Source of the DNA: Bacteroidota bacterium | Lineage (GTDB): Bacteria; Bacteroidota; Bacteroidia; Bacteroidales; FEN-979 | Direction of reading: 5' to 3' | Assembly: GCA_026391795.1 (NCBI GenBank) | Contig: JAPLDI010000023.1 | Span: 66,269-130,268, forward strand | Length of the DNA stretch: 64,000 bases | Shown: positions 1-64,000 of the stretch, piece after piece | How positions within the stretch are numbered: the first letter of the stretch is position 1 | Layout of the letters: every line of letters starts with the position of its first letter | The notes under the pieces: model-generated | The model's input: only the letters and a program-made list of their open reading frames with translations | Told to the model about the DNA's origin: nothing | The model's database searches: none | Position numbers and translations under genes: made by a program

Positions 1-1
1 G

Positions 2-958
2 ATCCGCAAAATTACCTCCCGTAATGAGTTGAAGCAGTTTGTCAGGTTCCAGCTGGAGCTGTACAAAGGAAACCCCTACTGGTGCCCGCCCCTGATCTTT
101 GATGAGCTGAACACGCTGGGGAAGGACAAGAACCCGGCTTTCGAAAGCTGTGAAGCCGAATACTGGCTGGCATACAGGGAGAACAAAATCGTAGGCAGAG
201 TCGCCGGAATCATCAACTCCAAGGCCAACGAACGGTGGAACGAAAAGTTCGTGCGTTTCGAGCTTTCGAGCCTGGCGGCGATCTACAACTACCCCTATTA
301 CCCGGAGCACATGGTTAAGCTGGGATTTGCAAAAGGTGTCGACTGGGTGCATTTTGAAATGGGTATTCCGCAGGAGATCCCCGACAAGGTTACCCGTGCA
401 GCAGCGATTGCAAGGGATAAATATCATCTCCGGACGGTTCCGGCAAAAAAGGCAAAAGACTTTCTCCCCTACACGAAAAAGATGTTCCGGATGATGAATG
501 TCGCCTTCGGGGACCTATACGGCTATGCAGCACTCAATGACAGGCAGATCGACCTTTTCGTCAAGCAATATTTTGGATTTGTCAGGCCTGAATTTGTCTC
601 CCTGGTCATTGATGAGAAGGAGGATGTAATTGCTTTCGGCGTTACCACCCCGGAGATGACACATGCCCTTCAGAAGTGCAACGGGCGGCTGTTTCCCTTC
701 GGGTTCATCCACCTTTACAGGGCGCTGAAAAAGAATGATTCCATGCACATGTACCTGATCGGGGTCCGTCCCGATTACCAGGGAAGAGGTGCGCTGGCCC
801 TTGTTTATGAACAGCTGCACATTGCCTATCTCAAGCTCGGTATCGTCAGGACAACCACCCATGCCCAGCTGGAGAACAACCTCAAAGCCATCTCGATCTG
901 GAAGAATTACGATAACCGGATCTACTGCCGGCGGAGGTGCTGGGAAAAACACATCTGA
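2..958 (+). CDS. GNAT-like N-acetyltransferase family protein, 5' end off window
   Basis: The frame is open to the window edge (IRKITSRNELKQF). Motifs LYKGNPYWCPPLIFDE, NPAFE, YWLAYR, IYNYPYYPEH, GRLFPFGFIHL and RRRCW match a Bacteroidota GNAT-like family as I recall it. Confidence 0.6.
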   Translation: MRKITSRNELKQFVRFQLELYKGNPYWCPPLIFDELNTLGKDKNPAFESCEAEYWLAYRENKIVGRVAGIINSKANERWNEKFVRFELSSLAAIYNYPYYPEHMVKLGFAKGVDWVHFEMGIPQEIPDKVTRAAAIARDKYHLRTVPAKKAKDFLPYTKKMFRMMNVAFGDLYGYAALNDRQIDLFVKQYFGFVRPEFVSLVIDEKEDVIAFGVTTPEMTHALQKCNGRLFPFGFIHLYRALKKNDSMHMYLIGVRPDYQGRGALALVYEQLHIAYLKLGIVRTTTHAQLENNLKAISIWKNYDNRIYCRRRCWEKHI

Positions 959-974
959 GGTTTACGATTTTTTT

Positions 975-1050
975 GCGTCTTAGCGTCTTCGCGGTGAAAA
1001 GAAGGTTTCACAGAGGTTCACAGAGAAAATAGAGAGAACCACAGAGGAAT
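975..1050. repeat. Dispersed word-type intergenic repeat
   Basis: gcgtcttagcgtcttcgcggtgaaaag recurs at 10738-10760. It is followed by the words ttcacagag, ttcacagag and accacagag. Confidence 0.6.
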
Positions 1051-1085
1051 AATTACGAATATTATTTTTACCCCGCACCCAACCC

Positions 1086-1148
1086 CTAATGGCTAATGGC
1101 CAATGCCTAATACCCAATTTCTAATGCTCAATACCCAATACCTGACAC
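1086..1148. repeat. Degenerate heptanucleotide tandem array (CTAATGG type, 9 units)
   Basis: Units are ctaatgg, ctaatgg, ccaatgc, ctaatac, ccaattt, ctaatgc, tcaatac, ccaatac, ctgacac with strict 7-nt phasing. Confidence 0.8.
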
Positions 1149-1149
1149 C

Positions 1150-1181
1150 AAAAAAAAAGACCGCCCATTTCTGAACGGTCT
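1150..1181 (-). terminator. Rho-independent terminator of the DUF2795 gene
   Basis: On the minus strand, stem agaccg/cggtct with a 12-nt loop is followed by a run of 9 T. It lies 25 nt after the stop at 1206. Confidence 0.7.
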
Positions 1182-1205
1182 CATTTTAAACTTTAGCCAC
1201 GGACG

Positions 1206-1427
1206 TCAGTATTCGTCCTCGTGGAAGAAGAAATCATCTTTGGTTGGATAGTCGGGCCAGATGTCTTCGATCCGCTCGTAGGTCTCGCCTTCATCTTCGA
1301 TCTCCCGTAAATTCTCAATCACCTCCTGCGGCGCTCCCGAACGGATAGCCCAGTCGATCAGCTCATCCTTGGTTGCGGGCCAGGGGGCATCCTCCAGTTT
1401 CGAAGCCAATTCTAGTGTCCAGTACAT
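1206..1427 (-). CDS. DUF2795 domain protein
   Basis: 73 aa. MYWTLELASKLEDAPWPATKDELIDWAIRSGAPQEVIENL is the typical DUF2795 signature. Confidence 0.8.
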   Translation of the reverse strand: MYWTLELASKLEDAPWPATKDELIDWAIRSGAPQEVIENLREIEDEGETYERIEDIWPDYPTKDDFFFHEDEY

Positions 1428-1453
1428 GGTTGTGGTGCTATTGGTATTTTTTG

Positions 1454-1461
1454 CAAAAGTA
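1454..1461 (-). promoter_or_regulatory. Bacteroidota -7 promoter motif TACTTTTG
   Basis: Matches TAnnTTTG on the minus strand 26 nt upstream of ATG 1427. A TTG lies 21 nt further upstream. Confidence 0.45.
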
Positions 1462-1499
1462 TAAAAAAAACATTCAATACATCAACAATGTTTTTTTGT

Positions 1500-2060
1500 T
1501 TATTTTCCGGGCGCCCAAAGCGTTTCATCCGCCCCGGCATCGTGCCCTGTTTTCCTGGCAAGCACGAACAGGTAATCAGATAAACGGTTCAGGTACCTTA
1601 TTATTATCTCTTCGGGCGGGGTCGTCGCGGAAAGCCTGATTAGCGCCCGTTCTGCGCGACGACACACCGTGCGTGAAACATGGCATAACGAGGCAGGGGC
1701 GTAACCCCCGGGCAGGATGAAATGGGTGAGCTCTTTCAGCGAAAGGTTCATCTCGTCGATCTCGTTCTCAAGCAAAAGAATTTCTTCCTGCTGCAAAACG
1801 GGAAGCGTCGCGTGTTCGAGACCGGGATCCGCTGCAACCCTGGCTTCGGCCACAAAGAGGTTTTCCTGGATCCGGAGCAGTACCTTCTTGTAATGGTCCG
1901 CGATGGGCTGGTCGCGGAGCAGGCCCAGAAATGAGTTCAGCTCATCGATGGTGCCATAGGCATCCACCCGGTCGTGGCTCTTGGGCACGCGCGTCCCTCC
2001 GAGGAGAGAGGTCTCTCCGAGATCGCCGGTTTTGGTGTATATCTTTCCCTTTTCGGTCAT
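1500..2060 (-). CDS. PduO-type ATP:cob(I)alamin adenosyltransferase
   Basis: 186 aa. IYTKTGDLGETSL, DAYGTIDELNSFLG and LPGG motifs. Confidence 0.85.
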   Translation of the reverse strand: MTEKGKIYTKTGDLGETSLLGGTRVPKSHDRVDAYGTIDELNSFLGLLRDQPIADHYKKVLLRIQENLFVAEARVAADPGLEHATLPVLQQEEILLLENEIDEMNLSLKELTHFILPGGYAPASLCHVSRTVCRRAERALIRLSATTPPEEIIIRYLNRLSDYLFVLARKTGHDAGADETLWAPGK

Positions 2061-2085
2061 GTTGTCGATGTTTGGGTGATTAGAA

Positions 2086-2190
2086 GTCAGATGTCAGAGG
2101 TCAGATGTCAGAGGTCAGAGGTCAGATGTCAGAGGTCACAAGTCTGATCTCCGATCTCTGAATTTCGATCTCCGACCTCCGATATCCATC
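2086..2190. repeat. Heptamer array with two imperfectly complementary arms
   Basis: About 7 GTCAGAG/GTCAGAT units (2086-2134) followed by 5 CTCCGAT-type units (2149-2183). All are in 7-nt phase. Confidence 0.85.
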
Positions 2191-2209
2191 TTTCCGCAAA
2201 TGTAAAAAA

Positions 2210-2956
2210 TTAATCCAAAACCTTCCGGTAGTGATTGCGGATCTTCAGGAGGTCGAAAAAGATCCTGAACCCATAGGTCCAGCTGACCTTTGAGCCGCCT
2301 TTGTCGATCCATGAAGTCACCGGGAGCTCCCGTACCACCTGCTCCACTTTATCCCTTCCGCAGATCCCGATGATCCTTGCCAGGATCTCAACATCGAAGA
2401 GCCAGCGGGTGATGAACGGGGTTTGAAATACGCTTCCGGCGAGTGACCGTGTAAAGAGCTTGGCCCCGCATTGCGTATCGTATACCATCAGGTGAAGGAT
2501 GTTGGAGATGAACGTGGCAATGATCCTTCCGATCAGGTGACGGTAAAGTTTTCGTTCGATCCTGACACCAAGAATGGCCACCCTTGAACCGAAGACATAT
2601 TGCAGGGCAGGCTTTTCCTTCATCAGTGACAGGAACCGGGAGGCTTCTTCCAGCCGGGTTGCAAGATCAGCATCAAAATACCCGAAGTAGTCACTTATAT
2701 AATGATCCATGGCCATGATCATACCAGCCCGCACAGCTTCTGCCTTTCCCTTGTTCGTTGGCAGGTTGCAGACCAGGATCCGTTCAGGATATTTCTCATA
2801 AAGGGAGCCGAGCATCTTCATCGTGTCGTCTGAACTTCCGTCATTCACAAGACAAAAGCAGGTTTCCTGGTCATGGCTGAGAAATTCAAGGAATTCATCC
2901 AGGGGAAACCTTCCGGCTTCATTGTAATAAGGTATGATGATGCAGATCGGGTTCAT
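2210..2956 (-). CDS. GT2 polyprenyl-phosphate glycosyltransferase (GtrB/ArnC-like)
   Basis: 248 aa. IIIPYYNE, VNDGSSDDT and FDADLAT (DxD) motifs. Confidence 0.8.
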   Translation of the reverse strand: MNPICIIIPYYNEAGRFPLDEFLEFLSHDQETCFCLVNDGSSDDTMKMLGSLYEKYPERILVCNLPTNKGKAEAVRAGMIMAMDHYISDYFGYFDADLATRLEEASRFLSLMKEKPALQYVFGSRVAILGVRIERKLYRHLIGRIIATFISNILHLMVYDTQCGAKLFTRSLAGSVFQTPFITRWLFDVEILARIIGICGRDKVEQVVRELPVTSWIDKGGSKVSWTYGFRIFFDLLKIRNHYRKVLD

Positions 2957-2967
2957 GGTTACTATTT

Positions 2968-4527
2968 TTATTTCAGTTTCCAGGCCGAACAGATCTCACT
3001 GTTCAGAACTGTGATGGAAAATATCTTTTTCTCCTTCGGATAGGGATAATCCTGCGGATGCCAGCGGTAATTGCTTATGAAATAATCAGCCCGGGCATCC
3101 GACTCAACAAGACGGATCCGTTTCCGGACTTCCGGTCTGAGGATCATAAGGTTGTGCTCGCCGGCGAGGTTGCCCACCCGGATGTTCAGCACCTCGGAAG
3201 AGTCGCGGGCCGCAATAAATTCGAAAGCTTTCCGGTAGGAGGTTCCCCAGTAATCGAGTTCAAAGGCCTTCCGGAGATACTGGTCATTTCTCGACAGTAA
3301 ATTGTTGAAGTATACATCCTCATAAGGATGGCTTTTGATCATCCGCGAACCGGTAACGCCGAAGGAGATGATAAAAATGAGGGTCACCGCCCCTGTTATC
3401 AACAGGTCGCCGGTAAAAAGTTCGGAATAGACAAGCGAGTAAATGGCATAGACTGCCAGCAGGAGAAATGCGGGGTAGATAAAATACATCTGCCTCCAGG
3501 AGTCGTACAGTACGGAGTGCAAACCAATCACGGCAATCACCGGACCGGCGAAGCATGCCAGGTAAATCAGCTGGTTCCGTTTGACCGGATTCCTGATATA
3601 ATCAGCCGGTTTCCTCAGGAAATGAATGACGAGGGCAACAATTCCTGAGATCCCGAAAAAGAGATAGACCAGCGGTGTTGTATATCCAAACCATTGCGGC
3701 AGGTATTTCCAGCTGACCTTCGAAGCCCTTACAAAATCACCATTCATAAGCACATTATTGTCCCACCTGAATTTCGACATGTCGACAAATGCAATATGGA
3801 AACGCCCAACGGGATCTTCCCAGAGCCATGGCCAGGTTGCCACCACCACTGCGGCTGTTACGAAAAGATAGAGGATATACCGGTTAAATGTCTTTTTCCG
3901 GTTCTTTGTAAAGGTTATATCGATAAGAGCCAGCCCCGTCACCACGGCAGGGATCACGATTCCCATGATCCGGATATTGATGAGAAGTCCGCTCAGGATG
4001 CCGAAGATCACGAAATGCCGGATTTTCTTATCCCGGAAGGCGATGGCACAGGCCAGGAAACAGAGGATGAACATGCACATGAAAGGAATGTCTTTGCTGT
4101 TGAAAAAGGATTGCGCATAGATCCTCGGGGTGATCATAAGCATAAGATACCCGGTAAGTGCAAGCCACCGGTTCCGGTAAAGGGTCCAGATCAGCAAATA
4201 GAATGCGAAGGCACTCAAAAGGAAGAACAGGTGAACGGCCCGATGGCGCATCAGGAATATATTCCGCGTATCTTTCAGCCCCATTGATTTTTCAAGGAAG
4301 AGGAGGGAGAGTTCGACTGCCACTCCGTAATCGCGGTTTTTAAAGTCGTTCAGCGTCCTGTCGCCGTTGAACACGTAATTGTAGGTCCGCAGCCCGATAT
4401 CCCGCTGCAGCGGCTCATCCCAGGCAATCCCGTAATCGCCGGAAACCATCAGTCCCAGCAGCAAACTGAAGGCAAAAATGATGCCTGCTGCTTTATGGTT
4501 CTTCAGGAACTGGATCAGGGTTGTCAT
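2968..4527 (-). CDS. GT-C fold membrane glycosyltransferase (ArnT/PMT-like)
   Basis: 519 aa and polytopic, with an early AWDEP loop motif. It lies 11 nt upstream of the GT2 gene. Confidence 0.6.
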   Translation of the reverse strand: MTTLIQFLKNHKAAGIIFAFSLLLGLMVSGDYGIAWDEPLQRDIGLRTYNYVFNGDRTLNDFKNRDYGVAVELSLLFLEKSMGLKDTRNIFLMRHRAVHLFFLLSAFAFYLLIWTLYRNRWLALTGYLMLMITPRIYAQSFFNSKDIPFMCMFILCFLACAIAFRDKKIRHFVIFGILSGLLINIRIMGIVIPAVVTGLALIDITFTKNRKKTFNRYILYLFVTAAVVVATWPWLWEDPVGRFHIAFVDMSKFRWDNNVLMNGDFVRASKVSWKYLPQWFGYTTPLVYLFFGISGIVALVIHFLRKPADYIRNPVKRNQLIYLACFAGPVIAVIGLHSVLYDSWRQMYFIYPAFLLLAVYAIYSLVYSELFTGDLLITGAVTLIFIISFGVTGSRMIKSHPYEDVYFNNLLSRNDQYLRKAFELDYWGTSYRKAFEFIAARDSSEVLNIRVGNLAGEHNLMILRPEVRKRIRLVESDARADYFISNYRWHPQDYPYPKEKKIFSITVLNSEICSAWKLK

Positions 4528-4639
4528 CAGGATTGAACTTCAGAATTCAGGCGGAAAATTAAGAAAAATTAGTGAGACTGGGGTTTCTGTTCCATATCGA
4601 TGCTTCGTGATTCTTTACGGTTTATTCCTCTTTTTGGAT

Positions 4640-4647
4640 TAGATTTG
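4640..4647 (+). promoter_or_regulatory. -7 promoter motif TAGATTTG
   Basis: Matches TAnnTTTG 15 nt upstream of ATG 4663. Confidence 0.35.
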
Positions 4648-4662
4648 TAAAAAATTCGGGCC

Positions 4663-5187
4663 ATGGAGGAATTTCTTTTTTCGCTTCTGAAGATTATCGT
4701 AGCAGTTTTGTTATCGCTTGTTTCCGCACTGGTCATCCTGCGGTATTATTTTGCGTTTAAAAAACAACCGCTGCCTGTTTCTTCACAGGATGAACAACAG
4801 AGGATTCTGCTTCCCCTGCGTCTGCAGGCCTGCGAACGGATCGTCCTTTTTCTCGACCGGATCGCCATCAACAACCTGATCATGCGGATCAACCGGCCCG
4901 AGATGAGAGCCCTCCAGCTTCAGGCTGCCCTTGTCGGCGCCATCCGCGAGGAGTTTGAATATAACCTTTCCCAGCAGCTCTACATCTCCACCAAAGCCTG
5001 GGGACTGGTCAGGAATGCAAAAGAGGAGACCATCCGGCTGATAAACACGGCCTCGATGAAGGTGCCTGAAAATGCATCCTCTTCCGAGATGGTTAGGATC
5101 CTGCTTGACCTGGTGCTGGCCGAAGAAAAATCAGCCGTGGAGATTGCAATGGAAGAGGTGAAAAAAGAGATCCGGAAGAGTTTTTAA
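4663..5187 (+). CDS. Hypothetical membrane-anchored protein
   Basis: 174 aa with one N-terminal TM helix and a helical remainder. No family recognised. Confidence 0.5.
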   Translation: MEEFLFSLLKIIVAVLLSLVSALVILRYYFAFKKQPLPVSSQDEQQRILLPLRLQACERIVLFLDRIAINNLIMRINRPEMRALQLQAALVGAIREEFEYNLSQQLYISTKAWGLVRNAKEETIRLINTASMKVPENASSSEMVRILLDLVLAEEKSAVEIAMEEVKKEIRKSF

Positions 5188-5194
5188 TACTTCT

Positions 5195-5908
5195 TTATTT
5201 TTCTTTCCTGAACTTTTGCTTCTGATCCGGTGTCATCTTTTCGGTGGCATACTGAAAGATGAGGCGCGGTGCCGTGTTCTTGTATTTAAGCAGGAAAGGT
5301 TCGACCTGGCCGGGTTGTTTTTTCCATGCCTCTCGCAGGAACCAGCCCAGTCCCTGGTGAACCTCCCTCTCGGGATCCATCATCATCGGCTCGATAAAAA
5401 CCAGGAAAGGCTTGTAATCAGTTGTTGTTTTGAGTTTCTTGATCAGGGAAACCGGGACCGCCCTGCGCTGGAACTTGCTTTTCGCATTTCTCCACGTTGC
5501 AAGATCGGTGTAGGTTATGATCCCTTTTTTGAAGAATACGCTGATGATCTCGCTGCAGGTGAAATCGGTGTGTCCCCAGTTGGTGATCCCGGTTTCAAAC
5601 CAATGCCCCAGCTCCTCAAAGATCTCTTTCGTATATTGCTTTGAAAAGGACATTAACAGGCGAAGCGCAAAACTGGTCTCCTCGTATTTGCCGGTCTTAA
5701 GTAGCAGGGGAGCCGTGCTAAGAACAAGAGGCAGGTCGACGCCCTGGCTCTCGACAAGCATTTTTACCTTCGCCTCATTCTGTTGCTGGGTCAGTCCGTA
5801 TGCATCGTACCCTTCCTTGAAATAGCGGGAATATTTCTGAACGATGGCCTCATCGGCATTGGCGATGCAGTAGGCACGGATATCGTTGAAAAGGTCGGAG
5901 GGTTTCAT
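5195..5908 (-). CDS. DNA alkylation repair protein (AlkD-like HEAT repeats)
   Basis: 237 aa. The N-terminus IRAYCIANADEAIVQKYSRYFKEGYDAYGL is typical of the family. Confidence 0.7.
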   Translation of the reverse strand: MKPSDLFNDIRAYCIANADEAIVQKYSRYFKEGYDAYGLTQQQNEAKVKMLVESQGVDLPLVLSTAPLLLKTGKYEETSFALRLLMSFSKQYTKEIFEELGHWFETGITNWGHTDFTCSEIISVFFKKGIITYTDLATWRNAKSKFQRRAVPVSLIKKLKTTTDYKPFLVFIEPMMMDPEREVHQGLGWFLREAWKKQPGQVEPFLLKYKNTAPRLIFQYATEKMTPDQKQKFRKEK

Positions 5909-5960
5909 TATTCGTAATCTGTTTTGAACTATGTTTTATTGCAGAAAAGATTTTTTTAAC

Positions 5961-6045
5961 CACGAAGGCACACAAAGGATTTCACAAAGGCACCCAAAGA
6001 AATTAATTCGTAATTCGTAATTCCTAATCCCTAATTCGTAATTAT
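5961..6045. repeat. Word repeat (cacgaagg/cacaaagg) plus TAATTCG heptamer array
   Basis: cacgaaggcacacaaaggatttcacaaaggcacccaaag is followed by taattcg, taattcg, taattcc, taatccc, taattcg, taattat (6004-6045), which runs into the alaS stop. Confidence 0.8.
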
Positions 6046-8708
6046 TTTAACAGGGCTTCTGCTTTAAGCAATGCTGCCGGTATTCCTGCCGGGTTCTTCC
6101 CGCCAGCCGTGGCAATGTGTGGCTGACCGCCACCGCCGCCCTGGATCTCTTTTGCCAGTTCACGGATGATGGTGGCTGCGTTGTAGCCCTTCTCTTTGAC
6201 GAGGTTTTCAGAGATCATCACGGTAAGGTTTGCCTTCCCCTCATTCTCCGAAGCCAGTACAAGAAAGAGGTTGTCGATCGTCTTGCCCAGGTCAAACGCA
6301 AGCTCCTTTGCGGCATCCGCACCCAGCTCCACTTTTTCGGCCAGGAAATTAATGTCACCCCGGTTTTGTATCCTGGAGGCAAGTGCCTCACGGATCTCGT
6401 TAAGCTTCAGCTTCTCAAACCCGGCTGCCACCTTTTTCAGTTCCTGGTTCTCTTCCAGCAGGTTTTTCACTCCCCTTACCAGGTCTTTCGGATTCTTCAG
6501 CATCTCACTGACTTCTTCCAGCAGGGCAATCCGTTCCGTATAATATTCCAGTGCCTTTTCCCCGGTAATGGCTTCGATCCTGCGGATCCCTGCGGCAATG
6601 GCGCCTTCCGAAACGATCTTTACGAGCCCGATCTGCCCCGTGGAAGGGACATGGGTGCCGCCACAGAGTTCGATGGAAAAGCTCCGGTCAAAGACGACAA
6701 CCCTCACGGTATCGCCGTATTTTTCACCAAAAAGGGCCATAGCTCCCATCTCTTTTGCCATCTCAATGGGCATCGACCGATCTTCTATAAGTTCAACGTT
6801 TTCCCATATTTTCCGGTTTACAATCTCCTCCACCTTCCGGATCTCTTCGTCGGTCACCTTTGCAAAATGAGTGAAGTCGAACCGGAGATGATCTTCATCC
6901 ACCAGCGATCCTTTCTGTTCCACATGGGTACCGAGTACCTGCCTGAGTGCAGCATGGAGCAGGTGTGTGGCGCTGTGGTTGTTGGCAGTGGATCTTCTTT
7001 TGGAGGCGTCGACCGTTGCCGTCACTGGAAGCGATACCTCTTCCGGCAGGGATTTCATAACATGGATGATAAGGTCATGTTCCCGGAAAGTGTTCGTTAC
7101 CTCATACCTCTTTTCCCCGGATTCCAGCCATCCCCGGTCGCCCACCTGTCCGCCCGATTCGGCATAAAACGGGGTCTGGTCGAGAACGGCATGGAAAAAT
7201 TCCCCCTCTTTTGATGTCACTTTCCGGTAGCGGACAATCCCGGTTTCACACGAAAGGGTATCATACCCGACAAACGTGTTTCCTAACGATTCGCTGTTCA
7301 GGATCACCCAGTCGGCGGTATCCACCTGTGCAGCCTGTCGCGAGCGTGATTTCTGATCGGCCAGTCCTTTGCTGAATCCTTCCATGTCGACTTCCCATCC
7401 GGCTTCGTTTGCCATCAGCCGGGTAAGGTCGATAGGAAAGCCATAGGTATCGTATAGTTCGAAAGCGAAAGCGCCGTCGATGACAGGTTTTGAAGGATGT
7501 GGGATGTGGGATTTGGGATGTGGGATATCGGTTGCAACTTTTTTGTTGGACTCAAGATACGCATTAAATTTCTGGATGCCGGTGGCGAGGGTCCGCAGGA
7601 AGGCGGTCTCTTCTTCCCGGATCACATTCACCACCAGCTCTTTTTGTTTTTTCAGTTCGGGAAATACCTCTCCCAGTTGATCAACAAGAACGGGAACAAA
7701 TTCGTGGATAAAGGGATCCTTCAGGTCAAGGAATGTATAGCCATACCTCACGGCCCGGCGAAGGATTCTTCGTATCACGTAACCGGCTTTTACATTTGAG
7801 GGTAGCTGTCCGTCGGTAATGGCAAAAGCGATGGCACGCAGGTGATCGGCAATCACACGCATGGCGACGTCAGCCTTCGGATCTGTTCCGTAGGGAATCC
7901 CCGATTTCTGGGGGATGGCCCCGATCAGCGGCTGGAAAACGTCGGTGTCGTAATTCGATTTCTTTTTCTGCATCACCATGCAAAGGCGTTCAAAGCCCAT
8001 CCCGGTGTCAACATGCTTAGCAGGCAGGGGAACCAGCTGCCCGTTAGAAAGGCGGTTGAATTCAATGAAAACGAGGTTCCATACCTCGATGACCAGCGGG
8101 TTTCCTTTGTTAACCAGTTCGCTGCCCGGAACTTTCTTCCGTTCACGATCGTCCCGGATGTCGACATGGATCTCTGAACAGGGTCCGCAGGGGCCGGTAT
8201 CTCCCATCTCCCAGAAATTGTCTTTCCGGGAACCCAGGAGGATACGCTCTTCGGGGATCCATAACTTCCAGAAATCGTAAGCTTCCTGGTCTTTCGCCAG
8301 TCCGTCGGCTGCGTCGCCTTCAAAAACAGTGACATACAAACGGCTCTTGTCGATCTTATAAACTTCCGTAAGCAATTCCCATCCCCATTCAATCGCATCC
8401 TTTTTGAAATAATCGCCAAATGACCAGTTCCCCAGCATCTCAAACATGGTATGGTGGTATGTATCGTGTCCCACCTCTTCCAGGTCGTTGTGTTTGCCCG
8501 AAACCCGGAGGCATTTCTGGGTATCGGCAACACGCGTGTATTTTGCCTCTTTATTGCCAAGGAAGATGTCTTTGAACTGGTTCATTCCCGCATTGGTAAA
8601 CATGAGGGTAGGATCATCCTTTATCACCATGGGTGCAGAAGGAATGATGGTATGCTCTTTCGATCTGAAATAATCAAGGAAGGTCTGGCGTACAGTTTGA
8701 GAATTCAT
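6042..8708 (-). CDS. alaS: Alanine--tRNA ligase
   Basis: 888 aa. FTNAGMNQFK, GHDTYHHTMFEMLGNWSFGDYFK, the editing-domain HSATHLLH and CGGTH, and the C-terminal GGGGG. Confidence 0.97.
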   Translation of the reverse strand: MNSQTVRQTFLDYFRSKEHTIIPSAPMVIKDDPTLMFTNAGMNQFKDIFLGNKEAKYTRVADTQKCLRVSGKHNDLEEVGHDTYHHTMFEMLGNWSFGDYFKKDAIEWGWELLTEVYKIDKSRLYVTVFEGDAADGLAKDQEAYDFWKLWIPEERILLGSRKDNFWEMGDTGPCGPCSEIHVDIRDDRERKKVPGSELVNKGNPLVIEVWNLVFIEFNRLSNGQLVPLPAKHVDTGMGFERLCMVMQKKKSNYDTDVFQPLIGAIPQKSGIPYGTDPKADVAMRVIADHLRAIAFAITDGQLPSNVKAGYVIRRILRRAVRYGYTFLDLKDPFIHEFVPVLVDQLGEVFPELKKQKELVVNVIREEETAFLRTLATGIQKFNAYLESNKKVATDIPHPKSHIPHPSKPVIDGAFAFELYDTYGFPIDLTRLMANEAGWEVDMEGFSKGLADQKSRSRQAAQVDTADWVILNSESLGNTFVGYDTLSCETGIVRYRKVTSKEGEFFHAVLDQTPFYAESGGQVGDRGWLESGEKRYEVTNTFREHDLIIHVMKSLPEEVSLPVTATVDASKRRSTANNHSATHLLHAALRQVLGTHVEQKGSLVDEDHLRFDFTHFAKVTDEEIRKVEEIVNRKIWENVELIEDRSMPIEMAKEMGAMALFGEKYGDTVRVVVFDRSFSIELCGGTHVPSTGQIGLVKIVSEGAIAAGIRRIEAITGEKALEYYTERIALLEEVSEMLKNPKDLVRGVKNLLEENQELKKVAAGFEKLKLNEIREALASRIQNRGDINFLAEKVELGADAAKELAFDLGKTIDNLFLVLASENEGKANLTVMISENLVKEKGYNAATIIRELAKEIQGGGGGQPHIATAGGKNPAGIPAALLKAEALLK
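7495..7529. repeat. In-frame heptamer array inside alaS
   Basis: Units ggatgtg, ggatgtg, ggatttg, ggatgtg, ggatatc. On the coding strand they encode DIPHPKSHIPHP. Confidence 0.85.
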
Positions 8709-8901
8709 CTAACAACAGCGTTATTCGTGAGACAACTATTTTTTGAACGTAGTGAAAGAAAATCACGGTCCCTGGTTCCACAGGATCAGGAGGGTCAAGA
8801 CCCTTATCCTTTGCGGCGGAGATCATGAACCATGCGATCATGTGTTAACAATCTTTAACACTCTCCGGACAATAAACACCTGCAAAGTTACTTTATTTAC
8901 T

Positions 8902-8909
8902 TAATTTTG
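8902..8909 (+). promoter_or_regulatory. -7 promoter motif TAATTTTG
   Basis: Matches TAnnTTTG 46 nt upstream of ATG 8956. Confidence 0.4.
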
Positions 8910-8955
8910 CGATCGCTATACAATTCGACCCCAATATTTCTTTATTTAGCTTTTA

Positions 8956-9930
8956 ATGAGCAAGGTAAAGTACAAATTCAATAAAAAATCTCTTACTTTC
9001 GACCGTGTCCAGACTACCTTCAGGAAACGGTTGTGGTACTTCTTTACACATTTGTCATCCGGTGTGGTGTTCTCTGCTGTGGTGCTTGTGCTGGCCTTTA
9101 ACCTGATCGATTCACCGAAGGAAAAAGCCCAGAAACGGGAAATCGAACAGATGAAACTGCAGTTCCGGATCCTGAACGACCAGCTTGACCAGGCTACCAA
9201 AGTAATGGCAGACCTTCGCGACCGCGACGACAATATTTACCGTGTGATCTTTGAAGCCGAGCCCATTCCGGGTTCGATACGGGAAGCCGGGATCGGGGGT
9301 GCCGACCGGTATGAAAAGATAAAGGGCTATAAGAACTCTGACCTGATCATCGAGACCGAGAAAAAGATGGACAAGATCCTCGGGGAACTTTATGTTCAGT
9401 CAAAATCATTTGACGAGGTATTCGACCTGGCAAAGAATAAAGAACGGATGCTGGTAAGCATCCCGGCCATCCAGCCGCTGAGCAACCATGACCTGCGGAG
9501 GATCGGCTCCTATTTCGGAACGAGGATGGATCCTTTCTATAAGGTGCGTAAGTTCCACGAAGGAATGGATTTCTCGGCATCGATCGGGACCGAAGTTTAT
9601 GCTACCGGCAACGGGACCATTGAAATGGCAGGACATGACGATGGCGGAGGATATGGAAATGAGATCATCATTGATCACGGGTACAGTTACAAAACGGTTT
9701 ATGCCCATCTTTCGAGGATCTTTGTCAAACCCGGACAGAAAATATTACGTGGCCAGATCATCGGTTATGTGGGCAATACCGGCAAATCGACCTCCCCGCA
9801 CCTTCATTATGAGGTGAGAAAGAATGGGGTTCCCATCAACCCCATCTATTTCTTCTTCAACGACCTGACGGCCGATCAGTACCAGATGATGCTCGATCTC
9901 TCGTCGCGTCCCTCGCAAACCATGGATTAA
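8956..9930 (+). CDS. M23 family metallopeptidase
   Basis: 324 aa with an N-terminal TM helix. Canonical HEGMD (HxxxD) and GNTGKSTSPHLHYEV (HxH) motifs. Confidence 0.9.
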   Translation: MSKVKYKFNKKSLTFDRVQTTFRKRLWYFFTHLSSGVVFSAVVLVLAFNLIDSPKEKAQKREIEQMKLQFRILNDQLDQATKVMADLRDRDDNIYRVIFEAEPIPGSIREAGIGGADRYEKIKGYKNSDLIIETEKKMDKILGELYVQSKSFDEVFDLAKNKERMLVSIPAIQPLSNHDLRRIGSYFGTRMDPFYKVRKFHEGMDFSASIGTEVYATGNGTIEMAGHDDGGGYGNEIIIDHGYSYKTVYAHLSRIFVKPGQKILRGQIIGYVGNTGKSTSPHLHYEVRKNGVPINPIYFFFNDLTADQYQMMLDLSSRPSQTMD

Positions 9931-9945
9931 TCGTTTTGACCAGGG

Positions 9946-10281
9946 ATGAAACCGTCCGGAAAAATAGAGAAGCTTTATTACACCATCGGGGAGGTTGCCG
10001 AGTTGTTTGAGGTGAATGCTTCCCTGATCCGTTTCTGGGAAACTGAATTTGATTTTCTTAATCCGCAGAAAAATAGAAAAGGGAACAGGCTGTTTACAAA
10101 AGAGGATATCAATAAACTCAAGCTCATCTATCATCTGGTTAAAGAAAAAGGGTATACACTGCAGGGCGCGCGCGATAAGATCAAAAATAACATGGAAGAT
10201 GTGGAGAAGCAGGTTGCGATCCTTGATTCCCTGGAGCGGATCAAAGGTTTCATGCTGGAACTGAAAAAGGATCTTTCATGA
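9946..10281 (+). CDS. MerR family transcriptional regulator
   Basis: 111 aa. YYTIGEVAELFEVNASLIRFWE is the MerR-type HTH. Confidence 0.85.
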   Translation: MKPSGKIEKLYYTIGEVAELFEVNASLIRFWETEFDFLNPQKNRKGNRLFTKEDINKLKLIYHLVKEKGYTLQGARDKIKNNMEDVEKQVAILDSLERIKGFMLELKKDLS

Positions 10282-10643
10282 AGAAGGAAAAGGAACCGGG
10301 GAATGAAACTTCCTTCTTTGATAAGGTTTATGATATTGTTCGAAAGATCCCTTCCGGAAGGGTGACCTCTTACGGGGCAATCGCAGAATATTTGGGAACC
10401 CGTGGTTCTGCCCGCATGGTGGGCTGGGCAATGAACAGTTCCCATACAAAAACCTCCCGTATTCCGGCTCACAGGGTGGTGAACCGGGTCGGACTGCTGA
10501 CAGGGAAGCATCATTTCGGCGGGATGAAGGTTATGCAGCAGCTGCTTGAAAGTGAAGGGATCGAAATTGAAGAGGATAAAATTGTAAAGTTTGACACGGT
10601 CTTCTGGGATCCGAAAAAAGAGTTGAACAAAAAAAGAAAATAG
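10278..10643 (+). CDS. MGMT-fold alkyltransferase-like (ATL) protein
   Basis: 121 aa. IPSGRVTSYGAIA, RMVGWAM, and IPAHRVV where PCHRV is expected (Cys to Ala). The start overlaps the MerR stop (ATGA). Confidence 0.75.
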   Translation: MKKEKEPGNETSFFDKVYDIVRKIPSGRVTSYGAIAEYLGTRGSARMVGWAMNSSHTKTSRIPAHRVVNRVGLLTGKHHFGGMKVMQQLLESEGIEIEEDKIVKFDTVFWDPKKELNKKRK

Positions 10644-10684
10644 CAGTACACCCGGATAGATTGATGGGGATAGTAATATTACCG

Positions 10685-10760
10685 CTAAGTCGCTAAGACG
10701 CAAAGGACACAAAATGCTGTATACTATATAGCGCCTTGGCGTCTTCGCGGTAAAAGAAAA
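10685..10760. repeat. Hairpin-type dispersed repeat
   Basis: gctaagacgcaaagg and ccttggcgtcttcgc are imperfect inverted arms. gcgtcttcgcggtaaaag matches 983-1003. Confidence 0.65.
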
Positions 10761-10775
10761 TAATAACTACAGATA

Positions 10776-11858
10776 ATGACAAAAGAACAGATATTAGAAG
10801 CATTAAAGAATGTTCAGGATCCCGATCTGAAAAAAGATCTGGTCACCCTGAACATGATCCAGGATATAGCGATCGACGGGAAGAAGGTAAAATTCACACT
10901 GGTTCTTACTACTCCGGCATGTCCCCTGAAGGATTTCCTCAAAAAACAATGTAAGGATGCGATCCTGAAACAGGTCGATCCATATGCTGAAGTGGAGATT
11001 GAACTGTCATCGCAGGTAACCACTGCCCGGAAACAGACGGAAGAACTGCTGAAGGATGTGAAGAACATCATCGCTGTCGGCTCCGGCAAAGGCGGTGTGG
11101 GGAAATCGACCGTCGCGGTCAATCTTGCAGTTGCCCTGGCGAATACAGGGGCGAAAGTCGGACTGATGGATGCCGACATCTACGGTCCTTCGATCCCCAT
11201 CATGTTCGGCCTCCAGAAGGAACCGCCCCACATGGTTGAACGGGACGGGAAGACCTGGATCATGCCCGTTGAAAAATTCGGGCTGAAAGTACTCTCGATC
11301 GGGTTTTTTGTTGATCAGTCGAAAGCGCTGATCTGGCGCGGACCGATGATCTCCAGCGCGCTGAAACAGCTGCTCACGGAAGCCATCTGGGGAGAGCTCG
11401 ACTACATGGTGATCGATCTTCCCCCGGGAACCGGCGACATTCCCCTGACCCTGATCCAGAATTTCCCGCTTACGGGTGCCATTATCGTCAGCACGCCACA
11501 GGAGATGGCCCTTGCGGATGTGCGAAAAGCCGCCGATATGTTCAACACCGATACCATCCGGATCCCCATCCTGGGACTGGTGGAAAATATGTCGTATTTC
11601 GTTCCGCCCGATATGCCGGAAAAGAAATATTACATTTTCGGAGAGAGCGGCTGTACAAAACTGGCAAAAGAACTATCGATACCGCTGCTCGGACAGATTC
11701 CCATCGTAACCGCCATCTCTGAAGCAGGTGACAAGGGAAGTCCCATCGCAACCGATAAAAAGTCACTGGTGACCCGGGCTTTTGCCGAAGTTGCAGAAAC
11801 AGTTGCCCAGCAGGTGGCCATCCAGAATGCAATAAATGAATCGCTTGGAGTAAAGTAA
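10776..11858 (+). CDS. Mrp/NBP35 (ApbC) Fe-S cluster carrier ATPase
   Basis: 360 aa. N-terminal DUF59-like region, GSGKGGVGKST P-loop and a CPxC-type region. Confidence 0.9.
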   Translation: MTKEQILEALKNVQDPDLKKDLVTLNMIQDIAIDGKKVKFTLVLTTPACPLKDFLKKQCKDAILKQVDPYAEVEIELSSQVTTARKQTEELLKDVKNIIAVGSGKGGVGKSTVAVNLAVALANTGAKVGLMDADIYGPSIPIMFGLQKEPPHMVERDGKTWIMPVEKFGLKVLSIGFFVDQSKALIWRGPMISSALKQLLTEAIWGELDYMVIDLPPGTGDIPLTLIQNFPLTGAIIVSTPQEMALADVRKAADMFNTDTIRIPILGLVENMSYFVPPDMPEKKYYIFGESGCTKLAKELSIPLLGQIPIVTAISEAGDKGSPIATDKKSLVTRAFAEVAETVAQQVAIQNAINESLGVK

Positions 11859-11865
11859 ACACACT

Positions 11866-11914
11866 CATTCTCTTCCTATCCTTGAGGAGAGGGGCCTGGG
11901 GGTGAGGTGATTGA
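11866..11914. repeat. GC-rich dispersed repeat (ggagaggggcc..gggggtgaggtg)
   Basis: The right half matches the 16766-16816 copy: gaggagaggggcctgggggtgaggtg versus caggagaaggggccgggggttgaggtg. Confidence 0.7.
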
Positions 11915-11977
11915 GAAAATATCAAAATCAATAAACAACATTATTCATTCGACAAAAAATAACAAGGAACAGTAACT

Positions 11978-12226
11978 ATGACAGCAGCCAATCAGGAACT
12001 CGAAACCAAAGTAAAGAATGTACTGGATCAGATTCGTCCTTATCTTCAGGCCGACGGCGGAGATGTTGAATTTATCGAGATGACCGACGAAAAGGTCGTG
12101 AATGTAAGGTTACTCGGAATGTGCGGAAATTGCCCCCACAGCCAGATGACGCTGAAAAGCGGGATTGAGGCAGCCGTGAAGCGCGTTCTGCCCGAGATCA
12201 GTGCAGTGGAATCGGTGATTGAATAA
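11978..12226 (+). CDS. NifU-like (Nfu C-terminal domain) protein
   Basis: 82 aa. IRPYLQADGGDVEF and CGNCPHS motifs. Confidence 0.85.
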   Translation: MTAANQELETKVKNVLDQIRPYLQADGGDVEFIEMTDEKVVNVRLLGMCGNCPHSQMTLKSGIEAAVKRVLPEISAVESVIE

Positions 12227-12237
12227 GCAATCTGCTT

Positions 12238-13887
12238 TCAGGAGAGATATTTTCCAACAATAGGCATCCTGCGGCCGGTTCCGAACGCCTTGGGGGAGAC
12301 CCTCAGGATGGGAGGTGTCTGGTAACGCTTGTATTCGCTCGTGTTGACAAGTCTCAGCACACGTTTCACCAGGACCGGATCAAACCCTTCTCTGATCAGT
12401 TCATTCGGCCCTTTTCTCAATTCGATATAGCCGTAAAGAATCCTGTCGAGTACATCGTATTCCGGCAGCGAATCGGAATCTTTTTGACCCGGTCTCAGCT
12501 CGGCTGAGGGAGGCTTGGTGATGGTGTTTTGCGGGATGATCTCCTTTTTCCGGTTGATGTATTCAGCCAGCTCATAAACCTGGGTCTTGTAAAGATCACC
12601 GAGTACCGAGATGCCCCCGCACATATCGCCATAGAGTGTTCCATAACCAACGGCAGCTTCGCTTTTATTGGAAGTGTTGAGCAGGATGTACCCGAACTTA
12701 TTCGACAATGCCATCAGGATGACCGCCCTGGCCCGTGCCTGCATGTTTTCTTCCGCGAGATTGAACGGGAGGTCTTTAAAATAAGGTTTCAGTGTATCTT
12801 CAAGCGCCCCGAATGCTTCATCGATGGCAATGATATCGTGCCTGACATTCAGCCGGTCGGCAAGTTCAACAGCATCCTGTTTGCTGTGTTCCGATGAAAA
12901 CCGGGAAGGGAGAAGGATGGCACGTACATTGTCGCACCCCAGTGCCTTTGCTGCCAGGACCAGCGTCACCGCCGAATCGATTCCACCTGAAAGGCCAAGT
13001 ATAGCTGTTTTCAGTTCCATCTTCCCGAAATAATCACAAATCCCCATGACCAGCGCATCATGGATCAGCTCTATCTTACTTTGCGCCTTCGCGTCTTTGC
13101 GGTTCTCATTTTTATCCTTGTAATCAAAATCATTGAGATTGTAAACCTGAAGATCCTCTTCAAAATACTTCATCTCATCGAAGACATTCCCCTGCGGATC
13201 AATCACCATCGATCCGCCGTCGAACAGGAGTTCCGTTTGTCCCCCCACATGGTTCAGGTAAAAGAACGGGAGTTTGTACTTCACGGCATTTTTTACCAGG
13301 ATATCCTTCCGGATGGCCGGCTGGTCATAATGAAAGGGAGAAGCTGCAATGTTGATGACCAGGTCGGGATTCAGCTGGATCAGCTCATCCATCGGGTTCC
13401 TGACATAGAGAGGATCATCGGCTATGTTCCAGAGATCTTCGCAGATGGTGACGGCAAATTTGTATTTTTTATATTCGACCACCGCATAGGGTAACCGGTT
13501 GGGCTCAAAATACCGGTACTCATCAAAGACATCATAATTGGGAAGAAGGGTCTTGTGAAAGACCGACCGGATCTTCCCGTCAGCAAGAAAATAGGCTGAG
13601 TTGTACAGGGGTTTTCCTTTGTCGGATGGATTCACCGAGGGTGCCCCCACGATTACCGCAATATCCCTGCACTCTTCGGCGATGGAGAGGATCGCTTTGT
13701 GGCAGCTCGAGATAAAATCGTCAAATTCCAGGAAGTCACGCGGGGGGTATCCGCAGACCGCCAGTTCTGAAAATACAACGACATCGGCAGGAAGCTCCTT
13801 TGCCTTGCGGATGGCGGATTTGATCTGGGCGATGTTGTTCTCAAAATCCCCGATGTGGTAATTCAGCTGTGCTAAGGCGATACGCAT
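12238..13887 (-). CDS. nadE: Glutamine-dependent NAD+ synthase
   Basis: 549 aa. N-terminal nitrilase/CN-hydrolase domain (FSELAVCGYPP, CEDLW) and C-terminal synthetase domain (GLSGGIDS). Confidence 0.93.
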   Translation of the reverse strand: MRIALAQLNYHIGDFENNIAQIKSAIRKAKELPADVVVFSELAVCGYPPRDFLEFDDFISSCHKAILSIAEECRDIAVIVGAPSVNPSDKGKPLYNSAYFLADGKIRSVFHKTLLPNYDVFDEYRYFEPNRLPYAVVEYKKYKFAVTICEDLWNIADDPLYVRNPMDELIQLNPDLVINIAASPFHYDQPAIRKDILVKNAVKYKLPFFYLNHVGGQTELLFDGGSMVIDPQGNVFDEMKYFEEDLQVYNLNDFDYKDKNENRKDAKAQSKIELIHDALVMGICDYFGKMELKTAILGLSGGIDSAVTLVLAAKALGCDNVRAILLPSRFSSEHSKQDAVELADRLNVRHDIIAIDEAFGALEDTLKPYFKDLPFNLAEENMQARARAVILMALSNKFGYILLNTSNKSEAAVGYGTLYGDMCGGISVLGDLYKTQVYELAEYINRKKEIIPQNTITKPPSAELRPGQKDSDSLPEYDVLDRILYGYIELRKGPNELIREGFDPVLVKRVLRLVNTSEYKRYQTPPILRVSPKAFGTGRRMPIVGKYLS

Positions 13888-13906
13888 TTCTGATCCTTTT
13901 TCTGCA

Positions 13907-14596
13907 TTAAAAAAGTACGCCGATATTCAGTTCGACATAATTCAGGCTGCTCCGGTTCGTAAGGGTGGGGTCCTTGGTATTTTTCCCCTGCAAAACATTG
14001 TTCAGGCTGTTGCTGTATGAGATTCCCAATAATAACGAAACAGATTCATCAATCTTGTATTCGGCACCCAAACCGGCAAGGATGGCTTCCCGGATAAAAC
14101 TTACTTCGCTGGCGCTGAGGTTCTTTTTATCCGTGATCGTCTCCTGTGTCGAGGTCCTGAAATCATCTTTTACCTTGGTGCGGAGGTTGAACCCGGTACC
14201 GAACCCGATCTGTCCGTAGAAACTGAAATTTCCATATTCCCTCGTCTTCATCTTGATCATCAGCGGTATTTCTAGGTACCGGAAACTGTAATTTCTGTCA
14301 AGGATGCCGGTATCGGGGGCTTCCGCATTCGGATAGCTCAGGTTGCCACCGAGAAACGAAAAATTGAAGCCGGTGGAGAAGGCATAATGCTCTGCAAAGC
14401 CAAAATCACAGATGAACCCGAACGATACGCCGGCTTTTGGTCCGTTGTAATTGTATCCCGTTTCGTTCGGGTTCATCCACCCGAGGCTGGGGGCTATCTT
14501 GAGCCCGAGCCGGATCGGAGATTGTTGTGAAACCGCCTGGTTGGCAAGCAACAGGGCCAGGAAAATTGTCAGAAACCGGATTGTAATTTTTACCAT
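13907..14596 (-). CDS. Outer-membrane beta-barrel protein (PorT-like/PF13568-type)
   Basis: 229 aa. Signal peptide, alternating beta-strand pattern, C-terminal NIGVLF. Confidence 0.6.
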   Translation of the reverse strand: MVKITIRFLTIFLALLLANQAVSQQSPIRLGLKIAPSLGWMNPNETGYNYNGPKAGVSFGFICDFGFAEHYAFSTGFNFSFLGGNLSYPNAEAPDTGILDRNYSFRYLEIPLMIKMKTREYGNFSFYGQIGFGTGFNLRTKVKDDFRTSTQETITDKKNLSASEVSFIREAILAGLGAEYKIDESVSLLLGISYSNSLNNVLQGKNTKDPTLTNRSSLNYVELNIGVLF

Positions 14597-14717
14597 GGTT
14601 CAATGATTTGTTTATAGCAACAAAGGTGCATTTTAACAAAAATACAGTTTTCATACCAGTGCCGGGAAGTAGCTCCGGGGATTTTATTAAAAAGTAATCA
14701 ACGGCTTTATTCAATTG

Positions 14718-14866
14718 CGAATTACAGATTACGAATTAGGAATTGATGCTGGATGCTGGATGCTGGATGCTGGATGCTGGATGCTGGAATAACCTGCTAA
14801 GGTAATTATTCCATCTTACCTCTGACCTCCATCCTCTATCCTCCATCTTCAATCCTCGATCCTCGT
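14718..14866. repeat. Composite heptamer array (CGAATTA x4, GATGCTG x6 perfect, spacer, TCCTCCA-type x8)
   Basis: Six perfect GATGCTG copies at 14745-14786. Opposite arm at 14811-14866, whose reverse complement reads GGATGGA/GGATAGA. Confidence 0.9.
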
Positions 14867-14876
14867 AAATTCGTAC

Positions 14877-14884
14877 TATATTTG
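14877..14884 (+). promoter_or_regulatory. -7 promoter motif TATATTTG
   Basis: Matches TAnnTTTG 34 nt upstream of the GTG start at 14919. Confidence 0.4.
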
Positions 14885-14918
14885 GGAAAATTTCGTTAAG
14901 GATAAAAACAATTACTTC

Positions 14919-15920
14919 GTGAAACTCTTCCGTATTACATTTTTCCTGAGCATTGTTATCGCCTTCGGTGGGTGTAACTGGCAAAAAAACCGTCTCCAGG
15001 TGGATGTTTCCGGTGTCGGTGTGCCCGATGTCAGGATCCACCGGTATGATGTGGATCTGTTCAAGGTTCCTGTCTCCAATCTGAAAAACGGACTGGAACA
15101 GATCCAGAATTCCTATTACTTTTTTCTCGGTACCGATCTTGGTGATCCAAAAAAGCTCGATGAAATGAGGGCCTACCTGGAGAATCCGCGGACCATTGAT
15201 TTTCAGAAGGCGAGTGAAATCCGATTCAAGGATCTTTCGAAAGTTGAGAAGGATCTGACGGATGCTTTCCGTCACTGGAAATACTATTATCCTGATATCC
15301 GGATCCCGAGAGTGTACTCGTATATCTCAGGCGGTGACTATTCCAGCCCGGTCCAGCTGGTCGACAGTGTCATGATCATCGGGCTGGATAATTATCTCGG
15401 CAAGGATTTCAAGCCCTATTTATCCGATCAGCTTGCACTCTATAAAGCAGAGAGGATGACGGAAGATCACATCGTTCCCGATTGTGCCAGGGAGATCGTC
15501 AATGCCATGTACCCGGAGACGGTCGCCCCCAACACACTTCTGGGAGGAATGGTGGAGGCGGGTAAAAGGCAGTATTTCGTTGATGCCCTCATCCCTGACA
15601 TCCCCGGTTACCTGAAGCTGGATTACACCAAAGCACAATACACATGGGCTGAAAAAAACGAAACGCATGTCTGGGCAGCCCTTGTTGAAAACCAGATGCT
15701 CTATTCAACCGATGGACAGTATTTTCGGATGTTCCTGGCCGACGGACCGTATACCATGGAGTTTTCCAAAGATTCCCCGCCGCGGCTCGGCGAATGGATC
15801 GGCCTGCAGATCATCCGTTCCTACATGCAGAAGAATCCGGAAGTAACCCTGCAGATGATGATGCAGGAAACGGATGCGCAGAAGATCCTCACCCTGTCGG
15901 GATACAAGCCTGAAAAATAG
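14919..15920 (+). CDS. gldB: Gliding-motility lipoprotein GldB-like
   Basis: 333 aa with a GTG start and lipobox AFGGC. C-terminal SPPRLGEWIGLQIIRSYM...SGYKPEK resembles GldB as I recall it. Confidence 0.65.
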   Translation: MKLFRITFFLSIVIAFGGCNWQKNRLQVDVSGVGVPDVRIHRYDVDLFKVPVSNLKNGLEQIQNSYYFFLGTDLGDPKKLDEMRAYLENPRTIDFQKASEIRFKDLSKVEKDLTDAFRHWKYYYPDIRIPRVYSYISGGDYSSPVQLVDSVMIIGLDNYLGKDFKPYLSDQLALYKAERMTEDHIVPDCAREIVNAMYPETVAPNTLLGGMVEAGKRQYFVDALIPDIPGYLKLDYTKAQYTWAEKNETHVWAALVENQMLYSTDGQYFRMFLADGPYTMEFSKDSPPRLGEWIGLQIIRSYMQKNPEVTLQMMMQETDAQKILTLSGYKPEK

Positions 15921-16002
15921 GAACCGGCAACCGATTTTTTTTACTTTCTTTTGGAAGAACAAGCATAATCTGATTAAATTTATCTCTTTAAATCTGATCG
16001 GT

Positions 16003-16677
16003 ATGAGACATGGAACAAAGATATTCACGTGCTCACTGGCTGTTCTGGCTTTGCTGTTCCTGCTCACCAGCAGTTGCAAAAAGAAGTCAGGCGATGAGAC
16101 CGGAGAATCCCAGGCGGTAACCGTAACGGATATTGATGGCAATGTTTACAACACTGTCAAAATCGGAAGCCAGTTGTGGATGGCAGAAAATCTGAAAACG
16201 ACCCGGTACCGGAACGGAGATCCGATAACCCATGTAACTGACAATACGCAATGGTCGAACCTGTTGACCGGCGCTTATTGCGACTATAATCTGATATACG
16301 GCAGACTTTACAACTGGTATGCAGTGAGCGATGGCCGGCATATCTGTCCGGCGGGCTGGCATGTACCCACTGATGCTGAATGGACACAATTGCAAGCGTT
16401 TCTGGGAGGGTTTGACGTTGCAGGCGGCAAAATGAAAGAAGCCGGTACCATCCATTGGAATGGCCCGAACACAGGGGCAACCAATGAATCTGGTTTTACG
16501 GCTCTTCCCGGCAGAATGCGAAGCTGGGATGGATCCTTCAGTTCCATTGGTATTTATGCTAACCTTTGGAGTTCGACCGAATCATGGGGCTGGTATGTTT
16601 TTTACAACAGTACCTACTTTGGACATGGCACATCAAAAAACGTCGAGGGGTTCTCTGTTCGTTGCCTGAAGGATTAA
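16003..16677 (+). CDS. Lipoprotein with FISUMP (Fibrobacter succinogenes major paralogous) domain
   Basis: Start moved to ATG 16003 (MRHGTKIF..LTSSC lipobox). DGNVYNTVKIGSQLWMAENL, YGRLYNWYAV, CPAGWHVPTDAEW, NESGFTALPG and FSVRCLKD motifs. Confidence 0.85.
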   Translation: MRHGTKIFTCSLAVLALLFLLTSSCKKKSGDETGESQAVTVTDIDGNVYNTVKIGSQLWMAENLKTTRYRNGDPITHVTDNTQWSNLLTGAYCDYNLIYGRLYNWYAVSDGRHICPAGWHVPTDAEWTQLQAFLGGFDVAGGKMKEAGTIHWNGPNTGATNESGFTALPGRMRSWDGSFSSIGIYANLWSSTESWGWYVFYNSTYFGHGTSKNVEGFSVRCLKD

Positions 16678-16765
16678 AGACGATCCGGGCTGTTTTCCGA
16701 TACTTTTTTTATCCATGTTGACCAGGCTGGAGAATCCATGTTCACCGAACGGTATTTAATCTGCC

Positions 16766-16816
16766 TCATCCCCTGCACCCCTTCTCTTCAGGAGAAGGGG
16801 CCGGGGGTTGAGGTGT
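16766..16816. repeat. GC-rich hairpin repeat
   Basis: Perfect 9-bp stem ccccttctc/gagaagggg (16778-16800), followed by gccgggggttgaggtg. Paralog of 11866-11914. Confidence 0.75.
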
Positions 16817-16987
16817 ATGGGTTAATCCCCCGTCGCTTTCGAAGATTTTAAAATCACTTTCCCAATTGTGACCTCGTTGTTTTTTGGCGAGGAGATGCAT
16901 TTGTTCAAAAAAAAATTTCCCAAAACGTATTACCTTTTCATTTTTTCCGGATTAAGGGAATAGAATTCTCAACCTTATCCGGTTTTT

Positions 16988-18526
16988 ATGTTAGTCAGAA
17001 CATTCGGAAGCGCCCTCTACGGTATCCACGCCATTACGATCACCATTGAAGTCTGCATCGACCAGGGGATTAATTTCTTCATGGTCGGGTTGCCCGACAA
17101 TGCCGTGAAGGAGAGCCATCAGCGGATCGATTCGGCCCTGCGGAACACGGGATACAAAATTCCCGGGAAGAAGATCGTCATCAACATGGCGCCGGCAGAT
17201 ATCCGCAAGGAAGGCTCCTCCTACGATCTTACCATAGCCGTTGCCATCCTTGCGGCCGACAAGATCGTGAACATGGATAAGCTGGAATCGTTCATGATCC
17301 TAGGGGAACTGTCGCTGGACGGGAGTCTCCAGCCCATGAAAGGAGCGCTTCCGATCGCGATTGAAGCAAACAGGAGGGGATTTAAAGGGATCATTCTTCC
17401 GTTACAAAATGCCAAGGAGGCAGCCATTGTGGGGAAGCTGGAAGTTTACGGGGTTGAGAATATAAAACAGGTCATCGATTTTCTGAATGATACCGGGAAT
17501 CTGGAACGGGTGACCGTGGATACCCGTGAGATTTTTTATTCGAAGCTGAATGAGTATGAATTTGATTTTGCAGATGTCAGGGGGCAGGAGAATATCAAAA
17601 GGGCGTTGGAAATCGCAGCAGCGGGGGGACACAATGTCATTTTGATTGGGCCGCCGGGGGCTGGTAAGACGATGTTGGCAAAGAGGCTGCCTTCGATCCT
17701 GCCACCCTTGAATCTGCACGAGGCACTTGAAACCACCAAGATCCATTCGGTGGCCGGGAAAATATCACAACACAATTCACTGGTGTCCGTCAGGCCGTTC
17801 AGGTCGCCGCACCATACCATCAGCGATGTGGCGCTTGTTGGTGGAGGGGGGATTCCTCAGCCGGGAGAGATCTCCATGGCGCACAACGGGGTTTTGTTCC
17901 TTGACGAACTTCCCGAGTTCAAACGATCGGTACTGGAGGTTTTGCGGCAGCCGTTAGAGGACCGTGTCGTGACCATCTCCAGGGCAAAGTTCACGGTTGA
18001 CTACCCGGCGAGCTTCATGCTTGTGGCCGCAATGAACCCCTGTCCGTGCGGATATTACAATCACCCGCAGATCGAATGCAAGTGCGGGGCAGGCAATGTT
18101 CAGAAGTACCTGAGCAAGATCTCCGGCCCGCTTTTCGACCGCATCGACATTCATGTGGAGGTGATCCCGGTACCCTTTCGGGAGCTCACCGATTCCCGGC
18201 AATCTGAAAAAAGCGAGAAAATTCGCGCCAGGGTCATAGAGGCTCGCCAGATCCAGGAAAAAAGGTTTGAAGGGTTGCCCGGAATCTATTGCAATGCACA
18301 GATGTCGGCAAAGATGGTGCGCAAGGTATGCCAGCTGAACGAAGCCTCCAGTCATCTGCTGAAAACCGCCATGGAGAAACTCGGTCTTTCCGCCCGTGCC
18401 TTCGACCGGATCCTGAAGGTGTCAAGGACCATCGCAGATATTGATAAAAAGGAAGATATCAAGGCCGAACATCTCGCAGAAGCGATACAGTACAGAAGTC
18501 TTGACCGCGACAACTGGGGGAAGTGA
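16988..18526 (+). CDS. yifB: YifB/ComM family Mg-chelatase-like AAA+ ATPase
   Basis: 512 aa. N-terminal Lon-protease-like domain, [21 protein letters not shown]. Confidence 0.92.
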
Positions 18527-18938
18527 TCCGCCCCCATCCCTGGCCCTTCCCTCCGATCCTTCCCCATGATTTCACAATATGTGAAAAATGTAAGAATTTC
18601 TTATAAATGTGTAATGCTTCGGAATTAAACATCCCGACCTTTGTGTTATAAGGAAACTATCAGGTACGAAAAAAGTCAATCTGATTTTCCCTGTTGGATT
18701 GATTATGTTATTCCTGTTGGGTTTGTCATCATATTTGGCCCCACCAGGAGGACATAAGCATGAGAATGGCAACTCAAAAAGGCCGAAAGAATTCAATTCA
18801 GCCTCATCAGATAGATTCACCAATGCCTCGTCAAGGCCATGACAAGACAAAGTGATAAATTCCACCTGAATATCATTAATCCGTATAAATGGTTATACCG
18901 GAAAGCATGGTTAAGAATAATCACCAAAATTCATCATC

Positions 18939-19553
18939 ATGAAAAAGTTTGTTTTAATCGTGATTGCCCTGTTTTGTTTAACCGGAATTTCATTCGGACA
19001 ATTTACACTTGGGTTTAAAGCTGGTTACAATGGCAATAAATTAGCTACCAGCCTGAGTTCGGTCGAATCACATTACGGCAATGGCTTTCATATAGGCATC
19101 TTCACGCGGGTAGGAAAACGCCTCTATTTTGCCCCTGAACTAATTTATACTTTCAGCGGCGGAGCCTTTACCAATGACAGTACAGACGGAACATGGACCA
19201 AACAAAAATTTACGGTTGGCTCACTCGATATTCCACTCCTGGCTGGTTTTAAAATCATCAATTCGAGTTTCCTCAAATGGAGGGTCGAACTGGGACCGGT
19301 TGCTTCTTTTGTGGTTAATAAGAAAGTCAAAAATTTCAATGATTTAACGGGACCTGTCGAATCTGCTAGTTTCAATACGGCAAACTGGATGATTATGGCC
19401 GGTACCGGCATAGATTTCTTATTTATCACCCTGGATATACGGTATGAATATGCATTCAGCTCACTGATAAAGGATGCTGCCAATTACAACTTTGATACCC
19501 ATAATAATTTTATTATGGTTTCCCTTGGGTTTAAATTGATGGGGAATGAATAA
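18939..19553 (+). CDS. Outer-membrane beta-barrel protein (PF13568-type)
   Basis: 204 aa. Signal peptide and beta-strand periodicity. Confidence 0.6.
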   Translation: MKKFVLIVIALFCLTGISFGQFTLGFKAGYNGNKLATSLSSVESHYGNGFHIGIFTRVGKRLYFAPELIYTFSGGAFTNDSTDGTWTKQKFTVGSLDIPLLAGFKIINSSFLKWRVELGPVASFVVNKKVKNFNDLTGPVESASFNTANWMIMAGTGIDFLFITLDIRYEYAFSSLIKDAANYNFDTHNNFIMVSLGFKLMGNE

Positions 19554-19792
19554 TATCCTTCTGTTTTACCCCCTTTATAAGATAATTTAGAAATTCCTGA
19601 AGTCTGGCTATCCGAACCTTTACAAAAGGCATTCAGAGAATATTAATGTATCAACTGGACGGGTATATTTTTCATCTCCACAAAACAGGATAACAACAGA
19701 TGTGGCCCTCGCGGGAGGGCGGGGGTACGTAGCCTCTTTGCCGGGATTTGTCAATGTTCTTATCTGTTTTTTCTTTTTGGCTAATTATTTTT

Positions 19793-19800
19793 TAAATTTG
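19793..19800 (+). promoter_or_regulatory. -7 promoter motif TAAATTTG
   Basis: Matches TAnnTTTG 26 nt upstream of ATG 19827. Confidence 0.4.
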
Positions 19801-19826
19801 ACAAAGGAAACCATAAGAACCATGCC

Positions 19827-20864
19827 ATGAAGAAAGAATTGTTTATTCTTGGAATTATTTCTTTACTGATACTTTTGCAGCTGACATCCTGCTCGCGCAG
19901 GAAGACCAATGAATTAACTGAAATTCCCCCGCCGAAGGTAGGCCTGGTAAGCAGTACGGGAGGATTTAACGACCGCGGATTCAACCAGCTGGCGCTCATA
20001 GGGCTCCAGAATGCGGAGAAAGAACTCGGGGTGAAAACGGCCAGCCGCGAAAGCATTGATACTTCTGACTTCACGCCGAATATCAATTCCCTCATCCAGG
20101 AGGGTTACGACCTTATCATTCTCCTGGGTTATGAGGCCGCAGGTGCTGTTGCTTCAGCTGCAAAAAAAAATCCAACGATACATTTTGTCCTGCTTGACTA
20201 CAGCAACACCGACATTCCGGCGAACGTGTCGTTCTATGTTTACCAGGTTGACCAGTCCTCTTTTCTTTGCGGCTTTCTTGGAGCGTATTGGGCACAGGTG
20301 AAAGATCCTCAGAATCCGGTGGCCGGCTGGATTGGCGGAATGGACATCCCCGTGATCCAGCAATTCAGGACCGGTTATATGGGAGGGATCCAGTATTTCA
20401 ATACCAAATATGGAAAAACTGTCAGTTCCACCGGTTTTTTTGCCACTTCGTTCAGCGACACACTCCAGGGTGCGAAGCTGGCCGACAGCCTGATCCAGCT
20501 TGGTGCCGATGTGATCTTCCCCTTTGCAGGAAAATCGGGTAACGGTTCCTTATACAAGATCAAGGAAAAAGGGAAATGGGGCATTGGCGTGGACTTCGAC
20601 CAATATGTCTCCATTCCGGAGGTTTCGGATATCCTCCTTACCTCCTGCCTGAAGAAGATGGACAATTCTGTCTATAATATCATTTACTGGACGAAAGCCA
20701 AGGGGTTCTCCGGGCACAAGATCGAATACGGTAACCTCTCGACAGTCGATATCGAAATTGCCCCATTCCACGATTATAATGCCCTGATACCGGACAGCAT
20801 TAAAAACGAACTCAATACCATCCGGAACGGAATAAAAAACGGAACTATTCCCACAGGCTTGTAA
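19827..20864 (+). CDS. BMP family (PnrA-like) substrate-binding lipoprotein
   Basis: 345 aa with lipobox LTSC. GGFNDRGFNQ and FPFAG motifs. No ABC permease or ATPase gene is adjacent. Confidence 0.75.
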   Translation: MKKELFILGIISLLILLQLTSCSRRKTNELTEIPPPKVGLVSSTGGFNDRGFNQLALIGLQNAEKELGVKTASRESIDTSDFTPNINSLIQEGYDLIILLGYEAAGAVASAAKKNPTIHFVLLDYSNTDIPANVSFYVYQVDQSSFLCGFLGAYWAQVKDPQNPVAGWIGGMDIPVIQQFRTGYMGGIQYFNTKYGKTVSSTGFFATSFSDTLQGAKLADSLIQLGADVIFPFAGKSGNGSLYKIKEKGKWGIGVDFDQYVSIPEVSDILLTSCLKKMDNSVYNIIYWTKAKGFSGHKIEYGNLSTVDIEIAPFHDYNALIPDSIKNELNTIRNGIKNGTIPTGL

Positions 20865-21069
20865 ATTCAGGAAGCCAGAGACAGAAGTACCAACTTCTTG
20901 ACGCTGCTTTCAGGTTACAGGGCATATTCTTATTGATCCCAATCAGAAGAGGTACAGAGAAGGGGTCTACGATTCAATTCCACAAAAATATCCTTTTCAT
21001 GATTTTGGAGATAAATTCCTAAATTTATATCCGATTCATATTGTTTTGTCGCTGCATTTATCCAAAATA

Positions 21070-22236
21070 ATGAAAACGATGAAAAAAGGAATTCTCTCCC
21101 TGCTCATTTTAACAAGCATGTTATCTTTTTCCATTCAGGCCCAGAAGAAAACATCCACATTAAAAGACACGCTGGATAACAAGTTTGACATGAGTAACTA
21201 CATTGTTAACCTTCACGGATTTATCCCATGGCCAACGATCATTACTGAACCTGCGCTTGGAAGTTTTGGCATTGCGCTGGCGGCTGTTTTTATCAGTCCG
21301 CAAAAAAAAGGAAAAACGGAGGACCGGTACCGTTTTCCGGATATCACCGGTGTTGCCGGCATGTACACACTGAACAACACCTGGGGCGTCGGAGCGCTGA
21401 GGCAGGGTTCCTTCCCGACGATCGGGATGAGATATACCATCGGGGCGGGATATGCAAATGCCAATATGGATTTTTACAGGCAGACATATCGAGGGAACGA
21501 ACTGAAGGAACAGTTTAACCTTCAACCGATCGTTGCAGTACTGGATGTTAGTGAGAACCTTCATAAAAACAGGATCTTTGCCGGTATCCGGTACCAGTTT
21601 ACAAGGATGATCGTCAAGTATGATTTTAAGAGCTCCCTCGATACCATTTTTCACAGGAATTTTGATACACTTTTTTCCCCGCCCGATTTCAACAAGAACC
21701 TTGGGAACCTTGGTATTTACCTGGAGCTGGACTACCGCAATTCAATGTTTACACCCGATAAGGGGCTGCGACTAAAAACAACTTACACCTTTGGAAGGAA
21801 CTGGACGGCCAGTGATTTCAATTTCGATCAGATTGTGATCAATGCAAACATGTTCATCCAGATATTGAAACCCTGGGTTTGTGGTTTCAGAACGGTGGGT
21901 CAGGTAATGTTCAATGATGTTCCTTTCTATTATTATCCATACCTGGACATGAGAGGGATTCCGATGATGCGGTACCAGGGACAGGAGACCCTGTTGTTTG
22001 AAACAGAGCAGCGTGTCGATGTGACCCGTCGGTGGAGTGTTGTCGGTTTCGTTGGAACCGGAAGAACCTGGAGTGATTCAAGGTACATGAGCGACGACAC
22101 CTGGCATTGGGCAGGCGGCGCTGGATTCCGTTACCTGGTGGCCCGGCTCTTCAAGCTCAGGATGGGATTTGATGTTGCTGCCAGTAAGGATCAGTTTGCC
22201 TATTATTTTGTTTTCGGTCATTATTGGAACCGGTAA
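21070..22236 (+). CDS. Omp85/surface-antigen-type outer-membrane barrel protein
   Basis: Start moved to ATG 21070 (MKTMKKG..). Signal peptide, C-terminal barrel with GGAGFRY...FGHYWNR. Confidence 0.5.
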   Translation: MKTMKKGILSLLILTSMLSFSIQAQKKTSTLKDTLDNKFDMSNYIVNLHGFIPWPTIITEPALGSFGIALAAVFISPQKKGKTEDRYRFPDITGVAGMYTLNNTWGVGALRQGSFPTIGMRYTIGAGYANANMDFYRQTYRGNELKEQFNLQPIVAVLDVSENLHKNRIFAGIRYQFTRMIVKYDFKSSLDTIFHRNFDTLFSPPDFNKNLGNLGIYLELDYRNSMFTPDKGLRLKTTYTFGRNWTASDFNFDQIVINANMFIQILKPWVCGFRTVGQVMFNDVPFYYYPYLDMRGIPMMRYQGQETLLFETEQRVDVTRRWSVVGFVGTGRTWSDSRYMSDDTWHWAGGAGFRYLVARLFKLRMGFDVAASKDQFAYYFVFGHYWNR

Positions 22237-22281
22237 CTCTACAGAAGGGAAGCAGCCTCATGTCACTACATCATAATCTGG

Positions 22282-23157
22282 TCACCGGATAAAAATATCC
22301 AGCATTACAAATACGGCAAAAACCACGCTTCCCATTCCATTGAGGGTTGCAAAGGCAAGGTTGACCCTGGAAAGATCGTCGGGCTTCACGATCAGGTGTT
22401 CATAGATCAGGATGATTGAAAAGATGACAGCGCCGATCCAGTAGAAATAATGAAAATTTCCGGCGATTCCCCCGAAAACTGTCAGAACAATAGCAAAGAA
22501 GTGGAAAATGGCAGATACTCTGAGTGCATTTCTGTTACCGAAGGATTCAGGGATGGACCTTAACTTCTCGGTTTTATCAAATTCAACATCCTGAAGGGCA
22601 TAGATGATATCAAACCCGGCAACCCAGAAAACAACGATCAGGGAATAGATTACCGGAAGAACTGCAAAGTGACCCGTCACTGAAAGGTAAGCCCCAATGG
22701 GCGCCAGCGAAAGCCCGAGTCCAAGTACAAGGTGCGATAAAAACGTGAACCGTTTCGTGAAACTATATCCCATAACAACAAGTAAGGCGACGGGCGCCAG
22801 GAAAAAACAGAGGAGGTTTATCAGGTAGGCTGCAGTGAGAAAAAGAGCCGCATTCAGCAAAACAAAGAGCAAGGCCGAGCCGGGGCGGATAATTTCCTTG
22901 GGAATTTCCCGCAAGGCTGTACGGGGGTTCTTCCGGTCAATGTCACGGTCAACGAAACGGTTAAAGCCCATGGCTGCATTGCGGGCGAAAAAAACACAGG
23001 CCAATACCAGGATCAGCAGCCGGAGGTAATGCGGATCAGTTGTCTCATGAATAGCCAGGCTGAACCCGATAAGTGCAAAGGGAAGTGAAAAAACTGTATG
23101 GCTTATCTTGACAAGCGAAAAATAATCAGAAACCCTGGATCCCTTGTGAAAAATCAT
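22282..23157 (-). CDS. UbiA family polyprenyltransferase
   Basis: 291 aa and polytopic. NRFVDRDIDRKNPRT and a second Asp-rich motif, YALQDVEFD. Confidence 0.8.
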   Translation of the reverse strand: MIFHKGSRVSDYFSLVKISHTVFSLPFALIGFSLAIHETTDPHYLRLLILVLACVFFARNAAMGFNRFVDRDIDRKNPRTALREIPKEIIRPGSALLFVLLNAALFLTAAYLINLLCFFLAPVALLVVMGYSFTKRFTFLSHLVLGLGLSLAPIGAYLSVTGHFAVLPVIYSLIVVFWVAGFDIIYALQDVEFDKTEKLRSIPESFGNRNALRVSAIFHFFAIVLTVFGGIAGNFHYFYWIGAVIFSIILIYEHLIVKPDDLSRVNLAFATLNGMGSVVFAVFVMLDIFIR

Positions 23158-23233
23158 TCATCCGCGTTAAGGTGCAAAAGTACAAATTTTACCAGTAAAT
23201 ACTTCTGATTGGACAATTGAAGATCATAGAATG

Positions 23234-23317
23234 AATTTTAATTTTCGATTTTAGATTTTCTAAAACGTCAATCGTCAATCCAAAATTCGACCGGCATTCT
23301 AAAATCGTCTGATCGTA
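23234..23317. repeat. AT-rich heptamer array with inverted arms
   Basis: Units aatttta, attttcg, attttag, attttct, then aaaacgt and onward. cgattttag (23246-23254) is the exact reverse complement of ctaaaatcg (23299-23307). Confidence 0.8.
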
Positions 23318-23371
23318 ATAAGGATTTAGATTATTATTCCCTTCCGGCAGATTTTATAACGGTAAATGAGG

Positions 23372-23379
23372 TACTTTTG
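23372..23379 (+). promoter_or_regulatory. -7 promoter motif TACTTTTG
   Basis: Matches TAnnTTTG 15 nt upstream of ATG 23395. Confidence 0.4.
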
Positions 23380-23394
23380 TGCAATTTTTCAAAA

Positions 23395-24189
23395 ATGTCG
23401 AAACAGACAGAAACGGTAATACGGTTTTTACGGCACAGGATTAAGGCGAAATCGAAGTTTGATCTTCATTCTCCTTTTATCTATCAGTTCTATTCAAACG
23501 TCGTGAACGACAAAACAAAGTATCCTGAACCGCGGCAGGTCGAAAGACTGAGATCCAGGCTGCTGAAAGACCAGGGATACATCAAGATGTCAGACCTGGG
23601 GGCAGGAGCCGGGGATATTCCCTGGTGCCACCGGATTATCCCGGTGACGAGGGTTGTGAGAAGATCGTGCGTCCAGCCTGCCTATGGCCGTTTCCTTTTC
23701 CGCATGGCCAGGTATTTCAAGCCGGCAGTCATGGTTGAACTGGGAACATCTCTGGGAATAAGCACTTCTTACCTTGCATTGGGAAACCCGGAAGGAGTGA
23801 TTACTACCATAGAAGGATGCCAGGAAACAGCTGCTTTTGCCAGAAAGAACTTTGAACACCTGAGTTTGTTAAATGTAAACCAGCTGACCGGCCCATTTGA
23901 AGAGGTGCTTCCCGGTTTGCTTGAAAAGCTCGGGAAAGTGGACCTTGTGTTCATCGACGGAAACCACAGGAAAAAGCCTTCATTACACTATTTTTACCAG
24001 TGTTTACAACACATTCACGAAGATTCCGTTCTTATTCTTGACGATATCCACTGGTCGGGTGAGATGGAAAAAGCATGGAAAGAGATCCAGGAACATCCTT
24101 CGGTTACCATCACCATCGACCTTTTCAGAATGGGGCTGGTGTTCTTTAAGAGTGGCTTGAGCAAGGAAGATTTTATCCTTCGTTTCTGA
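23395..24189 (+). CDS. Class I SAM-dependent methyltransferase
   Basis: Start moved to ATG 23395. VELGTSLGIST (motif I) and VFIDGNH. Confidence 0.6.
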   Translation: MSKQTETVIRFLRHRIKAKSKFDLHSPFIYQFYSNVVNDKTKYPEPRQVERLRSRLLKDQGYIKMSDLGAGAGDIPWCHRIIPVTRVVRRSCVQPAYGRFLFRMARYFKPAVMVELGTSLGISTSYLALGNPEGVITTIEGCQETAAFARKNFEHLSLLNVNQLTGPFEEVLPGLLEKLGKVDLVFIDGNHRKKPSLHYFYQCLQHIHEDSVLILDDIHWSGEMEKAWKEIQEHPSVTITIDLFRMGLVFFKSGLSKEDFILRF

Positions 24190-24198
24190 TAAAAATTG

Positions 24199-24206
24199 TA
24201 TTTTTG
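24199..24206 (+). promoter_or_regulatory. -7 promoter motif TATTTTTG
   Basis: Matches TAnnTTTG 37 nt upstream of ATG 24244. Confidence 0.35.
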
Positions 24207-24243
24207 TAGATAGACTGGTATTCTACGCATAATAATCCGTCAT

Positions 24244-24978
24244 ATGGAAAAAGAAGTCATCCGGATCGTCGATATTGTTAAGAATTTTAAAATCGGAACG
24301 GTTATTGTCGAAGCATTGCGTTCGGTTTCCATGGTGATCAAGAAGAATGAATTTGTTGCCATCATGGGACCTTCTGGATCAGGAAAGTCGACCATGATGA
24401 ACATCCTTGGATGCCTGGATACGCCTACCAGCGGATCCTATTTTCTCAACGATGAGGACGTAAGCAAGATGGATGATAACAGCCTGGCTGAGATCCGGAA
24501 CCGGCAGATCGGATTCGTGTTCCAGACCTTTAACCTGCTTCCCAGGTCAACGGCATTGGAAAATGTCATGTTGCCGCTGATCTACGCAGGCGTTTCCAAG
24601 GGAAGAAGAATCGAACGCGCTACGGAAGTCCTTGACGAGGTAAAGCTCTCTGACCGTATGGCTCACAAGCCCAACGAACTGTCGGGAGGCCAGCGCCAGC
24701 GGGTGGCCATTGCCAGGGCCCTGGTTAACAATCCTGCGATTATCCTGGCGGATGAGCCTACGGGGAATCTCGACTCCAAAACATCTCTTGAAATTCTGGG
24801 CCTGCTGGAGGAGATCCACAAGATGGGCAATACGGTAATTATTGTTACCCATGAAGAAGATATCGCTTTGCATGCTCACCGCATCATCCGGCTGATGGAC
24901 GGGAAGATCTCTTCCGATGAAATCAACAATCATGTCAAAACGATCGCGGATTATAATCTGGTACCACAGGACAATTAA
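24244..24978 (+). CDS. ABC transporter ATP-binding protein (MacB/LolD-like)
   Basis: 244 aa. [35 protein letters not shown]. Confidence 0.92.
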
Positions 24979-24989
24979 TCCCCTGTTGC

Positions 24990-25997
24990 ATGGACAAACA
25001 TACCAATTACAAGAAACTTTTCGAGGAGTTCAACAAACTTACCATTATGATCATCGGTGATGTCATGGTGGATTCCTATCTATGGGGAAAAGTTGAACGG
25101 ATCTCACCGGAGGCGCCGATTCCCATTGTAGCCTTGAGGAAAAGGGAAAACCGGATGGGTGGTGCAGCCAACGTAGCAATGAACATCAAGAGCATGGGGG
25201 CAAAACCGGTGCTTTGTTCAGTGATCGGGGAGGATGATAAAGGCTCTGTTTTTCTCGACCTGCTGAAGAAGGAGAAGATCGAATCCTACGGGGTTGTAAG
25301 AACCGCCGGAAGAATTACGACAACGAAATTCCGGATTTTCGGAAACAGCACCCAGATGCTGAGGGTGGATGAGGAGGTGGAGGAAGACCTTGCAGAAAAC
25401 GACCATACACACCTTCTGGAAAATATTGACAGGATTCTCCTGAGTGAAAAAATCGATGCGATCATCTTCCAGGATTACAATAAAGGAGTGATCAATCCGG
25501 TACTGATACGGGAAGTTATCGACCGCGCAACAAAGATGAACATTCCGGTAGCCGTCGATCCGAAGAAAAAGAACTTCTACGATTTTTCAGGTGTGACCCT
25601 GTTCAAACCAAACCTCAAAGAGCTGAAGGAAGGGATGAAAGTTGAGTTTGACCACAGCGACCGTGATTTGCTTTTGTCGGCGACACAGGCGTTACGGGAT
25701 AAACTCAACTGTAAGTACATCCTCACTACCTTGTCTGAACTGGGGGTTATGATCAGCATGAAAGATTCACTGGATGAAAAGAATATCTTCATCCCGGCAC
25801 ATGTGCGATCGATCTCCGATGTCTCCGGAGCAGGAGATACGGTGATCAGCGTTGCTGCACTTTGCCTTGCGAAACAATGTTCTCCGTATGAGATTGCCTA
25901 TATTTCAAACCTTGCCGGCGGACTGGTATGCGAAGAGGTGGGGGTGGCCCCGGTGAACAAAGATAAACTCCTGAAAGAGGTCCTTGCCCTTCTCTGA
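24990..25997 (+). CDS. PfkB-family sugar kinase (RfaE domain I / heptose-7-phosphate kinase-like)
   Basis: 335 aa. MIIGDVMVDSYLWG, GGAANVA, DVSGAGDT. Confidence 0.65.
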   Translation: MDKHTNYKKLFEEFNKLTIMIIGDVMVDSYLWGKVERISPEAPIPIVALRKRENRMGGAANVAMNIKSMGAKPVLCSVIGEDDKGSVFLDLLKKEKIESYGVVRTAGRITTTKFRIFGNSTQMLRVDEEVEEDLAENDHTHLLENIDRILLSEKIDAIIFQDYNKGVINPVLIREVIDRATKMNIPVAVDPKKKNFYDFSGVTLFKPNLKELKEGMKVEFDHSDRDLLLSATQALRDKLNCKYILTTLSELGVMISMKDSLDEKNIFIPAHVRSISDVSGAGDTVISVAALCLAKQCSPYEIAYISNLAGGLVCEEVGVAPVNKDKLLKEVLALL

Positions 25998-27271
25998 TGC
26001 TTTTTGATACGGATGTAATCGTTGTTGGTGCGGGTCCGGCCGGTTCCCTGGCCGCCTATATCCTGGCTACACAAGGCATACAGGTTACCCTGCTGGAGAA
26101 GACCCGGTTTCCCAGGTACAAGGTTTGCGGCGGCGGACTGACCCACAAAATCCTGAAGGAGATCCCCTTCGACCTCACCCCGGTCATCGAATCTACAATC
26201 CATTCGTTCCGTTTTTCCCATCAATTCGAACATGTTTTTACAAGAAATTCAACCGAGCCTCTGATCTACTGTACCATGCGCGGCGACCTGGATGCATTCC
26301 TGCTGCAGAAGGCAGCCGATGCCGGAGCGACAATCAGCATGGGAGAAAAGGTCACCTCCTTTCTCCAGGATGAATCCGGCGTGACGGTTTCAACGCAGGA
26401 GAAGACCTTTCGCAGCAGGATGCTGATCGGCGCCGAAGGAGCTTCAGGGATTGTCTCCCGGACTACGGGCCTGCAGGATTCTGTTGAAATGGGATTGGCG
26501 TGGGAAGCCGAAGTAAACGCTGATCCGGAAGACCTCATGCGTTTTTCCGGGACGGTATTCCTCGACTGGGGAACGCTTCCCGGAGGATATGCCTGGGTGT
26601 TCCCGAAGAAAGATCATTTCTCCATTGGAGTCGGAGGCCCCGCCAGACTGTCAAAAGCAATGATGCCCTATTACGAACGTTTTATGACGTCAATTGGAAA
26701 CACGTCACTTCAATCTTCCATTCTCAATTCTCCATCCTCTATCCTCCATCCTCCATCCTCCAATATCCGATTCGGGGAAACCCGGTCGCTGAAATCCTGG
26801 CCAATCCCGGTCCGGACCCGAAAGTCGGCATTCCATAAAGGGTTTGTCATGGTAACGGGTGATTCAGCAGGGCTGGGCGATCCTCTGACGGGAGAGGGGA
26901 TCTATTATGCAGTGAGGAGCGGGAAGCTGGCAGCAGAAACCTGTTCAGAGTATCTTTCAGGCAGAATACCATCACTGGAAACCTTTTCTCAACGGATCAA
27001 TGACGAACTGATGACAGAACTTCTCGAGGCCAACAGGATAAAACATGTATTTAATACGGTCCCGATAAGAATTCATTCCTTTGTCCGCGACAGCGACAGG
27101 GCATGGAAGGCCTTTGGAAAGATACTCCGCGGGGAGCGCTGGTATGCGGATGTGCGGAATGGATTCGGAAAGTGGAAAATCTTCTGGCGTCTTGCCTGTT
27201 TTGTTTCAGGGTTTATTGAGAGAAGGAAGGAGACGAAGTTTCTGAAGAGACAAACTGCTGAAATCAAATAA
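25997..27271 (+). CDS. Geranylgeranyl reductase family FAD oxidoreductase
   Basis: 424 aa. DVIVVGAGPAGS, GDSAGLGDPLTGEGIYYA. The start overlaps the previous stop (TGATG). Confidence 0.85.
   Translation: MLFDTDVIVVGAGPAGSLAAYILATQGIQVTLLEKTRFPRYKVCGGGLTHKILKEIPFDLTPVIESTIHSFRFSHQFEHVFTRNSTEPLIYCTMRGDLDAFLLQKAADAGATISMGEKVTSFLQDESGVTVSTQEKTFRSRMLIGAEGASGIVSRTTGLQDSVEMGLAWEAEVNADPEDLMRFSGTVFLDWGTLPGGYAWVFPKKDHFSIGVGGPARLSKAMMPYYERFMTSIGNTSLQSSILNSPSSILHPPSSNIRFGETRSLKSWPIPVRTRKSAFHKGFVMVTGDSAGLGDPLTGEGIYYAVRSGKLAAETCSEYLSGRIPSLETFSQRINDELMTELLEANRIKHVFNTVPIRIHSFVRDSDRAWKAFGKILRGERWYADVRNGFGKWKIFWRLACFVSGFIERRKETKFLKRQTAEIK
26707..26762. repeat. In-frame TCCTCCA-type heptamer array inside the reductase CDS
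   Basis: Eight 7-nt units encode SLQSSILNSPSSILHPPSSN. The 21-mer ctccatcctctatcctccatc (26730-26750) is identical to 14827-14847. Confidence 0.88.
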
Positions 27272-27275
27272 TAAA

Positions 27276-27296
27276 AGCGGAATTGTAAATTCCGCT
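27276..27296. terminator. Hairpin between convergent genes (candidate bidirectional terminator)
   Basis: agcggaatt-gta-aattccgct is a perfect 9-bp stem between the stops at 27271 (+) and 27344 (-). The U-tract is weak. Confidence 0.5.
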
Positions 27297-27343
27297 CATC
27301 ATTAATATTAATATTTTCAGACTACTCGAAAGTTCATTAAGCA

Positions 27344-27796
27344 TCAGGCCCCGAGAAGTTTTTTGACAATCTCCGAAACCATCTTGTTGTCGGCTTTTCC
27401 GGCCAGTTCTTTGGAGGCGGCTCCCATAACCTTACCCATATCCTTTATCGAACTCGCCTGTGTTTGTGCGATGATCTGTCTGATCTTCTCTGTCACCTCT
27501 GCTTCACCCATTTGCTGAGGGAGGTATTTTTCGATGATGGATGCTTCAAACCTTTCTTTACCAGCCAAATCCTCCCGACCGGCAGCTGCATAAATATCAG
27601 CCGACTCCCGGCGCTGCTTCACCAGTTTCTGGAGAAGTTTTAGCTCAACCGATTCTGGGATCTCGCCGGTGGTTCCTTCTTTGGTCTTTTCCAGCAACAA
27701 AGCGGCTTTGATGGCACGAAGCGCTTCCAGTTTCTCCGGATCCCGGGCCAGCATGGCATTTTTGATGTCGTTGTTGATCAGTATTTCAAGTTCCAT
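27344..27796 (-). CDS. GatB/YqeY domain protein
   Basis: 150 aa. IKNAMLARD and RRESADIY motifs. Confidence 0.85.
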   Translation of the reverse strand: MELEILINNDIKNAMLARDPEKLEALRAIKAALLLEKTKEGTTGEIPESVELKLLQKLVKQRRESADIYAAAGREDLAGKERFEASIIEKYLPQQMGEAEVTEKIRQIIAQTQASSIKDMGKVMGAASKELAGKADNKMVSEIVKKLLGA

Positions 27797-27798
27797 GG

Positions 27799-29427
27799 TT
27801 AATCGACATTGTTATGAAGGTAGGAATTCTCCTTCCTGATCTCGATATTTTTATCTTTTTCGGAAACCGTGTAAAGCTGAACTTGCGATTCGGAAGAGGG
27901 CTGTACATCGGCTAGTTCGATGTTCCTGCGTTTGTATGCGGGAATGCTCTCGATCTCTGCCAGGTGGGTTTCGAGGGGAGGATGTGTCTTTAGTTTTTCA
28001 CTCAGGGCCCTGAGTTTCTGAACGCGGTCGTTCATCAGCTTTTCCATCTCCGGCTGCTCCTTCTGGATCTCCGGATCAGGCTTTTGAACAGGTTTTACAG
28101 TGGGGCGGAAAAGAACCTCCGACACAGGAACTTCGATCTCCTTGTTTTCGTATGATTTTTCCTCAGCGGGCTCCTCAAACGTAATTCTCCGCGTTTCCGG
28201 CTCCTCAGGTTCTATATTGAAGATGATGGTCCTGTGCGGCATTGATTCGTCAGGAACAATCTCTTTTTCAAAAACCATGGGTTCGGGTTCAGTCGCAATC
28301 TCAGGTTCCGGAGTGATGACAGGAATCTCTTCATCAGACTTCTGTTCCATCCATGGAAGAGGTTCCTTTTCAACAACAGGTGCATTGAGCGGCCTGATGT
28401 AAGAATCCTGCTGGTAGAGAGGGGTAATAACGATGGCCTTTTCCCGCTCTGCAGGTTTTCTCTTATGATCCTCATCAAACCCTGTTGCGATAATGGTTAC
28501 GCTGATCTTATCTTCGAGCGATTCATCGATCCCGTTCCCCCAGATCACCTCTGCGGAATTTTTTGTCTTTTCCTGGATGTAATCGGTAATCTCTGACACT
28601 TCATCCATTGTAATCTCATCTTTGCCCGAAGCGATGTAAAGCAGGAGGTTGTTTGCCCCTTCAATATTGTTGTCATTCAGCAGGGGTGAGTTCAGTGCCA
28701 TTTCGATGGCATTGATGGCACGGTTTTCGCCATTGGCAATTCCTGATCCCATGATGGCAACCCCGCTGTCCTTCATCACCGTTTTCACATCTTCGAAATC
28801 CACATTTATGTAACCCGTTACGGTAATGATCTCGGCGATCCCTTTGGCTGCGGTGGTCAGGACATCATCGGCATGCCCGAAAGCAGCCGAGAGCCTCTGA
28901 TCTCCAAACAGGTCCCTCAATTTATCATTGCAGATGATCACAAGGGCGTCCACATATTTTTTCATCTCGGCGATTCCCTGTTCGGCATGCTGGTTCCGCT
29001 TTCTTCCTTCAAAGGAAAAAGGCATAGTGATGATTCCCACGGTGAGGATACCCAGCTCTTTTGAGACGCTGGCAATGACCGGCGCAGCACCCGTTCCGGT
29101 TCCTCCCCCCATTCCCGCCGTGATAAATAACATCTTGGTGTTTTTTTCAAGGATATTCCTGAGGTCCTGAATGTTCTCCAATGCGGCATTTTTTCCGATT
29201 GAAGGAACAGCTCCTGCACCAAGTCCACCCGTCAGATTTGCTCCCAGCGCTATCTTTGTCGGAACCGGACTGGATTCCATTGCCTGCGAATCGGTGTTGC
29301 AGATAATGAAGTCAACACCTTTGATACCCTGCCGAAACATATGCGTAACGGCATTGCTACCACCTCCGCCGACACCGATCACTTTGATGATAGATGACTG
29401 GTTTTTGGGTAAATCGAATTTTAACAT
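27799..29427 (-). CDS. ftsZ: Cell division GTPase FtsZ
   Basis: 542 aa. GVGGGGSNAV, the GGGTGTGAAPVIA tubulin signature and a long acidic/Pro linker. Confidence 0.97.
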   Translation of the reverse strand: MLKFDLPKNQSSIIKVIGVGGGGSNAVTHMFRQGIKGVDFIICNTDSQAMESSPVPTKIALGANLTGGLGAGAVPSIGKNAALENIQDLRNILEKNTKMLFITAGMGGGTGTGAAPVIASVSKELGILTVGIITMPFSFEGRKRNQHAEQGIAEMKKYVDALVIICNDKLRDLFGDQRLSAAFGHADDVLTTAAKGIAEIITVTGYINVDFEDVKTVMKDSGVAIMGSGIANGENRAINAIEMALNSPLLNDNNIEGANNLLLYIASGKDEITMDEVSEITDYIQEKTKNSAEVIWGNGIDESLEDKISVTIIATGFDEDHKRKPAEREKAIVITPLYQQDSYIRPLNAPVVEKEPLPWMEQKSDEEIPVITPEPEIATEPEPMVFEKEIVPDESMPHRTIIFNIEPEEPETRRITFEEPAEEKSYENKEIEVPVSEVLFRPTVKPVQKPDPEIQKEQPEMEKLMNDRVQKLRALSEKLKTHPPLETHLAEIESIPAYKRRNIELADVQPSSESQVQLYTVSEKDKNIEIRKENSYLHNNVD

Positions 29428-29524
29428 AGGATGGGGATTTTGCTTTTTAAAATTAGACAGAAAGAGAGCATGAAAAATACTGAATTGTTTTTTTTATTAA
29501 CAGAACGATTGTTAATAGCGGAAT

Positions 29525-30862
29525 TTACTTATCCTCCTCTTCAAACCACTTCTGAATCTTCTCAATAAAGGAGTCCGTAAATTTCCTGCCATCCTTTTCC
29601 GGATCCCGGGGTTTCTTCTCCTTCACCTTCTTTTTTGATTTCGTTTCCTTCTCCTCAGGTTCCGGGATTTCCTCCTCAACAGCGGGTTTCATCTTTTCTT
29701 TTTCCTTTTCATACCGTTCGATGCCGACAATGACAAGGCCGATACCGGTTGAATACATCGGGCTGGCCATCTCTTCGGGTACATCGCTGGCGAGGTGTTC
29801 GTTCGGATAGCCGATACGGGTATCCATGCCGGTCTTGAACTCAGTCAGCTGTGCAATGTGCTTCATCTGGGCACCACCACCGGTCAGTACGATCCCGCCG
29901 ATCAGTTTTTTCTCATATCCTGAATTTTTAATCTCAAAATAGATGTATTCAATGATCTCTTCCATTCGTGCCTGGATGATGTTGGCCAGGTTCCGGATAC
30001 TGATCTCCTTCGGGGGACGGCCTCTCAGTCCGGGGATGGCCACGATCTCCTCTTCGCGGTTTTCACTTGCCAGGGCAGATCCGAATTTGACCTTCAGCTC
30101 TTCGGCATGTTTTTTTATGATGGAGCACCCTTCCTTGACATCTTCCGTGATGATATCCCCGCCAAGAGGGATGACCGCGGTATGCCGGATGATACCTTCA
30201 TGAAAAATGGCAATATCCGAAGTCCCGCCGCCGATATCCACCAGAACAACTCCGGCTTCTTTTTCTTCTTCACTCAAAACGGCTTCGGCTGAAGCAATGG
30301 GTTCCAGGATCAGGTCTACCACTTCAAGGCCTGCTTTCCGTACACATTTGTAAATGTTCTTTGCTGCCGCAGTTTGTCCGACAATGATATGAAAGTTGGC
30401 TTCCAGCGAACTGCCGATCATCCCCTTGGGAGACTTCACGACCGGTTCCCCGTCGAGGCTGAATTGTTGTGGAATGACCTCGATGATCTCCTCACCGGGA
30501 TTCATATTCAGGTTATACATGCTGTTGATGAGGGTCTCAATCTCTTCCTGGCTGATTTCGGTTTCACTATCCTTTCGGATGGTACTGCCGTGATGCTGCA
30601 GGCTTTTGATGTGCTGGCCGGCGATCCCGACATTCACATACCGGATGTCAACACCTGATTTCTGGGATGCTTCCTTGATGGCATCCTTGATCGACTGAAC
30701 CGTGTTCTCGATATTGGAGACCACGCCCCTCTTTACGCCGATCGACGGAACCTTTCCATGACCAAGGATCTCCATTTTCCCGAATTCATTTTTATGTCCG
30801 ACGATGACTGCGATCTTCGTCGTGCCGATATCTAATCCTACAATGATTTCTGATGTTTTCAT
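29525..30862 (-). CDS. ftsA: Cell division protein FtsA
   Basis: Start set at MKTSEIIVGLDIGTTK (ATG 30862), which avoids overlap with ftsQ. Actin-like motifs DIGGGTSD and LTGGGA. Confidence 0.93.
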   Translation of the reverse strand: MKTSEIIVGLDIGTTKIAVIVGHKNEFGKMEILGHGKVPSIGVKRGVVSNIENTVQSIKDAIKEASQKSGVDIRYVNVGIAGQHIKSLQHHGSTIRKDSETEISQEEIETLINSMYNLNMNPGEEIIEVIPQQFSLDGEPVVKSPKGMIGSSLEANFHIIVGQTAAAKNIYKCVRKAGLEVVDLILEPIASAEAVLSEEEKEAGVVLVDIGGGTSDIAIFHEGIIRHTAVIPLGGDIITEDVKEGCSIIKKHAEELKVKFGSALASENREEEIVAIPGLRGRPPKEISIRNLANIIQARMEEIIEYIYFEIKNSGYEKKLIGGIVLTGGGAQMKHIAQLTEFKTGMDTRIGYPNEHLASDVPEEMASPMYSTGIGLVIVGIERYEKEKEKMKPAVEEEIPEPEEKETKSKKKVKEKKPRDPEKDGRKFTDSFIEKIQKWFEEEDK

Positions 30863-30869
30863 AACCTGA

Positions 30870-31673
30870 CTAAATTTTTGAACAAACAACTTGATTTTTA
30901 AATTTTATATTGATGACATTGTACCTGCTCCATCCTGTTTTGCTGAGTCCCATCCTGTAAAAGACAAACAACCGTTCAAATTTATCCTCCAAATTGTCTG
31001 CTCCTCCCATGAGGATGGTATGCGCTCCTACTCGGGGGATAAGCTCAAACTCCCCGTTCGGTTCAACATAGATCTGCTCGATTTGCGCTTTGAGAAATTT
31101 ATCATTTGTGATAAAGGAGGATAGCCTGTAAAGATTATTCATCACTGAGTGGAACTCCAGAGAATCTTTCTTCATTACCGAATCGGCAAGGTAACAATCC
31201 TTCCCGGAGAAAGGTTCCCCGATGAATCCGCTGGCTACCAGCACCCGCGCTGAAAAAGCGGGATTCAGGGGCATGAGGTTTCCCATTCCGTCGAGGTAGA
31301 AACTCTCTCCTTTTTCATTAAAGATCCGGAGCATCGGCTGGCGCTGAACCACATCGATCTCGACATCACCCTCCAGGTTCATGTAGGCCTGTGCATTTGC
31401 AACATACGAGTGGCGTTTGACCTCTCGCTCGATCCGTTCGAAATTGATGGAACCCAGCTGCTGTCCTTTTAAAATGTTTCCGGTTGACCTGACAACAGTA
31501 TAAATATCACTTTCTGTGACCAGCACATCCGCTTTGCCATAGTCGATATGGATGATGTACTTTTTACACACCTCGCTGTTGTGCTCGGTGGTCGTAAATC
31601 CAAGCAGAACAAACAGTCCGGCCGTAGCTAGCACCCAAGCTGTTATCTCAAGGATTTTCAAAAACTTTTTCAT
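30870..31673 (-). CDS. ftsQ: Cell division protein FtsQ
   Basis: 267 aa. N-terminal TM helix, POTRA-like region, position between murC and ftsA. Confidence 0.8.
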   Translation of the reverse strand: MKKFLKILEITAWVLATAGLFVLLGFTTTEHNSEVCKKYIIHIDYGKADVLVTESDIYTVVRSTGNILKGQQLGSINFERIEREVKRHSYVANAQAYMNLEGDVEIDVVQRQPMLRIFNEKGESFYLDGMGNLMPLNPAFSARVLVASGFIGEPFSGKDCYLADSVMKKDSLEFHSVMNNLYRLSSFITNDKFLKAQIEQIYVEPNGEFELIPRVGAHTILMGGADNLEDKFERLFVFYRMGLSKTGWSRYNVINIKFKNQVVCSKI

Positions 31674-31685
31674 TCTTCCTTTCTG

Positions 31686-33071
31686 TCACTTATTCGAAAA
31701 CAATTCCCTAATCGGCTTTACCAGCTGGTCGATGTCACCAGCGCCCAATGTCAGCAGGACCTGAGGATTGATCTCTTTTAATGCCGCTGCGACATCCGTC
31801 TTGCTGCATAGTATTTTATTCTGAATCTTCACTTTTTCCAGCAGCATTGCCGAATCAATCCCCGGCAACGGGTTTTCCCGTGCCGGGTATATCTCAAGAA
31901 GGATCAGCACATCCAGTAATTCCAGGCTTCGTGCAAATGCATCCGCAAAATCGCGGGTGCGGGTGAAAAGATGGGGCTGGAAGATCCCTGTGATCTTTTT
32001 GTCCGGAAAGATCTCCCTGACAGCCCGGATGCAGGCCTTCAGCTCTTCCGGATGATGGGCATAATCGTCAATGTAAACAAAATCATCCGTTAATACCTGG
32101 AAATCAAACCGGCGCTCAACACCCTCAAAATTCCCGAGGGCCTGTACCATTGCATCATCCGTTATCCCGGTCACACAAGCAACGGCGGAAGCAGCTATGG
32201 CATTCTCAAGATTGAATTTCCCGGGCAATCCGAGGGTGATGTCCGGGATCGTCCTCCCCGGGGTGACAAGATCGAAGACAAACCGGCTCTTCTCCAGCCT
32301 GACCCTTTCCGGATAAAAATCTGCTCCGCTCTCCAGGGAATAGGTAAGTATGGTATAATTCTCTGCTTTTTCAGGAATGATACCCATTCCTTTCTTCAGG
32401 ATCAGCGTTCCGTTCTTTTGCAGCTGGGATGTGAATCTGCCAAAGGAAAGCCTGACTTCATCAAGGGTTCCATAAATGTCAAGATGATCTGCGTCGGCTG
32501 AAGTGATCACTGCAATCGAGGGGAAAAGACGGAGAAAGGAACGGTCAAATTCATCTGCCTCGGCGACAAAATATTCGGGTAACCCAGTGGGCTGACACTC
32601 CGGCATTCCGGAAAGGATAAGATTTGTGTGGTAATTTTTTGAGATCCCTCCCAGAAAGGAGATGCTCTCTTTCCCTGCAGCTTTCAGCAGATGGGCCACC
32701 ATCGTTGTGATCGTCGTTTTTCCGTGGGTTCCGGCGATGGCAATGGTTTTTGCTTTGCCTGTGATCATTCCCAGTACTTCAGATCTTTTTTTCAGGGGAA
32801 CTCCTTTTTCAAGGACAAACAGAAGTTCTTTGTGGTCTTTCGGAAGCGCGGGCGTATAAACAACCAGGTCGACAGGATCGGGAATGAGTTCAGGGTTTTC
32901 ATCATAATGAACGGGAATTCCTTCTGCTGTCAGCTGACGGGTCAGAGCCGTTTCTGTTTTGTCGTATCCCGAAACACTTGCACCATTCCAGCGGAAATAC
33001 CTTGCCAGGGCGCTCATACCGATTCCCCCGATGCCCAGAAAATATACCGACCTGTATTGAAGAATGTCCAT
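31686..33071 (-). CDS. murC: UDP-N-acetylmuramate--L-alanine ligase
   Basis: 461 aa. FLGIGGIGMSALA, AGTHGKTT, DDYAHHP. Confidence 0.95.
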   Translation of the reverse strand: MDILQYRSVYFLGIGGIGMSALARYFRWNGASVSGYDKTETALTRQLTAEGIPVHYDENPELIPDPVDLVVYTPALPKDHKELLFVLEKGVPLKKRSEVLGMITGKAKTIAIAGTHGKTTITTMVAHLLKAAGKESISFLGGISKNYHTNLILSGMPECQPTGLPEYFVAEADEFDRSFLRLFPSIAVITSADADHLDIYGTLDEVRLSFGRFTSQLQKNGTLILKKGMGIIPEKAENYTILTYSLESGADFYPERVRLEKSRFVFDLVTPGRTIPDITLGLPGKFNLENAIAASAVACVTGITDDAMVQALGNFEGVERRFDFQVLTDDFVYIDDYAHHPEELKACIRAVREIFPDKKITGIFQPHLFTRTRDFADAFARSLELLDVLILLEIYPARENPLPGIDSAMLLEKVKIQNKILCSKTDVAAALKEINPQVLLTLGAGDIDQLVKPIRELFSNK

Positions 33072-33077
33072 CCTGGT

Positions 33078-34190
33078 TTATGCTTTTATTCTGATGAGTT
33101 TCATTGTTTCCTGCGCTATCACGCTGGCAGCTTCAGGTTTTGCCATGGCTCTGATCTCTTTGCTGAAAACATTCTGCAGTTCATTATCGGCAGCCAGTTG
33201 TTTCACGATATCGAAAAGTTTCTCAACAGCATCCTGGTCTTTCAGCATCAATGCCGCCGACTTTCGTACAAGTGCCTCCGCGTTTTTTGTCTGGTGGTCT
33301 TCGGCAACATTGGGAGAAGGGATTAAAATAACCGGTTTCCCGATGATGCACAGTTCCGAAATCGCAATCGCACCTGCACGGGAGACGATGATATCTGCAG
33401 CGGTATATGCCAGGTCCATTCGGTCTATGAATGGAACGATATGCACATCTTCCCGGTTTTGTATATTCTCATTCGTGCTGATAACGTTATAATGATAATT
33501 TCCGGTTTGCCACAGCAACTGGAAATCATCCTCCCTGTTCTGCTGGTAAAGGTGATGTAAAACACTTTTGTTAATCGTGCCTGCCCCAAGGCTTCCTCCG
33601 ATGATCAGTACTACTTTCTTATTCTTGTCCAGGTGAAAATGTTCCAGGGCCTCCTCTTTGTTTGCCGGTGCGATAATATCCTGACGTACGGGATTCCCCG
33701 TAAAAATGATTTTTTCCGAAGGAAAAAACCGGCTCATTCCTTCATAGGCTACACAGATCCTGTCAACCTTTCCTGCCAGCAGTTTATTGGTTATCCCCGG
33801 ATAGGAATTTTGCTCCTGGATCAGCGTGGGGATCTTTCTTCTCACTGCGGCGCGAAGCGTGGGTCCGCTGGCGTAACCGCCAACTCCAATCACTACATCC
33901 GGACCGAAAGAAGCCAGTATCCTGTCGGCTTTAATCAGGCTCGAGACGACCTTGAAAGGGAAACTCAGGTTTTTCAAGGTAATCCGGCGCTGCAGCCCGC
34001 TGATCCATAACCCCCGGATCTCGTAACCGGCAGCCGGCACTTTTTCCATCTCCATTCTGCCCTTTGCACCGATAAAAAGAATCTCTATGCCCGGTTCAAG
34101 CGCTGCAAGTGCATTTGCGATGGCAATGGCAGGAAAGATATGTCCTCCTGTTCCTCCTCCGCTGATAATGATCCGGGTCATCGTTTTCAT
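33078..34190 (-). CDS. murG: Undecaprenyldiphospho-muramoylpentapeptide beta-N-acetylglucosaminyltransferase
   Basis: 370 aa. SGGGTGGHIFPAIAIA and RAGAIAISEL. Confidence 0.95.
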   Translation of the reverse strand: MKTMTRIIISGGGTGGHIFPAIAIANALAALEPGIEILFIGAKGRMEMEKVPAAGYEIRGLWISGLQRRITLKNLSFPFKVVSSLIKADRILASFGPDVVIGVGGYASGPTLRAAVRRKIPTLIQEQNSYPGITNKLLAGKVDRICVAYEGMSRFFPSEKIIFTGNPVRQDIIAPANKEEALEHFHLDKNKKVVLIIGGSLGAGTINKSVLHHLYQQNREDDFQLLWQTGNYHYNVISTNENIQNREDVHIVPFIDRMDLAYTAADIIVSRAGAIAISELCIIGKPVILIPSPNVAEDHQTKNAEALVRKSAALMLKDQDAVEKLFDIVKQLAADNELQNVFSKEIRAMAKPEAASVIAQETMKLIRIKA

Positions 34191-34201
34191 TCAAATCCTT
34201 G

Positions 34202-35398
34202 TTAACTGGTTGCAGGAACGGGGTTCCCTTCACTCAGAATTTCAACTTCAGTTCCGTCTTTTGTTTCGATATCAATTCTCCTGCTTACACTCAGGATGAT
34301 CCCGATGGAGATGCAGGTAAACCAGATCGAAGTGCCCCCCATACTGATCAGGGGCAGCGTTTGTCCAGTCACCGGGAACAGATGAACGGCCACGGCCATG
34401 TTGATCATGGCCTGGAACACCAGGCTGAATCCGATCCCGATCGCAAGGAAGGCCCCGAAATTCCCCTGGCATTTTGTTGTGATCCTTACAACGCGAAAAA
34501 ATAAAATACAGTACAGCAGCACCACAAAGCTTCCTCCCGCAATTCCATATTCTTCCATAATGATGGCGAAAATAAAATCCGAATAGGGGTGAGGCAGAAA
34601 ATTCCGTTGTGTACTCCTTCCGGGCGATTTTCCGAGTATCCCCCCGGAGACAATGGCAATCTTTGCCTGTTCAACCTGGTAATTCGCATCTTCATCGGCT
34701 TTGTCATTGTTCAGAAAGTGATCCACACGGTTGATCCAGGTTCCGCCACGGGGAAACAGATTGGGGGCTGCTTTGGCAAGGCTGAAGATGAGAACGATGG
34801 CGACAAGGCCGAGCCCGATCAATGAAAAAATGTACTTCAGCGAGATCCTTCCGATAAACATCAGCACAATGCTGGTCACAAACAAGATTGCCGCAGTGGA
34901 AAAATTGGCAGGCAGGATCAGCGTGCAGATGAAGATCGCCGGGATGATCACCGGCAGGAATCCCGACTTGAAATGTTTGATCTCTTCCTGATTCTTGCTG
35001 AGCACACGTGCCAGGTACATGATCAGGAAAAGTTTGGCCACATCGGAACTCTGGAATGTGAGGTTGACGATGGGCACGGTGAGCCAGCGGTTTGCCTCAT
35101 TCAGGTTGGTCCCTGAGAAAAGTGTGAGGAGCAGCAGCGGAACCGTTAAGATCAGCCCGATCTGGGAGATCCTCGAAAAATAGGTATACTTGACAAGGTG
35201 AGTGGCATACATCAGCAGGATCCCGAAGCCAAGGATCACAAAATGCTTGAACAGGTAATATTCGGTGTTCCCTCCCTGCTTCTTGTAGGCCAGCGTTCCT
35301 GTTGAACTGTAAACGGCAAGTAAGGAAAAAATGCAAAGAATGGTCACAACGACCCAGATCACTACATCTCCTTTTGCGTTTTTAAAATATTTGATCAT
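34202..35398 (-). CDS. ftsW: SEDS peptidoglycan glycosyltransferase FtsW
   Basis: 398 aa and polytopic. SDFIFAII and PLISMGGTS motifs. Fits the dcw context. Confidence 0.9.
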   Translation of the reverse strand: MIKYFKNAKGDVVIWVVVTILCIFSLLAVYSSTGTLAYKKQGGNTEYYLFKHFVILGFGILLMYATHLVKYTYFSRISQIGLILTVPLLLLTLFSGTNLNEANRWLTVPIVNLTFQSSDVAKLFLIMYLARVLSKNQEEIKHFKSGFLPVIIPAIFICTLILPANFSTAAILFVTSIVLMFIGRISLKYIFSLIGLGLVAIVLIFSLAKAAPNLFPRGGTWINRVDHFLNNDKADEDANYQVEQAKIAIVSGGILGKSPGRSTQRNFLPHPYSDFIFAIIMEEYGIAGGSFVVLLYCILFFRVVRITTKCQGNFGAFLAIGIGFSLVFQAMINMAVAVHLFPVTGQTLPLISMGGTSIWFTCISIGIILSVSRRIDIETKDGTEVEILSEGNPVPATS

Positions 35399-35407
35399 TA
35401 CTGGTTG

Positions 35408-35956
35408 TTAAAGTTGTTTGACTGCTTTTTTGAAGGCATTTCCTCGTTCTTCGTAATCCCTGAAGAGATCAAAACTGGCACATCCGGGCGAAAGGAGAAC
35501 CACATCTCCCATCGAACCGGCGACATAGGCTAGTTCAACGGCCTCCTCCATGGTGGATGCATCTGTAACGGGTATGTCAAGGTCCGACATGGAAGAGATA
35601 AGCCGGGAACTGTCCATCCCGAGAAAGATGATCGACTTGATCTTTGCCTTCAGCAAAGATTTCAACTGGGAATAATCGATACTGGAATCCTTGCCCCCGG
35701 CAATCCAGATGACGGGTTTCGACATGCTTTCCAGCGTGTACCAGGTTGAATTGATATTCGTTGACCTGGAATCATTGATAAACTCAATTCCATGCACATT
35801 TGCAACAGACTCCATCCTGTGCTCCATCTGCTGGAAATCAGAAAAACATTCCTTGATAAAATTGCTTCTGACCTCTTTTATCCGGGCCGTAATGGATGCA
35901 GCCATGGAGGTGCGAACACCGGGATGTCCTTGTAAAGCCAATGTTTCTAATGTCAT
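35408..35956 (-). pseudogene. murD: murD 3' fragment (C-terminal ~180 aa of UDP-MurNAc-L-Ala--D-Glu ligase only)
   Basis: FQQMEHRMESV, GIEFINDSRSTN, IWIAGGKD, GDVVLLSPGCASFDLFRDYEERG. There is no Rossmann or P-loop (GTNGKT) part, and only 38 nt separate it from the mraY stop. Confidence 0.75.
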
Positions 35957-35994
35957 GTTTTCAGTTTTTAGAGTTTGTCTGTGAAGGAGTGATG

Positions 35995-37248
35995 TTACCT
36001 GAGTTTTAATGTCACGATGGTCAGAACTGCAAGCATGATCCCGATGATGAAAAAACGGATCACGATCTTTGATTCATGGTAGCCTTTCTTCTGGAAATGA
36101 TGGTGCAGCGGCGACATCAGGAATATCCTGCGGCCGGCACCGAACCTGCGTTTTGTATATTTGAAGTAGCCAACCTGCATAACCACCGAGAGGTTCTCGA
36201 CGAGAAAGATCCCGCAGAAGATCGGGATCATGATCTCTTTCCGGATCAGGATGGCAAAGACTGCAACAATGCCTCCCAGGGCCAGGCTTCCCGTATCGCC
36301 CATGAAGACCTGGGCAGGATACGAGTTGTACCAGAGAAACCCGATGCAAGCCCCGACAAAAGCACTGATATAGATCGCCAGTTCGCCCGTATTGGGGATA
36401 TACATGATGTTCAGGTAATTTGCAAAGACGATGTTACCGGAAACATAGGCCAGGATCCCGAGAGTCAGTCCGATGATGGCCGAACTCCCGGTCGCAAGCC
36501 CGTCAAGGCCGTCGGTAAGGTTTGCCCCGTTGGATACGGCGATAATGATGAAGATGATGATGGGGATGAAAATCAGGAAGGTCCATTTTTTATATCCGCA
36601 TCCGATCCAGGATATCAGGACCGAGTAATCAAATTCATTATTCTTCAGGAAAGGAATGGTGGTTTTTGTGGATTTGGTTGGGACTTTTGTATACATCTTT
36701 GCCCGGTCCGCACTGCCTTCCACGTTGAATATCTCAGAGGAGGGAACAAATGCCTGCCGGCTGTTCTTCTCACGGATCACGATATCCTTGCTGAAAAACA
36801 TCGTCGCCCCGATGATCAGTCCAAGCCCGATCTGCCCCATGACCTTGAATTTTCCGGCAAGTCCTTTCTTATCCTTCAGGAAAACCTTGATGTAGTCATC
36901 CAGAAACCCGATGACTCCCAGCCAGATCGTGGTGATAAGGATCAGAAGGACATAGATGTTGTGAAGTTTCGCAAGCAGAAGTGTGGGCACCAGGATCGCT
37001 GCCAGGATGATCAGCCCGCCCATGGTGGGTGTTCCCTGCTTGGCTGTTTGTCCTTCCAGCCCGAGGTCACGGATGGTTTCACCTACCTGTTTTTTCCTCA
37101 GGAAGCCGATCAGTCTCTTCCCGATGATCATGGAGATGAAGAGCGAAGTGATAAGCGCCAGAGCTGCCCTGAACGAGATGTACTGAAATACACCCGCACC
37201 GGGGAAATCAAAGGCATCGTGCAGCCAGATAAATAAATAGTACAGCAT
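35995..37248 (-). CDS. mraY: Phospho-N-acetylmuramoyl-pentapeptide transferase
   Basis: 417 aa. [42 protein letters not shown]. Confidence 0.96.
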
Positions 37249-37265
37249 AATCTTTTTTTAAAGAA

Positions 37266-38732
37266 TTAGTATACTTCCGCTTTCAATACTTCTTTCAGAA
37301 TCTCTTTGTCATCAAATGGGTACCTCACCCCTTTAATCTCCTGGTAAGTCTCGTGACCTTTTCCGGCCACCAGGATGATGTCTCCGGGTTGTGCAAGGGC
37401 ACATGCCGTTTTAATCGCTTCCCTGCGGTTCACTATAACAAGCACCTTTTTGCTCTCTTTCTGCTCAACACCTTTCTGCATTTCTTCAAGTATGGCTTCC
37501 GGTTCTTCAAACCGGGGATTGTCGGAGGTAAGGATTACGTTATCGCTGAGAAGGCATGCAATTTTTGCCATTACGGGCCGTTTGGCAGCATCACGGTTTC
37601 CGCCTGCACCCACCACGGTGATGATCTTTTCCTTACGCGTACGGATCGACTGGATGGTCTCAAGGACGTTTTGCAGCGCATCCGGTGTATGTGCATAATC
37701 CACGATGGCGGTTATGCCTTCCGCCGTACGGATATAATTAAAGCGTCCGTCAACCGGTTCACAAAGGCTGAGCAGAGTCAATGTCCGATGCCTCTCTTCG
37801 CCCAGGAGAAGTGCCGTGGCATATACGGTAAGCAGGTTATAGGCGTTGAAAGCACCGATGAGGCGGAACCAGCAATCTGTCCCGTCCATGGAGAGGTGGA
37901 GTCCCCCAAACTGGTTCTCAAGGATCCTGCACCGGAAATCTGCCATGGAGTGCATGCTGAGGGTGGAGAGGGTCGCTTTCGTATTTTGTACCATCATCAT
38001 CCCGTTCTTGTCATCCTTGTTGATAAGGGCAAATGCACTGGCGGGAAGGTTGTCGAAAAAAGTTTTCTTTGCCTTCAGGTATTCACCGAAGGTTTTATGA
38101 TAATCAAGGTGATCGTGTGTCAGGTTTGTGAAGACACCTCCCTTGAAAGTCAGTCCGGTAACCCGCTTCTGAACCACGGCGTGTGAACTTACCTCCATGA
38201 AACAATGGGTACAGCCTTCGTCGACCATCTGTGCCAGCAATTCATTCAGCCGAACCGGATCGGGAGTGGTGTGGGTAGCCGGGATGTTCTTCTCAAGGAT
38301 CTTGTTTTGAATGGTGGATATAAGACCGGTCTTATATCCTGCCTTCTGAAAAAGCTGATGCAACAAGGTAACGGTTGTCGTTTTTCCGTTGGTGCCTGTG
38401 ACTCCCACAAGGTTCAGAAGGGATGAAGGATTTTCGTAAAAGTTTGAAGCGATAACGGCTTTGGCAATGCTGCTGTCATCCGTCAGAACATAGGTTACAT
38501 GTTCTTCTCGATTTTCCGGGATATATTCGCAAACTACGGCTACCGCTCCCGACCTTACGGAATCCTGAATAAACCGGTGGCCGTCGGAGGCAGTACCTCT
38601 GACCGCAAAGTAGAGACAGCCCGGGGCTGCTTTCCTGGAATCAAATTCCAGCGAATGAATTTCAATATCCGTTGTCCCGGCCACCGAGTTCACTCCTGCA
38701 TTTTCCAGTATGTCTCTTAACTTCCTCATCAA
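37266..38732 (-). CDS. murE: UDP-MurNAc-tripeptide synthetase (meso-DAP adding)
   Basis: 488 aa. GVTGTNGKTT, DYAHTPDAL, TSDNPR. Confidence 0.95.
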   Translation of the reverse strand: MMRKLRDILENAGVNSVAGTTDIEIHSLEFDSRKAAPGCLYFAVRGTASDGHRFIQDSVRSGAVAVVCEYIPENREEHVTYVLTDDSSIAKAVIASNFYENPSSLLNLVGVTGTNGKTTTVTLLHQLFQKAGYKTGLISTIQNKILEKNIPATHTTPDPVRLNELLAQMVDEGCTHCFMEVSSHAVVQKRVTGLTFKGGVFTNLTHDHLDYHKTFGEYLKAKKTFFDNLPASAFALINKDDKNGMMMVQNTKATLSTLSMHSMADFRCRILENQFGGLHLSMDGTDCWFRLIGAFNAYNLLTVYATALLLGEERHRTLTLLSLCEPVDGRFNYIRTAEGITAIVDYAHTPDALQNVLETIQSIRTRKEKIITVVGAGGNRDAAKRPVMAKIACLLSDNVILTSDNPRFEEPEAILEEMQKGVEQKESKKVLVIVNRREAIKTACALAQPGDIILVAGKGHETYQEIKGVRYPFDDKEILKEVLKAEVY

Positions 38733-38746
38733 ATAATATTGCCTTT

Positions 38747-38767
38747 TAATTCGTAATTCGTAATTTT
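38747..38767. repeat. TAATTCG heptamer array (3 units) in the ftsI-murE gap
   Basis: Units taattcg, taattcg, taatttt, ending 4 nt from the ftsI stop. Confidence 0.75.
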
Positions 38768-38770
38768 TAT

Positions 38771-40900
38771 TTAGCCCTTTACCATTCCCAGGTCAAGCAG
38801 CACGATGGAACCTTTGAGATACATTCTTCCGGGGCTGATCGATTGCCTGATCACATTGCCTTTTCCGTTCAGCACCACCTTTAGTCCCATTTGTTCAAGC
38901 AGGAAAACGGCATCTTTCACCCCCATGCCGGTCACATCGGGCATGGTTCCCTGGTAGTGGCTGGAGGGAAGCAGCATCACCAGCGAATTGTTGGAAACCG
39001 GCACTGCCCACTCAGCTGCAGGGTTCACAGGTTTAGCTTTGATGTTGAGCCATGCATAGGCCTCTTCCAGGTCTTTCTGCACACCTGCATTTGCACCGGG
39101 TATCAGGTGCCCGGTTGTATCGGACGGGGGAGGGTTGCTGATATCATGAAGGCTGGCAAAGAGCCGGTCGGCAATCTCCTTGAAGACCGGGGCCGCAACG
39201 GCGCCTCCGTAATATTTTCCACGGGATGGATTGTTGATGACTACGATGATGGAGTACCTGGGATTGTCGGCCGGGAAATACCCCACAAAAGATCCTTTGT
39301 ATTTGATTGCCTTTGTTCCCTGCCCGTAACCCTTATTATTCAGGGCGACCTGGGCGGTGCCTGTTTTTCCGGCAACGCGGTAATGCGGGTTTTTCAGTGA
39401 AGTCCCGGTTCCCCTTTCCACAACTCCTTCGAGGAGCGACCTGGCTTTTTCAATGGTGGCGGGAGAAACGATATGCGGATTGATGACCACCGGCTGGAAG
39501 GACTGGACAACCTGTCCGTTTTTCCGTATCTCCCTTACAAAAAGCGGTTTCACCATCACTCCTTTGTTTGCAACGGCATTGTATAAGGTCAGTGTTTGCA
39601 GGGGGGTAATCGCAACTTCATACCCGATTGACATCCAGGGAAGGGAAACAGCTGACCACCATTTGCTTTTGGTATTCTTGATGTAAGGCCTGCCTTCACC
39701 GGCTATCTGAAGGTTCTGCGGAAGGTTGATCGACATCCGGTAAAGCCCGTCAATGTATTTCTGAGGATCATTAGCATAACCATTATAAATGAGCTTGGAG
39801 GTCCCGACATTGGAGGATTTTTCAAATACCTGGCGGGCAAGAAGGGTTCCTGTGAGCTTGTGGGCATCGGTCATCTGTCTTCCATGGTAGTTCATGACCC
39901 CGTTTCCCAGGTTCACCGGCTGGTCCAAAGTGATCTTTCCGTCTTCCAGCCCTACCAGAAATGAAGCCAGCTTAAATGTTGATCCGGGTTCAGAGCTTTC
40001 TGAAATGGCATAATTCAGCACCTCTTCATAGCCACCTTTGGAACTTTTTCCCAGGTTGACGATCGCTTTGATAAAACCGGTATTGACTTCCATCACGATC
40101 ACACAGCCATGATCGGCGCTGTCGGCAATCAGTTCTTTCCGTAATGCGGATTCAGCCAGGTCCTGCAGGTTGATATCCAGGGTTGTGATGATATCATCCC
40201 CGTTCTGGGGCTCCACTTCATTTTCGATGTCTACAGGCATCCAGGCTGCATTGCCGATCCGGCGCATCAGTCTTTTGCCCCCCGTACCCTGGAGATTATT
40301 GCTGAAAGAACCTTCCAGTCCGACATACACTTTCGTGGCGGCCTCTGTGTTCTCATACCCAATGGTCCGACAGGCCAGGTTTTTAAAAGGAAGTTCGCGA
40401 AGGAATTGCGGAATTACGATCATTCCGCCTTTATAGGTCCCCAGTTTGAGAATCGGAAATTTCCGCATCTGCCTGAGTTCAGGATAGGTGACGTCATGGT
40501 GGATCAGCATGTAACGGTCACCGTTCCGCCGTGCCTCCCACAGGGAGTTTTTATACTCGGATGGTTTTTTGTCTTTGAAGAGATTGGAAAGCTGGATTGC
40601 TAGTGAATCGACATTCTTCCGGAACAGGTCATCGGTGATGAGGTCGGAGCTGATGTCCATCCTGACATCAAAAATGGGAATGGATGTCGCGAGAAGTGTC
40701 CCGTCATCGGCACAGATATTACCGCGGATCGCCTCCACAGGGAAGAACCGCATCTCCTGTTTCCGGGCTTTCTCCATCAGTTCCTTCCCTTCTGTTGAAC
40801 GGATATAGACAGCCTTCCCGATGATCGCCAGTCCGAAGATCAGGATCCCGAAATAGACGACATACACGCGCAACAAGATGTCTTTCTTAATCTCTTTCAT
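38771..40900 (-). CDS. ftsI: Class B penicillin-binding protein FtsI with C-terminal PASTA domain
   Basis: 709 aa. SxxK (GSTFKL), SSN (KSSNVG), KTGT (AGKTGTA), and a PASTA-like MPDVTGMGVKDAVFLLEQMGLKV. Confidence 0.93.
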   Translation of the reverse strand: MKEIKKDILLRVYVVYFGILIFGLAIIGKAVYIRSTEGKELMEKARKQEMRFFPVEAIRGNICADDGTLLATSIPIFDVRMDISSDLITDDLFRKNVDSLAIQLSNLFKDKKPSEYKNSLWEARRNGDRYMLIHHDVTYPELRQMRKFPILKLGTYKGGMIVIPQFLRELPFKNLACRTIGYENTEAATKVYVGLEGSFSNNLQGTGGKRLMRRIGNAAWMPVDIENEVEPQNGDDIITTLDINLQDLAESALRKELIADSADHGCVIVMEVNTGFIKAIVNLGKSSKGGYEEVLNYAISESSEPGSTFKLASFLVGLEDGKITLDQPVNLGNGVMNYHGRQMTDAHKLTGTLLARQVFEKSSNVGTSKLIYNGYANDPQKYIDGLYRMSINLPQNLQIAGEGRPYIKNTKSKWWSAVSLPWMSIGYEVAITPLQTLTLYNAVANKGVMVKPLFVREIRKNGQVVQSFQPVVINPHIVSPATIEKARSLLEGVVERGTGTSLKNPHYRVAGKTGTAQVALNNKGYGQGTKAIKYKGSFVGYFPADNPRYSIIVVINNPSRGKYYGGAVAAPVFKEIADRLFASLHDISNPPPSDTTGHLIPGANAGVQKDLEEAYAWLNIKAKPVNPAAEWAVPVSNNSLVMLLPSSHYQGTMPDVTGMGVKDAVFLLEQMGLKVVLNGKGNVIRQSISPGRMYLKGSIVLLDLGMVKG

Positions 40901-41325
40901 GGATTCTTATGGAGCGTATCCGTTGTTTTTTTTAAAAGGGCCTTCGAATAAAAGATCTTAAAAGGAGGAGTGGTGGTTCCTTTGATTCCCAGCTGTTCAA
41001 CCTTTTTCGCGATCTCGGTTTGCTTGCCTACATCCAGCATCCTTGCCTTTGCTGTGATTGACCGGTACCGCAATTCCTTCAGTTCGTTTTTCGTTTTCTC
41101 AATTTCCTTGAATGTCTTTTCCGAGTAATACGTATTGCCGATGTAAAGAAGGGCAAGGATCGCAAGGAACACCAGGAAGGGCAGGTTGTCGAGCACGGCA
41201 CTCTTTGAAAGCACATCGCCGCCGATCACGTCATGGATTCCGCGGGTCATCTTTCCGGCTTTTTTTACCGGCCTGATTTCTTCCTTCGGCGGATCCTGGG
41301 TTGTATTTTTCTGTTCCTCGTCCAT
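40897..41325 (-). CDS. ftsL: FtsL-like cell division protein
   Basis: 142 aa. Single TM helix plus coiled coil. Position between rsmH and ftsI, with an ATGA overlap with ftsI. Confidence 0.7.
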   Translation of the reverse strand: MDEEQKNTTQDPPKEEIRPVKKAGKMTRGIHDVIGGDVLSKSAVLDNLPFLVFLAILALLYIGNTYYSEKTFKEIEKTKNELKELRYRSITAKARMLDVGKQTEIAKKVEQLGIKGTTTPPFKIFYSKALLKKTTDTLHKNP

Positions 41326-41328
41326 CCG

Positions 41329-42222
41329 TCAGATTTTTTCAGCAATGCGTAAACGGGCACTTCTTGCCCTGCTGTTTATTCCGGTCTCTTTCTCATCCGG
41401 TACGATCGGTTTCCGGTTGATGACTGAAAAGGGTACAATGGGGTTTCCGTAAAAATCCTTCTCAACAGTTCCATTAAAATTGCCCGAGCGGAAATAGTCT
41501 TTCACCAGTTTGTCTTCCAGGGAATGATAAGAGATCACAACAAGCCGGCCACCCTGTTTCAGAACATCCGTTGCCTGGATGAGGAATTCTTTGAGTGCTT
41601 CCAGCTCCTGGTTCACTTCAATCCGCAGTGACTGGAAGACTTGTGCAAAAAACTTGTTCTCTTTCCCCCTTTCAGCTGCCGGCATCAGCGCTTCTTTTAA
41701 TTCTGTTGTCGTGTTGACCGGGTTCAGCTTCCTGGCCGTGACGATGAGCCTGGCAATCTTGCCCGCATTGCGCAGGTCACCGTACTCGCGGAAAATCCTT
41801 ATCAGTTTTTCTTCTGAATACCCGTTCACGACATCTTTGGCTGATATCTTCTTATCGCGGTTCATCCTCATATCCAGTTCACCTTCAAAGCGTGTTGAGA
41901 ATCCCCGTTCAGGGTGATCGATCTGGTATGATGAAATGCCCAGGTCGGCAAGGATCCCGTCGACCGGAACGGTTTTATAGAGTTTCAGAAAGTTTCGTAA
42001 ATACCTGAAGTTGTTATGGATCAGGATCAGGCGATCATCATCGATCCTGTTTTTCAGGGCATCTTCATCCTGATCGAAGGCAAATAGTTTTCCTTTTTTC
42101 AGTTCGTTCAGGATAGCCTTTGCGTGTCCCCCTCCTCCAAAGGTTGCATCGACATAGATTCCACCCGGCTTTATGGCAAGGGCATTGATGCTTTCCTTAA
42201 GGAGCACACTTTTATGAAACAT
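41329..42222 (-). CDS. rsmH: 16S rRNA (cytosine1402-N4)-methyltransferase
   Basis: 297 aa. HKSVLLKE, DATFGGGGHA, DLGISSYQ. Confidence 0.95.
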   Translation of the reverse strand: MFHKSVLLKESINALAIKPGGIYVDATFGGGGHAKAILNELKKGKLFAFDQDEDALKNRIDDDRLILIHNNFRYLRNFLKLYKTVPVDGILADLGISSYQIDHPERGFSTRFEGELDMRMNRDKKISAKDVVNGYSEEKLIRIFREYGDLRNAGKIARLIVTARKLNPVNTTTELKEALMPAAERGKENKFFAQVFQSLRIEVNQELEALKEFLIQATDVLKQGGRLVVISYHSLEDKLVKDYFRSGNFNGTVEKDFYGNPIVPFSVINRKPIVPDEKETGINSRARSARLRIAEKI

Positions 42223-42688
42223 TTTCCGGATCTTCTGTTTTTTGGTGTTTCCCCATTACTTTTTCCGCCAGGCCGGCATATTCTTCGTCCGACATTTTAA
42301 GATGCTGCTCATATTCCTCTTTTGCCCATACTTCGATACGGTTGGAGAATGCAGATAGGATCAGATCTTTCTGAATCCTGGCATATTCCAATAAAGTCTT
42401 GGGGATAAGGACACGGTTGCTGGCGTCAAGCTGAAGTTCAGTTGCCCCTCTGTTGAAATTCCGGGCAAAAATCCGGTGATCTTTAACAAAAAGATTTAAC
42501 TGGTTTACATCCTTGCTGACCTCTTTCCATTCACTCATCGGGTACATGGTCAGGCAGTTCTCAAATCCACGGTTGATGACAAACTTTTCCTGGGATTCCG
42601 GCGGCAGCTGCTTCTTCAGTCCGGCAGGAAGGATGATGCGTCCTTTGTCGTCGATGCGGCATTCATACTCACCATGGAGGATCGTCAT
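42212..42688 (-). CDS. mraZ: Transcriptional regulator MraZ
   Basis: Start set at ATG 42688 (MTILHGEYECRIDDKGRIILP). Second SpoVT/AbrB-like repeat DASNRVLIPK. Confidence 0.92.
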   Translation of the reverse strand: MTILHGEYECRIDDKGRIILPAGLKKQLPPESQEKFVINRGFENCLTMYPMSEWKEVSKDVNQLNLFVKDHRIFARNFNRGATELQLDASNRVLIPKTLLEYARIQKDLILSAFSNRIEVWAKEEYEQHLKMSDEEYAGLAEKVMGKHQKTEDPENVS

Positions 42689-42725
42689 AGCAGGGGGTAA
42701 ATTTGAAGGTGTAAATATATAAGAA

Positions 42726-42752
42726 TCCCCACAATTCCCCACTGGTCCCCAC
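42726..42752 (-). promoter_or_regulatory. MraZ operator: three direct GTGGGGA repeats at exact 10-nt spacing
   Basis: tccccac occurs at 42726, 42736 and 42746 (plus strand), 38 nt upstream of mraZ. This matches the TGGGN-N5 triple-repeat architecture described for E. coli MraZ. Confidence 0.8.
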
Positions 42753-42862
42753 TGACATTTTTAAGAATTGTTAATAACTTTTTTGGAAAAATGAGCAAGT
42801 GGCTCATTATCCGCATCTTGAAAAAGAAAGGAAATTTGAAATGCTGATAAGTCAAGGGGATG

Positions 42863-45136
42863 TCAGCGGATCACTATGATTTTGGTAGTGAAAGGATTGA
42901 CTGACGAAGAATGGGAAAGTGGGGAAATGATCAGGAAATATACGCTCTCCGGGAGTCCGGCTACTGATATTGATACCGGATTGGCGGCAGAAAAAACAGT
43001 TTGAAATACAGGCTGACCAAGCGAGTTATAAAGGAGAGCCCGGAAATTTCCGGAAACGGGATTCTGCAAAGACCGGATGAATACAGTCTCACTGGCAGGA
43101 TTTGGATATACGAGAAACGGATGAACCGGAGAGAGGCCTTTTTCTTCGGTTGAAGAATATACAGCAGGATCTGCCTTATGACTGAAATAATTCAATCCTC
43201 CCGAGAAATTTCCTACAATGAGGTCCATAAACCCGGGGGCCTGAAGGGGTGCAAGGGTTGCTGCAGAACGGTACCCGAATGAAGGCGAATCGGCCCGGGT
43301 AAACACTCCGTCGAGGTTGCCGTCGATGTTTATATAGAAATGAACTTTACCTTCCTCACAACCAACTGCCAGGGCCGTTTTACCGGAAGGATCCTTAAAA
43401 AAGAATGGCGTGCTGAAACCGTCGTAGGAGATCAGGGGATTGGTGACGGATACTTTCCCAAGACTGTCAGTCACATGCGTAAAGACAGGTGAACCAGGGG
43501 TTCCCGTATTGCGATAATAATGAAGGGTTCCTTTTTGGTTGCCGGTAACAAGATCGGTCAGGCCGTCGCCATCGAGGTCAAACAACTGCGGTGTACTGAA
43601 ACTTCCTGCTTTGATATTCTGGTAATTCGTTTGTGCAGGTCCGAATACCGGCTCATTGCCCGCTCCTGCGGTATTCTGAAAATAGGTAATGGACCCGTTG
43701 GCATTCCCCGTGATCATGTCCTGGTCTCCATCTCCGTCGAGGTCGGCAAAAGAGGGGTAGAATGCAACTCCTTTCAGCCTGGAAAGACCTGCAAAATCAT
43801 CGGTTATAAGATGAAAGACGGGATTATCCTGCTGTCCCGTGTTCTTATAATAGGAGATCTTCGAAATAAATGTTGATTTCAGAGTTCCCTGGTAATAGTA
43901 GGAAGAATCGTACTCGCCATAACCGCCGATGAGAAGATCTGACAGGCCGTCACCATTTACATCGGTCACGACCGGGTAGGCACTGGTTCCGATATCGATC
44001 ATCTCATTCTGAAAAAAATGATCGGTCCGGAATTGAAAGACGGGATTCACATTCGTTCCGGTATTTTTATAAAACCAGCAACTCCTTTTATTTTCCGACA
44101 CATAGAGTGAAGGGTCAAAGGGAGAGACCACAAGGTCGCGGATCCCGTCATTGTCCAGATCGAGAAAAGAACAGGAAGGGAAGGAAAAAAGCTTGACAGG
44201 AAAGGGATTTCCCGGGAAGGCGCTGTCCTGGCTGACCATGTGAGCAGAATCAACGGTTCCTCCGTTTAATAGGTCAACAAGGTTCGGGAAATCAACATCC
44301 CCGACCACAAGATCGCTCAACCCGTTGCCGTCAAGATCGGTTGCCAGCAAGGTTGAACCTGTATGTTTCGGTGGGAGGGTCCTGCAGGATAATTCAGCCA
44401 TTCCTGAATATTTATAAGGACACTGGATGTTCAGTGTGATCTTGTTTCCACCTTCACTTTCCTTGAAATCTCCCCAGCATTTATCCGAGAGACGGTAATC
44501 GAGGCTGTCGCAGTTTCCGTATTTTTCAACCGAAAAGTTTTTGTGGTATTCCACATAAGAGCCCAGGCCGAAGAAGGTGAGTAGGTCGAGATCACCGTCA
44601 CGATCAATATCGGCAATGGCAGGGTAATCAACCGGTGTGAGGAGGATCCCAACCTTCCCGGTATAATAATAGGAGGTCAGCAGGTTGGTGATCAACTCAA
44701 ATTTAAGTGAGGTGTCGCTGACATTTTTGAAGACCCTGATCCCCCCAAGGGAATAGGTGAAGATGTCCTGCTTTCCGTCGCAGTTGTAATCAGCAAAGAT
44801 TACCCAGTCGTGGAGATCCGGGAAGAGTGAAGCAAATTCAGGATGCCAGGAGTACCTTATTTCTCCCGCCTGTCCCTCGTTGATGAAAGGCAGTATCCGG
44901 TTTCCGAAACGGTCGAAAATTACCAGGTCGGGTTTGCCGTCAAGGTTGATGTCGACAGCCCCGAACTGGCACGAATTCATTCCGCCGGCCCAGGGGTACT
45001 GCAGCTGAATTTCCGGCCCTTGCTGCGCCGAAACCGGCAGAACACAACCGGGTATCATGGACAGGAAAAACAGGCAGCAGGCTGCAATCTGAGCAGCTTT
45101 TCTGTTGTTTCCCGCTGATGAACCGGATCCTCCCAT
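42863..45136 (-). CDS. FG-GAP/VCBS repeat protein with T9SS C-terminal sorting domain
   Basis: 757 aa. Signal peptide, many DxDGDGxxD(L/I) repeats, and C-terminal VYPNPASETVFI...YNSLGQPVF...VYFLII. A TACTTTTG motif at 45141-45148 would make the mRNA nearly leaderless. Confidence 0.85.
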   Translation of the reverse strand: MGGSGSSAGNNRKAAQIAACCLFFLSMIPGCVLPVSAQQGPEIQLQYPWAGGMNSCQFGAVDINLDGKPDLVIFDRFGNRILPFINEGQAGEIRYSWHPEFASLFPDLHDWVIFADYNCDGKQDIFTYSLGGIRVFKNVSDTSLKFELITNLLTSYYYTGKVGILLTPVDYPAIADIDRDGDLDLLTFFGLGSYVEYHKNFSVEKYGNCDSLDYRLSDKCWGDFKESEGGNKITLNIQCPYKYSGMAELSCRTLPPKHTGSTLLATDLDGNGLSDLVVGDVDFPNLVDLLNGGTVDSAHMVSQDSAFPGNPFPVKLFSFPSCSFLDLDNDGIRDLVVSPFDPSLYVSENKRSCWFYKNTGTNVNPVFQFRTDHFFQNEMIDIGTSAYPVVTDVNGDGLSDLLIGGYGEYDSSYYYQGTLKSTFISKISYYKNTGQQDNPVFHLITDDFAGLSRLKGVAFYPSFADLDGDGDQDMITGNANGSITYFQNTAGAGNEPVFGPAQTNYQNIKAGSFSTPQLFDLDGDGLTDLVTGNQKGTLHYYRNTGTPGSPVFTHVTDSLGKVSVTNPLISYDGFSTPFFFKDPSGKTALAVGCEEGKVHFYINIDGNLDGVFTRADSPSFGYRSAATLAPLQAPGFMDLIVGNFSGGLNYFSHKADPAVYSSTEEKGLSPVHPFLVYPNPASETVFIRSLQNPVSGNFRALLYNSLGQPVFQTVFSAANPVSISVAGLPESVYFLIISPLSHSSSVNPFTTKIIVIR

Positions 45137-45161
45137 ATGACAAAAGTATCCAAACTTTATT

Positions 45162-45169
45162 TATCTTTG
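45162..45169 (+). promoter_or_regulatory. -7 promoter motif TATCTTTG
   Basis: Matches TAnnTTTG 18 nt upstream of ATG 45188. Confidence 0.4.
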
Positions 45170-45187
45170 AACAAATAATCAGATGCC

Positions 45188-46348
45188 ATGTCAAGGATTC
45201 TAGTGATCGATGATGAAAAGAGTATCCGGAATACACTTCGAGAAATCCTTCAGTATGAAAAATATGAAGTTGATGATGCCGGTGACGGCCCAAACGGTCT
45301 GAGACTTCTCGAAACAAACCGGTACAACGCGATCCTGTGTGATATAAAAATGCCGCAGATGGATGGCATTGAAGTTCTTGAAAAGATCATTCAGAAATCG
45401 GATATTCCCGTCATCATGATCTCGGGACACGGAACCATCGACACTGCGGTAGAAGCGATCAAAAAAGGTGCCTTTGATTACATAGCCAAACCTCTTGATC
45501 TGAATAGATTGCTGATCACCATCCGGAATGCCCTTGAAAAATCGAAGCTGGTGGATGAGGCAAAATTTCTGAAGAATAAGATCAACGGGGTGCATGAAAT
45601 GATCGGAGCTTCGGAAGAGATCTTGAAAGTGAAAGATCTCATCGCCAGGGTAGCACCTACTGATGCGCGTGTCCTGATCACCGGTGAAAGCGGTACGGGA
45701 AAAGAACTTGTGGCACGCTGGCTTCACGCACTGAGCAACCGTTCAGAGCAACCTTTCATCGAAGTCAACTGTGCGGCCATCCCTTCCGAACTTATCGAAA
45801 GCAACCTTTTTGGCCATGAAAAAGGTTCTTTTACTTCCGCCATCCGGCAAAAAAAAGGGGATTTCGAGCTGGCAACCGGGGGTACACTTTTCCTGGACGA
45901 GATTGGCGATATGAGTCTGTCGGCTCAGGCAAAAGTACTCAGGGCCCTGCAGGAGAACAAGATCACCCGGGTGGGAGGGGAGAAGGAAATACCGGTCGAT
46001 GTCAGGGTGATTGCCGCCACCAATAAAAATATCAAGGAGGAAATTGAAAACAAAAATTTCCGGGAAGATCTTTATCACCGGCTGAGTGTGATCCTCATCG
46101 ATGTCCCTCCCCTTTCAAAGCGGCTGGACGATATCCCGTTGCTGACAAAACAGTTCATTGCCGAGATCTGCGAGCACCAGGGAAAAGCTCCGCTGACGGT
46201 CATGGAAGAGGCCTTTGAGGAGCTGATGCAAATCAAATGGACCGGAAATATCCGCGAGCTTCGGAATGTGGTCGAACGGCTGGTCATCCTCTGTGACGGA
46301 AAGATAACAAGGGAGGATGTCAGGAAGTATTCGATGTCATTGTATTAG
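45188..46348 (+). CDS. Sigma-54-dependent response regulator (REC + AAA+), no C-terminal HTH
   Basis: 386 aa. ILVIDDE..D..MPQMDG, GESGTGKE, GHEKGSFTSA (a GAFTGA variant), GNIRELRN. It ends 22 aa after the AAA+ domain. Confidence 0.85.
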   Translation: MSRILVIDDEKSIRNTLREILQYEKYEVDDAGDGPNGLRLLETNRYNAILCDIKMPQMDGIEVLEKIIQKSDIPVIMISGHGTIDTAVEAIKKGAFDYIAKPLDLNRLLITIRNALEKSKLVDEAKFLKNKINGVHEMIGASEEILKVKDLIARVAPTDARVLITGESGTGKELVARWLHALSNRSEQPFIEVNCAAIPSELIESNLFGHEKGSFTSAIRQKKGDFELATGGTLFLDEIGDMSLSAQAKVLRALQENKITRVGGEKEIPVDVRVIAATNKNIKEEIENKNFREDLYHRLSVILIDVPPLSKRLDDIPLLTKQFIAEICEHQGKAPLTVMEEAFEELMQIKWTGNIRELRNVVERLVILCDGKITREDVRKYSMSLY

Positions 46349-46387
46349 TTCTGAAAGAAGAATTCACACCTTCATAGTTCCGGTCAG

Positions 46388-46981
46388 ATGCCTGATAAAT
46401 CAAAACCAGCTCATGCCTTAAAGACCATCCATCTGAAAAACATGATATGCAATTGCTGCATTCATCTGGTAAGGAAAGAGCTTTCGGTTGAGGGTATAGA
46501 GATTCACGATGTGAAGCTGGGAAGCATCATCCTCTCGCACGATCCCAAAAAAATAACCTGGAAAAAGATAGAGTCCATGCTGGAGGTCCTGGGGTTTGAG
46601 ATCATCCGCGACAGGGAAAAGGCCCTTGTTGAACAGATCAAACTGGCCGTTATCGAGTTGGTCCATAACTCGACATACAACGCGATGGTGCGAAATTCGG
46701 ACTACCTGGTGGAGCGGTTCGGGATGTCGTATCCTTATATCTCAGCGCTCTTTTCAAAACACGAAAACACAACCCTGGAGAAGCTGATCATCTCCAATAA
46801 AATTGAAAAAGTAAAAGAACTGATCGAATACGGGGAACTTACCCTCAGTGAGATCGCCTATATGATGGGCTACAGCAGTGTCCAGTATCTTTCCACCCAG
46901 TTCAAATCGGTAACCGGAGTTTCCGTGACCGATTACAAGGCAAATCCATTCCCGGAACGGAAAGGGATTGACCGGATCTGA
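46388..46981 (+). CDS. AraC-type HTH protein with N-terminal HMA-like domain
   Basis: 197 aa. IHLKNMICNCCIHLV (MxCxxC-like) followed by an AraC HTH (LSEIAYMMGYSSVQYLSTQFK). Confidence 0.7.
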   Translation: MPDKSKPAHALKTIHLKNMICNCCIHLVRKELSVEGIEIHDVKLGSIILSHDPKKITWKKIESMLEVLGFEIIRDREKALVEQIKLAVIELVHNSTYNAMVRNSDYLVERFGMSYPYISALFSKHENTTLEKLIISNKIEKVKELIEYGELTLSEIAYMMGYSSVQYLSTQFKSVTGVSVTDYKANPFPERKGIDRI

Positions 46982-47044
46982 TTTTTATTGCCGGGCGACC
47001 GCAGGAACTTTTTTCAGAAGGCATCTCAATACTAAACGTACAAA

Positions 47045-47623
47045 ATGAGCGAGGCATCTTTGTTGATGAAACTCAGAGAGGGAGACGAACGGAGTTTCCG
47101 GGAACTGACCAACCTCTATCACGACCGTGTCTACAACACATCACTCGGATTGCTGCAGCATATTGAAAATGCAGAAGATGTGACACAGGAGGTTTTTGTT
47201 GAGGTGTTTCGTTCAGTTTCCGGGTTCAAAGCGGAATGTAAGCTTTCAACCTGGATTTACCGGATCACGGTACAAAAATCGCTCGAGCATATCCGCAGCA
47301 GCCGCAGAAAAAAACGTAGCGGCATTCTTATGAGTCTCTTCGGGAAGGAAGACCGGGTGAACATCCCCGGTGATAACTCCTTTTATCACCCTGGCATCCG
47401 GCTTGAAAATAAAGAGAAGTCCGCCATTCTTTTTGGTGCCATTGCCAAACTTCCCCTGAACCAGCGAACAGCTTTTACGCTTCACAAGGTGGAAGGACTC
47501 TCCCATGCAGAAATAGCGGACATCCTGAAAACTTCAGTTTCGTCGGTCGAATCGCTCATTTTCCGTGCCCGTCAGAACTTACGTTCCCTGCTTGCCGGTT
47601 ATTATGAAAAAAATCTGCGATGA
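47045..47623 (+). CDS. ECF (group IV) RNA polymerase sigma factor
   Basis: 192 aa. Region 2 (DVTQEVFVEVF, WIYRI) and region 4 (LSHAEIADILKTSVSSVESLIFRAR). Confidence 0.88.
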   Translation: MSEASLLMKLREGDERSFRELTNLYHDRVYNTSLGLLQHIENAEDVTQEVFVEVFRSVSGFKAECKLSTWIYRITVQKSLEHIRSSRRKKRSGILMSLFGKEDRVNIPGDNSFYHPGIRLENKEKSAILFGAIAKLPLNQRTAFTLHKVEGLSHAEIADILKTSVSSVESLIFRARQNLRSLLAGYYEKNLR

Positions 47624-47658
47624 CCGCAAGTTCTATAATCATATAACATCAAAATGTC

Positions 47659-47955
47659 ATGCAAACAAAAGAAACATGGATTGAGGAAACAATGGAGTCC
47701 CTGAACGGGATAATCCCGGCAGAAGGCGATCCATTGCTCCGGGAAAGGGTGCTGAGGCAGATGGCACAGGGAGAGCCAGAACCCATCAGGATCCGGTCCG
47801 CACTCATCTGGAAAATTGCAGCTTGTGCTGCCCTCCTTGTCAGCATTAACTTTTTTACCTGGTTCCATCATAACGGTTCAGCATCAAAAGACCAGCGGAC
47901 GATCAAATCAGTTGCTACTGAATATTTTTCGTACATCGATTCCTACAACCTCTGA
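47659..47955 (+). CDS. Small single-pass membrane protein, possible anti-sigma partner
   Basis: 98 aa with a central TM helix (IWKIAACAALLVSINFF). The call rests on its position after the ECF sigma gene. No ZAS motif. Confidence 0.35.
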   Translation: MQTKETWIEETMESLNGIIPAEGDPLLRERVLRQMAQGEPEPIRIRSALIWKIAACAALLVSINFFTWFHHNGSASKDQRTIKSVATEYFSYIDSYNL

Positions 47956-47958
47956 AAA

Positions 47959-48492
47959 ATGAAAAAAACTACCATATACCAGATCATCATCCTCGTCCTG
48001 ATTGTTATCAATCTCGGATCCATGACCTTTATCTGGTTCCGGGATTCAGGACAGGAAGAGCGGCGGAAAGTTTCTTCCACACCGGAAATCCTGATCCGCA
48101 AATTGAATTTGTCAGCATCCCAGCGGGACGCATATTTTCTTCTGCGGAAGGAGCACCAGGAAACCCTGAGGATACTTGAAAGGAATGACAGGATCCTTCA
48201 CCGGCGGTTTTTCGACCTGCTCCTTCTGCCTGTTCTTGATCCGGCCAGGATAAATGCACTGGCTGACTCCATTGCTGCCAACCGGAAAAAAATGGAACTG
48301 GTGACCTATGAACATTTTTCAAAGATCTTCGACCTCCTGGACCGGCAGCAGCAAAAAAAATTCAGTCTTATTTTTCATGAAGTCTTGCGACAGGTGCTGC
48401 CTCCACCGCCTCCGCCACCACCACCACCTCCTCCTCCTCCTGCAGGTGTTCCACCGCCACCGCCGCCACCGCCGCCCGCGGGAACCCGCTAA
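47959..48492 (+). CDS. Spy/CpxP-like (LTxxQ) periplasmic protein, membrane anchored, polyproline C-terminus
   Basis: 177 aa. LSASQRDAYFLLRKEHQ, and a C-terminal P14-AGV-P9 by my codon count. Confidence 0.55.
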   Translation: MKKTTIYQIIILVLIVINLGSMTFIWFRDSGQEERRKVSSTPEILIRKLNLSASQRDAYFLLRKEHQETLRILERNDRILHRRFFDLLLLPVLDPARINALADSIAANRKKMELVTYEHFSKIFDLLDRQQQKKFSLIFHEVLRQVLPPPPPPPPPPPPPPAGVPPPPPPPPPAGTR

Positions 48493-48561
48493 AAACATTG
48501 TAAATGAACTGAGTTAACATTCGGAAATCCTTAAAAGAAACTGTTTTAAATTCTAAGCACT

Positions 48562-49107
48562 ATGAAAACAAATTTTAAAATTTTCAGCCCGATCCTGCTG
48601 GCACTGTTGTTCAGCATGATCATCCTCAACGCAACTGCCCAGAATGGGAATGAGGGCCCAAAAAACCATCAACAGGTTCAGGGTCAGAATCAGGCTCCTT
48701 CCGCCACGCCAGATCTGCCCGATGCACCCATGCCTCCGCCACCTCCGCCACCTCCTCCTCCGCCTGCCGTTGAACCCATGGATGACACTCCGTCTGCGCT
48801 CGATCTTCCCGACCTGTCAGATAACCAGAAAGCTGATATCAAAGCACTGCGTCTGAAACAGATGCAGTCCATGACCCCTTACAGGAACCAGATCCGTGAA
48901 AAAACCGCACATCTTACAACCCTCCTTACCACAGCTCCGGCAGATCTTGCTGCAGCGGATGCCGTTGCCGATGAACTTGGGAAAATCCATGCTTCGGTCC
49001 TGAAACTGATGATTCATCACGACCAGGCCCTTCGGAACCTGCTTACCCCCGACCAGCAGGTGATCTTTGACACACGGCCCAAACCATTCCTCAGGAAGAT
49101 GAAATAG
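48562..49107 (+). CDS. Spy/CpxP-like (LTxxQ) periplasmic protein with N-proximal polyproline tract
   Basis: 181 aa. Signal peptide ..ATAQ, a P11 run, LSDNQKADIKALRLKQ. Confidence 0.55.
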   Translation: MKTNFKIFSPILLALLFSMIILNATAQNGNEGPKNHQQVQGQNQAPSATPDLPDAPMPPPPPPPPPPPAVEPMDDTPSALDLPDLSDNQKADIKALRLKQMQSMTPYRNQIREKTAHLTTLLTTAPADLAAADAVADELGKIHASVLKLMIHHDQALRNLLTPDQQVIFDTRPKPFLRKMK

Positions 49108-49204
49108 GCAGTAGCGGAATCATAAAATTTCGTACATCATTTCTTTAATTTTATAACATCCGCTTTTTGGATAGGTTGTATCATTGCCTCCTAAATGACG
49201 AACT

Positions 49205-49465
49205 ATGAAGCTTCATAAAAATATTGCCGTCAGTGAAGACGGGTTGCTTTTCAACCCGGTGACCGGTGAATCGTACTCGGTAAATCCCATTGGCGTCGAG
49301 ATCATCAACCTCATCCGCGAGGAGAAAAACCAGGAATCCATCTGCAAATGCATCCTGGCGAAATATGCAACGGATAAGACCACCTTTGAGAAAGACTATC
49401 ATGATTTCCTCGGGATACTGGAGCATCACAACCTTATCGAAAGTCATGAAGAAAAGAAAGCTTAA
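49205..49465 (+). CDS. PqqD-family (RRE-like) small protein
   Basis: 86 aa. LLFNPVTGESYSVNPIGVEIINLIREEKNQESI...DYHDFLGILEHHNLI fits the PqqD pattern. Confidence 0.7.
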   Translation: MKLHKNIAVSEDGLLFNPVTGESYSVNPIGVEIINLIREEKNQESICKCILAKYATDKTTFEKDYHDFLGILEHHNLIESHEEKKA

Positions 49466-50492
49466 TATCGCCGTCACCGGGTTGAATGCAATTGACAGTC
49501 CGGGTCCCGGGGTTTCAGTGATCCGGGCGCTGAAGGAGGCAACGTCATTCGAAGCCAGGATCATCGGACTTTCCTACGAGTCGCTCGAACCGGGCATCTA
49601 TATGCATGATCTCGTTGACCATACCTACTCGATCCCTTATCCCGGAGCCGGAATCGACACGCTCCTGGCCCGGATGCGCTATATCCATGAGAAAGAGAAG
49701 CTCGATGTTATCATCCCCAACTTCGATGCAGAGCTTTACCCTTTTATCAAACTGGAAACAAAACTTAAGGCAATGGGCATTCACATGTTTCTGCCTACCC
49801 TGCACCAGTTTGAAGAACGGCACAAGGTCAACCTGAATGATTTTGGAAAGAAATACAACATCCTTGTTCCGAGAAGCAAAGTCATCCATGACCTCAGCAG
49901 CGTGCACAGCCTTCAGTCTGAATTTTCATTCCCGATGATCGTAAAAGGGAAGTTCTATGATGCCTCCATCGCCTACAGCATTGAACAGGTGAAGAGTTAT
50001 TTTAACAAGATCAGCGCCAAATGGGGACTTCCCATCATCATCCAGGAGTTTATCCATGGAACGGAGTTCAATGTAACCGGACTAGGCGATGGGAAAGGCA
50101 ATACCATCGCAGCTGTGCCGATGCGCAAACAGTACATCACTGAAAAAGGAAAGGCCTGGGGAGGTATTTCGATCTCCGATGAGAAAATGCTGGAGATGAC
50201 CCGGAAATTCCTGCATACAACCAAATGGAGGGGCGGTTTTGAACTGGAACTGATGAAAAACAAAGACGGCGAGCTTTACCTGCTGGAGATCAATCCACGT
50301 CTTCCCGCCTGGATCTACCTTGCTGTAGGCGTCGGACAAAACATTCCGGAAGCATTGGTCCACCTGGCCCTGGGGGAGAAAGTGAAGCCCTTTACCCGTT
50401 ACGATGTGGGCAAGATGTTCATCCGGTATGCCTGGGACATGATCGTTGACCGGACGGAGTTTGAACAGATCAGTATTTACGGGGAATTATAA
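49446..50492 (+). CDS. ATP-grasp domain ligase
   Basis: Start set at ATG 49446 (MKKRKLNIAVTG), overlapping the PqqD-like ORF by 20 nt. FPMIVKGKF, IIQEFIHGTEF, LLEINPRLPAW. Confidence 0.8.
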   Translation: MKKRKLNIAVTGLNAIDSPGPGVSVIRALKEATSFEARIIGLSYESLEPGIYMHDLVDHTYSIPYPGAGIDTLLARMRYIHEKEKLDVIIPNFDAELYPFIKLETKLKAMGIHMFLPTLHQFEERHKVNLNDFGKKYNILVPRSKVIHDLSSVHSLQSEFSFPMIVKGKFYDASIAYSIEQVKSYFNKISAKWGLPIIIQEFIHGTEFNVTGLGDGKGNTIAAVPMRKQYITEKGKAWGGISISDEKMLEMTRKFLHTTKWRGGFELELMKNKDGELYLLEINPRLPAWIYLAVGVGQNIPEALVHLALGEKVKPFTRYDVGKMFIRYAWDMIVDRTEFEQISIYGEL

Positions 50493-50612
50493 AATTAAAT
50501 AGCGAGGTGGCGAAAAGCAAAGTAGCGAAATCAAGAATTCTCCCTGACTTTACAAACTTTACAAACTTTACAAACTTTATGAACTTTACAAACTTTGTGA
50601 CTTATTTAACAG
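50493..50612. repeat. Composite repeat element, copy A (9-nt tandem ACTTTACAA x6 plus unique core)
   Basis: The core at 50524-50553 is the reverse complement (27/30) of 55800-55829. Tandem units span 50547-50600. Confidence 0.85.
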
Positions 50613-50620
50613 CATGAACC

Positions 50621-51979
50621 ATGACGAAATTGCGATATGAACGACCGGTGATAAAAAAGCTTGAAACCGGGATGCCTAATAAATTCGGAACGCGTACAGA
50701 ATATGAGCCGATGACCCACATTGACGGGGTTGCCGTGAAGGATCTGATCACAGAGTTTGGGTCGCCCTTGTTCGTCATCTCGGAAAAAACCATTCGGGAT
50801 ACCATTAAAAAGGCCAAGAAGGCATTTGGAACCCGCTATCCGAAGGTGCAGTTTGCCTGGTCGTACAAGACCAACTACCTGAATGCCATCTGCAGTATTT
50901 TCCACCAGGAAGGTTCCTGGGCAGAGGTGGTTTCCGGTTTTGAATACGACAAAGCTATCAGCCTTGGAGTGGATGGACGTAAGATCATTTTCAACGGCCC
51001 GGACAAGAGTGAACAGGACCTTACCAAGGCAATCCATAATGATTCACTGATCCATATCGATCATCTTGATGAATTGTATTCCATAACCGAACTGGCTTCG
51101 AAACTGAAGAAACGTCCGAGAGTAGCCATCCGGGTTAACATGGATACCGGCGTCTATCCCATGTGGGACCGTTTCGGTTTTAATTATGAGAATGGCCAGG
51201 CATGGGATGCCATCAACAAGATCATGCATTCAGAAAAACTGGAGCTTGTGGGACTTCACTGTCACATCGGGACGTTCATGCTATCCCCGTTTGCCTATGG
51301 AACAGCTGCGACAAAGCTGGCTGAACTGGCGCTGGGTATTGAAAAGAAATTCAGTCACCAGATAAAATACATCGATATGGGCGGCGGATTTGCTTCGAAA
51401 AATACCCTGAAAGGCTCTTACCTGCCGGGCTCCGATATTAATCCTGACTTTGACGATTTCGCGGAAGCCATTACCTCAAGCCTGCTGAACAGCAATTTCC
51501 AGAAAGACAAGCTACCCCTGCTGATCCTCGAAACCGGTCGTGCCCTGGTGGACGAAGCCGGTTACCTGCTCGGATCGGTGATCTCCAACAAACGCTCAAG
51601 CACAGGCCGCCGAAACACCATCATCGATGTTGGCGTGAATATCCTTTTTACCTCTTTCTGGTATGACCATAAGGTCACCCCGGCGCAACCTTTCACACAC
51701 TACACAGAGGATACCTGCCTTTACGGTCCCCTCTGCATGAACATTGATGTGATCCGCGAAAGCGCCAACCTGCCGCTGCTGAACAAGGGCAACCATATTG
51801 TGATCCATAATGTCGGGGCGTACAATATGACGCAGTGGATGCAGTTTATTACGTTACGGCCCAATGTAGTGCTGATCGGCCCGGATGAAAAACCGTACCT
51901 GATCCGGAGCAGGGAATCACTGGAGAACATGAACAGGATGGAACATGTTCCGAGGCATCTGAAGGAAATCGGTAAATAA
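50621..51979 (+). CDS. PLP-dependent decarboxylase, Orn/DAP/Arg decarboxylase family 2 (LysA/BtrK-like fold)
   Basis: 452 aa. FGSPLFVISE, the SYKTN Lys motif, IDMGGGF, ETGRALV, GPLCMNIDV. Confidence 0.8.
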   Translation: MTKLRYERPVIKKLETGMPNKFGTRTEYEPMTHIDGVAVKDLITEFGSPLFVISEKTIRDTIKKAKKAFGTRYPKVQFAWSYKTNYLNAICSIFHQEGSWAEVVSGFEYDKAISLGVDGRKIIFNGPDKSEQDLTKAIHNDSLIHIDHLDELYSITELASKLKKRPRVAIRVNMDTGVYPMWDRFGFNYENGQAWDAINKIMHSEKLELVGLHCHIGTFMLSPFAYGTAATKLAELALGIEKKFSHQIKYIDMGGGFASKNTLKGSYLPGSDINPDFDDFAEAITSSLLNSNFQKDKLPLLILETGRALVDEAGYLLGSVISNKRSSTGRRNTIIDVGVNILFTSFWYDHKVTPAQPFTHYTEDTCLYGPLCMNIDVIRESANLPLLNKGNHIVIHNVGAYNMTQWMQFITLRPNVVLIGPDEKPYLIRSRESLENMNRMEHVPRHLKEIGK

Positions 51980-52031
51980 TTGAAAATTGAAAATTGATAA
52001 TAATTTTTCCGTAATTCGTAATTCGTAATTA
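51979..52031. repeat. Heptamer arrays ATTGAAA x3 and GTAATTC x3
   Basis: attgaaa, attgaaa, attgata ... gtaattc, gtaattc, gtaatta, ending 10 nt before the TTG start at 52042. Confidence 0.8.
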
Positions 52032-52041
52032 TTTCTGACTG

Positions 52042-54252
52042 TTGAGCATCAAGAATCCTACATACATATTCCCTTCCTTTCTCTCCAGTATAGTGAACAG
52101 CTATACGCAAATCTTCTTTTCGAATAACCGGATTTTTGCCCTGATCCTGATGATGGTCACGTTTTTCGATTTCTGGGCCGGGTTAAGCGGAATGATCTCG
52201 ATCATTGTTTCGAATGCCATGGCCTATCTCATCGGATTTAACCGGATGAACATCAAAAAGGGGTATTACGGGTTTAACAGCCTGCTTGTCGGACTGGCAC
52301 TCGGCGTCTATTACCAGCCCGGTCCGGAATTCTTCATCGTTCTCATCTTCTCTTCCATGCTTACCCTCCTGCTTACCCTGATGCTGGAAGGGGTCGTTGG
52401 AAAATACGGGCTGCCTTTCATGAGTCTCTCCTTTTTACTTGCAACATGGCTGGTAAGCCTTGCAACAAGGCAGTTTACCACACTCCATATAAGTGAGAGG
52501 GGTATTTTCATGACGAATGAGATGTATGAACTTGGCGGACACCACATGGTGGCATCTTACAACTGGCTTACCAACGCGGATATCCCCGGTTCCATCCGGC
52601 TCTACTTCACCTCCCTGGGAGCCATCTTTTTTCAATATCATCTCTTTGCAGGGATCCTTGTTGCCATCGGACTTCTGATCTATTCACGGATCGCATTCAT
52701 TCTCTCCCTCACCGGTTTCTTCTCTGCAGTTGCCTATTATAATTTTATCGGGGCGAATATCCACGAACTCAGCTATGCCTATATCGGCTTCAACTTCATT
52801 CTCACTTCCATCGCCGTCGGTGGATTTTTTATCATTCCTTCAAGATGGTCGTTTTTATGGGTAATACTCCTTACACCTCTTATTTCAATCATCCTCACGA
52901 GCACCAACGTGATATTTTCAATTTTTCAGCTTTCGGTCTTTTCCCTGCCTTTTAATATCGTCGTTCTTCTTTTTCTCTATTCCCTGAAGTTCCGCGAACG
53001 GTTTTATGATAAACCCCAGCTGGTGGAGTATCAGCAATATTCTCCTGAGAAGAACCTCTATTCACATGTAAATTACAAAGCACGGTTTGGAAAATCACTC
53101 TTTTTTCCTTTCGAGCTGCCTTTCTGGGGTGAATGGAAAGTGACCCAGGGTCATGATGGTAAATTTACACACCAGGGCGACTGGCGTCATGCCTGGGATT
53201 TTGAAGTTACCGATGAGGAAGGACGTACGTTTTCCGGCGACGGAAAAAAGCGGGAAGATTATTATGCCTACAACAAGCCGGTAATCGCACCTGCAGATGG
53301 TTATGTGGAAGAGGTGATCGATACGATCGGGGAAAATGATATCGGCAAGGTCGACCTGGATCACAACTGGGGCAATACGATCATCCTGAGGCATGCGGAC
53401 CAGCTTTATACGAAGCTTTCTCACCTGAAAAAGGAAAGCATTAAGGTCGTAGCTGGAGATTCCGTCAGGAAAGGTCAGGTGCTTGCCAGTTGCGGAAATT
53501 CAGGGCGTTCACCGGTGCCCCATATCCATTTTCAGGTTCAGGCAACTCCTTATATCGGATCAAAAACGATCGATTATCCGGTAAATCATTATATCCGTCA
53601 CAAGGATGGAAATTTTGAATTAAGATCGTATGAATCGCCGGGGAATGATGTCATCGTATCGAACATCAGTAAAAACAGCTCTCTCGAAAAGGCATTTCAT
53701 TTTATTCCGGGACAAAAATTCAGTTTCAACGTAAGTCAGCCTGGCGGGAATGATTATCCGTTAGACTGGGAGGTTCAGGTTGATGCCATAAACAGCATGT
53801 TCATTTTCTGTGAAAAAAGCAACTCCCGTGCATATTTCCGCAATGATGGCGATATTCATTATTTTACACATTTTGAGGGAAACCGGTCATCGGTCCTGTT
53901 TAAATTTTTCCTGGGAGCCTATAAAGTCATGATGGGTTATTATAGTAACCTGCTGGTTAAAGATCAGTTCCCGGTGAATACGTTTAACAACCTGATCGTA
54001 CAAACTGCCCAGGATTTTCTGGCCCCGTTCTGGATTTTTTCCCGTTCGGAGTACACCTTGCGGTATCTTGGAATGGATGATGCCCTGATGCAAACCAACA
54101 TCCGGCTTCAGTCCGTAGTATCTGCAAAAGTTGGCCGACGTTCGGTAAGAAGAATGGAATGCGATCTCTTTGCAGGTCCTCATGGGCTTGAAAGGTTTGT
54201 AATCCGCGAAAATGAAAAAACGATCAACGTTAACCTGGTAGGAGAACGATGA
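52042..54252 (+). CDS. Fusion protein: urea-transporter-like membrane domain + M23/LytM-like domain + unknown C-terminal domain
   Basis: 736 aa with a TTG start. SYTQIFFSNN and GYYGFNSLLVGLALG (UT-like, about 9 TM helices). GNTIILRHADQLYTKLSHL and GNSGRSPVPHIHFQV (M23). Confidence 0.7.
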   Translation: MSIKNPTYIFPSFLSSIVNSYTQIFFSNNRIFALILMMVTFFDFWAGLSGMISIIVSNAMAYLIGFNRMNIKKGYYGFNSLLVGLALGVYYQPGPEFFIVLIFSSMLTLLLTLMLEGVVGKYGLPFMSLSFLLATWLVSLATRQFTTLHISERGIFMTNEMYELGGHHMVASYNWLTNADIPGSIRLYFTSLGAIFFQYHLFAGILVAIGLLIYSRIAFILSLTGFFSAVAYYNFIGANIHELSYAYIGFNFILTSIAVGGFFIIPSRWSFLWVILLTPLISIILTSTNVIFSIFQLSVFSLPFNIVVLLFLYSLKFRERFYDKPQLVEYQQYSPEKNLYSHVNYKARFGKSLFFPFELPFWGEWKVTQGHDGKFTHQGDWRHAWDFEVTDEEGRTFSGDGKKREDYYAYNKPVIAPADGYVEEVIDTIGENDIGKVDLDHNWGNTIILRHADQLYTKLSHLKKESIKVVAGDSVRKGQVLASCGNSGRSPVPHIHFQVQATPYIGSKTIDYPVNHYIRHKDGNFELRSYESPGNDVIVSNISKNSSLEKAFHFIPGQKFSFNVSQPGGNDYPLDWEVQVDAINSMFIFCEKSNSRAYFRNDGDIHYFTHFEGNRSSVLFKFFLGAYKVMMGYYSNLLVKDQFPVNTFNNLIVQTAQDFLAPFWIFSRSEYTLRYLGMDDALMQTNIRLQSVVSAKVGRRSVRRMECDLFAGPHGLERFVIRENEKTINVNLVGER

Positions 54253-55742
54253 AAAAAGATCTCCTGCTATTTATTGCGGCTTTTATGTTGATGATTTCAC
54301 CTTCACTGGCCGAAACGAAACTCGATTTCATGACCGTTGACAGGCTCACCTACCGGTATTACGAGGAACAGAAATGGGATAGTGTGATTGTGGTTGGCAA
54401 ACAGGCACTTCATGAGGATATCGATTTTTTCTACCTGCGGGTCAGGATGGGTATTGCCTATTTTGAAAAGAAGGAATACTTTCCTGCAACAGTGCATCTC
54501 CGGAAGGCCAGGGAGTTTAATTCAGGAGACCCGTTGGTTGCAGATTATCTTTACAGGGCCTACCTTTACACAAACAGGAATGAAGAAGCCCGCGTCCTGA
54601 GAGCGGCGATTCCGGCGGAGGAGAGAAAACCTTTGGATACAAAAAGCGGGTTTTTGGAATCCGTGCATTTTGAAAGCGGGTATACTTTCAGCAGCGGCAA
54701 TTCCCCCGACAACCTTTCCACGCTTACACAGCGTGACAGTATTTACGGTGAACAGGATCTTTACGGAAACAGCCTCTATGAAAATCTCGGGCTTACCATG
54801 AAGATCTCAAACCGGGTAAGTCTGTCGGTAGCCTACAACTACCTGAATTTCGCCAAGACAAAGTACTTCCAGTATGGCCTGGTTGAAGACCAGTTGACCG
54901 GTATTTCAGACAGTTCCTGGGGAAAAAGTTACCATTACCAGTTTCCCCGGGTACTCCATGATACCAGTGTCAGTTACAATGTCAGGCAGAACGAGGTTCA
55001 TTTAGAGGCCATAATCGCCCTTGGGGGAGGATTCAGGATCATGCCGGCCATTCACTGGATCTATGACAGTTACGCCCTGACCGACTCAAGATTCAGGTTT
55101 GACACAGTTCGCGATACGGCATCCTATACTTCAGCAAACGACACCTATCACACCTTTCCTTTTGTGCGTAAAAGCTATTCTTTTGAACAGAAAGATACTG
55201 CATACAGCAACTGGGTTGCTTCGCTGACGGTGACAAAAGAGCTGGGAATCTTTAACCTGGGTTTATCGGGCAGCTGGTCAAACCTGAATGGGATGACGCA
55301 GATCCAGGCCGGCCTGAGCCTGACCTATTATCCGCTGGGAAACCTTAATTTTTACGGCACAACTGCCATCACGGGTTTTTCGCAGGATAAAATATACCGG
55401 TTGCTCCTGAGCCAGGTACTCGGGGTAAAAGCCACACGGTGGATGTGGCTCGAAGGAAACTTTTATTACGGCGATTACACCAATGCCAATATTTTCAACG
55501 GTTCGGTCGTTTACAACAACAGTGACATGATTGATTACCGTGCCGGAGCCTCCATGGTATTCATGGTTGGCAGGCACATTCAATTGTCTTTGATGTACCA
55601 GTATTTCCGGAAGGAGAGCCAGCAGCTGTTCTACATCAGGCCAAGGAATCCCGGCGCCGGTGAGAACCCGCAGAATCCAAAAATAAAAAACAACCCCTAT
55701 AACACAAACACCCTAATCGGAGGAATCACATGGAAACTTTAA
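54249..55742 (+). CDS. Putative outer-membrane protein (TPR-like N-terminus, beta-barrel-like C-terminus)
   Basis: 497 aa. Signal peptide ..PSLA, helical repeats, then an alternating-strand region ending GGITWKL. The start overlaps the upstream stop (ATGA). Confidence 0.45.
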   Translation: MKKDLLLFIAAFMLMISPSLAETKLDFMTVDRLTYRYYEEQKWDSVIVVGKQALHEDIDFFYLRVRMGIAYFEKKEYFPATVHLRKAREFNSGDPLVADYLYRAYLYTNRNEEARVLRAAIPAEERKPLDTKSGFLESVHFESGYTFSSGNSPDNLSTLTQRDSIYGEQDLYGNSLYENLGLTMKISNRVSLSVAYNYLNFAKTKYFQYGLVEDQLTGISDSSWGKSYHYQFPRVLHDTSVSYNVRQNEVHLEAIIALGGGFRIMPAIHWIYDSYALTDSRFRFDTVRDTASYTSANDTYHTFPFVRKSYSFEQKDTAYSNWVASLTVTKELGIFNLGLSGSWSNLNGMTQIQAGLSLTYYPLGNLNFYGTTAITGFSQDKIYRLLLSQVLGVKATRWMWLEGNFYYGDYTNANIFNGSVVYNNSDMIDYRAGASMVFMVGRHIQLSLMYQYFRKESQQLFYIRPRNPGAGENPQNPKIKNNPYNTNTLIGGITWKL

Positions 55743-56443
55743 AAAGTCACAAAGTCACAAAGTCACAGAGTTACAAAGTTTATAAAGTTTTTAAAGTTCA
55801 TAAAGTCAGAGAGAATTCTTGCTTTCGCTCCCGAGGACTCGGGATCGCCATTTTGCTAGTTATCATTGCTTCTCTGGGGGTAACGGCCCAAAACTATGCC
55901 CTTCAGCAGGATGCATTTGCAAAGAGCCAGGCTTATGAGTTACGGGGAAATTTCACCGATGCCATTGCCGCAATGAAGACCGTATATCAGGAGGAGTCCT
56001 ACGAGATCAACCTGCGTCTTGGATGGCTGACCTACCTTGCCGGCCAGTTTACCGAATCTTCTGCCTTTTACCAGAAAGCAATCAAACTGAAACCCTACTC
56101 CATTGAAGCCAAGTTCGGATTTGTAAATCCGGCTTCTGCCCTTGGAAACTGGGACCAGGTGATAAGCCAGTATGAAGAAATTCTGACCATCGATCCTCAG
56201 AATTCAGTCGCCAACTATCGTATGGGATCGATCTGGTACGGTAGAAAAGATTATGCAAAAGCGGAGAAGTTCCTTGAAAAGGTTGTAAACCTCTATCCGT
56301 TTGACTATGACGGGCTGGTTCTTTATGCCTGGACCAACCTGAAACTGGGGAAAATGCGAGAAGCCCAGGTCCTCTTCAACAAAGTGCTGATGAACCGGCC
56401 GAAGGATGCTTCGGCACTGGAGGGGCTGGGGTTGATTAAATAG
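55730..56443 (+). CDS. TPR repeat protein, secreted
   Basis: 237 aa. The Lys-rich N-region is encoded by the repeat, then the signal-like IAILLVIIASLGVTAQ, then several TPR units. The true start is uncertain (an alternative TTG lies at 55853). Confidence 0.65.
   Translation: METLKSHKVTKSQSYKVYKVFKVHKVRENSCFRSRGLGIAILLVIIASLGVTAQNYALQQDAFAKSQAYELRGNFTDAIAAMKTVYQEESYEINLRLGWLTYLAGQFTESSAFYQKAIKLKPYSIEAKFGFVNPASALGNWDQVISQYEEILTIDPQNSVANYRMGSIWYGRKDYAKAEKFLEKVVNLYPFDYDGLVLYAWTNLKLGKMREAQVLFNKVLMNRPKDASALEGLGLIK
55744..55844. repeat. Composite repeat element, copy B (8-9-nt tandem AAGTCACA/AAGTTTATA plus core and palindrome)
   Basis: Inverted relative to copy A. Palindrome tcccgaggactcggga at 55829-55844. 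It lies inside the annotated 5' end of the TPR ORF. Confidence 0.85.
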
Positions 56444-56456
56444 CGATTGCTTCGTC

Positions 56457-56472
56457 CCCCGAGTACTCGGGG
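56457..56472. terminator. Perfect 16-nt palindrome between convergent genes
   Basis: ccccgagtactcgggg, flanked by gattgcttcg...cgcgatgaca, a dispersed-repeat-like context. It may act as a bidirectional terminator. Confidence 0.45.
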
Positions 56473-56504
56473 TCCCCGCGATGACAAGTACCTGAATGGC
56501 GAAA

Positions 56505-56714
56505 TTAATCTTTCATGCAGCGGACGGAGAAAGCATTTGTTCGCAAGGCGGGATAACTTCCTACACTGGGATCCGACTCATTCATCGCATGACTCCATGC
56601 TTTTTCCGGTCCATATGCTGAAGAGCTCCAGAAAAATGCTGCAAAGCCATCATAATTCCAGGATTTATTGACTTCGGCAAAATCCCTGGTCGGAACCAGG
56701 GCTGCCGTATTGCA
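56505..56714 (-). pseudogene. Out-of-frame 3' remnant of the adhesin FISUMP domain
   Basis: The adjacent frame reads ..KSWNYDGFAAFFWSSSAYGPEKAWSHAMNESDPSVGSYPALRTNAFSVRCMKD*. This parallels the C-terminus of the 16003 FISUMP protein (..LWSS...GFSVRCLKD*). Confidence 0.7.
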
Positions 56715-59700
56715 TCAGTTCATCCCATTGATAGAGCACAGCGCCTGACAAGCAGCGGGCAGGAAGATCATTGTAACAGTACTTTTCGGCCATGCAGTTA
56801 TCGCGCTGGTGAGTGGATCCGGAAACCTGGGAACCGTAATTCAGATTGGCGGCGAACCAGCATTGGGTTCCGATCTGGATCGTAGGGTAACTTATATTGT
56901 CACGTATATCCGTTACCGGGTTCCCGCAAGTAAAAGGCGAAGATGCTTGATTGATAATACGGGCAGTGGCAAGAGCGGTACACAGTGCCGCATTCGTTGA
57001 CGTATAGGTAACCGTGTGTGTTCCCATACCCGCGAGGGATGGCGAAAAGACTCCGGTTACCGGATTTACCCCGGGACCTGAGTAGATTCCTCCCAGCGGG
57101 ATCCCGCCTTTCAGTTTGAAAGGTTTTGCATTCAAGGTTGTTACCGTATCGAAACAAGGTGTAAAGGTAACCACCGGGTTGCTTTCCACAGTCATAGTGA
57201 GGGTATTGCTTATGGCCGGATTTCCTGAAGAACAGGTAAGTGATGAGTTCAGACGACAGGAAATATTGTCGTTGTTGGACGGGGAGTAGGTATACACCGG
57301 GTTATCAGACCCGACGTCAGTCCCGTTTACTTTCCACTGGTACGAGGAAGAGAGCCCTCCATTAAAAGGGGTTGCAGTAAATGTTGCCGGGATTCCTTCG
57401 CAGACAGGGTTTTTTGATGCAGCGATGGTGACACTCACCGGCAGGTTTACGTTGACATTCATGATAATTGTATTGCTGGATGCAGGGTTCCCGGATGTAC
57501 AGGTCAGGCTGGATGCCAGGGAACAGGAGATGGCATCAAGATTGGCCGGAGTGAATGTAAAAAAGTGGCTGTTGATACCGGTGCTTACCCCGTTTACTTT
57601 CCAGTCGAGGATGGGCAAACTCCCTTCATTTAACCCGGTTGCATTGAATACAACCGACGTCCCGGAACAAACGGGGTTTGCCGCAGCAGCGATGGAAACA
57701 GTGACAGGCTGGTTTGGGTTGACATTCATTACAATGGTGTTGCTGGTGGCTGGGTTCCCGGATGTACAGGTCAGGTTGGATGTCAGTATACAGGTGACGG
57801 CGTCATTGTCTGCCGGCAGATAGGTCAGTACCGGTGAATTTGTTCCCGCTGCACCCCCGTTCACTTTCCAGTTGTAGAGAGGGTTGTTCCCTCCATGGGT
57901 ACCTGTTGCGAAAAATGTCACCGCTGTACCTGCACAGACAGGATTTGCCGATTCTGAGACCGAAACGGTGACAGGCAGGTTGGGGTTGACCGTCATGATC
58001 ACGGCAGGACTGGTTGCCGGATTGCCGGATGTGCAGGTCAGGTCGGAAGTTAGCAAACAGGAGACAGCATCATTATCGGCTGGCATATAGGTGAATGAGG
58101 GTGAATTTGTTCCCTGGCTGATGCCGTTTACCTTCCACAGGTAAACGGGAAAATTCCCTTCGTTTAGCGGGTATGCAGTAAACGTAACCTGGGAGCCTGA
58201 ACAAACGGGGTTTACGTCAGGGGCAACAGTGACGCTTACCGGGAGATTTGTGCTGACGGTCATGGTCACCGTATTTGAGATCGCAGGATTGTTTGTAACG
58301 CAAATGGTTTCAGAAGAAGTGAGCAAACATGTTACCTGGTCATTGTTGGAAGGGGTATAGGTGAATGCCGGACTGTTTGTACCGGCGATCGTGCCATTGA
58401 CTTTCCAAAGATAAACAGGACTGTTTCCTTCGTGGTTTGGTGTCGCAGTAAACAGGACAGGGATGCCCGCGCAGGCCGGGTTGACCGAGGGTGAAACCGT
58501 GACGCTGACATCGTTGATCGTATTGACGATCATGGAAATCACGTTGGATGTTGCCGGATTATTTATAACACAGGAAGAGATGGAAGATGCCAGGATGCAC
58601 ATGACCAGGTCCCCGTTTTGCGGAGCATAGGTATAGGTCGGCATGCCTGTACCTGCATTCCCCCCGTTGACCTTCCATTGATACAAAGGGGAGAGCCCTC
58701 CGCTTGTGGGTGTTGCCGTAAAAGTAACCTGGGTTCCTTCACAAATATTATTACCGGAGGCCGATATGGATACTTTTACGGAATCTGCCGGGGTCACTGT
58801 TACAACATAGGGTAAGGGAGTGCCGGTACAGCCCAGGTAGGAGGGGGTGATAAAATAGGTTACCGTTTCATTGCTCGTATTTGAATTCGTCAGCTGCTGG
58901 TTTATTGTGTTCCCAAATCCGCCGGAATAACCGGAAACGAATCCCGAAGAGCCTGTTGCAGTCCATGAAAAGGAAGGATTAGGTACGTTTGAGGTTAAGC
59001 TTATGTTCGTAAAATTTCCGGAACAGATCGTTTTGGAAGGAGGAAAATTTGTGACGACAGGAGTCGGGGTGGTGGAAAGTTGCACGGTATCTGTTGCCTG
59101 GCAACCGTTTGCGTTTGTGACGGTTACCTTATAGGTACCGGCCTGGCTAGTCGTGAATGTCCGTCCTGTTCCTACCGGTAAGCCTGTACCCAGGTCTACC
59201 CAGAGGTAGGTACAACCCGCACAGGCCCCCGCGTCAAAAGTGATGGATTGTCCCTGGCATACCGTTGTGTCCGGTCCCAGGTTAACCGGAATAACAGAAT
59301 ATAAAGAAATCGTAATTGCATCGTTTGCACTGCAACCTGTTTTCGTAACAGTCACCGAATAGGCCCCTGCCGATACGCTGATCGTTCTTGTTGTTGCCCC
59401 GGTTGACCAGAGGTACGTTGTAAATCCGCCCCCGGCGTCGAGGGTTGTGGAGGTTCCCGGGCAGATGCTCCGGTCGGGGCCAAGGTTCACGGTGGGGACG
59501 GGCCCGATCACAATAGTCTTGCAGAGGCTTACCTGGTCGGGAAGACCTTCATTTACCAGCAGCCTTACATTGTATGTGCCGGGAGTGTTATATGAAAATG
59601 GCGGCGGAGTGAAGAGAATTGACGATGGAACCGAAGAATTTGTGCAGGGAGGAAAAGTCAGCCTTGTAAGGGTATTTGATCCCCTGTTTGTAATGTATGC

Positions 59701-60747
59701 AAAGAGAGTATCATTCTGACGGAAGATTTCGGAGAAGCAATGCGGCCGGTTAAGGTTCCCGATATTACCAATAACCTGTCCGGTAACTGTTCCGGCTATT
59801 CCTCCATCAAAAGTTAACTTTCCTAATTCACCGTTTGGAATGTAGTTTAAATAGTATCCGCTGGTCAGATCACAATCTCTTAAAATGGCAAGCCCGATTT
59901 GCTGGTTAGCACCGCCAGGATTACCCAGATTTTCCGCCGTTGGTGTATTCATTAAAGAACTTCCGAAAGTAAACCTTGCAAGTGTCATGTTCCCCGCAGT
60001 GACCATCATATACCACAACGAATTTTCCTGAACAATACAAATCGGACCGGGAGAAAATAAAACGCCAAAGTTGCCAAAATTTTGGAGGGTAGGGGTATTC
60101 GCCAGGCTTGTTCCGAAATTCAGCCGGTAGAAGATATTAGCAACTGAACAGGTCCCAAATCCCAGCCACGTATTTCCTTCTTTAATAATCGCAAGGCCAT
60201 GTGCCATGTTGAAAATTGGAAAAGGACCAATATTGACTGCAGTTGGAGTGTTATTTAAAGAAGCACCAAAATCTAACCGCACAATGGTAGTGTTGTTACA
60301 AACAAACCCATACCAGTTTCCATTATCTTTCTTTACCTGGATCCCTTCGATGTTGTTGCCAAGTATACCAAAGGTGCCAAGGTTTGTCCAGCTGACCGGA
60401 TCGTGACTGAATGATACGCCGTGATAATATCGAATAATGCCCGCAAATTGACAGCTAATAAAGGAATAGCAGTCATCTCCATCTTTGGCAAGGGTTAGAT
60501 ATGTTGGAACATCCAGTAACCCTCCATAATTACCAATGTTTACGCCTGTTGGATTTGAATTCGTGTTACCGGAGCAGAAATTCCAATAGTAAGTCGATCC
60601 TCCGGTTGTTAAGTTTGTGATGGTTATCGGGGCTCCGACACAGCTGGAGTCGGGCAGTGTGAAATTCACAACAGGCTGTCCGTTGAGGGTAATTTCAACC
60701 CCCAATAGAAAGGCTAAAACCTGTGATAAAAAAAGTGCTTTTTTCAT
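56665..60747 (-). CDS. Large repeat-rich surface protein (beta-propeller-like N-domain, PKD/Ig-like modules, truncated FISUMP domain)
   Basis: Start set at ATG 60747 (MKKALFLSQVLAFLLG), because the longer ORF would overlap the tmRNA. Six tandem ~89-aa modules (C.G..VTFTA...Y.WKVNG...D...C). No T9SS CTD seen. Confidence 0.8.
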   Translation of the reverse strand: MKKALFLSQVLAFLLGVEITLNGQPVVNFTLPDSSCVGAPITITNLTTGGSTYYWNFCSGNTNSNPTGVNIGNYGGLLDVPTYLTLAKDGDDCYSFISCQFAGIIRYYHGVSFSHDPVSWTNLGTFGILGNNIEGIQVKKDNGNWYGFVCNNTTIVRLDFGASLNNTPTAVNIGPFPIFNMAHGLAIIKEGNTWLGFGTCSVANIFYRLNFGTSLANTPTLQNFGNFGVLFSPGPICIVQENSLWYMMVTAGNMTLARFTFGSSLMNTPTAENLGNPGGANQQIGLAILRDCDLTSGYYLNYIPNGELGKLTFDGGIAGTVTGQVIGNIGNLNRPHCFSEIFRQNDTLFAYITNRGSNTLTRLTFPPCTNSSVPSSILFTPPPFSYNTPGTYNVRLLVNEGLPDQVSLCKTIVIGPVPTVNLGPDRSICPGTSTTLDAGGGFTTYLWSTGATTRTISVSAGAYSVTVTKTGCSANDAITISLYSVIPVNLGPDTTVCQGQSITFDAGACAGCTYLWVDLGTGLPVGTGRTFTTSQAGTYKVTVTNANGCQATDTVQLSTTPTPVVTNFPPSKTICSGNFTNISLTSNVPNPSFSWTATGSSGFVSGYSGGFGNTINQQLTNSNTSNETVTYFITPSYLGCTGTPLPYVVTVTPADSVKVSISASGNNICEGTQVTFTATPTSGGLSPLYQWKVNGGNAGTGMPTYTYAPQNGDLVMCILASSISSCVINNPATSNVISMIVNTINDVSVTVSPSVNPACAGIPVLFTATPNHEGNSPVYLWKVNGTIAGTNSPAFTYTPSNNDQVTCLLTSSETICVTNNPAISNTVTMTVSTNLPVSVTVAPDVNPVCSGSQVTFTAYPLNEGNFPVYLWKVNGISQGTNSPSFTYMPADNDAVSCLLTSDLTCTSGNPATSPAVIMTVNPNLPVTVSVSESANPVCAGTAVTFFATGTHGGNNPLYNWKVNGGAAGTNSPVLTYLPADNDAVTCILTSNLTCTSGNPATSNTIVMNVNPNQPVTVSIAAAANPVCSGTSVVFNATGLNEGSLPILDWKVNGVSTGINSHFFTFTPANLDAISCSLASSLTCTSGNPASSNTIIMNVNVNLPVSVTIAASKNPVCEGIPATFTATPFNGGLSSSYQWKVNGTDVGSDNPVYTYSPSNNDNISCRLNSSLTCSSGNPAISNTLTMTVESNPVVTFTPCFDTVTTLNAKPFKLKGGIPLGGIYSGPGVNPVTGVFSPSLAGMGTHTVTYTSTNAALCTALATARIINQASSPFTCGNPVTDIRDNISYPTIQIGTQCWFAANLNYGSQVSGSTHQRDNCMAEKYCYNDLPARCLSGAVLYQWDELMQYGSPGSDQGFCRSQ

Positions 60748-60855
60748 TAGTTCCCGGGAAAGCGAAGAATTTCTTACATCTTGCACGTGCCTATCAAAAA
60801 TACGAAATTGTTTTAAATCAACAACTTTACTGCAGATTATGTTTGAAAGGTTAAG

Positions 60856-60882
60856 AAAAAAAAAGCTGCCTGAAATGGCAGC
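60856..60882 (-). terminator. Rho-independent terminator of ssrA
   Basis: On the minus strand, stem gctgcc/ggcagc with a 6-nt loop is followed by 9 T. It lies 16 nt after the tmRNA 3' end. Confidence 0.75.
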
Positions 60883-60897
60883 CTTGAACTTCTGATG

Positions 60898-61267
60898 TGG
60901 AGTTGGAGGGAGTCGAACCCTCGTCCAAACAAGCAGCAAAATTGTTTTCTACATGCTTAGTTTCCGTTTGGTTGTCGGAAACAGGCCGGCCGGAAACGGG
61001 CCTACCTGAAACTTAGTTCCTTATTTTTCATCCGGCCAGCGGAACCCTGGCAGGACCATCTCAACATTTGCGATGCCCCGTCCGGAACACCGTTGAGAAA
61101 GGTTTTCCGGGGGACAAGAGGCACTTAATTTCTAAAATTAAGCAGCCAGTCTGTAAGAATAATTGTCGCCATTTATTGGCTGTGGGAATTGACTTTTTAC
61201 GGGACCTGTTCCCAACGCCCGGCATGCTTGCAATTCCACTTCCTTGCTGTCAAATCCGGTCAACCCC
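60898..61267 (-). ncRNA. ssrA: tmRNA
   Basis: 5' GGGGTTGACCGGATTTGACAGC pairs with 3' ..CAACTCCA, including G3:U70. T-arm GAGGG-TTCGACT-CCCTC, GCATGCCGGG...CCCGTAAAAAG. Tag ORF 61138-61170 encodes GDNYSYRLAA*. CCA is not encoded. Confidence 0.93.
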
Positions 61268-61294
61268 GAAGTTTTCCTGTAAAGGAAGAGGATG

Positions 61295-61302
61295 CAAAGA
61301 TA
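61295..61302 (-). promoter_or_regulatory. -7 promoter motif TATCTTTG upstream of ssrA
   Basis: Matches TAnnTTTG 27 nt upstream of the mature tmRNA 5' end, implying a short RNase P-processed leader. Confidence 0.4.
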
Positions 61303-61318
61303 CGAAAAAACCGTGGAA

Positions 61319-62302
61319 TCAGAAATCCAGGAGTTTGCTTACGAAAGCGGATACGTCATAATCGGTATTGAAGATCTTGTACAATTCGGCGATGATCGGG
61401 AATTCCTTCCTGACATCAAGGATCTTTGAGATCTCCTCGTAGAATACATTAACCGCTACTTTCCCCTCAAGAACGAGTTCATTTGATACATGTTCGGTAA
61501 AGAACCCTTTGCCGATCAGCAATCCCAGTGTCCTGTTCCGGCTGAGATCGTTCAGGGCGGTCAGGGTAAAGTCGCCGTATCCGCAATAGTTGAAAATGGT
61601 CTCTTCCTTCCCGTCGAACTGAAGGAGGATCTTGCGCATTTCATTGAAAGCCTTTGTCAGGATCAGGAACCGGATGTTCGGGGAGTTGAAATGAGCGTCG
61701 ACAATGCCAAGGCAGATGGCATAAATGTTCTTGAGGATGCTCAGCATCTCAACGCCTTCGATGTCATCAGAACGGTCTATAAAGATGGATGTTCCCTGAA
61801 ACACGGCACTGAGTTTGTCACCGGCAGCCCGGTCAGCGGAGCCGATCGTAAAACCAGTTGGTACCCTGTTGATGATTTCCCGTGCAAAACTGGGGCCTTT
61901 CATCGAACACAAAGGATTTGGATAGCTCTCCTTCAGGCAATGAACAATGGTTTTGTGTTCCGAACCAAACCCCTTTGCAAGGTTGACCAGGGTTGCACCC
62001 GGGGGAATATGCGACCGTATGCCTGCCACATAATCCATCAGCACGACCGAGGGAATGGCCAGGAAGATGATGTCTGAATCGCTGATGAGTTCTGTATCAC
62101 AGGTTGCTTTTAATGACGGATGAAGATGAAGGGTCGGAAAATACCGGGTGTTGATCCCTTCTGAATTTATCGAGTTTACCACCTGTTCCTCGATGGATAA
62201 AAGCCTTACCCTGTGAGTTTCAGTCTCTGCAATGATGTTGCCCAGGGCGGTACCGATCGTACCCGCACCGATAAAGGAAATATTCAGATGATTTTTTGCC
62301 AT
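61319..62302 (-). CDS. NAD(P)-dependent glycerol-3-phosphate dehydrogenase-like oxidoreductase
   Basis: 327 aa. Rossmann motif ISFIGAGTIGTALG, with length and layout like GpsA, but divergent. Confidence 0.5.
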   Translation of the reverse strand: MAKNHLNISFIGAGTIGTALGNIIAETETHRVRLLSIEEQVVNSINSEGINTRYFPTLHLHPSLKATCDTELISDSDIIFLAIPSVVLMDYVAGIRSHIPPGATLVNLAKGFGSEHKTIVHCLKESYPNPLCSMKGPSFAREIINRVPTGFTIGSADRAAGDKLSAVFQGTSIFIDRSDDIEGVEMLSILKNIYAICLGIVDAHFNSPNIRFLILTKAFNEMRKILLQFDGKEETIFNYCGYGDFTLTALNDLSRNRTLGLLIGKGFFTEHVSNELVLEGKVAVNVFYEEISKILDVRKEFPIIAELYKIFNTDYDVSAFVSKLLDF

Positions 62303-62328
62303 AAGGAACTCTTCAGGATCTTTGGATT

Positions 62329-64000
62329 TTATCTTTCCAAGGGTAAAATTATAGAAAAACTGGCTCCCTTCTTGTTCTCAACCTTTAATTTCCCGTGCAA
62401 CTCGCCGGTCAGGAGACGAATGATAGTGCTTCCCATGGAGGTCCGTTGGGTAATGTCAAAACCGGGAGGCAATCCGATTCCATCATCCCTTACCGTTAAA
62501 CACCTCATTTCTGTCCCGTTTTTCTTCGTAGCCGCTTTTTTATAGGTCACCCATATGTTCCCATTCCTGTTGCCGGGGAAAGCATATTTAAAGGCATTTG
62601 TCAATAATTCATTCACGATCAGTCCCAATGGAAGCGTTATCTCCACTTCCACGGGCTCATCGTATACGCTCTGGTGGATTTCAACAGTTTTGGTAGTGAA
62701 GGCTGAAGAAACAATCCGAACGAGATTCGATAAATAGTTGCCAATGGGCAGGATTTTAATGTTCTGGCTCCTGTATAGCTGGTCGTGAACAAGTGCCATT
62801 GCTTTTACACGAAACTGCAGGTCAGAAAAAACCTCCAGCGTTTTGGAATCGGTAAATTCACTCTTTTGCATATTTACAAGTCCGGTCAGGATGGCCAGGT
62901 TGTTTTTTACCCGGTGATGGACTTCCCGTATCAGCATCTCTTTTTGCCTGTCCTGCTCCATCCATGCCTCTTCCTTGACCACATGCGAGGAAACGTCTCT
63001 TGTGATGGAAAGCATCGCTTTCAGTTTTCCCGAAGATGTTTCAAATACCGGGTTGATGTTGCTTTCAACCCAGAAAGCGGAGCCATCCTTCCGGATTACC
63101 TGGTAGATAATCCGAAGTGAGTCACCAAACTCAATCATGCTTTCAATCGCCTTTGCAAACGAATTCCTCGATTCGGGATGGATAAGTTCCCGGTAATCCT
63201 GCAACTCCACAAGTTCCTCAGGTGAATATCCCAGGAATAGCTGGCTGGAAGGCGATACATATAAACATTTAAAAGTACTGTCCATCAGGCTTATCAGGTC
63301 GGCTGAATGATCGGCCAGGAACCGGTACTCCTGCTCCCTTCTGCTTAATTCTTCATTCTGAATTACCTGTTCCCTGATCTCCACCTGCAGTTGCGCATTT
63401 TTTTTCTCAACCAGTTTCTTTTCTTTAATCTTTCTGACCAGGGCGCGTCCAGCAACTATCAGAAAGGAAATTACCAGTAAAGAAAGGCTTAATAATGCCA
63501 ATACAAGCAGTTTCTTATTTTGCACCTCAAGCTTCTGGATGAAGTTTTGTGCTTTTAATGCAGAAGTCTCTTTTTCATTTTGACTGATGATGCGATTGGT
63601 CTCCAGCGTGGCGATCAATAATTTGTTGTCTTCATCATTGACACGATCCTTGTAAACAATAAACTTTTCAAAGTTGGCCAGTGCAGGTACAATGTTGTTT
63701 TTCCTCTTATAAAATACATAAAGTGCCCCGTATCCCTTCTTCAGCAGATAGTTTTTTTTCAGCTCCTCTGCCATTGAAATCCCCTTCTCCAGGTAGAGTT
63801 GTGCCGAATCCTGCTGCCCCATCAACAGGTAGGTGTTGCCAATGTTCAGCAAGGAGCTCGCAACCTGTTCATCCTGGTGGTTGCCCAGGCGGTACGACAA
63901 TGCAATTTTATGATAATCCAGGGTTTGCTGTAAATCCTTTTCCTCTTCGTAGATGTTGGCTATTAACGTATAAAGAGAGCCAATATGAACCGGCTGATCC
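62329..64000 (-). CDS. Sensor histidine kinase (TPR - TM - PAS - HisKA_2 - HATPase), 5' end off window
   Basis: The frame stays open past the TTG at 63900 to the window edge (TPR-like ..LYTLIANIYEEEKDLQQTLDYHKIA). HHRVKNNLAIL is the H-box. NELLTNAFKYAF and DDGIGLP. Confidence 0.85.
   Translation of the reverse strand, partial: DQPVHIGSLYTLIANIYEEEKDLQQTLDYHKIALSYRLGNHQDEQVASSLLNIGNTYLLMGQQDSAQLYLEKGISMAEELKKNYLLKKGYGALYVFYKRKNNIVPALANFEKFIVYKDRVNDEDNKLLIATLETNRIISQNEKETSALKAQNFIQKLEVQNKKLLVLALLSLSLLVISFLIVAGRALVRKIKEKKLVEKKNAQLQVEIREQVIQNEELSRREQEYRFLADHSADLISLMDSTFKCLYVSPSSQLFLGYSPEELVELQDYRELIHPESRNSFAKAIESMIEFGDSLRIIYQVIRKDGSAFWVESNINPVFETSSGKLKAMLSITRDVSSHVVKEEAWMEQDRQKEMLIREVHHRVKNNLAILTGLVNMQKSEFTDSKTLEVFSDLQFRVKAMALVHDQLYRSQNIKILPIGNYLSNLVRIVSSAFTTKTVEIHQSVYDEPVEVEITLPLGLIVNELLTNAFKYAFPGNRNGNIWVTYKKAATKKNGTEMRCLTVRDDGIGLPPGFDITQRTSMGSTIIRLLTGELHGKLKVENKKGASFSIILPLER

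Follow-up and report, generated by a model that had tools for sequence, protein, structure and literature searches.

Do the six consecutive genes encountered at this locus form a single system, and what could such a system do? In the 64,000-nucleotide stretch of Bacteroidota DNA analysed here (the window), a preliminary description had reported six same-strand ORFs with tight junctions, and the ORF list bears this out to the nucleotide, with all six on the + strand. The gene for an 86-aa PqqD-family protein of RRE fold (49205..49465) overlaps that of a 348-aa ATP-grasp ligase (49446..50492, ATG start at 49446) by 20 nt. A 452-aa PLP decarboxylase of alanine-racemase (AR) fold follows (50621..51979), and then a gene with a TTG start (52042..54252) for a 736-aa protein fusing a urea-transporter-fold (UT) channel to an M23 metallopeptidase (UT::M23). 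Its stop overlaps the start of a 497-aa outer-membrane protein (54249..55742) as ATGA at 54249-54252, and the latter gene overlaps that of an exported 237-aa TPR protein (55730..56443) by 13 nt. The other two junctions are gaps of 128 nt (ATP-grasp/decarboxylase) and 62 nt (decarboxylase/UT::M23), both filled by short tandem repeats, which are frequent across the whole window; the gap repeats were not found in close relatives, and at locus L001 the first of these junctions measures 42 nt and the second is a 4-nt overlap. The profile-HMM searches that had been called for recovered the expected families, with Pfam profiles matching PqqD, ATP-grasp, Orn/DAP/Arg decarboxylase, UT, M23 and TPR, and the motifs EINPR, SYKTN, GGGF and ETGR are all found in the ORF translations.

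We observe that in the 53 genomes from Bacteroidota and related FCB-group lineages whose flanking sequence was long enough, the PqqD, ATP-grasp, decarboxylase and UT::M23 genes are collinear in every locus (53/53), and all six segments are detected by tblastn in 46 of the 53. On both counts the six-gene arrangement is far beyond chance. The 20-nt overlap between PqqD and ATP-grasp recurs in 24 loci, with shorter overlaps in 25 more, and the same core is present in 35 further metagenomic loci of this architecture (type A). A sister version (type B), represented by 20 loci from other GC-diverse lineages, has the order TPR–PqqD–double ATP-grasp–decarboxylase–UT::SIR2, where the ATP-grasp is a tandem duplicate. 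The pairing is constant—single ligase with M23, double ligase with SIR2—and in one lineage (L085, L086) the ATP-grasp and decarboxylase are fused into a single polypeptide. Gene order is thus kept across Bacteroidota, where a test of neighbourhood conservation had been proposed, and also beyond the phylum; this co-occurrence across classes and phyla, together with the fusion, supports the earlier view of the genes as one functional unit. The cluster is a genuine system, conserved widely and as yet uncharacterised, of which no description was found in the searched literature. The earlier statement that no known precedent is linked to a UT/M23 protein stands. The core, however, has five parts, namely PqqD, ATP-grasp, decarboxylase, UT::hydrolase and TPR, to which the barrel is an addition that varies with lineage.

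The 497-aa protein has no match in Pfam or NCBIfam, and its assignment as an outer-membrane barrel is supported by structure. The AlphaFold2 model (pLDDT 80, pTM 0.70) displays a signal peptide, three TPR-like hairpins (residues 27-120) and a beta-barrel (136-496), and Foldseek matches it to FadL (1.7e-11) and BcsC (3e-9). Its orthologues share just 20-61% identity, and in other lineages its position is taken by an unrelated beta-rich protein of ~300 aa. The TPR protein (TPR_2, E 7e-19, and further TPR families in Pfam) is common to both architectures, encoded last in type A and first in type B. Its n-region (first ~25 residues) derives from 8-9-nt tandem repeats at 55739-55806; the overlapping start nevertheless looks plausible, since L001 and L003 also have an open frame beginning at this ATGGAAAC start. 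By analogy, we propose that the TPR protein and the barrel may link the system to the periplasm and outer membrane.

Regulatory genes recur beside the cluster. The window has a sigma-54-dependent response regulator (45188..46348, +), a recurrent neighbour with orthologues of 78-86% identity immediately 5' in L003 and L005, and Sigma54 response-regulator/histidine-kinase pairs flank the type B loci L084 and L100 and the type A loci L122 and L129. An AraC-family regulator (46388..46981, +; HTH_18, E 2e-13), Cys-rich (NCC) in its N-terminal domain and with an orthologue immediately 5' of PqqD in 21 loci, is parted from the cluster in the window by an inserted ECF-sigma/LTXXQ module; it possibly controls the cluster. 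Neighbours resembling GNAT amine acetyltransferases occur in ~10 loci.

What chemistry might the cytoplasmic proteins perform? The 86-aa protein matches PqqD in Pfam (PF05402, E 4e-11), with all NCBIfam PqqD subfamilies scoring far under their cutoffs, and where a type A or type B locus extends far enough to include the upstream gene, it is nearly always encoded immediately 5' of the ATP-grasp. Its orthologues (n=77) keep the core and have a variable C-terminus, which makes the once-suggested role as a covalent carrier of the LysW/BtrI type unlikely. No precursor-peptide ORF had been seen at this locus, and no conserved small ORF was found in or adjoining ~78 loci, the recurring ones being shadow frames of neighbouring genes. 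These two features of the sequences set the system apart both from classical RiPP systems and from LysW-type carriers. The ligase matches ATPgrasp_Ter (PF15632, E 4e-12) and, weakly, PylC-like_N in Pfam; the product of PylC is an N-epsilon-acyl-lysine. Its closest NCBIfam model is PRK12767 'CPS-like' (93 bits against a cutoff of 390), residues K167, E281, N283 and R285 are conserved, and identity between FCB classes is 59-91%.

The decarboxylase, which matches Orn_Arg_deC_N (PF02784, E 4e-31) and Orn_DAP_Arg_deC (PF00278, E 1e-12), is by sequence nearest to FigC/FslC. Its top PDB match is 7kh2, an N-citrylornithine decarboxylase (202 bits), it reaches 242 bits with the NCBIfam FslC model (cutoff 500), and its GPLCMNID motif has C-M after the catalytic Cys as in FigC, versus the C-E-S of DAPDC (PMC7857480). 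An ordinary LysA, which the preliminary description had named as an outcome that would speak against its proposal, is rejected by the lysA score (221 bits, below the cutoff of 298) and by the same C-M versus C-E-S difference. FigC/FslC decarboxylates side-chain-acylated ornithine, and enzymes that bind an unconjugated side-chain amine carry an acidic residue where FigC has Cys-Met (PMC7857480); the clade of FigC, SbnH, AcsE, MccE and BtrK works on conjugated amino acids (PMC7857480, PMC8503589). The FigC-like decarboxylase fits the precedent invoked earlier, in which a ligase and a decarboxylase act on a conjugated amino acid. The FigC citrate contacts H357 and T330 are replaced here by I and W, so the acyl group is not predicted.

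The UT domain (52042..53046, residues 1-335 of 736) covers the full PF03253 profile (E 1e-59) and does not reach the NCBIfam urea-transporter equivalog cutoff. It aligns collinearly with residues 6-327 (of 335) of dvUT, the urea channel of Desulfovibrio vulgaris, without any additional helix, and has the pore ladder Q23/S128/Q198/S301, with Ser in place of Thr; outside the FCB group the pore residues are kept only in part. The M23 domain (53089..53586, residues ~350-515; PF01551, E 1e-15) has Foldseek matches to DipM, ShyA and LytM, and its residues H377, D386, H461, H494 and H496 are invariant in 96/96 orthologues. A C-terminal beta-rich domain (53599..54252, residues ~520-736), which just some type A members possess, is modelled by AlphaFold2 at pLDDT 80-90, the UT part of the same model being of low confidence; it has no match in Pfam or among PDB sequences and no invariant catalytic-looking residues. 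In the sister architecture an intact NAD-dependent SIR2 domain occupies the place of M23, with NAD and His motifs invariant (18/18); SIR2 requires NAD+. No signal peptide or transmembrane helix separates the UT and M23 domains. Since UT termini are intracellular (PMC5700210), and given the collinearity with dvUT, the lack of an added helix and the alternative SIR2 partner, the M23 domain is predicted to face the cytoplasm and not the cell wall. This prediction makes direct action on peptidoglycan or the envelope unlikely, and weakens the earlier idea of peptidoglycan decoration.

We hypothesize, with a probability of roughly 0.3, that the genes encode one envelope-spanning system that builds an N-omega-acylated diamino acid, removes its carboxylate and then cleaves an amide at the channel. 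Its cytoplasmic core would comprise a PqqD-fold adaptor bound to the ATP-grasp ligase, and the FigC-like decarboxylase. The ligase would acylate the side-chain amine of a Lys-, Orn- or DAP-type diamino acid with a carboxylate; the resulting N-omega-acyl amino acid would have its alpha-amine and alpha-carboxylate free, and loss of the latter would then yield an N-acyl diamine. The hydrolase on the cytoplasmic face of the UT-type channel, which is M23 in type A and a sirtuin in type B, might cut an amide of this intermediate for release or deprotection at the membrane, and the UT pore, periplasmic TPR protein and outer-membrane barrel could link the product to the envelope or exterior. Catalytic residues are intact in all four enzymes. 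M23 DD-endopeptidases hydrolyse the acyl linkage at the omega-amine of DAP, and sirtuins strip acyl groups from the lysine epsilon-amine; by analogy, the two hydrolases would target the same kind of bond. Ligating and then hydrolysing one bond would, however, amount to a futile cycle if the acyl part did not serve as a carrier or protecting group, and no carrier was identified. UT pores also pass small neutral amides and not charged diamines, which counts against the proposed transport.

Other readings have to be weighed against this one. Functional independence of the neighbours, as a LysA paralogue, a urea channel, a cell-wall peptidase and others, could appeal to the repeats in the two gaps, but gene order maintained across phyla, gene fusions and start/stop overlaps, co-varying architectures and the unmet lysA and urea-transporter cutoffs leave it a negligible chance; on comparative sequence data it is already contradicted. 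An unlikely alternative is a RiPP or scaffold-peptide pathway: the peptide would be encoded elsewhere and presented by PqqD as a true RRE, the ATP-grasp would add an amino acid to it, the decarboxylase would trim this added residue, and M23 or SIR2 would free the product or remove the leader, in a logic resembling that of pearlin or fosfazinomycin. The intact PqqD/RRE fold translationally coupled to the ligase, the presence of a peptidase and the precedent for stand-alone RREs and ATP-grasp enzymes acting on scaffold peptides (PMC13622209) agree with it. The lack of a conserved small ORF speaks against it, as do enzymes 59-65% identical between classes, more like those of a fixed metabolite than of a variable peptide, and the need of a PLP decarboxylase for a free alpha-amine, which a residue added via its own amine to a C-terminus would not offer.

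The idea of peptidoglycan modification could also be moved to the cytoplasmic face, as editing of UDP-MurNAc-peptide or lipid II at a free D-centre or D-Glu carboxylate: an amino acid might be added and decarboxylated to an amine, or bound DAP converted to Lys, with M23 or SIR2 proofreading the omega-amine branch. The outer membrane of Negativicutes is anchored by polyamine-modified peptidoglycan, M23 is a stem-peptide-recognising fold, the decarboxylase is DAPDC-related, periplasmic TPR and outer-membrane partners are present, and PBP2/RodA or the dcw cluster adjoins the system in Prolixibacteraceae. We consider such editing quite unlikely, because that neighbourhood is limited to one family, the cluster has neither a Mur-ligase nor a flippase nor a transpeptidase, the ligands of RRE domains are L-peptide strands and not muropeptides, and the UT channel would have no evident role. 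Improbable, too, is an NRPS-independent chelator or signal following rhizoferrin/vibrioferrin logic, in which an acid and a diamino acid would be ligated, decarboxylated and ligated again into a secreted N,N'-diacyl diamine. The closest decarboxylase is a rhizoferrin enzyme, vibrioferrin synthesis (PvsA/PvsE) uses an ATP-grasp and an AR-fold decarboxylase, the double ATP-grasp of type B suits two ligations, and the Cys-rich AraC regulator lies 5' in 21 loci; yet the conserved set is without NIS synthetase, TonB-dependent receptor, ABC/MFS exporter or reductase, the citrate-contact residues are lost, and PqqD, M23/SIR2 and TPR would be superfluous.

How does the system compare with those already known? 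Side-chain ligation followed by AR-fold PLP alpha-decarboxylation is found in the FigA/FigC (FslA/FslC) rhizoferrin pathway, SbnH and AcsE, FigC being closest to our decarboxylase and sharing its Cys-Met loop. That pathway, however, uses a NIS synthetase in place of an ATP-grasp and citrate contacts that are lost here, whereas the present cluster adds PqqD, UT::M23 or UT::SIR2, TPR and barrel, and is without siderophore uptake genes. LysW/LysX/LysK likewise combine an ATP-grasp isopeptide link, modification of the tethered substrate and metallopeptidase release, but the present system has no LysW-like zinc-ribbon carrier ending in a conserved acidic tail, its ligase does not belong to the RimK/LysX type, and the releasing enzyme is a channel-fused M23 or SIR2. 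RRE-dependent RiPP and scaffold-peptide pathways (lasso, PQQ, pearlins, fosfazinomycin) share a stand-alone PqqD/RRE with a modifying enzyme and peptidase, and differ from a system whose enzymes are highly conserved across phyla with no co-located precursor gene. Like the BcsC, PgaA and AlgK/AlgE exporters, the present system joins an N-terminal TPR-like domain to a beta-barrel in its outer-membrane protein and has a separate periplasmic TPR protein; it differs in having no glycosyltransferase synthase and a UT-fold channel as inner-membrane partner. The itself uncharacterised XrtA/PEP-CTERM-associated set with PrsT, PrsK and PrsR, to which cluster proteins have weak NCBIfam matches scoring far below the cutoffs (TIGR03099, 134 versus a cutoff of 478; PrsT, 50 versus 312), comprises a ligase, small partner, AR-fold decarboxylase, hydrolase and TPR lipoprotein with frequent sigma54 two-component neighbours, but employs an AMP-ligase and ACP instead of ATP-grasp and PqqD. 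BtrI/BtrJ/BtrK of the butirosin side chain also join a small partner, an ATP-grasp and an AR-fold decarboxylase acting on a tethered amino acid, with hydrolytic deprotection coming later. There, however, the partner is a phosphopantetheinylated ACP and not an RRE-fold protein, BtrK is a distant match to our decarboxylase (76 bits), and the genes belong to an antibiotic cluster, whereas the system described here is fixed in the primary genomes of whole phyla.

The six genes at 49205-56443 form a conserved unit. All lie on the plus strand exactly where the preliminary description had placed them, and each of its family calls is borne out by Pfam matches exceeding the respective gathering scores. 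A PqqD-like frame (49205-49465; PF05402, E 4e-11), which carries the RRE peptide-binding domain, is followed by an ATP-grasp gene (ATG 49446-50492; ATPgrasp_Ter, E 4e-12), a decarboxylase (50621-51979; Orn_Arg_deC_N, E 4e-31; Orn_DAP_Arg_deC, E 1e-12), a fusion of a urea-transporter (UT) channel to an M23 peptidase (52042-54252; UT PF03253, E 1e-59; Peptidase_M23 PF01551, E 1e-15), a 497-aa protein without a family hit (54249-55742) and a TPR protein (55730-56443; TPR_2, E 7e-19). The junctions are likewise as described, with overlaps of 20 nt, 4 nt (ATGA) and 13 nt and gaps of 128 nt and 62 nt. None of the cluster's proteins matches a curated functional family. An anti-phage defence role was rejected, as the PADLOC defence models gave zero matches for the six proteins, and Rfam gave no riboswitch or RNA leader for the cluster, whether the threshold was the gathering score or E<=1.

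Relatives of the ATP-grasp enzyme number in the thousands, and the closest 120, from Bacteroidota or Bacteroidales MAGs, are 83-100% identical. When a diverse ATP-grasp alignment was run as query against GTDB species, each represented by one genome, at least 597 candidate loci emerged. The best 80 of these come from Bacteroidales/Prolixibacteraceae, Cyclobacteriaceae (including the cultured Algoriphagus sp. CAU 1675 and Cognataquiflexum aquatile), Flavobacteriales, Chitinophagales, Paludibacter, Lentimicrobiaceae, Ignavibacteria, Balneolaceae, Kapaibacteria and Marinimicrobia, and tblastn with the window's proteins recovered an identical one-strand gene order in every sufficiently long locus among them. 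The preliminary description had made its case for a system depend on the co-occurrence of these families across Bacteroidota, and they do co-occur: in all 53 long loci (6.8 kb or more of sequence after the start of the ATP-grasp gene) the PqqD, ATP-grasp, decarboxylase, UT, M23 and C-terminal domains follow one another in order. The barrel (the 497-aa protein) and the TPR protein both also scored in 46 of the 53; in the remaining seven the barrel went undetected (3 loci) or the best TPR match was an upstream paralogue (4 loci). Identity across classes is 59-91% for the ATP-grasp, 58-89% for the decarboxylase, 50-81% for the M23 domain, 33-86% for the UT domain, 35-82% for PqqD, 39-79% for the TPR protein and 20-61% for the barrel. 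The overlap of the PqqD stop with the ATP-grasp start persists in most loci (20 nt in 24, 4-14 nt in 25 more). The two junctions that are gapped in the window measure 42 nt and a 4-nt overlap in a close relative (locus L001), so that the repeat-filled gaps of the window are a local feature.

Short 7-9-nt tandem repeats are indeed frequent between genes along the entire window (50547-50598 on the plus strand and 55773-55806 on the minus strand, also 51978-52030, 2082-2138, 6004-6043, 14745-14788 and 26713-26762). The ACTTTACAA family flanks the decarboxylase-to-barrel block in inverted orientation, with 8 matches against 0.3 expected. An 8-9-nt array at 55739-55806 lies within the n-region of the TPR signal peptide and leaves the frame open, and a similar 8-nt array occupies the equivalent site in another locus (L003, 16204-16266). 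A repeat unit added or lost would change the reading frame, and the array may therefore act as a slipped-strand on/off switch. A sigma-54-like GG-N8-TTGC motif stands at 49174-49187, 31 nt before PqqD begins. In an Ignavibacteria locus (L061) a perfect TGGCACGATAGTTGC lies 45 nt upstream of PqqD; the motif occurs in 7 of 78 loci, which equals background, and a conserved sigma-54 promoter was accordingly rejected. Sigma-54 regulators are frequent neighbours despite the unenriched motif. Counts of sigma-70 promoters and intrinsic terminators equalled the shuffled expectation, with none in the gaps, in a scan that does not extend to Bacteroidota promoters.

Several neighbouring features may be recorded here. 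A module inserted between the AraC-type regulator and the cluster (47045-49107) encodes an ECF sigma factor, a putative anti-sigma protein of 98 aa and a pair of periplasmic Metal_resist/LTXXQ (Spy/CpxP-like) proteins, both with long poly-proline runs; similar modules occur in only a few other loci (L045, L051, L058). A tmRNA gene (60895-61267, minus strand; RF00023, 154 bits) is run into by the listed start of a 1424-aa minus-strand frame (56665-60939), whose true start must therefore lie further downstream. A 757-aa secreted protein (42863-45136, minus strand) has, by eye, FG-GAP/VCBS-like repeats and an apparent type IX secretion C-terminal sorting domain.

On which side of the membrane does the M23 domain lie? 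The preliminary description supposed a product that reaches or acts on the envelope, and the main correction made here is that the M23 domain is predicted to be cytoplasmic, together with the C-terminal domain that follows it. The UT fold is full length (positions 2-290 of 292 of the PF03253 profile) and alignable to residues 6-327 of 335 of dvUT, with an extra helix at neither end. UT proteins have ten helices and N- and C-termini that are both intracellular (PMC5700210). The linker past the last UT helix is rich in Lys and Arg, no hydrophobic segment or TM helix follows it, and no signal peptide separates UT from M23. In a sister architecture an intact NAD-dependent sirtuin (SIR2) occupies the position of M23 after the UT domain. 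It is the collinearity with dvUT without an added helix, the intracellular UT termini and the SIR2 domain at the same position that point to the cytoplasm.

The pore ladder Q-T-T-Q reported for UTs (PMC11589576) reads Q23-S128-S301-Q198 in the window, both pore Thr being replaced by Ser and both Gln retained; across the wider family the ladder is largely but not universally kept, and the Gln residues vary. The UT equivalog TIGR03441 gives 123 bits, where 275 are required. The AlphaFold2 model of the UT domain has a pLDDT below 60, too low for reading pore geometry, and the Foldseek list for the fusion is dominated by UT and M23 domains. The M23 catalytic and Zn residues (H377, D386, H461, H494, H496) are invariant in 96 of 96 non-identical orthologues, with a spacing of 9 residues from the first His to the Asp, against HxxxD. 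The C-terminal domain has no Pfam match and no PDB sequence match. A 2026 survey of UT evolution lists the UT+M23 fusion merely as a domain combination.

The sister architecture came to light through the ATP-grasp family, in which about 236 relatives below E 1e-30 among 50%-identity cluster representatives include many tandem duplications of about 710 aa. A metagenome scan seeded with the tandem ATP-grasp and annotated by purpose-built HMMs separated two types. Type A (35 metagenomic loci) reads PqqD, single ATP-grasp, decarboxylase, UT::M23, optional barrel and TPR, while type B (20 loci) reads TPR, PqqD, double ATP-grasp (tandem or split), decarboxylase and UT::SIR2. Locus L084, of type B, opens with a 452-aa TPR protein bearing a signal peptide and adjoins a sigma-54 regulator and kinase pair. 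UT plus SIR2 was verified by Pfam in four type B proteins. The fusion, seen at L084 11544-13217, L101 8079-9716, L112 8666-10345 and L119 5027-6676, never occurs without a double ATP-grasp and a TPR gene upstream; a second, stand-alone SIR2 gene is present in some type B loci (L106, L109, L113). The SIR2 motifs GAGxST..GxPD, TQNVDxLH and ExHG are invariant in 18 of 18 sequences. Locus GC spans 35-78%, and 36-78% in lineages with the sister form, so that the system occurs in many lineages. Comparison of the two types leaves PqqD, ATP-grasp, decarboxylase, a UT::hydrolase and TPR as the conserved core, and suggests that ligation number and release chemistry co-vary, a single ligase going with M23 and a double ligase with SIR2.

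Beyond the inner membrane, the reading of the 497-aa protein as an outer-membrane barrel gains support from an AlphaFold2 model (49 homologues; pLDDT 80, pTM 0.70), which has a signal peptide, three TPR-like hairpins (27-120) and a beta-barrel, and from Foldseek matches to FadL (1.7e-11) and the TPR-barrel BcsC (3e-9, TM-score only 0.3). The signal peptide of the barrel protein is evident and the N-terminus of the TPR protein is hydrophobic and signal-like; the system therefore appears to span cytoplasm, inner membrane, periplasm and outer membrane. The TPR tail ...SALEGLxLIK is conserved within the FCB group (Bacteroidota and related groups) and was considered as a modification site; the idea was dropped, as the tail fits the pattern of a TPR capping helix and its final Lys is not retained elsewhere.

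The decarboxylase ranks closest to FslC among NCBIfam models (NF041039, 242.5 bits against a cutoff of 500), followed by lysA (TIGR01048, 221.1 against 297.9). Its best solved relative is the N-citrylornithine decarboxylase 7kh2 (202 bits), with archaeal DAPDC (144 bits) and BtrK (76 bits) more distant. The loop after the catalytic Cys reads C-M-N-I-D, against C-M-Q-H-D in FigC and C-E-S-S-D in DAPDC; GPLCMNID aligned to GLCESSD of M. jannaschii DAPDC shows the acidic residue absent. In FigC, Met occupies the position at which an acidic residue otherwise contacts a free side-chain amine (PMC7857480), and FigC belongs with SbnH, AcsE, MccE and BtrK to a clade whose substrates are conjugated amino acids (PMC7857480; see also PMC8503589). 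The possibility, raised in the preliminary description, that the enzyme is an ordinary LysA thus fails on both the score and the missing C-E-S acidic residue for the distal amino group. Two of the residues through which FigC contacts citrate are replaced here, H357 by Ile and T330 by Trp, for which reason the acyl group is probably not citrate; the equivalents of T327 and Y331 and the C-M pair are retained.

No characterised close relative of the ATP-grasp protein was found. Its top PDB profile matches are a structural-genomics 'CPS-like' protein, CPS, biotin carboxylases and PurD, Pfam gives a weak PylC-like N-domain match, and rimK_fam reaches 16 bits against a cutoff of 143. The ATP/Mg residues K167, E281, N283 and R285 are retained, and all four catalytic domains look active. 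The ATP-grasp and the AR-fold decarboxylase are linked, and even fused into an 871-aa protein in two loci (L085 8001-10616; L086 1866-4481), with PqqD before and a 637-aa protein without a Pfam hit after. The PqqD-ATP-grasp-decarboxylase trio recurs around a 46% ATP-grasp relative; paralogues of 53% and 41% identity (L091 10001-11056; L087 8001-9047) lack both PqqD and decarboxylase. One of these paralogues is isolated and the other sits among MBOAT, LB_356, M1 peptidase and glycosyltransferase genes.

What could the PqqD partner bind? The preliminary description saw no precursor-peptide frame, and this is upheld across about 78 loci, where an all-against-all comparison of frames of 12-80 aa upstream, downstream and in the gaps yielded only shadow frames of the neighbours; the upstream space in the window is only 97 nt. 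Conservation among 77 orthologues of PqqD is high in the core, and their C-termini differ from one another in both length and sequence, which disfavours a covalent carrier role. A LysW-like carrier was rejected: the PqqD fold differs, and in place of a conserved acidic C-terminal attachment motif the protein has a variable tail. The cluster contains no acyl carrier protein, its small partner having the PqqD fold. The PqqD ligand could be a peptide encoded elsewhere or a segment of a partner protein, or there could be none if PqqD is only a structural partner.

PylC-type ATP-grasp enzymes make N-epsilon-acyl-lysine, FigC-type decarboxylases require side-chain-acylated amino acids with free alpha-amine and alpha-carboxylate, M23 DD-endopeptidases cleave the acyl bond on the omega-amine of DAP, and sirtuins strip acyl groups off the epsilon-amine of lysine. 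Because one kind of bond is common to all four enzymes, we propose a mechanism of three steps. A carboxylate would be ligated onto the omega-amine of a diamino acid, loss of the alpha-carboxylate would leave an N-acyl diamine, and an amide would be cut where the UT channel opens to the cytoplasm, with the periplasmic TPR protein and the outer-membrane barrel taking over whatever emerges. In about 10 loci, drawn from both architectures (among them L052 7056-7625, L080 9078-9578 and L112 3040-3594), GNAT acetyltransferases (Acetyltransf_3) adjoin the system, their nearest NCBIfam models, PseH and spermidine acetyltransferase, being far under cutoff; these neighbours may be a weak hint of a free amine product. 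Our main reading is an envelope-spanning machine of a class not recognised before, present in several phyla, in which an RRE-guided ATP-grasp enzyme and a PLP decarboxylase would build a conjugate bearing an amine, and a channel-tethered cytoplasmic hydrolase, M23 or sirtuin, would unmask it during membrane passage. We give this reading and its mechanism a probability of about 0.3. Its weak points are that it names no carrier or acyl donor, that it risks a futile cycle, and that charged diamines fit a UT pore poorly.

Other readings draw on the same evidence. A scaffold-peptide or RiPP pathway with an unlinked peptide would give the RRE domain its customary role and would place outside the loci the peptide that the search of their flanks and gaps did not find; we consider it unlikely, if the nearest competitor. 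Somewhat less probable still is the editing of peptidoglycan precursors at the cytoplasmic face. A rhizoferrin-like diacyl-diamine metabolite is improbable: although the decarboxylase is closest to the rhizoferrin enzyme, the citrate contacts H357 and T330 are replaced. That the genes are unrelated neighbours, linked in the window across two repeat-filled gaps, can be practically dismissed beside the 53 collinear loci.

If the envelope-spanning reading is true, the urea-transporter fold, an M23 peptidase in the cytoplasm and an RRE outside RiPP biosynthesis would each have been put to a new use, and an amine might be supplied to periplasm, peptidoglycan or outer membrane. The gene set is found in many species-level genomes of Bacteroidota, Ignavibacteria, Balneolaceae, Kapaibacteria and Marinimicrobia. 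Solving it would give a function to a large orphan ATP-grasp subfamily, to a new branch of conjugate-substrate decarboxylases, to the UT::M23 and UT::SIR2 fusions, so far mere domain-combination entries, and to a PqqD protein apparently working without a RiPP precursor, and could uncover, in environmental bacteria that are abundant, a new metabolite or modification of the envelope.

How does the cluster compare with known systems? We found no paper on the gene set in open-access PMC and bioRxiv full text. Neither the decarboxylase nor the channel reaches the curated equivalog cutoff, of LysA and the urea transporter respectively. RRE-dependent RiPP pathways share the PqqD domain but have a precursor peptide, which is absent here. 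The BcsC/PgaA exporters appear, from the modelled barrel, to share a TPR domain and an outer-membrane barrel; the inner-membrane polymer synthase is lacking, the conserved set containing no glycosyltransferase or polymerase. The tether-modify-release logic of the LysW system is echoed, although the cluster has neither a LysW-type carrier nor a RimK-type ligase. The closest parallels in ligase and conjugate-decarboxylase logic are FigA/FigC, from which the cluster differs in having no NIS synthetase and in missing the NF041039 cutoff, and BtrI/J/K, from which it differs in having no ACP. The enzymatic logic is a known one, and the envelope-spanning architecture that surrounds it appears to stand apart from every characterised system.
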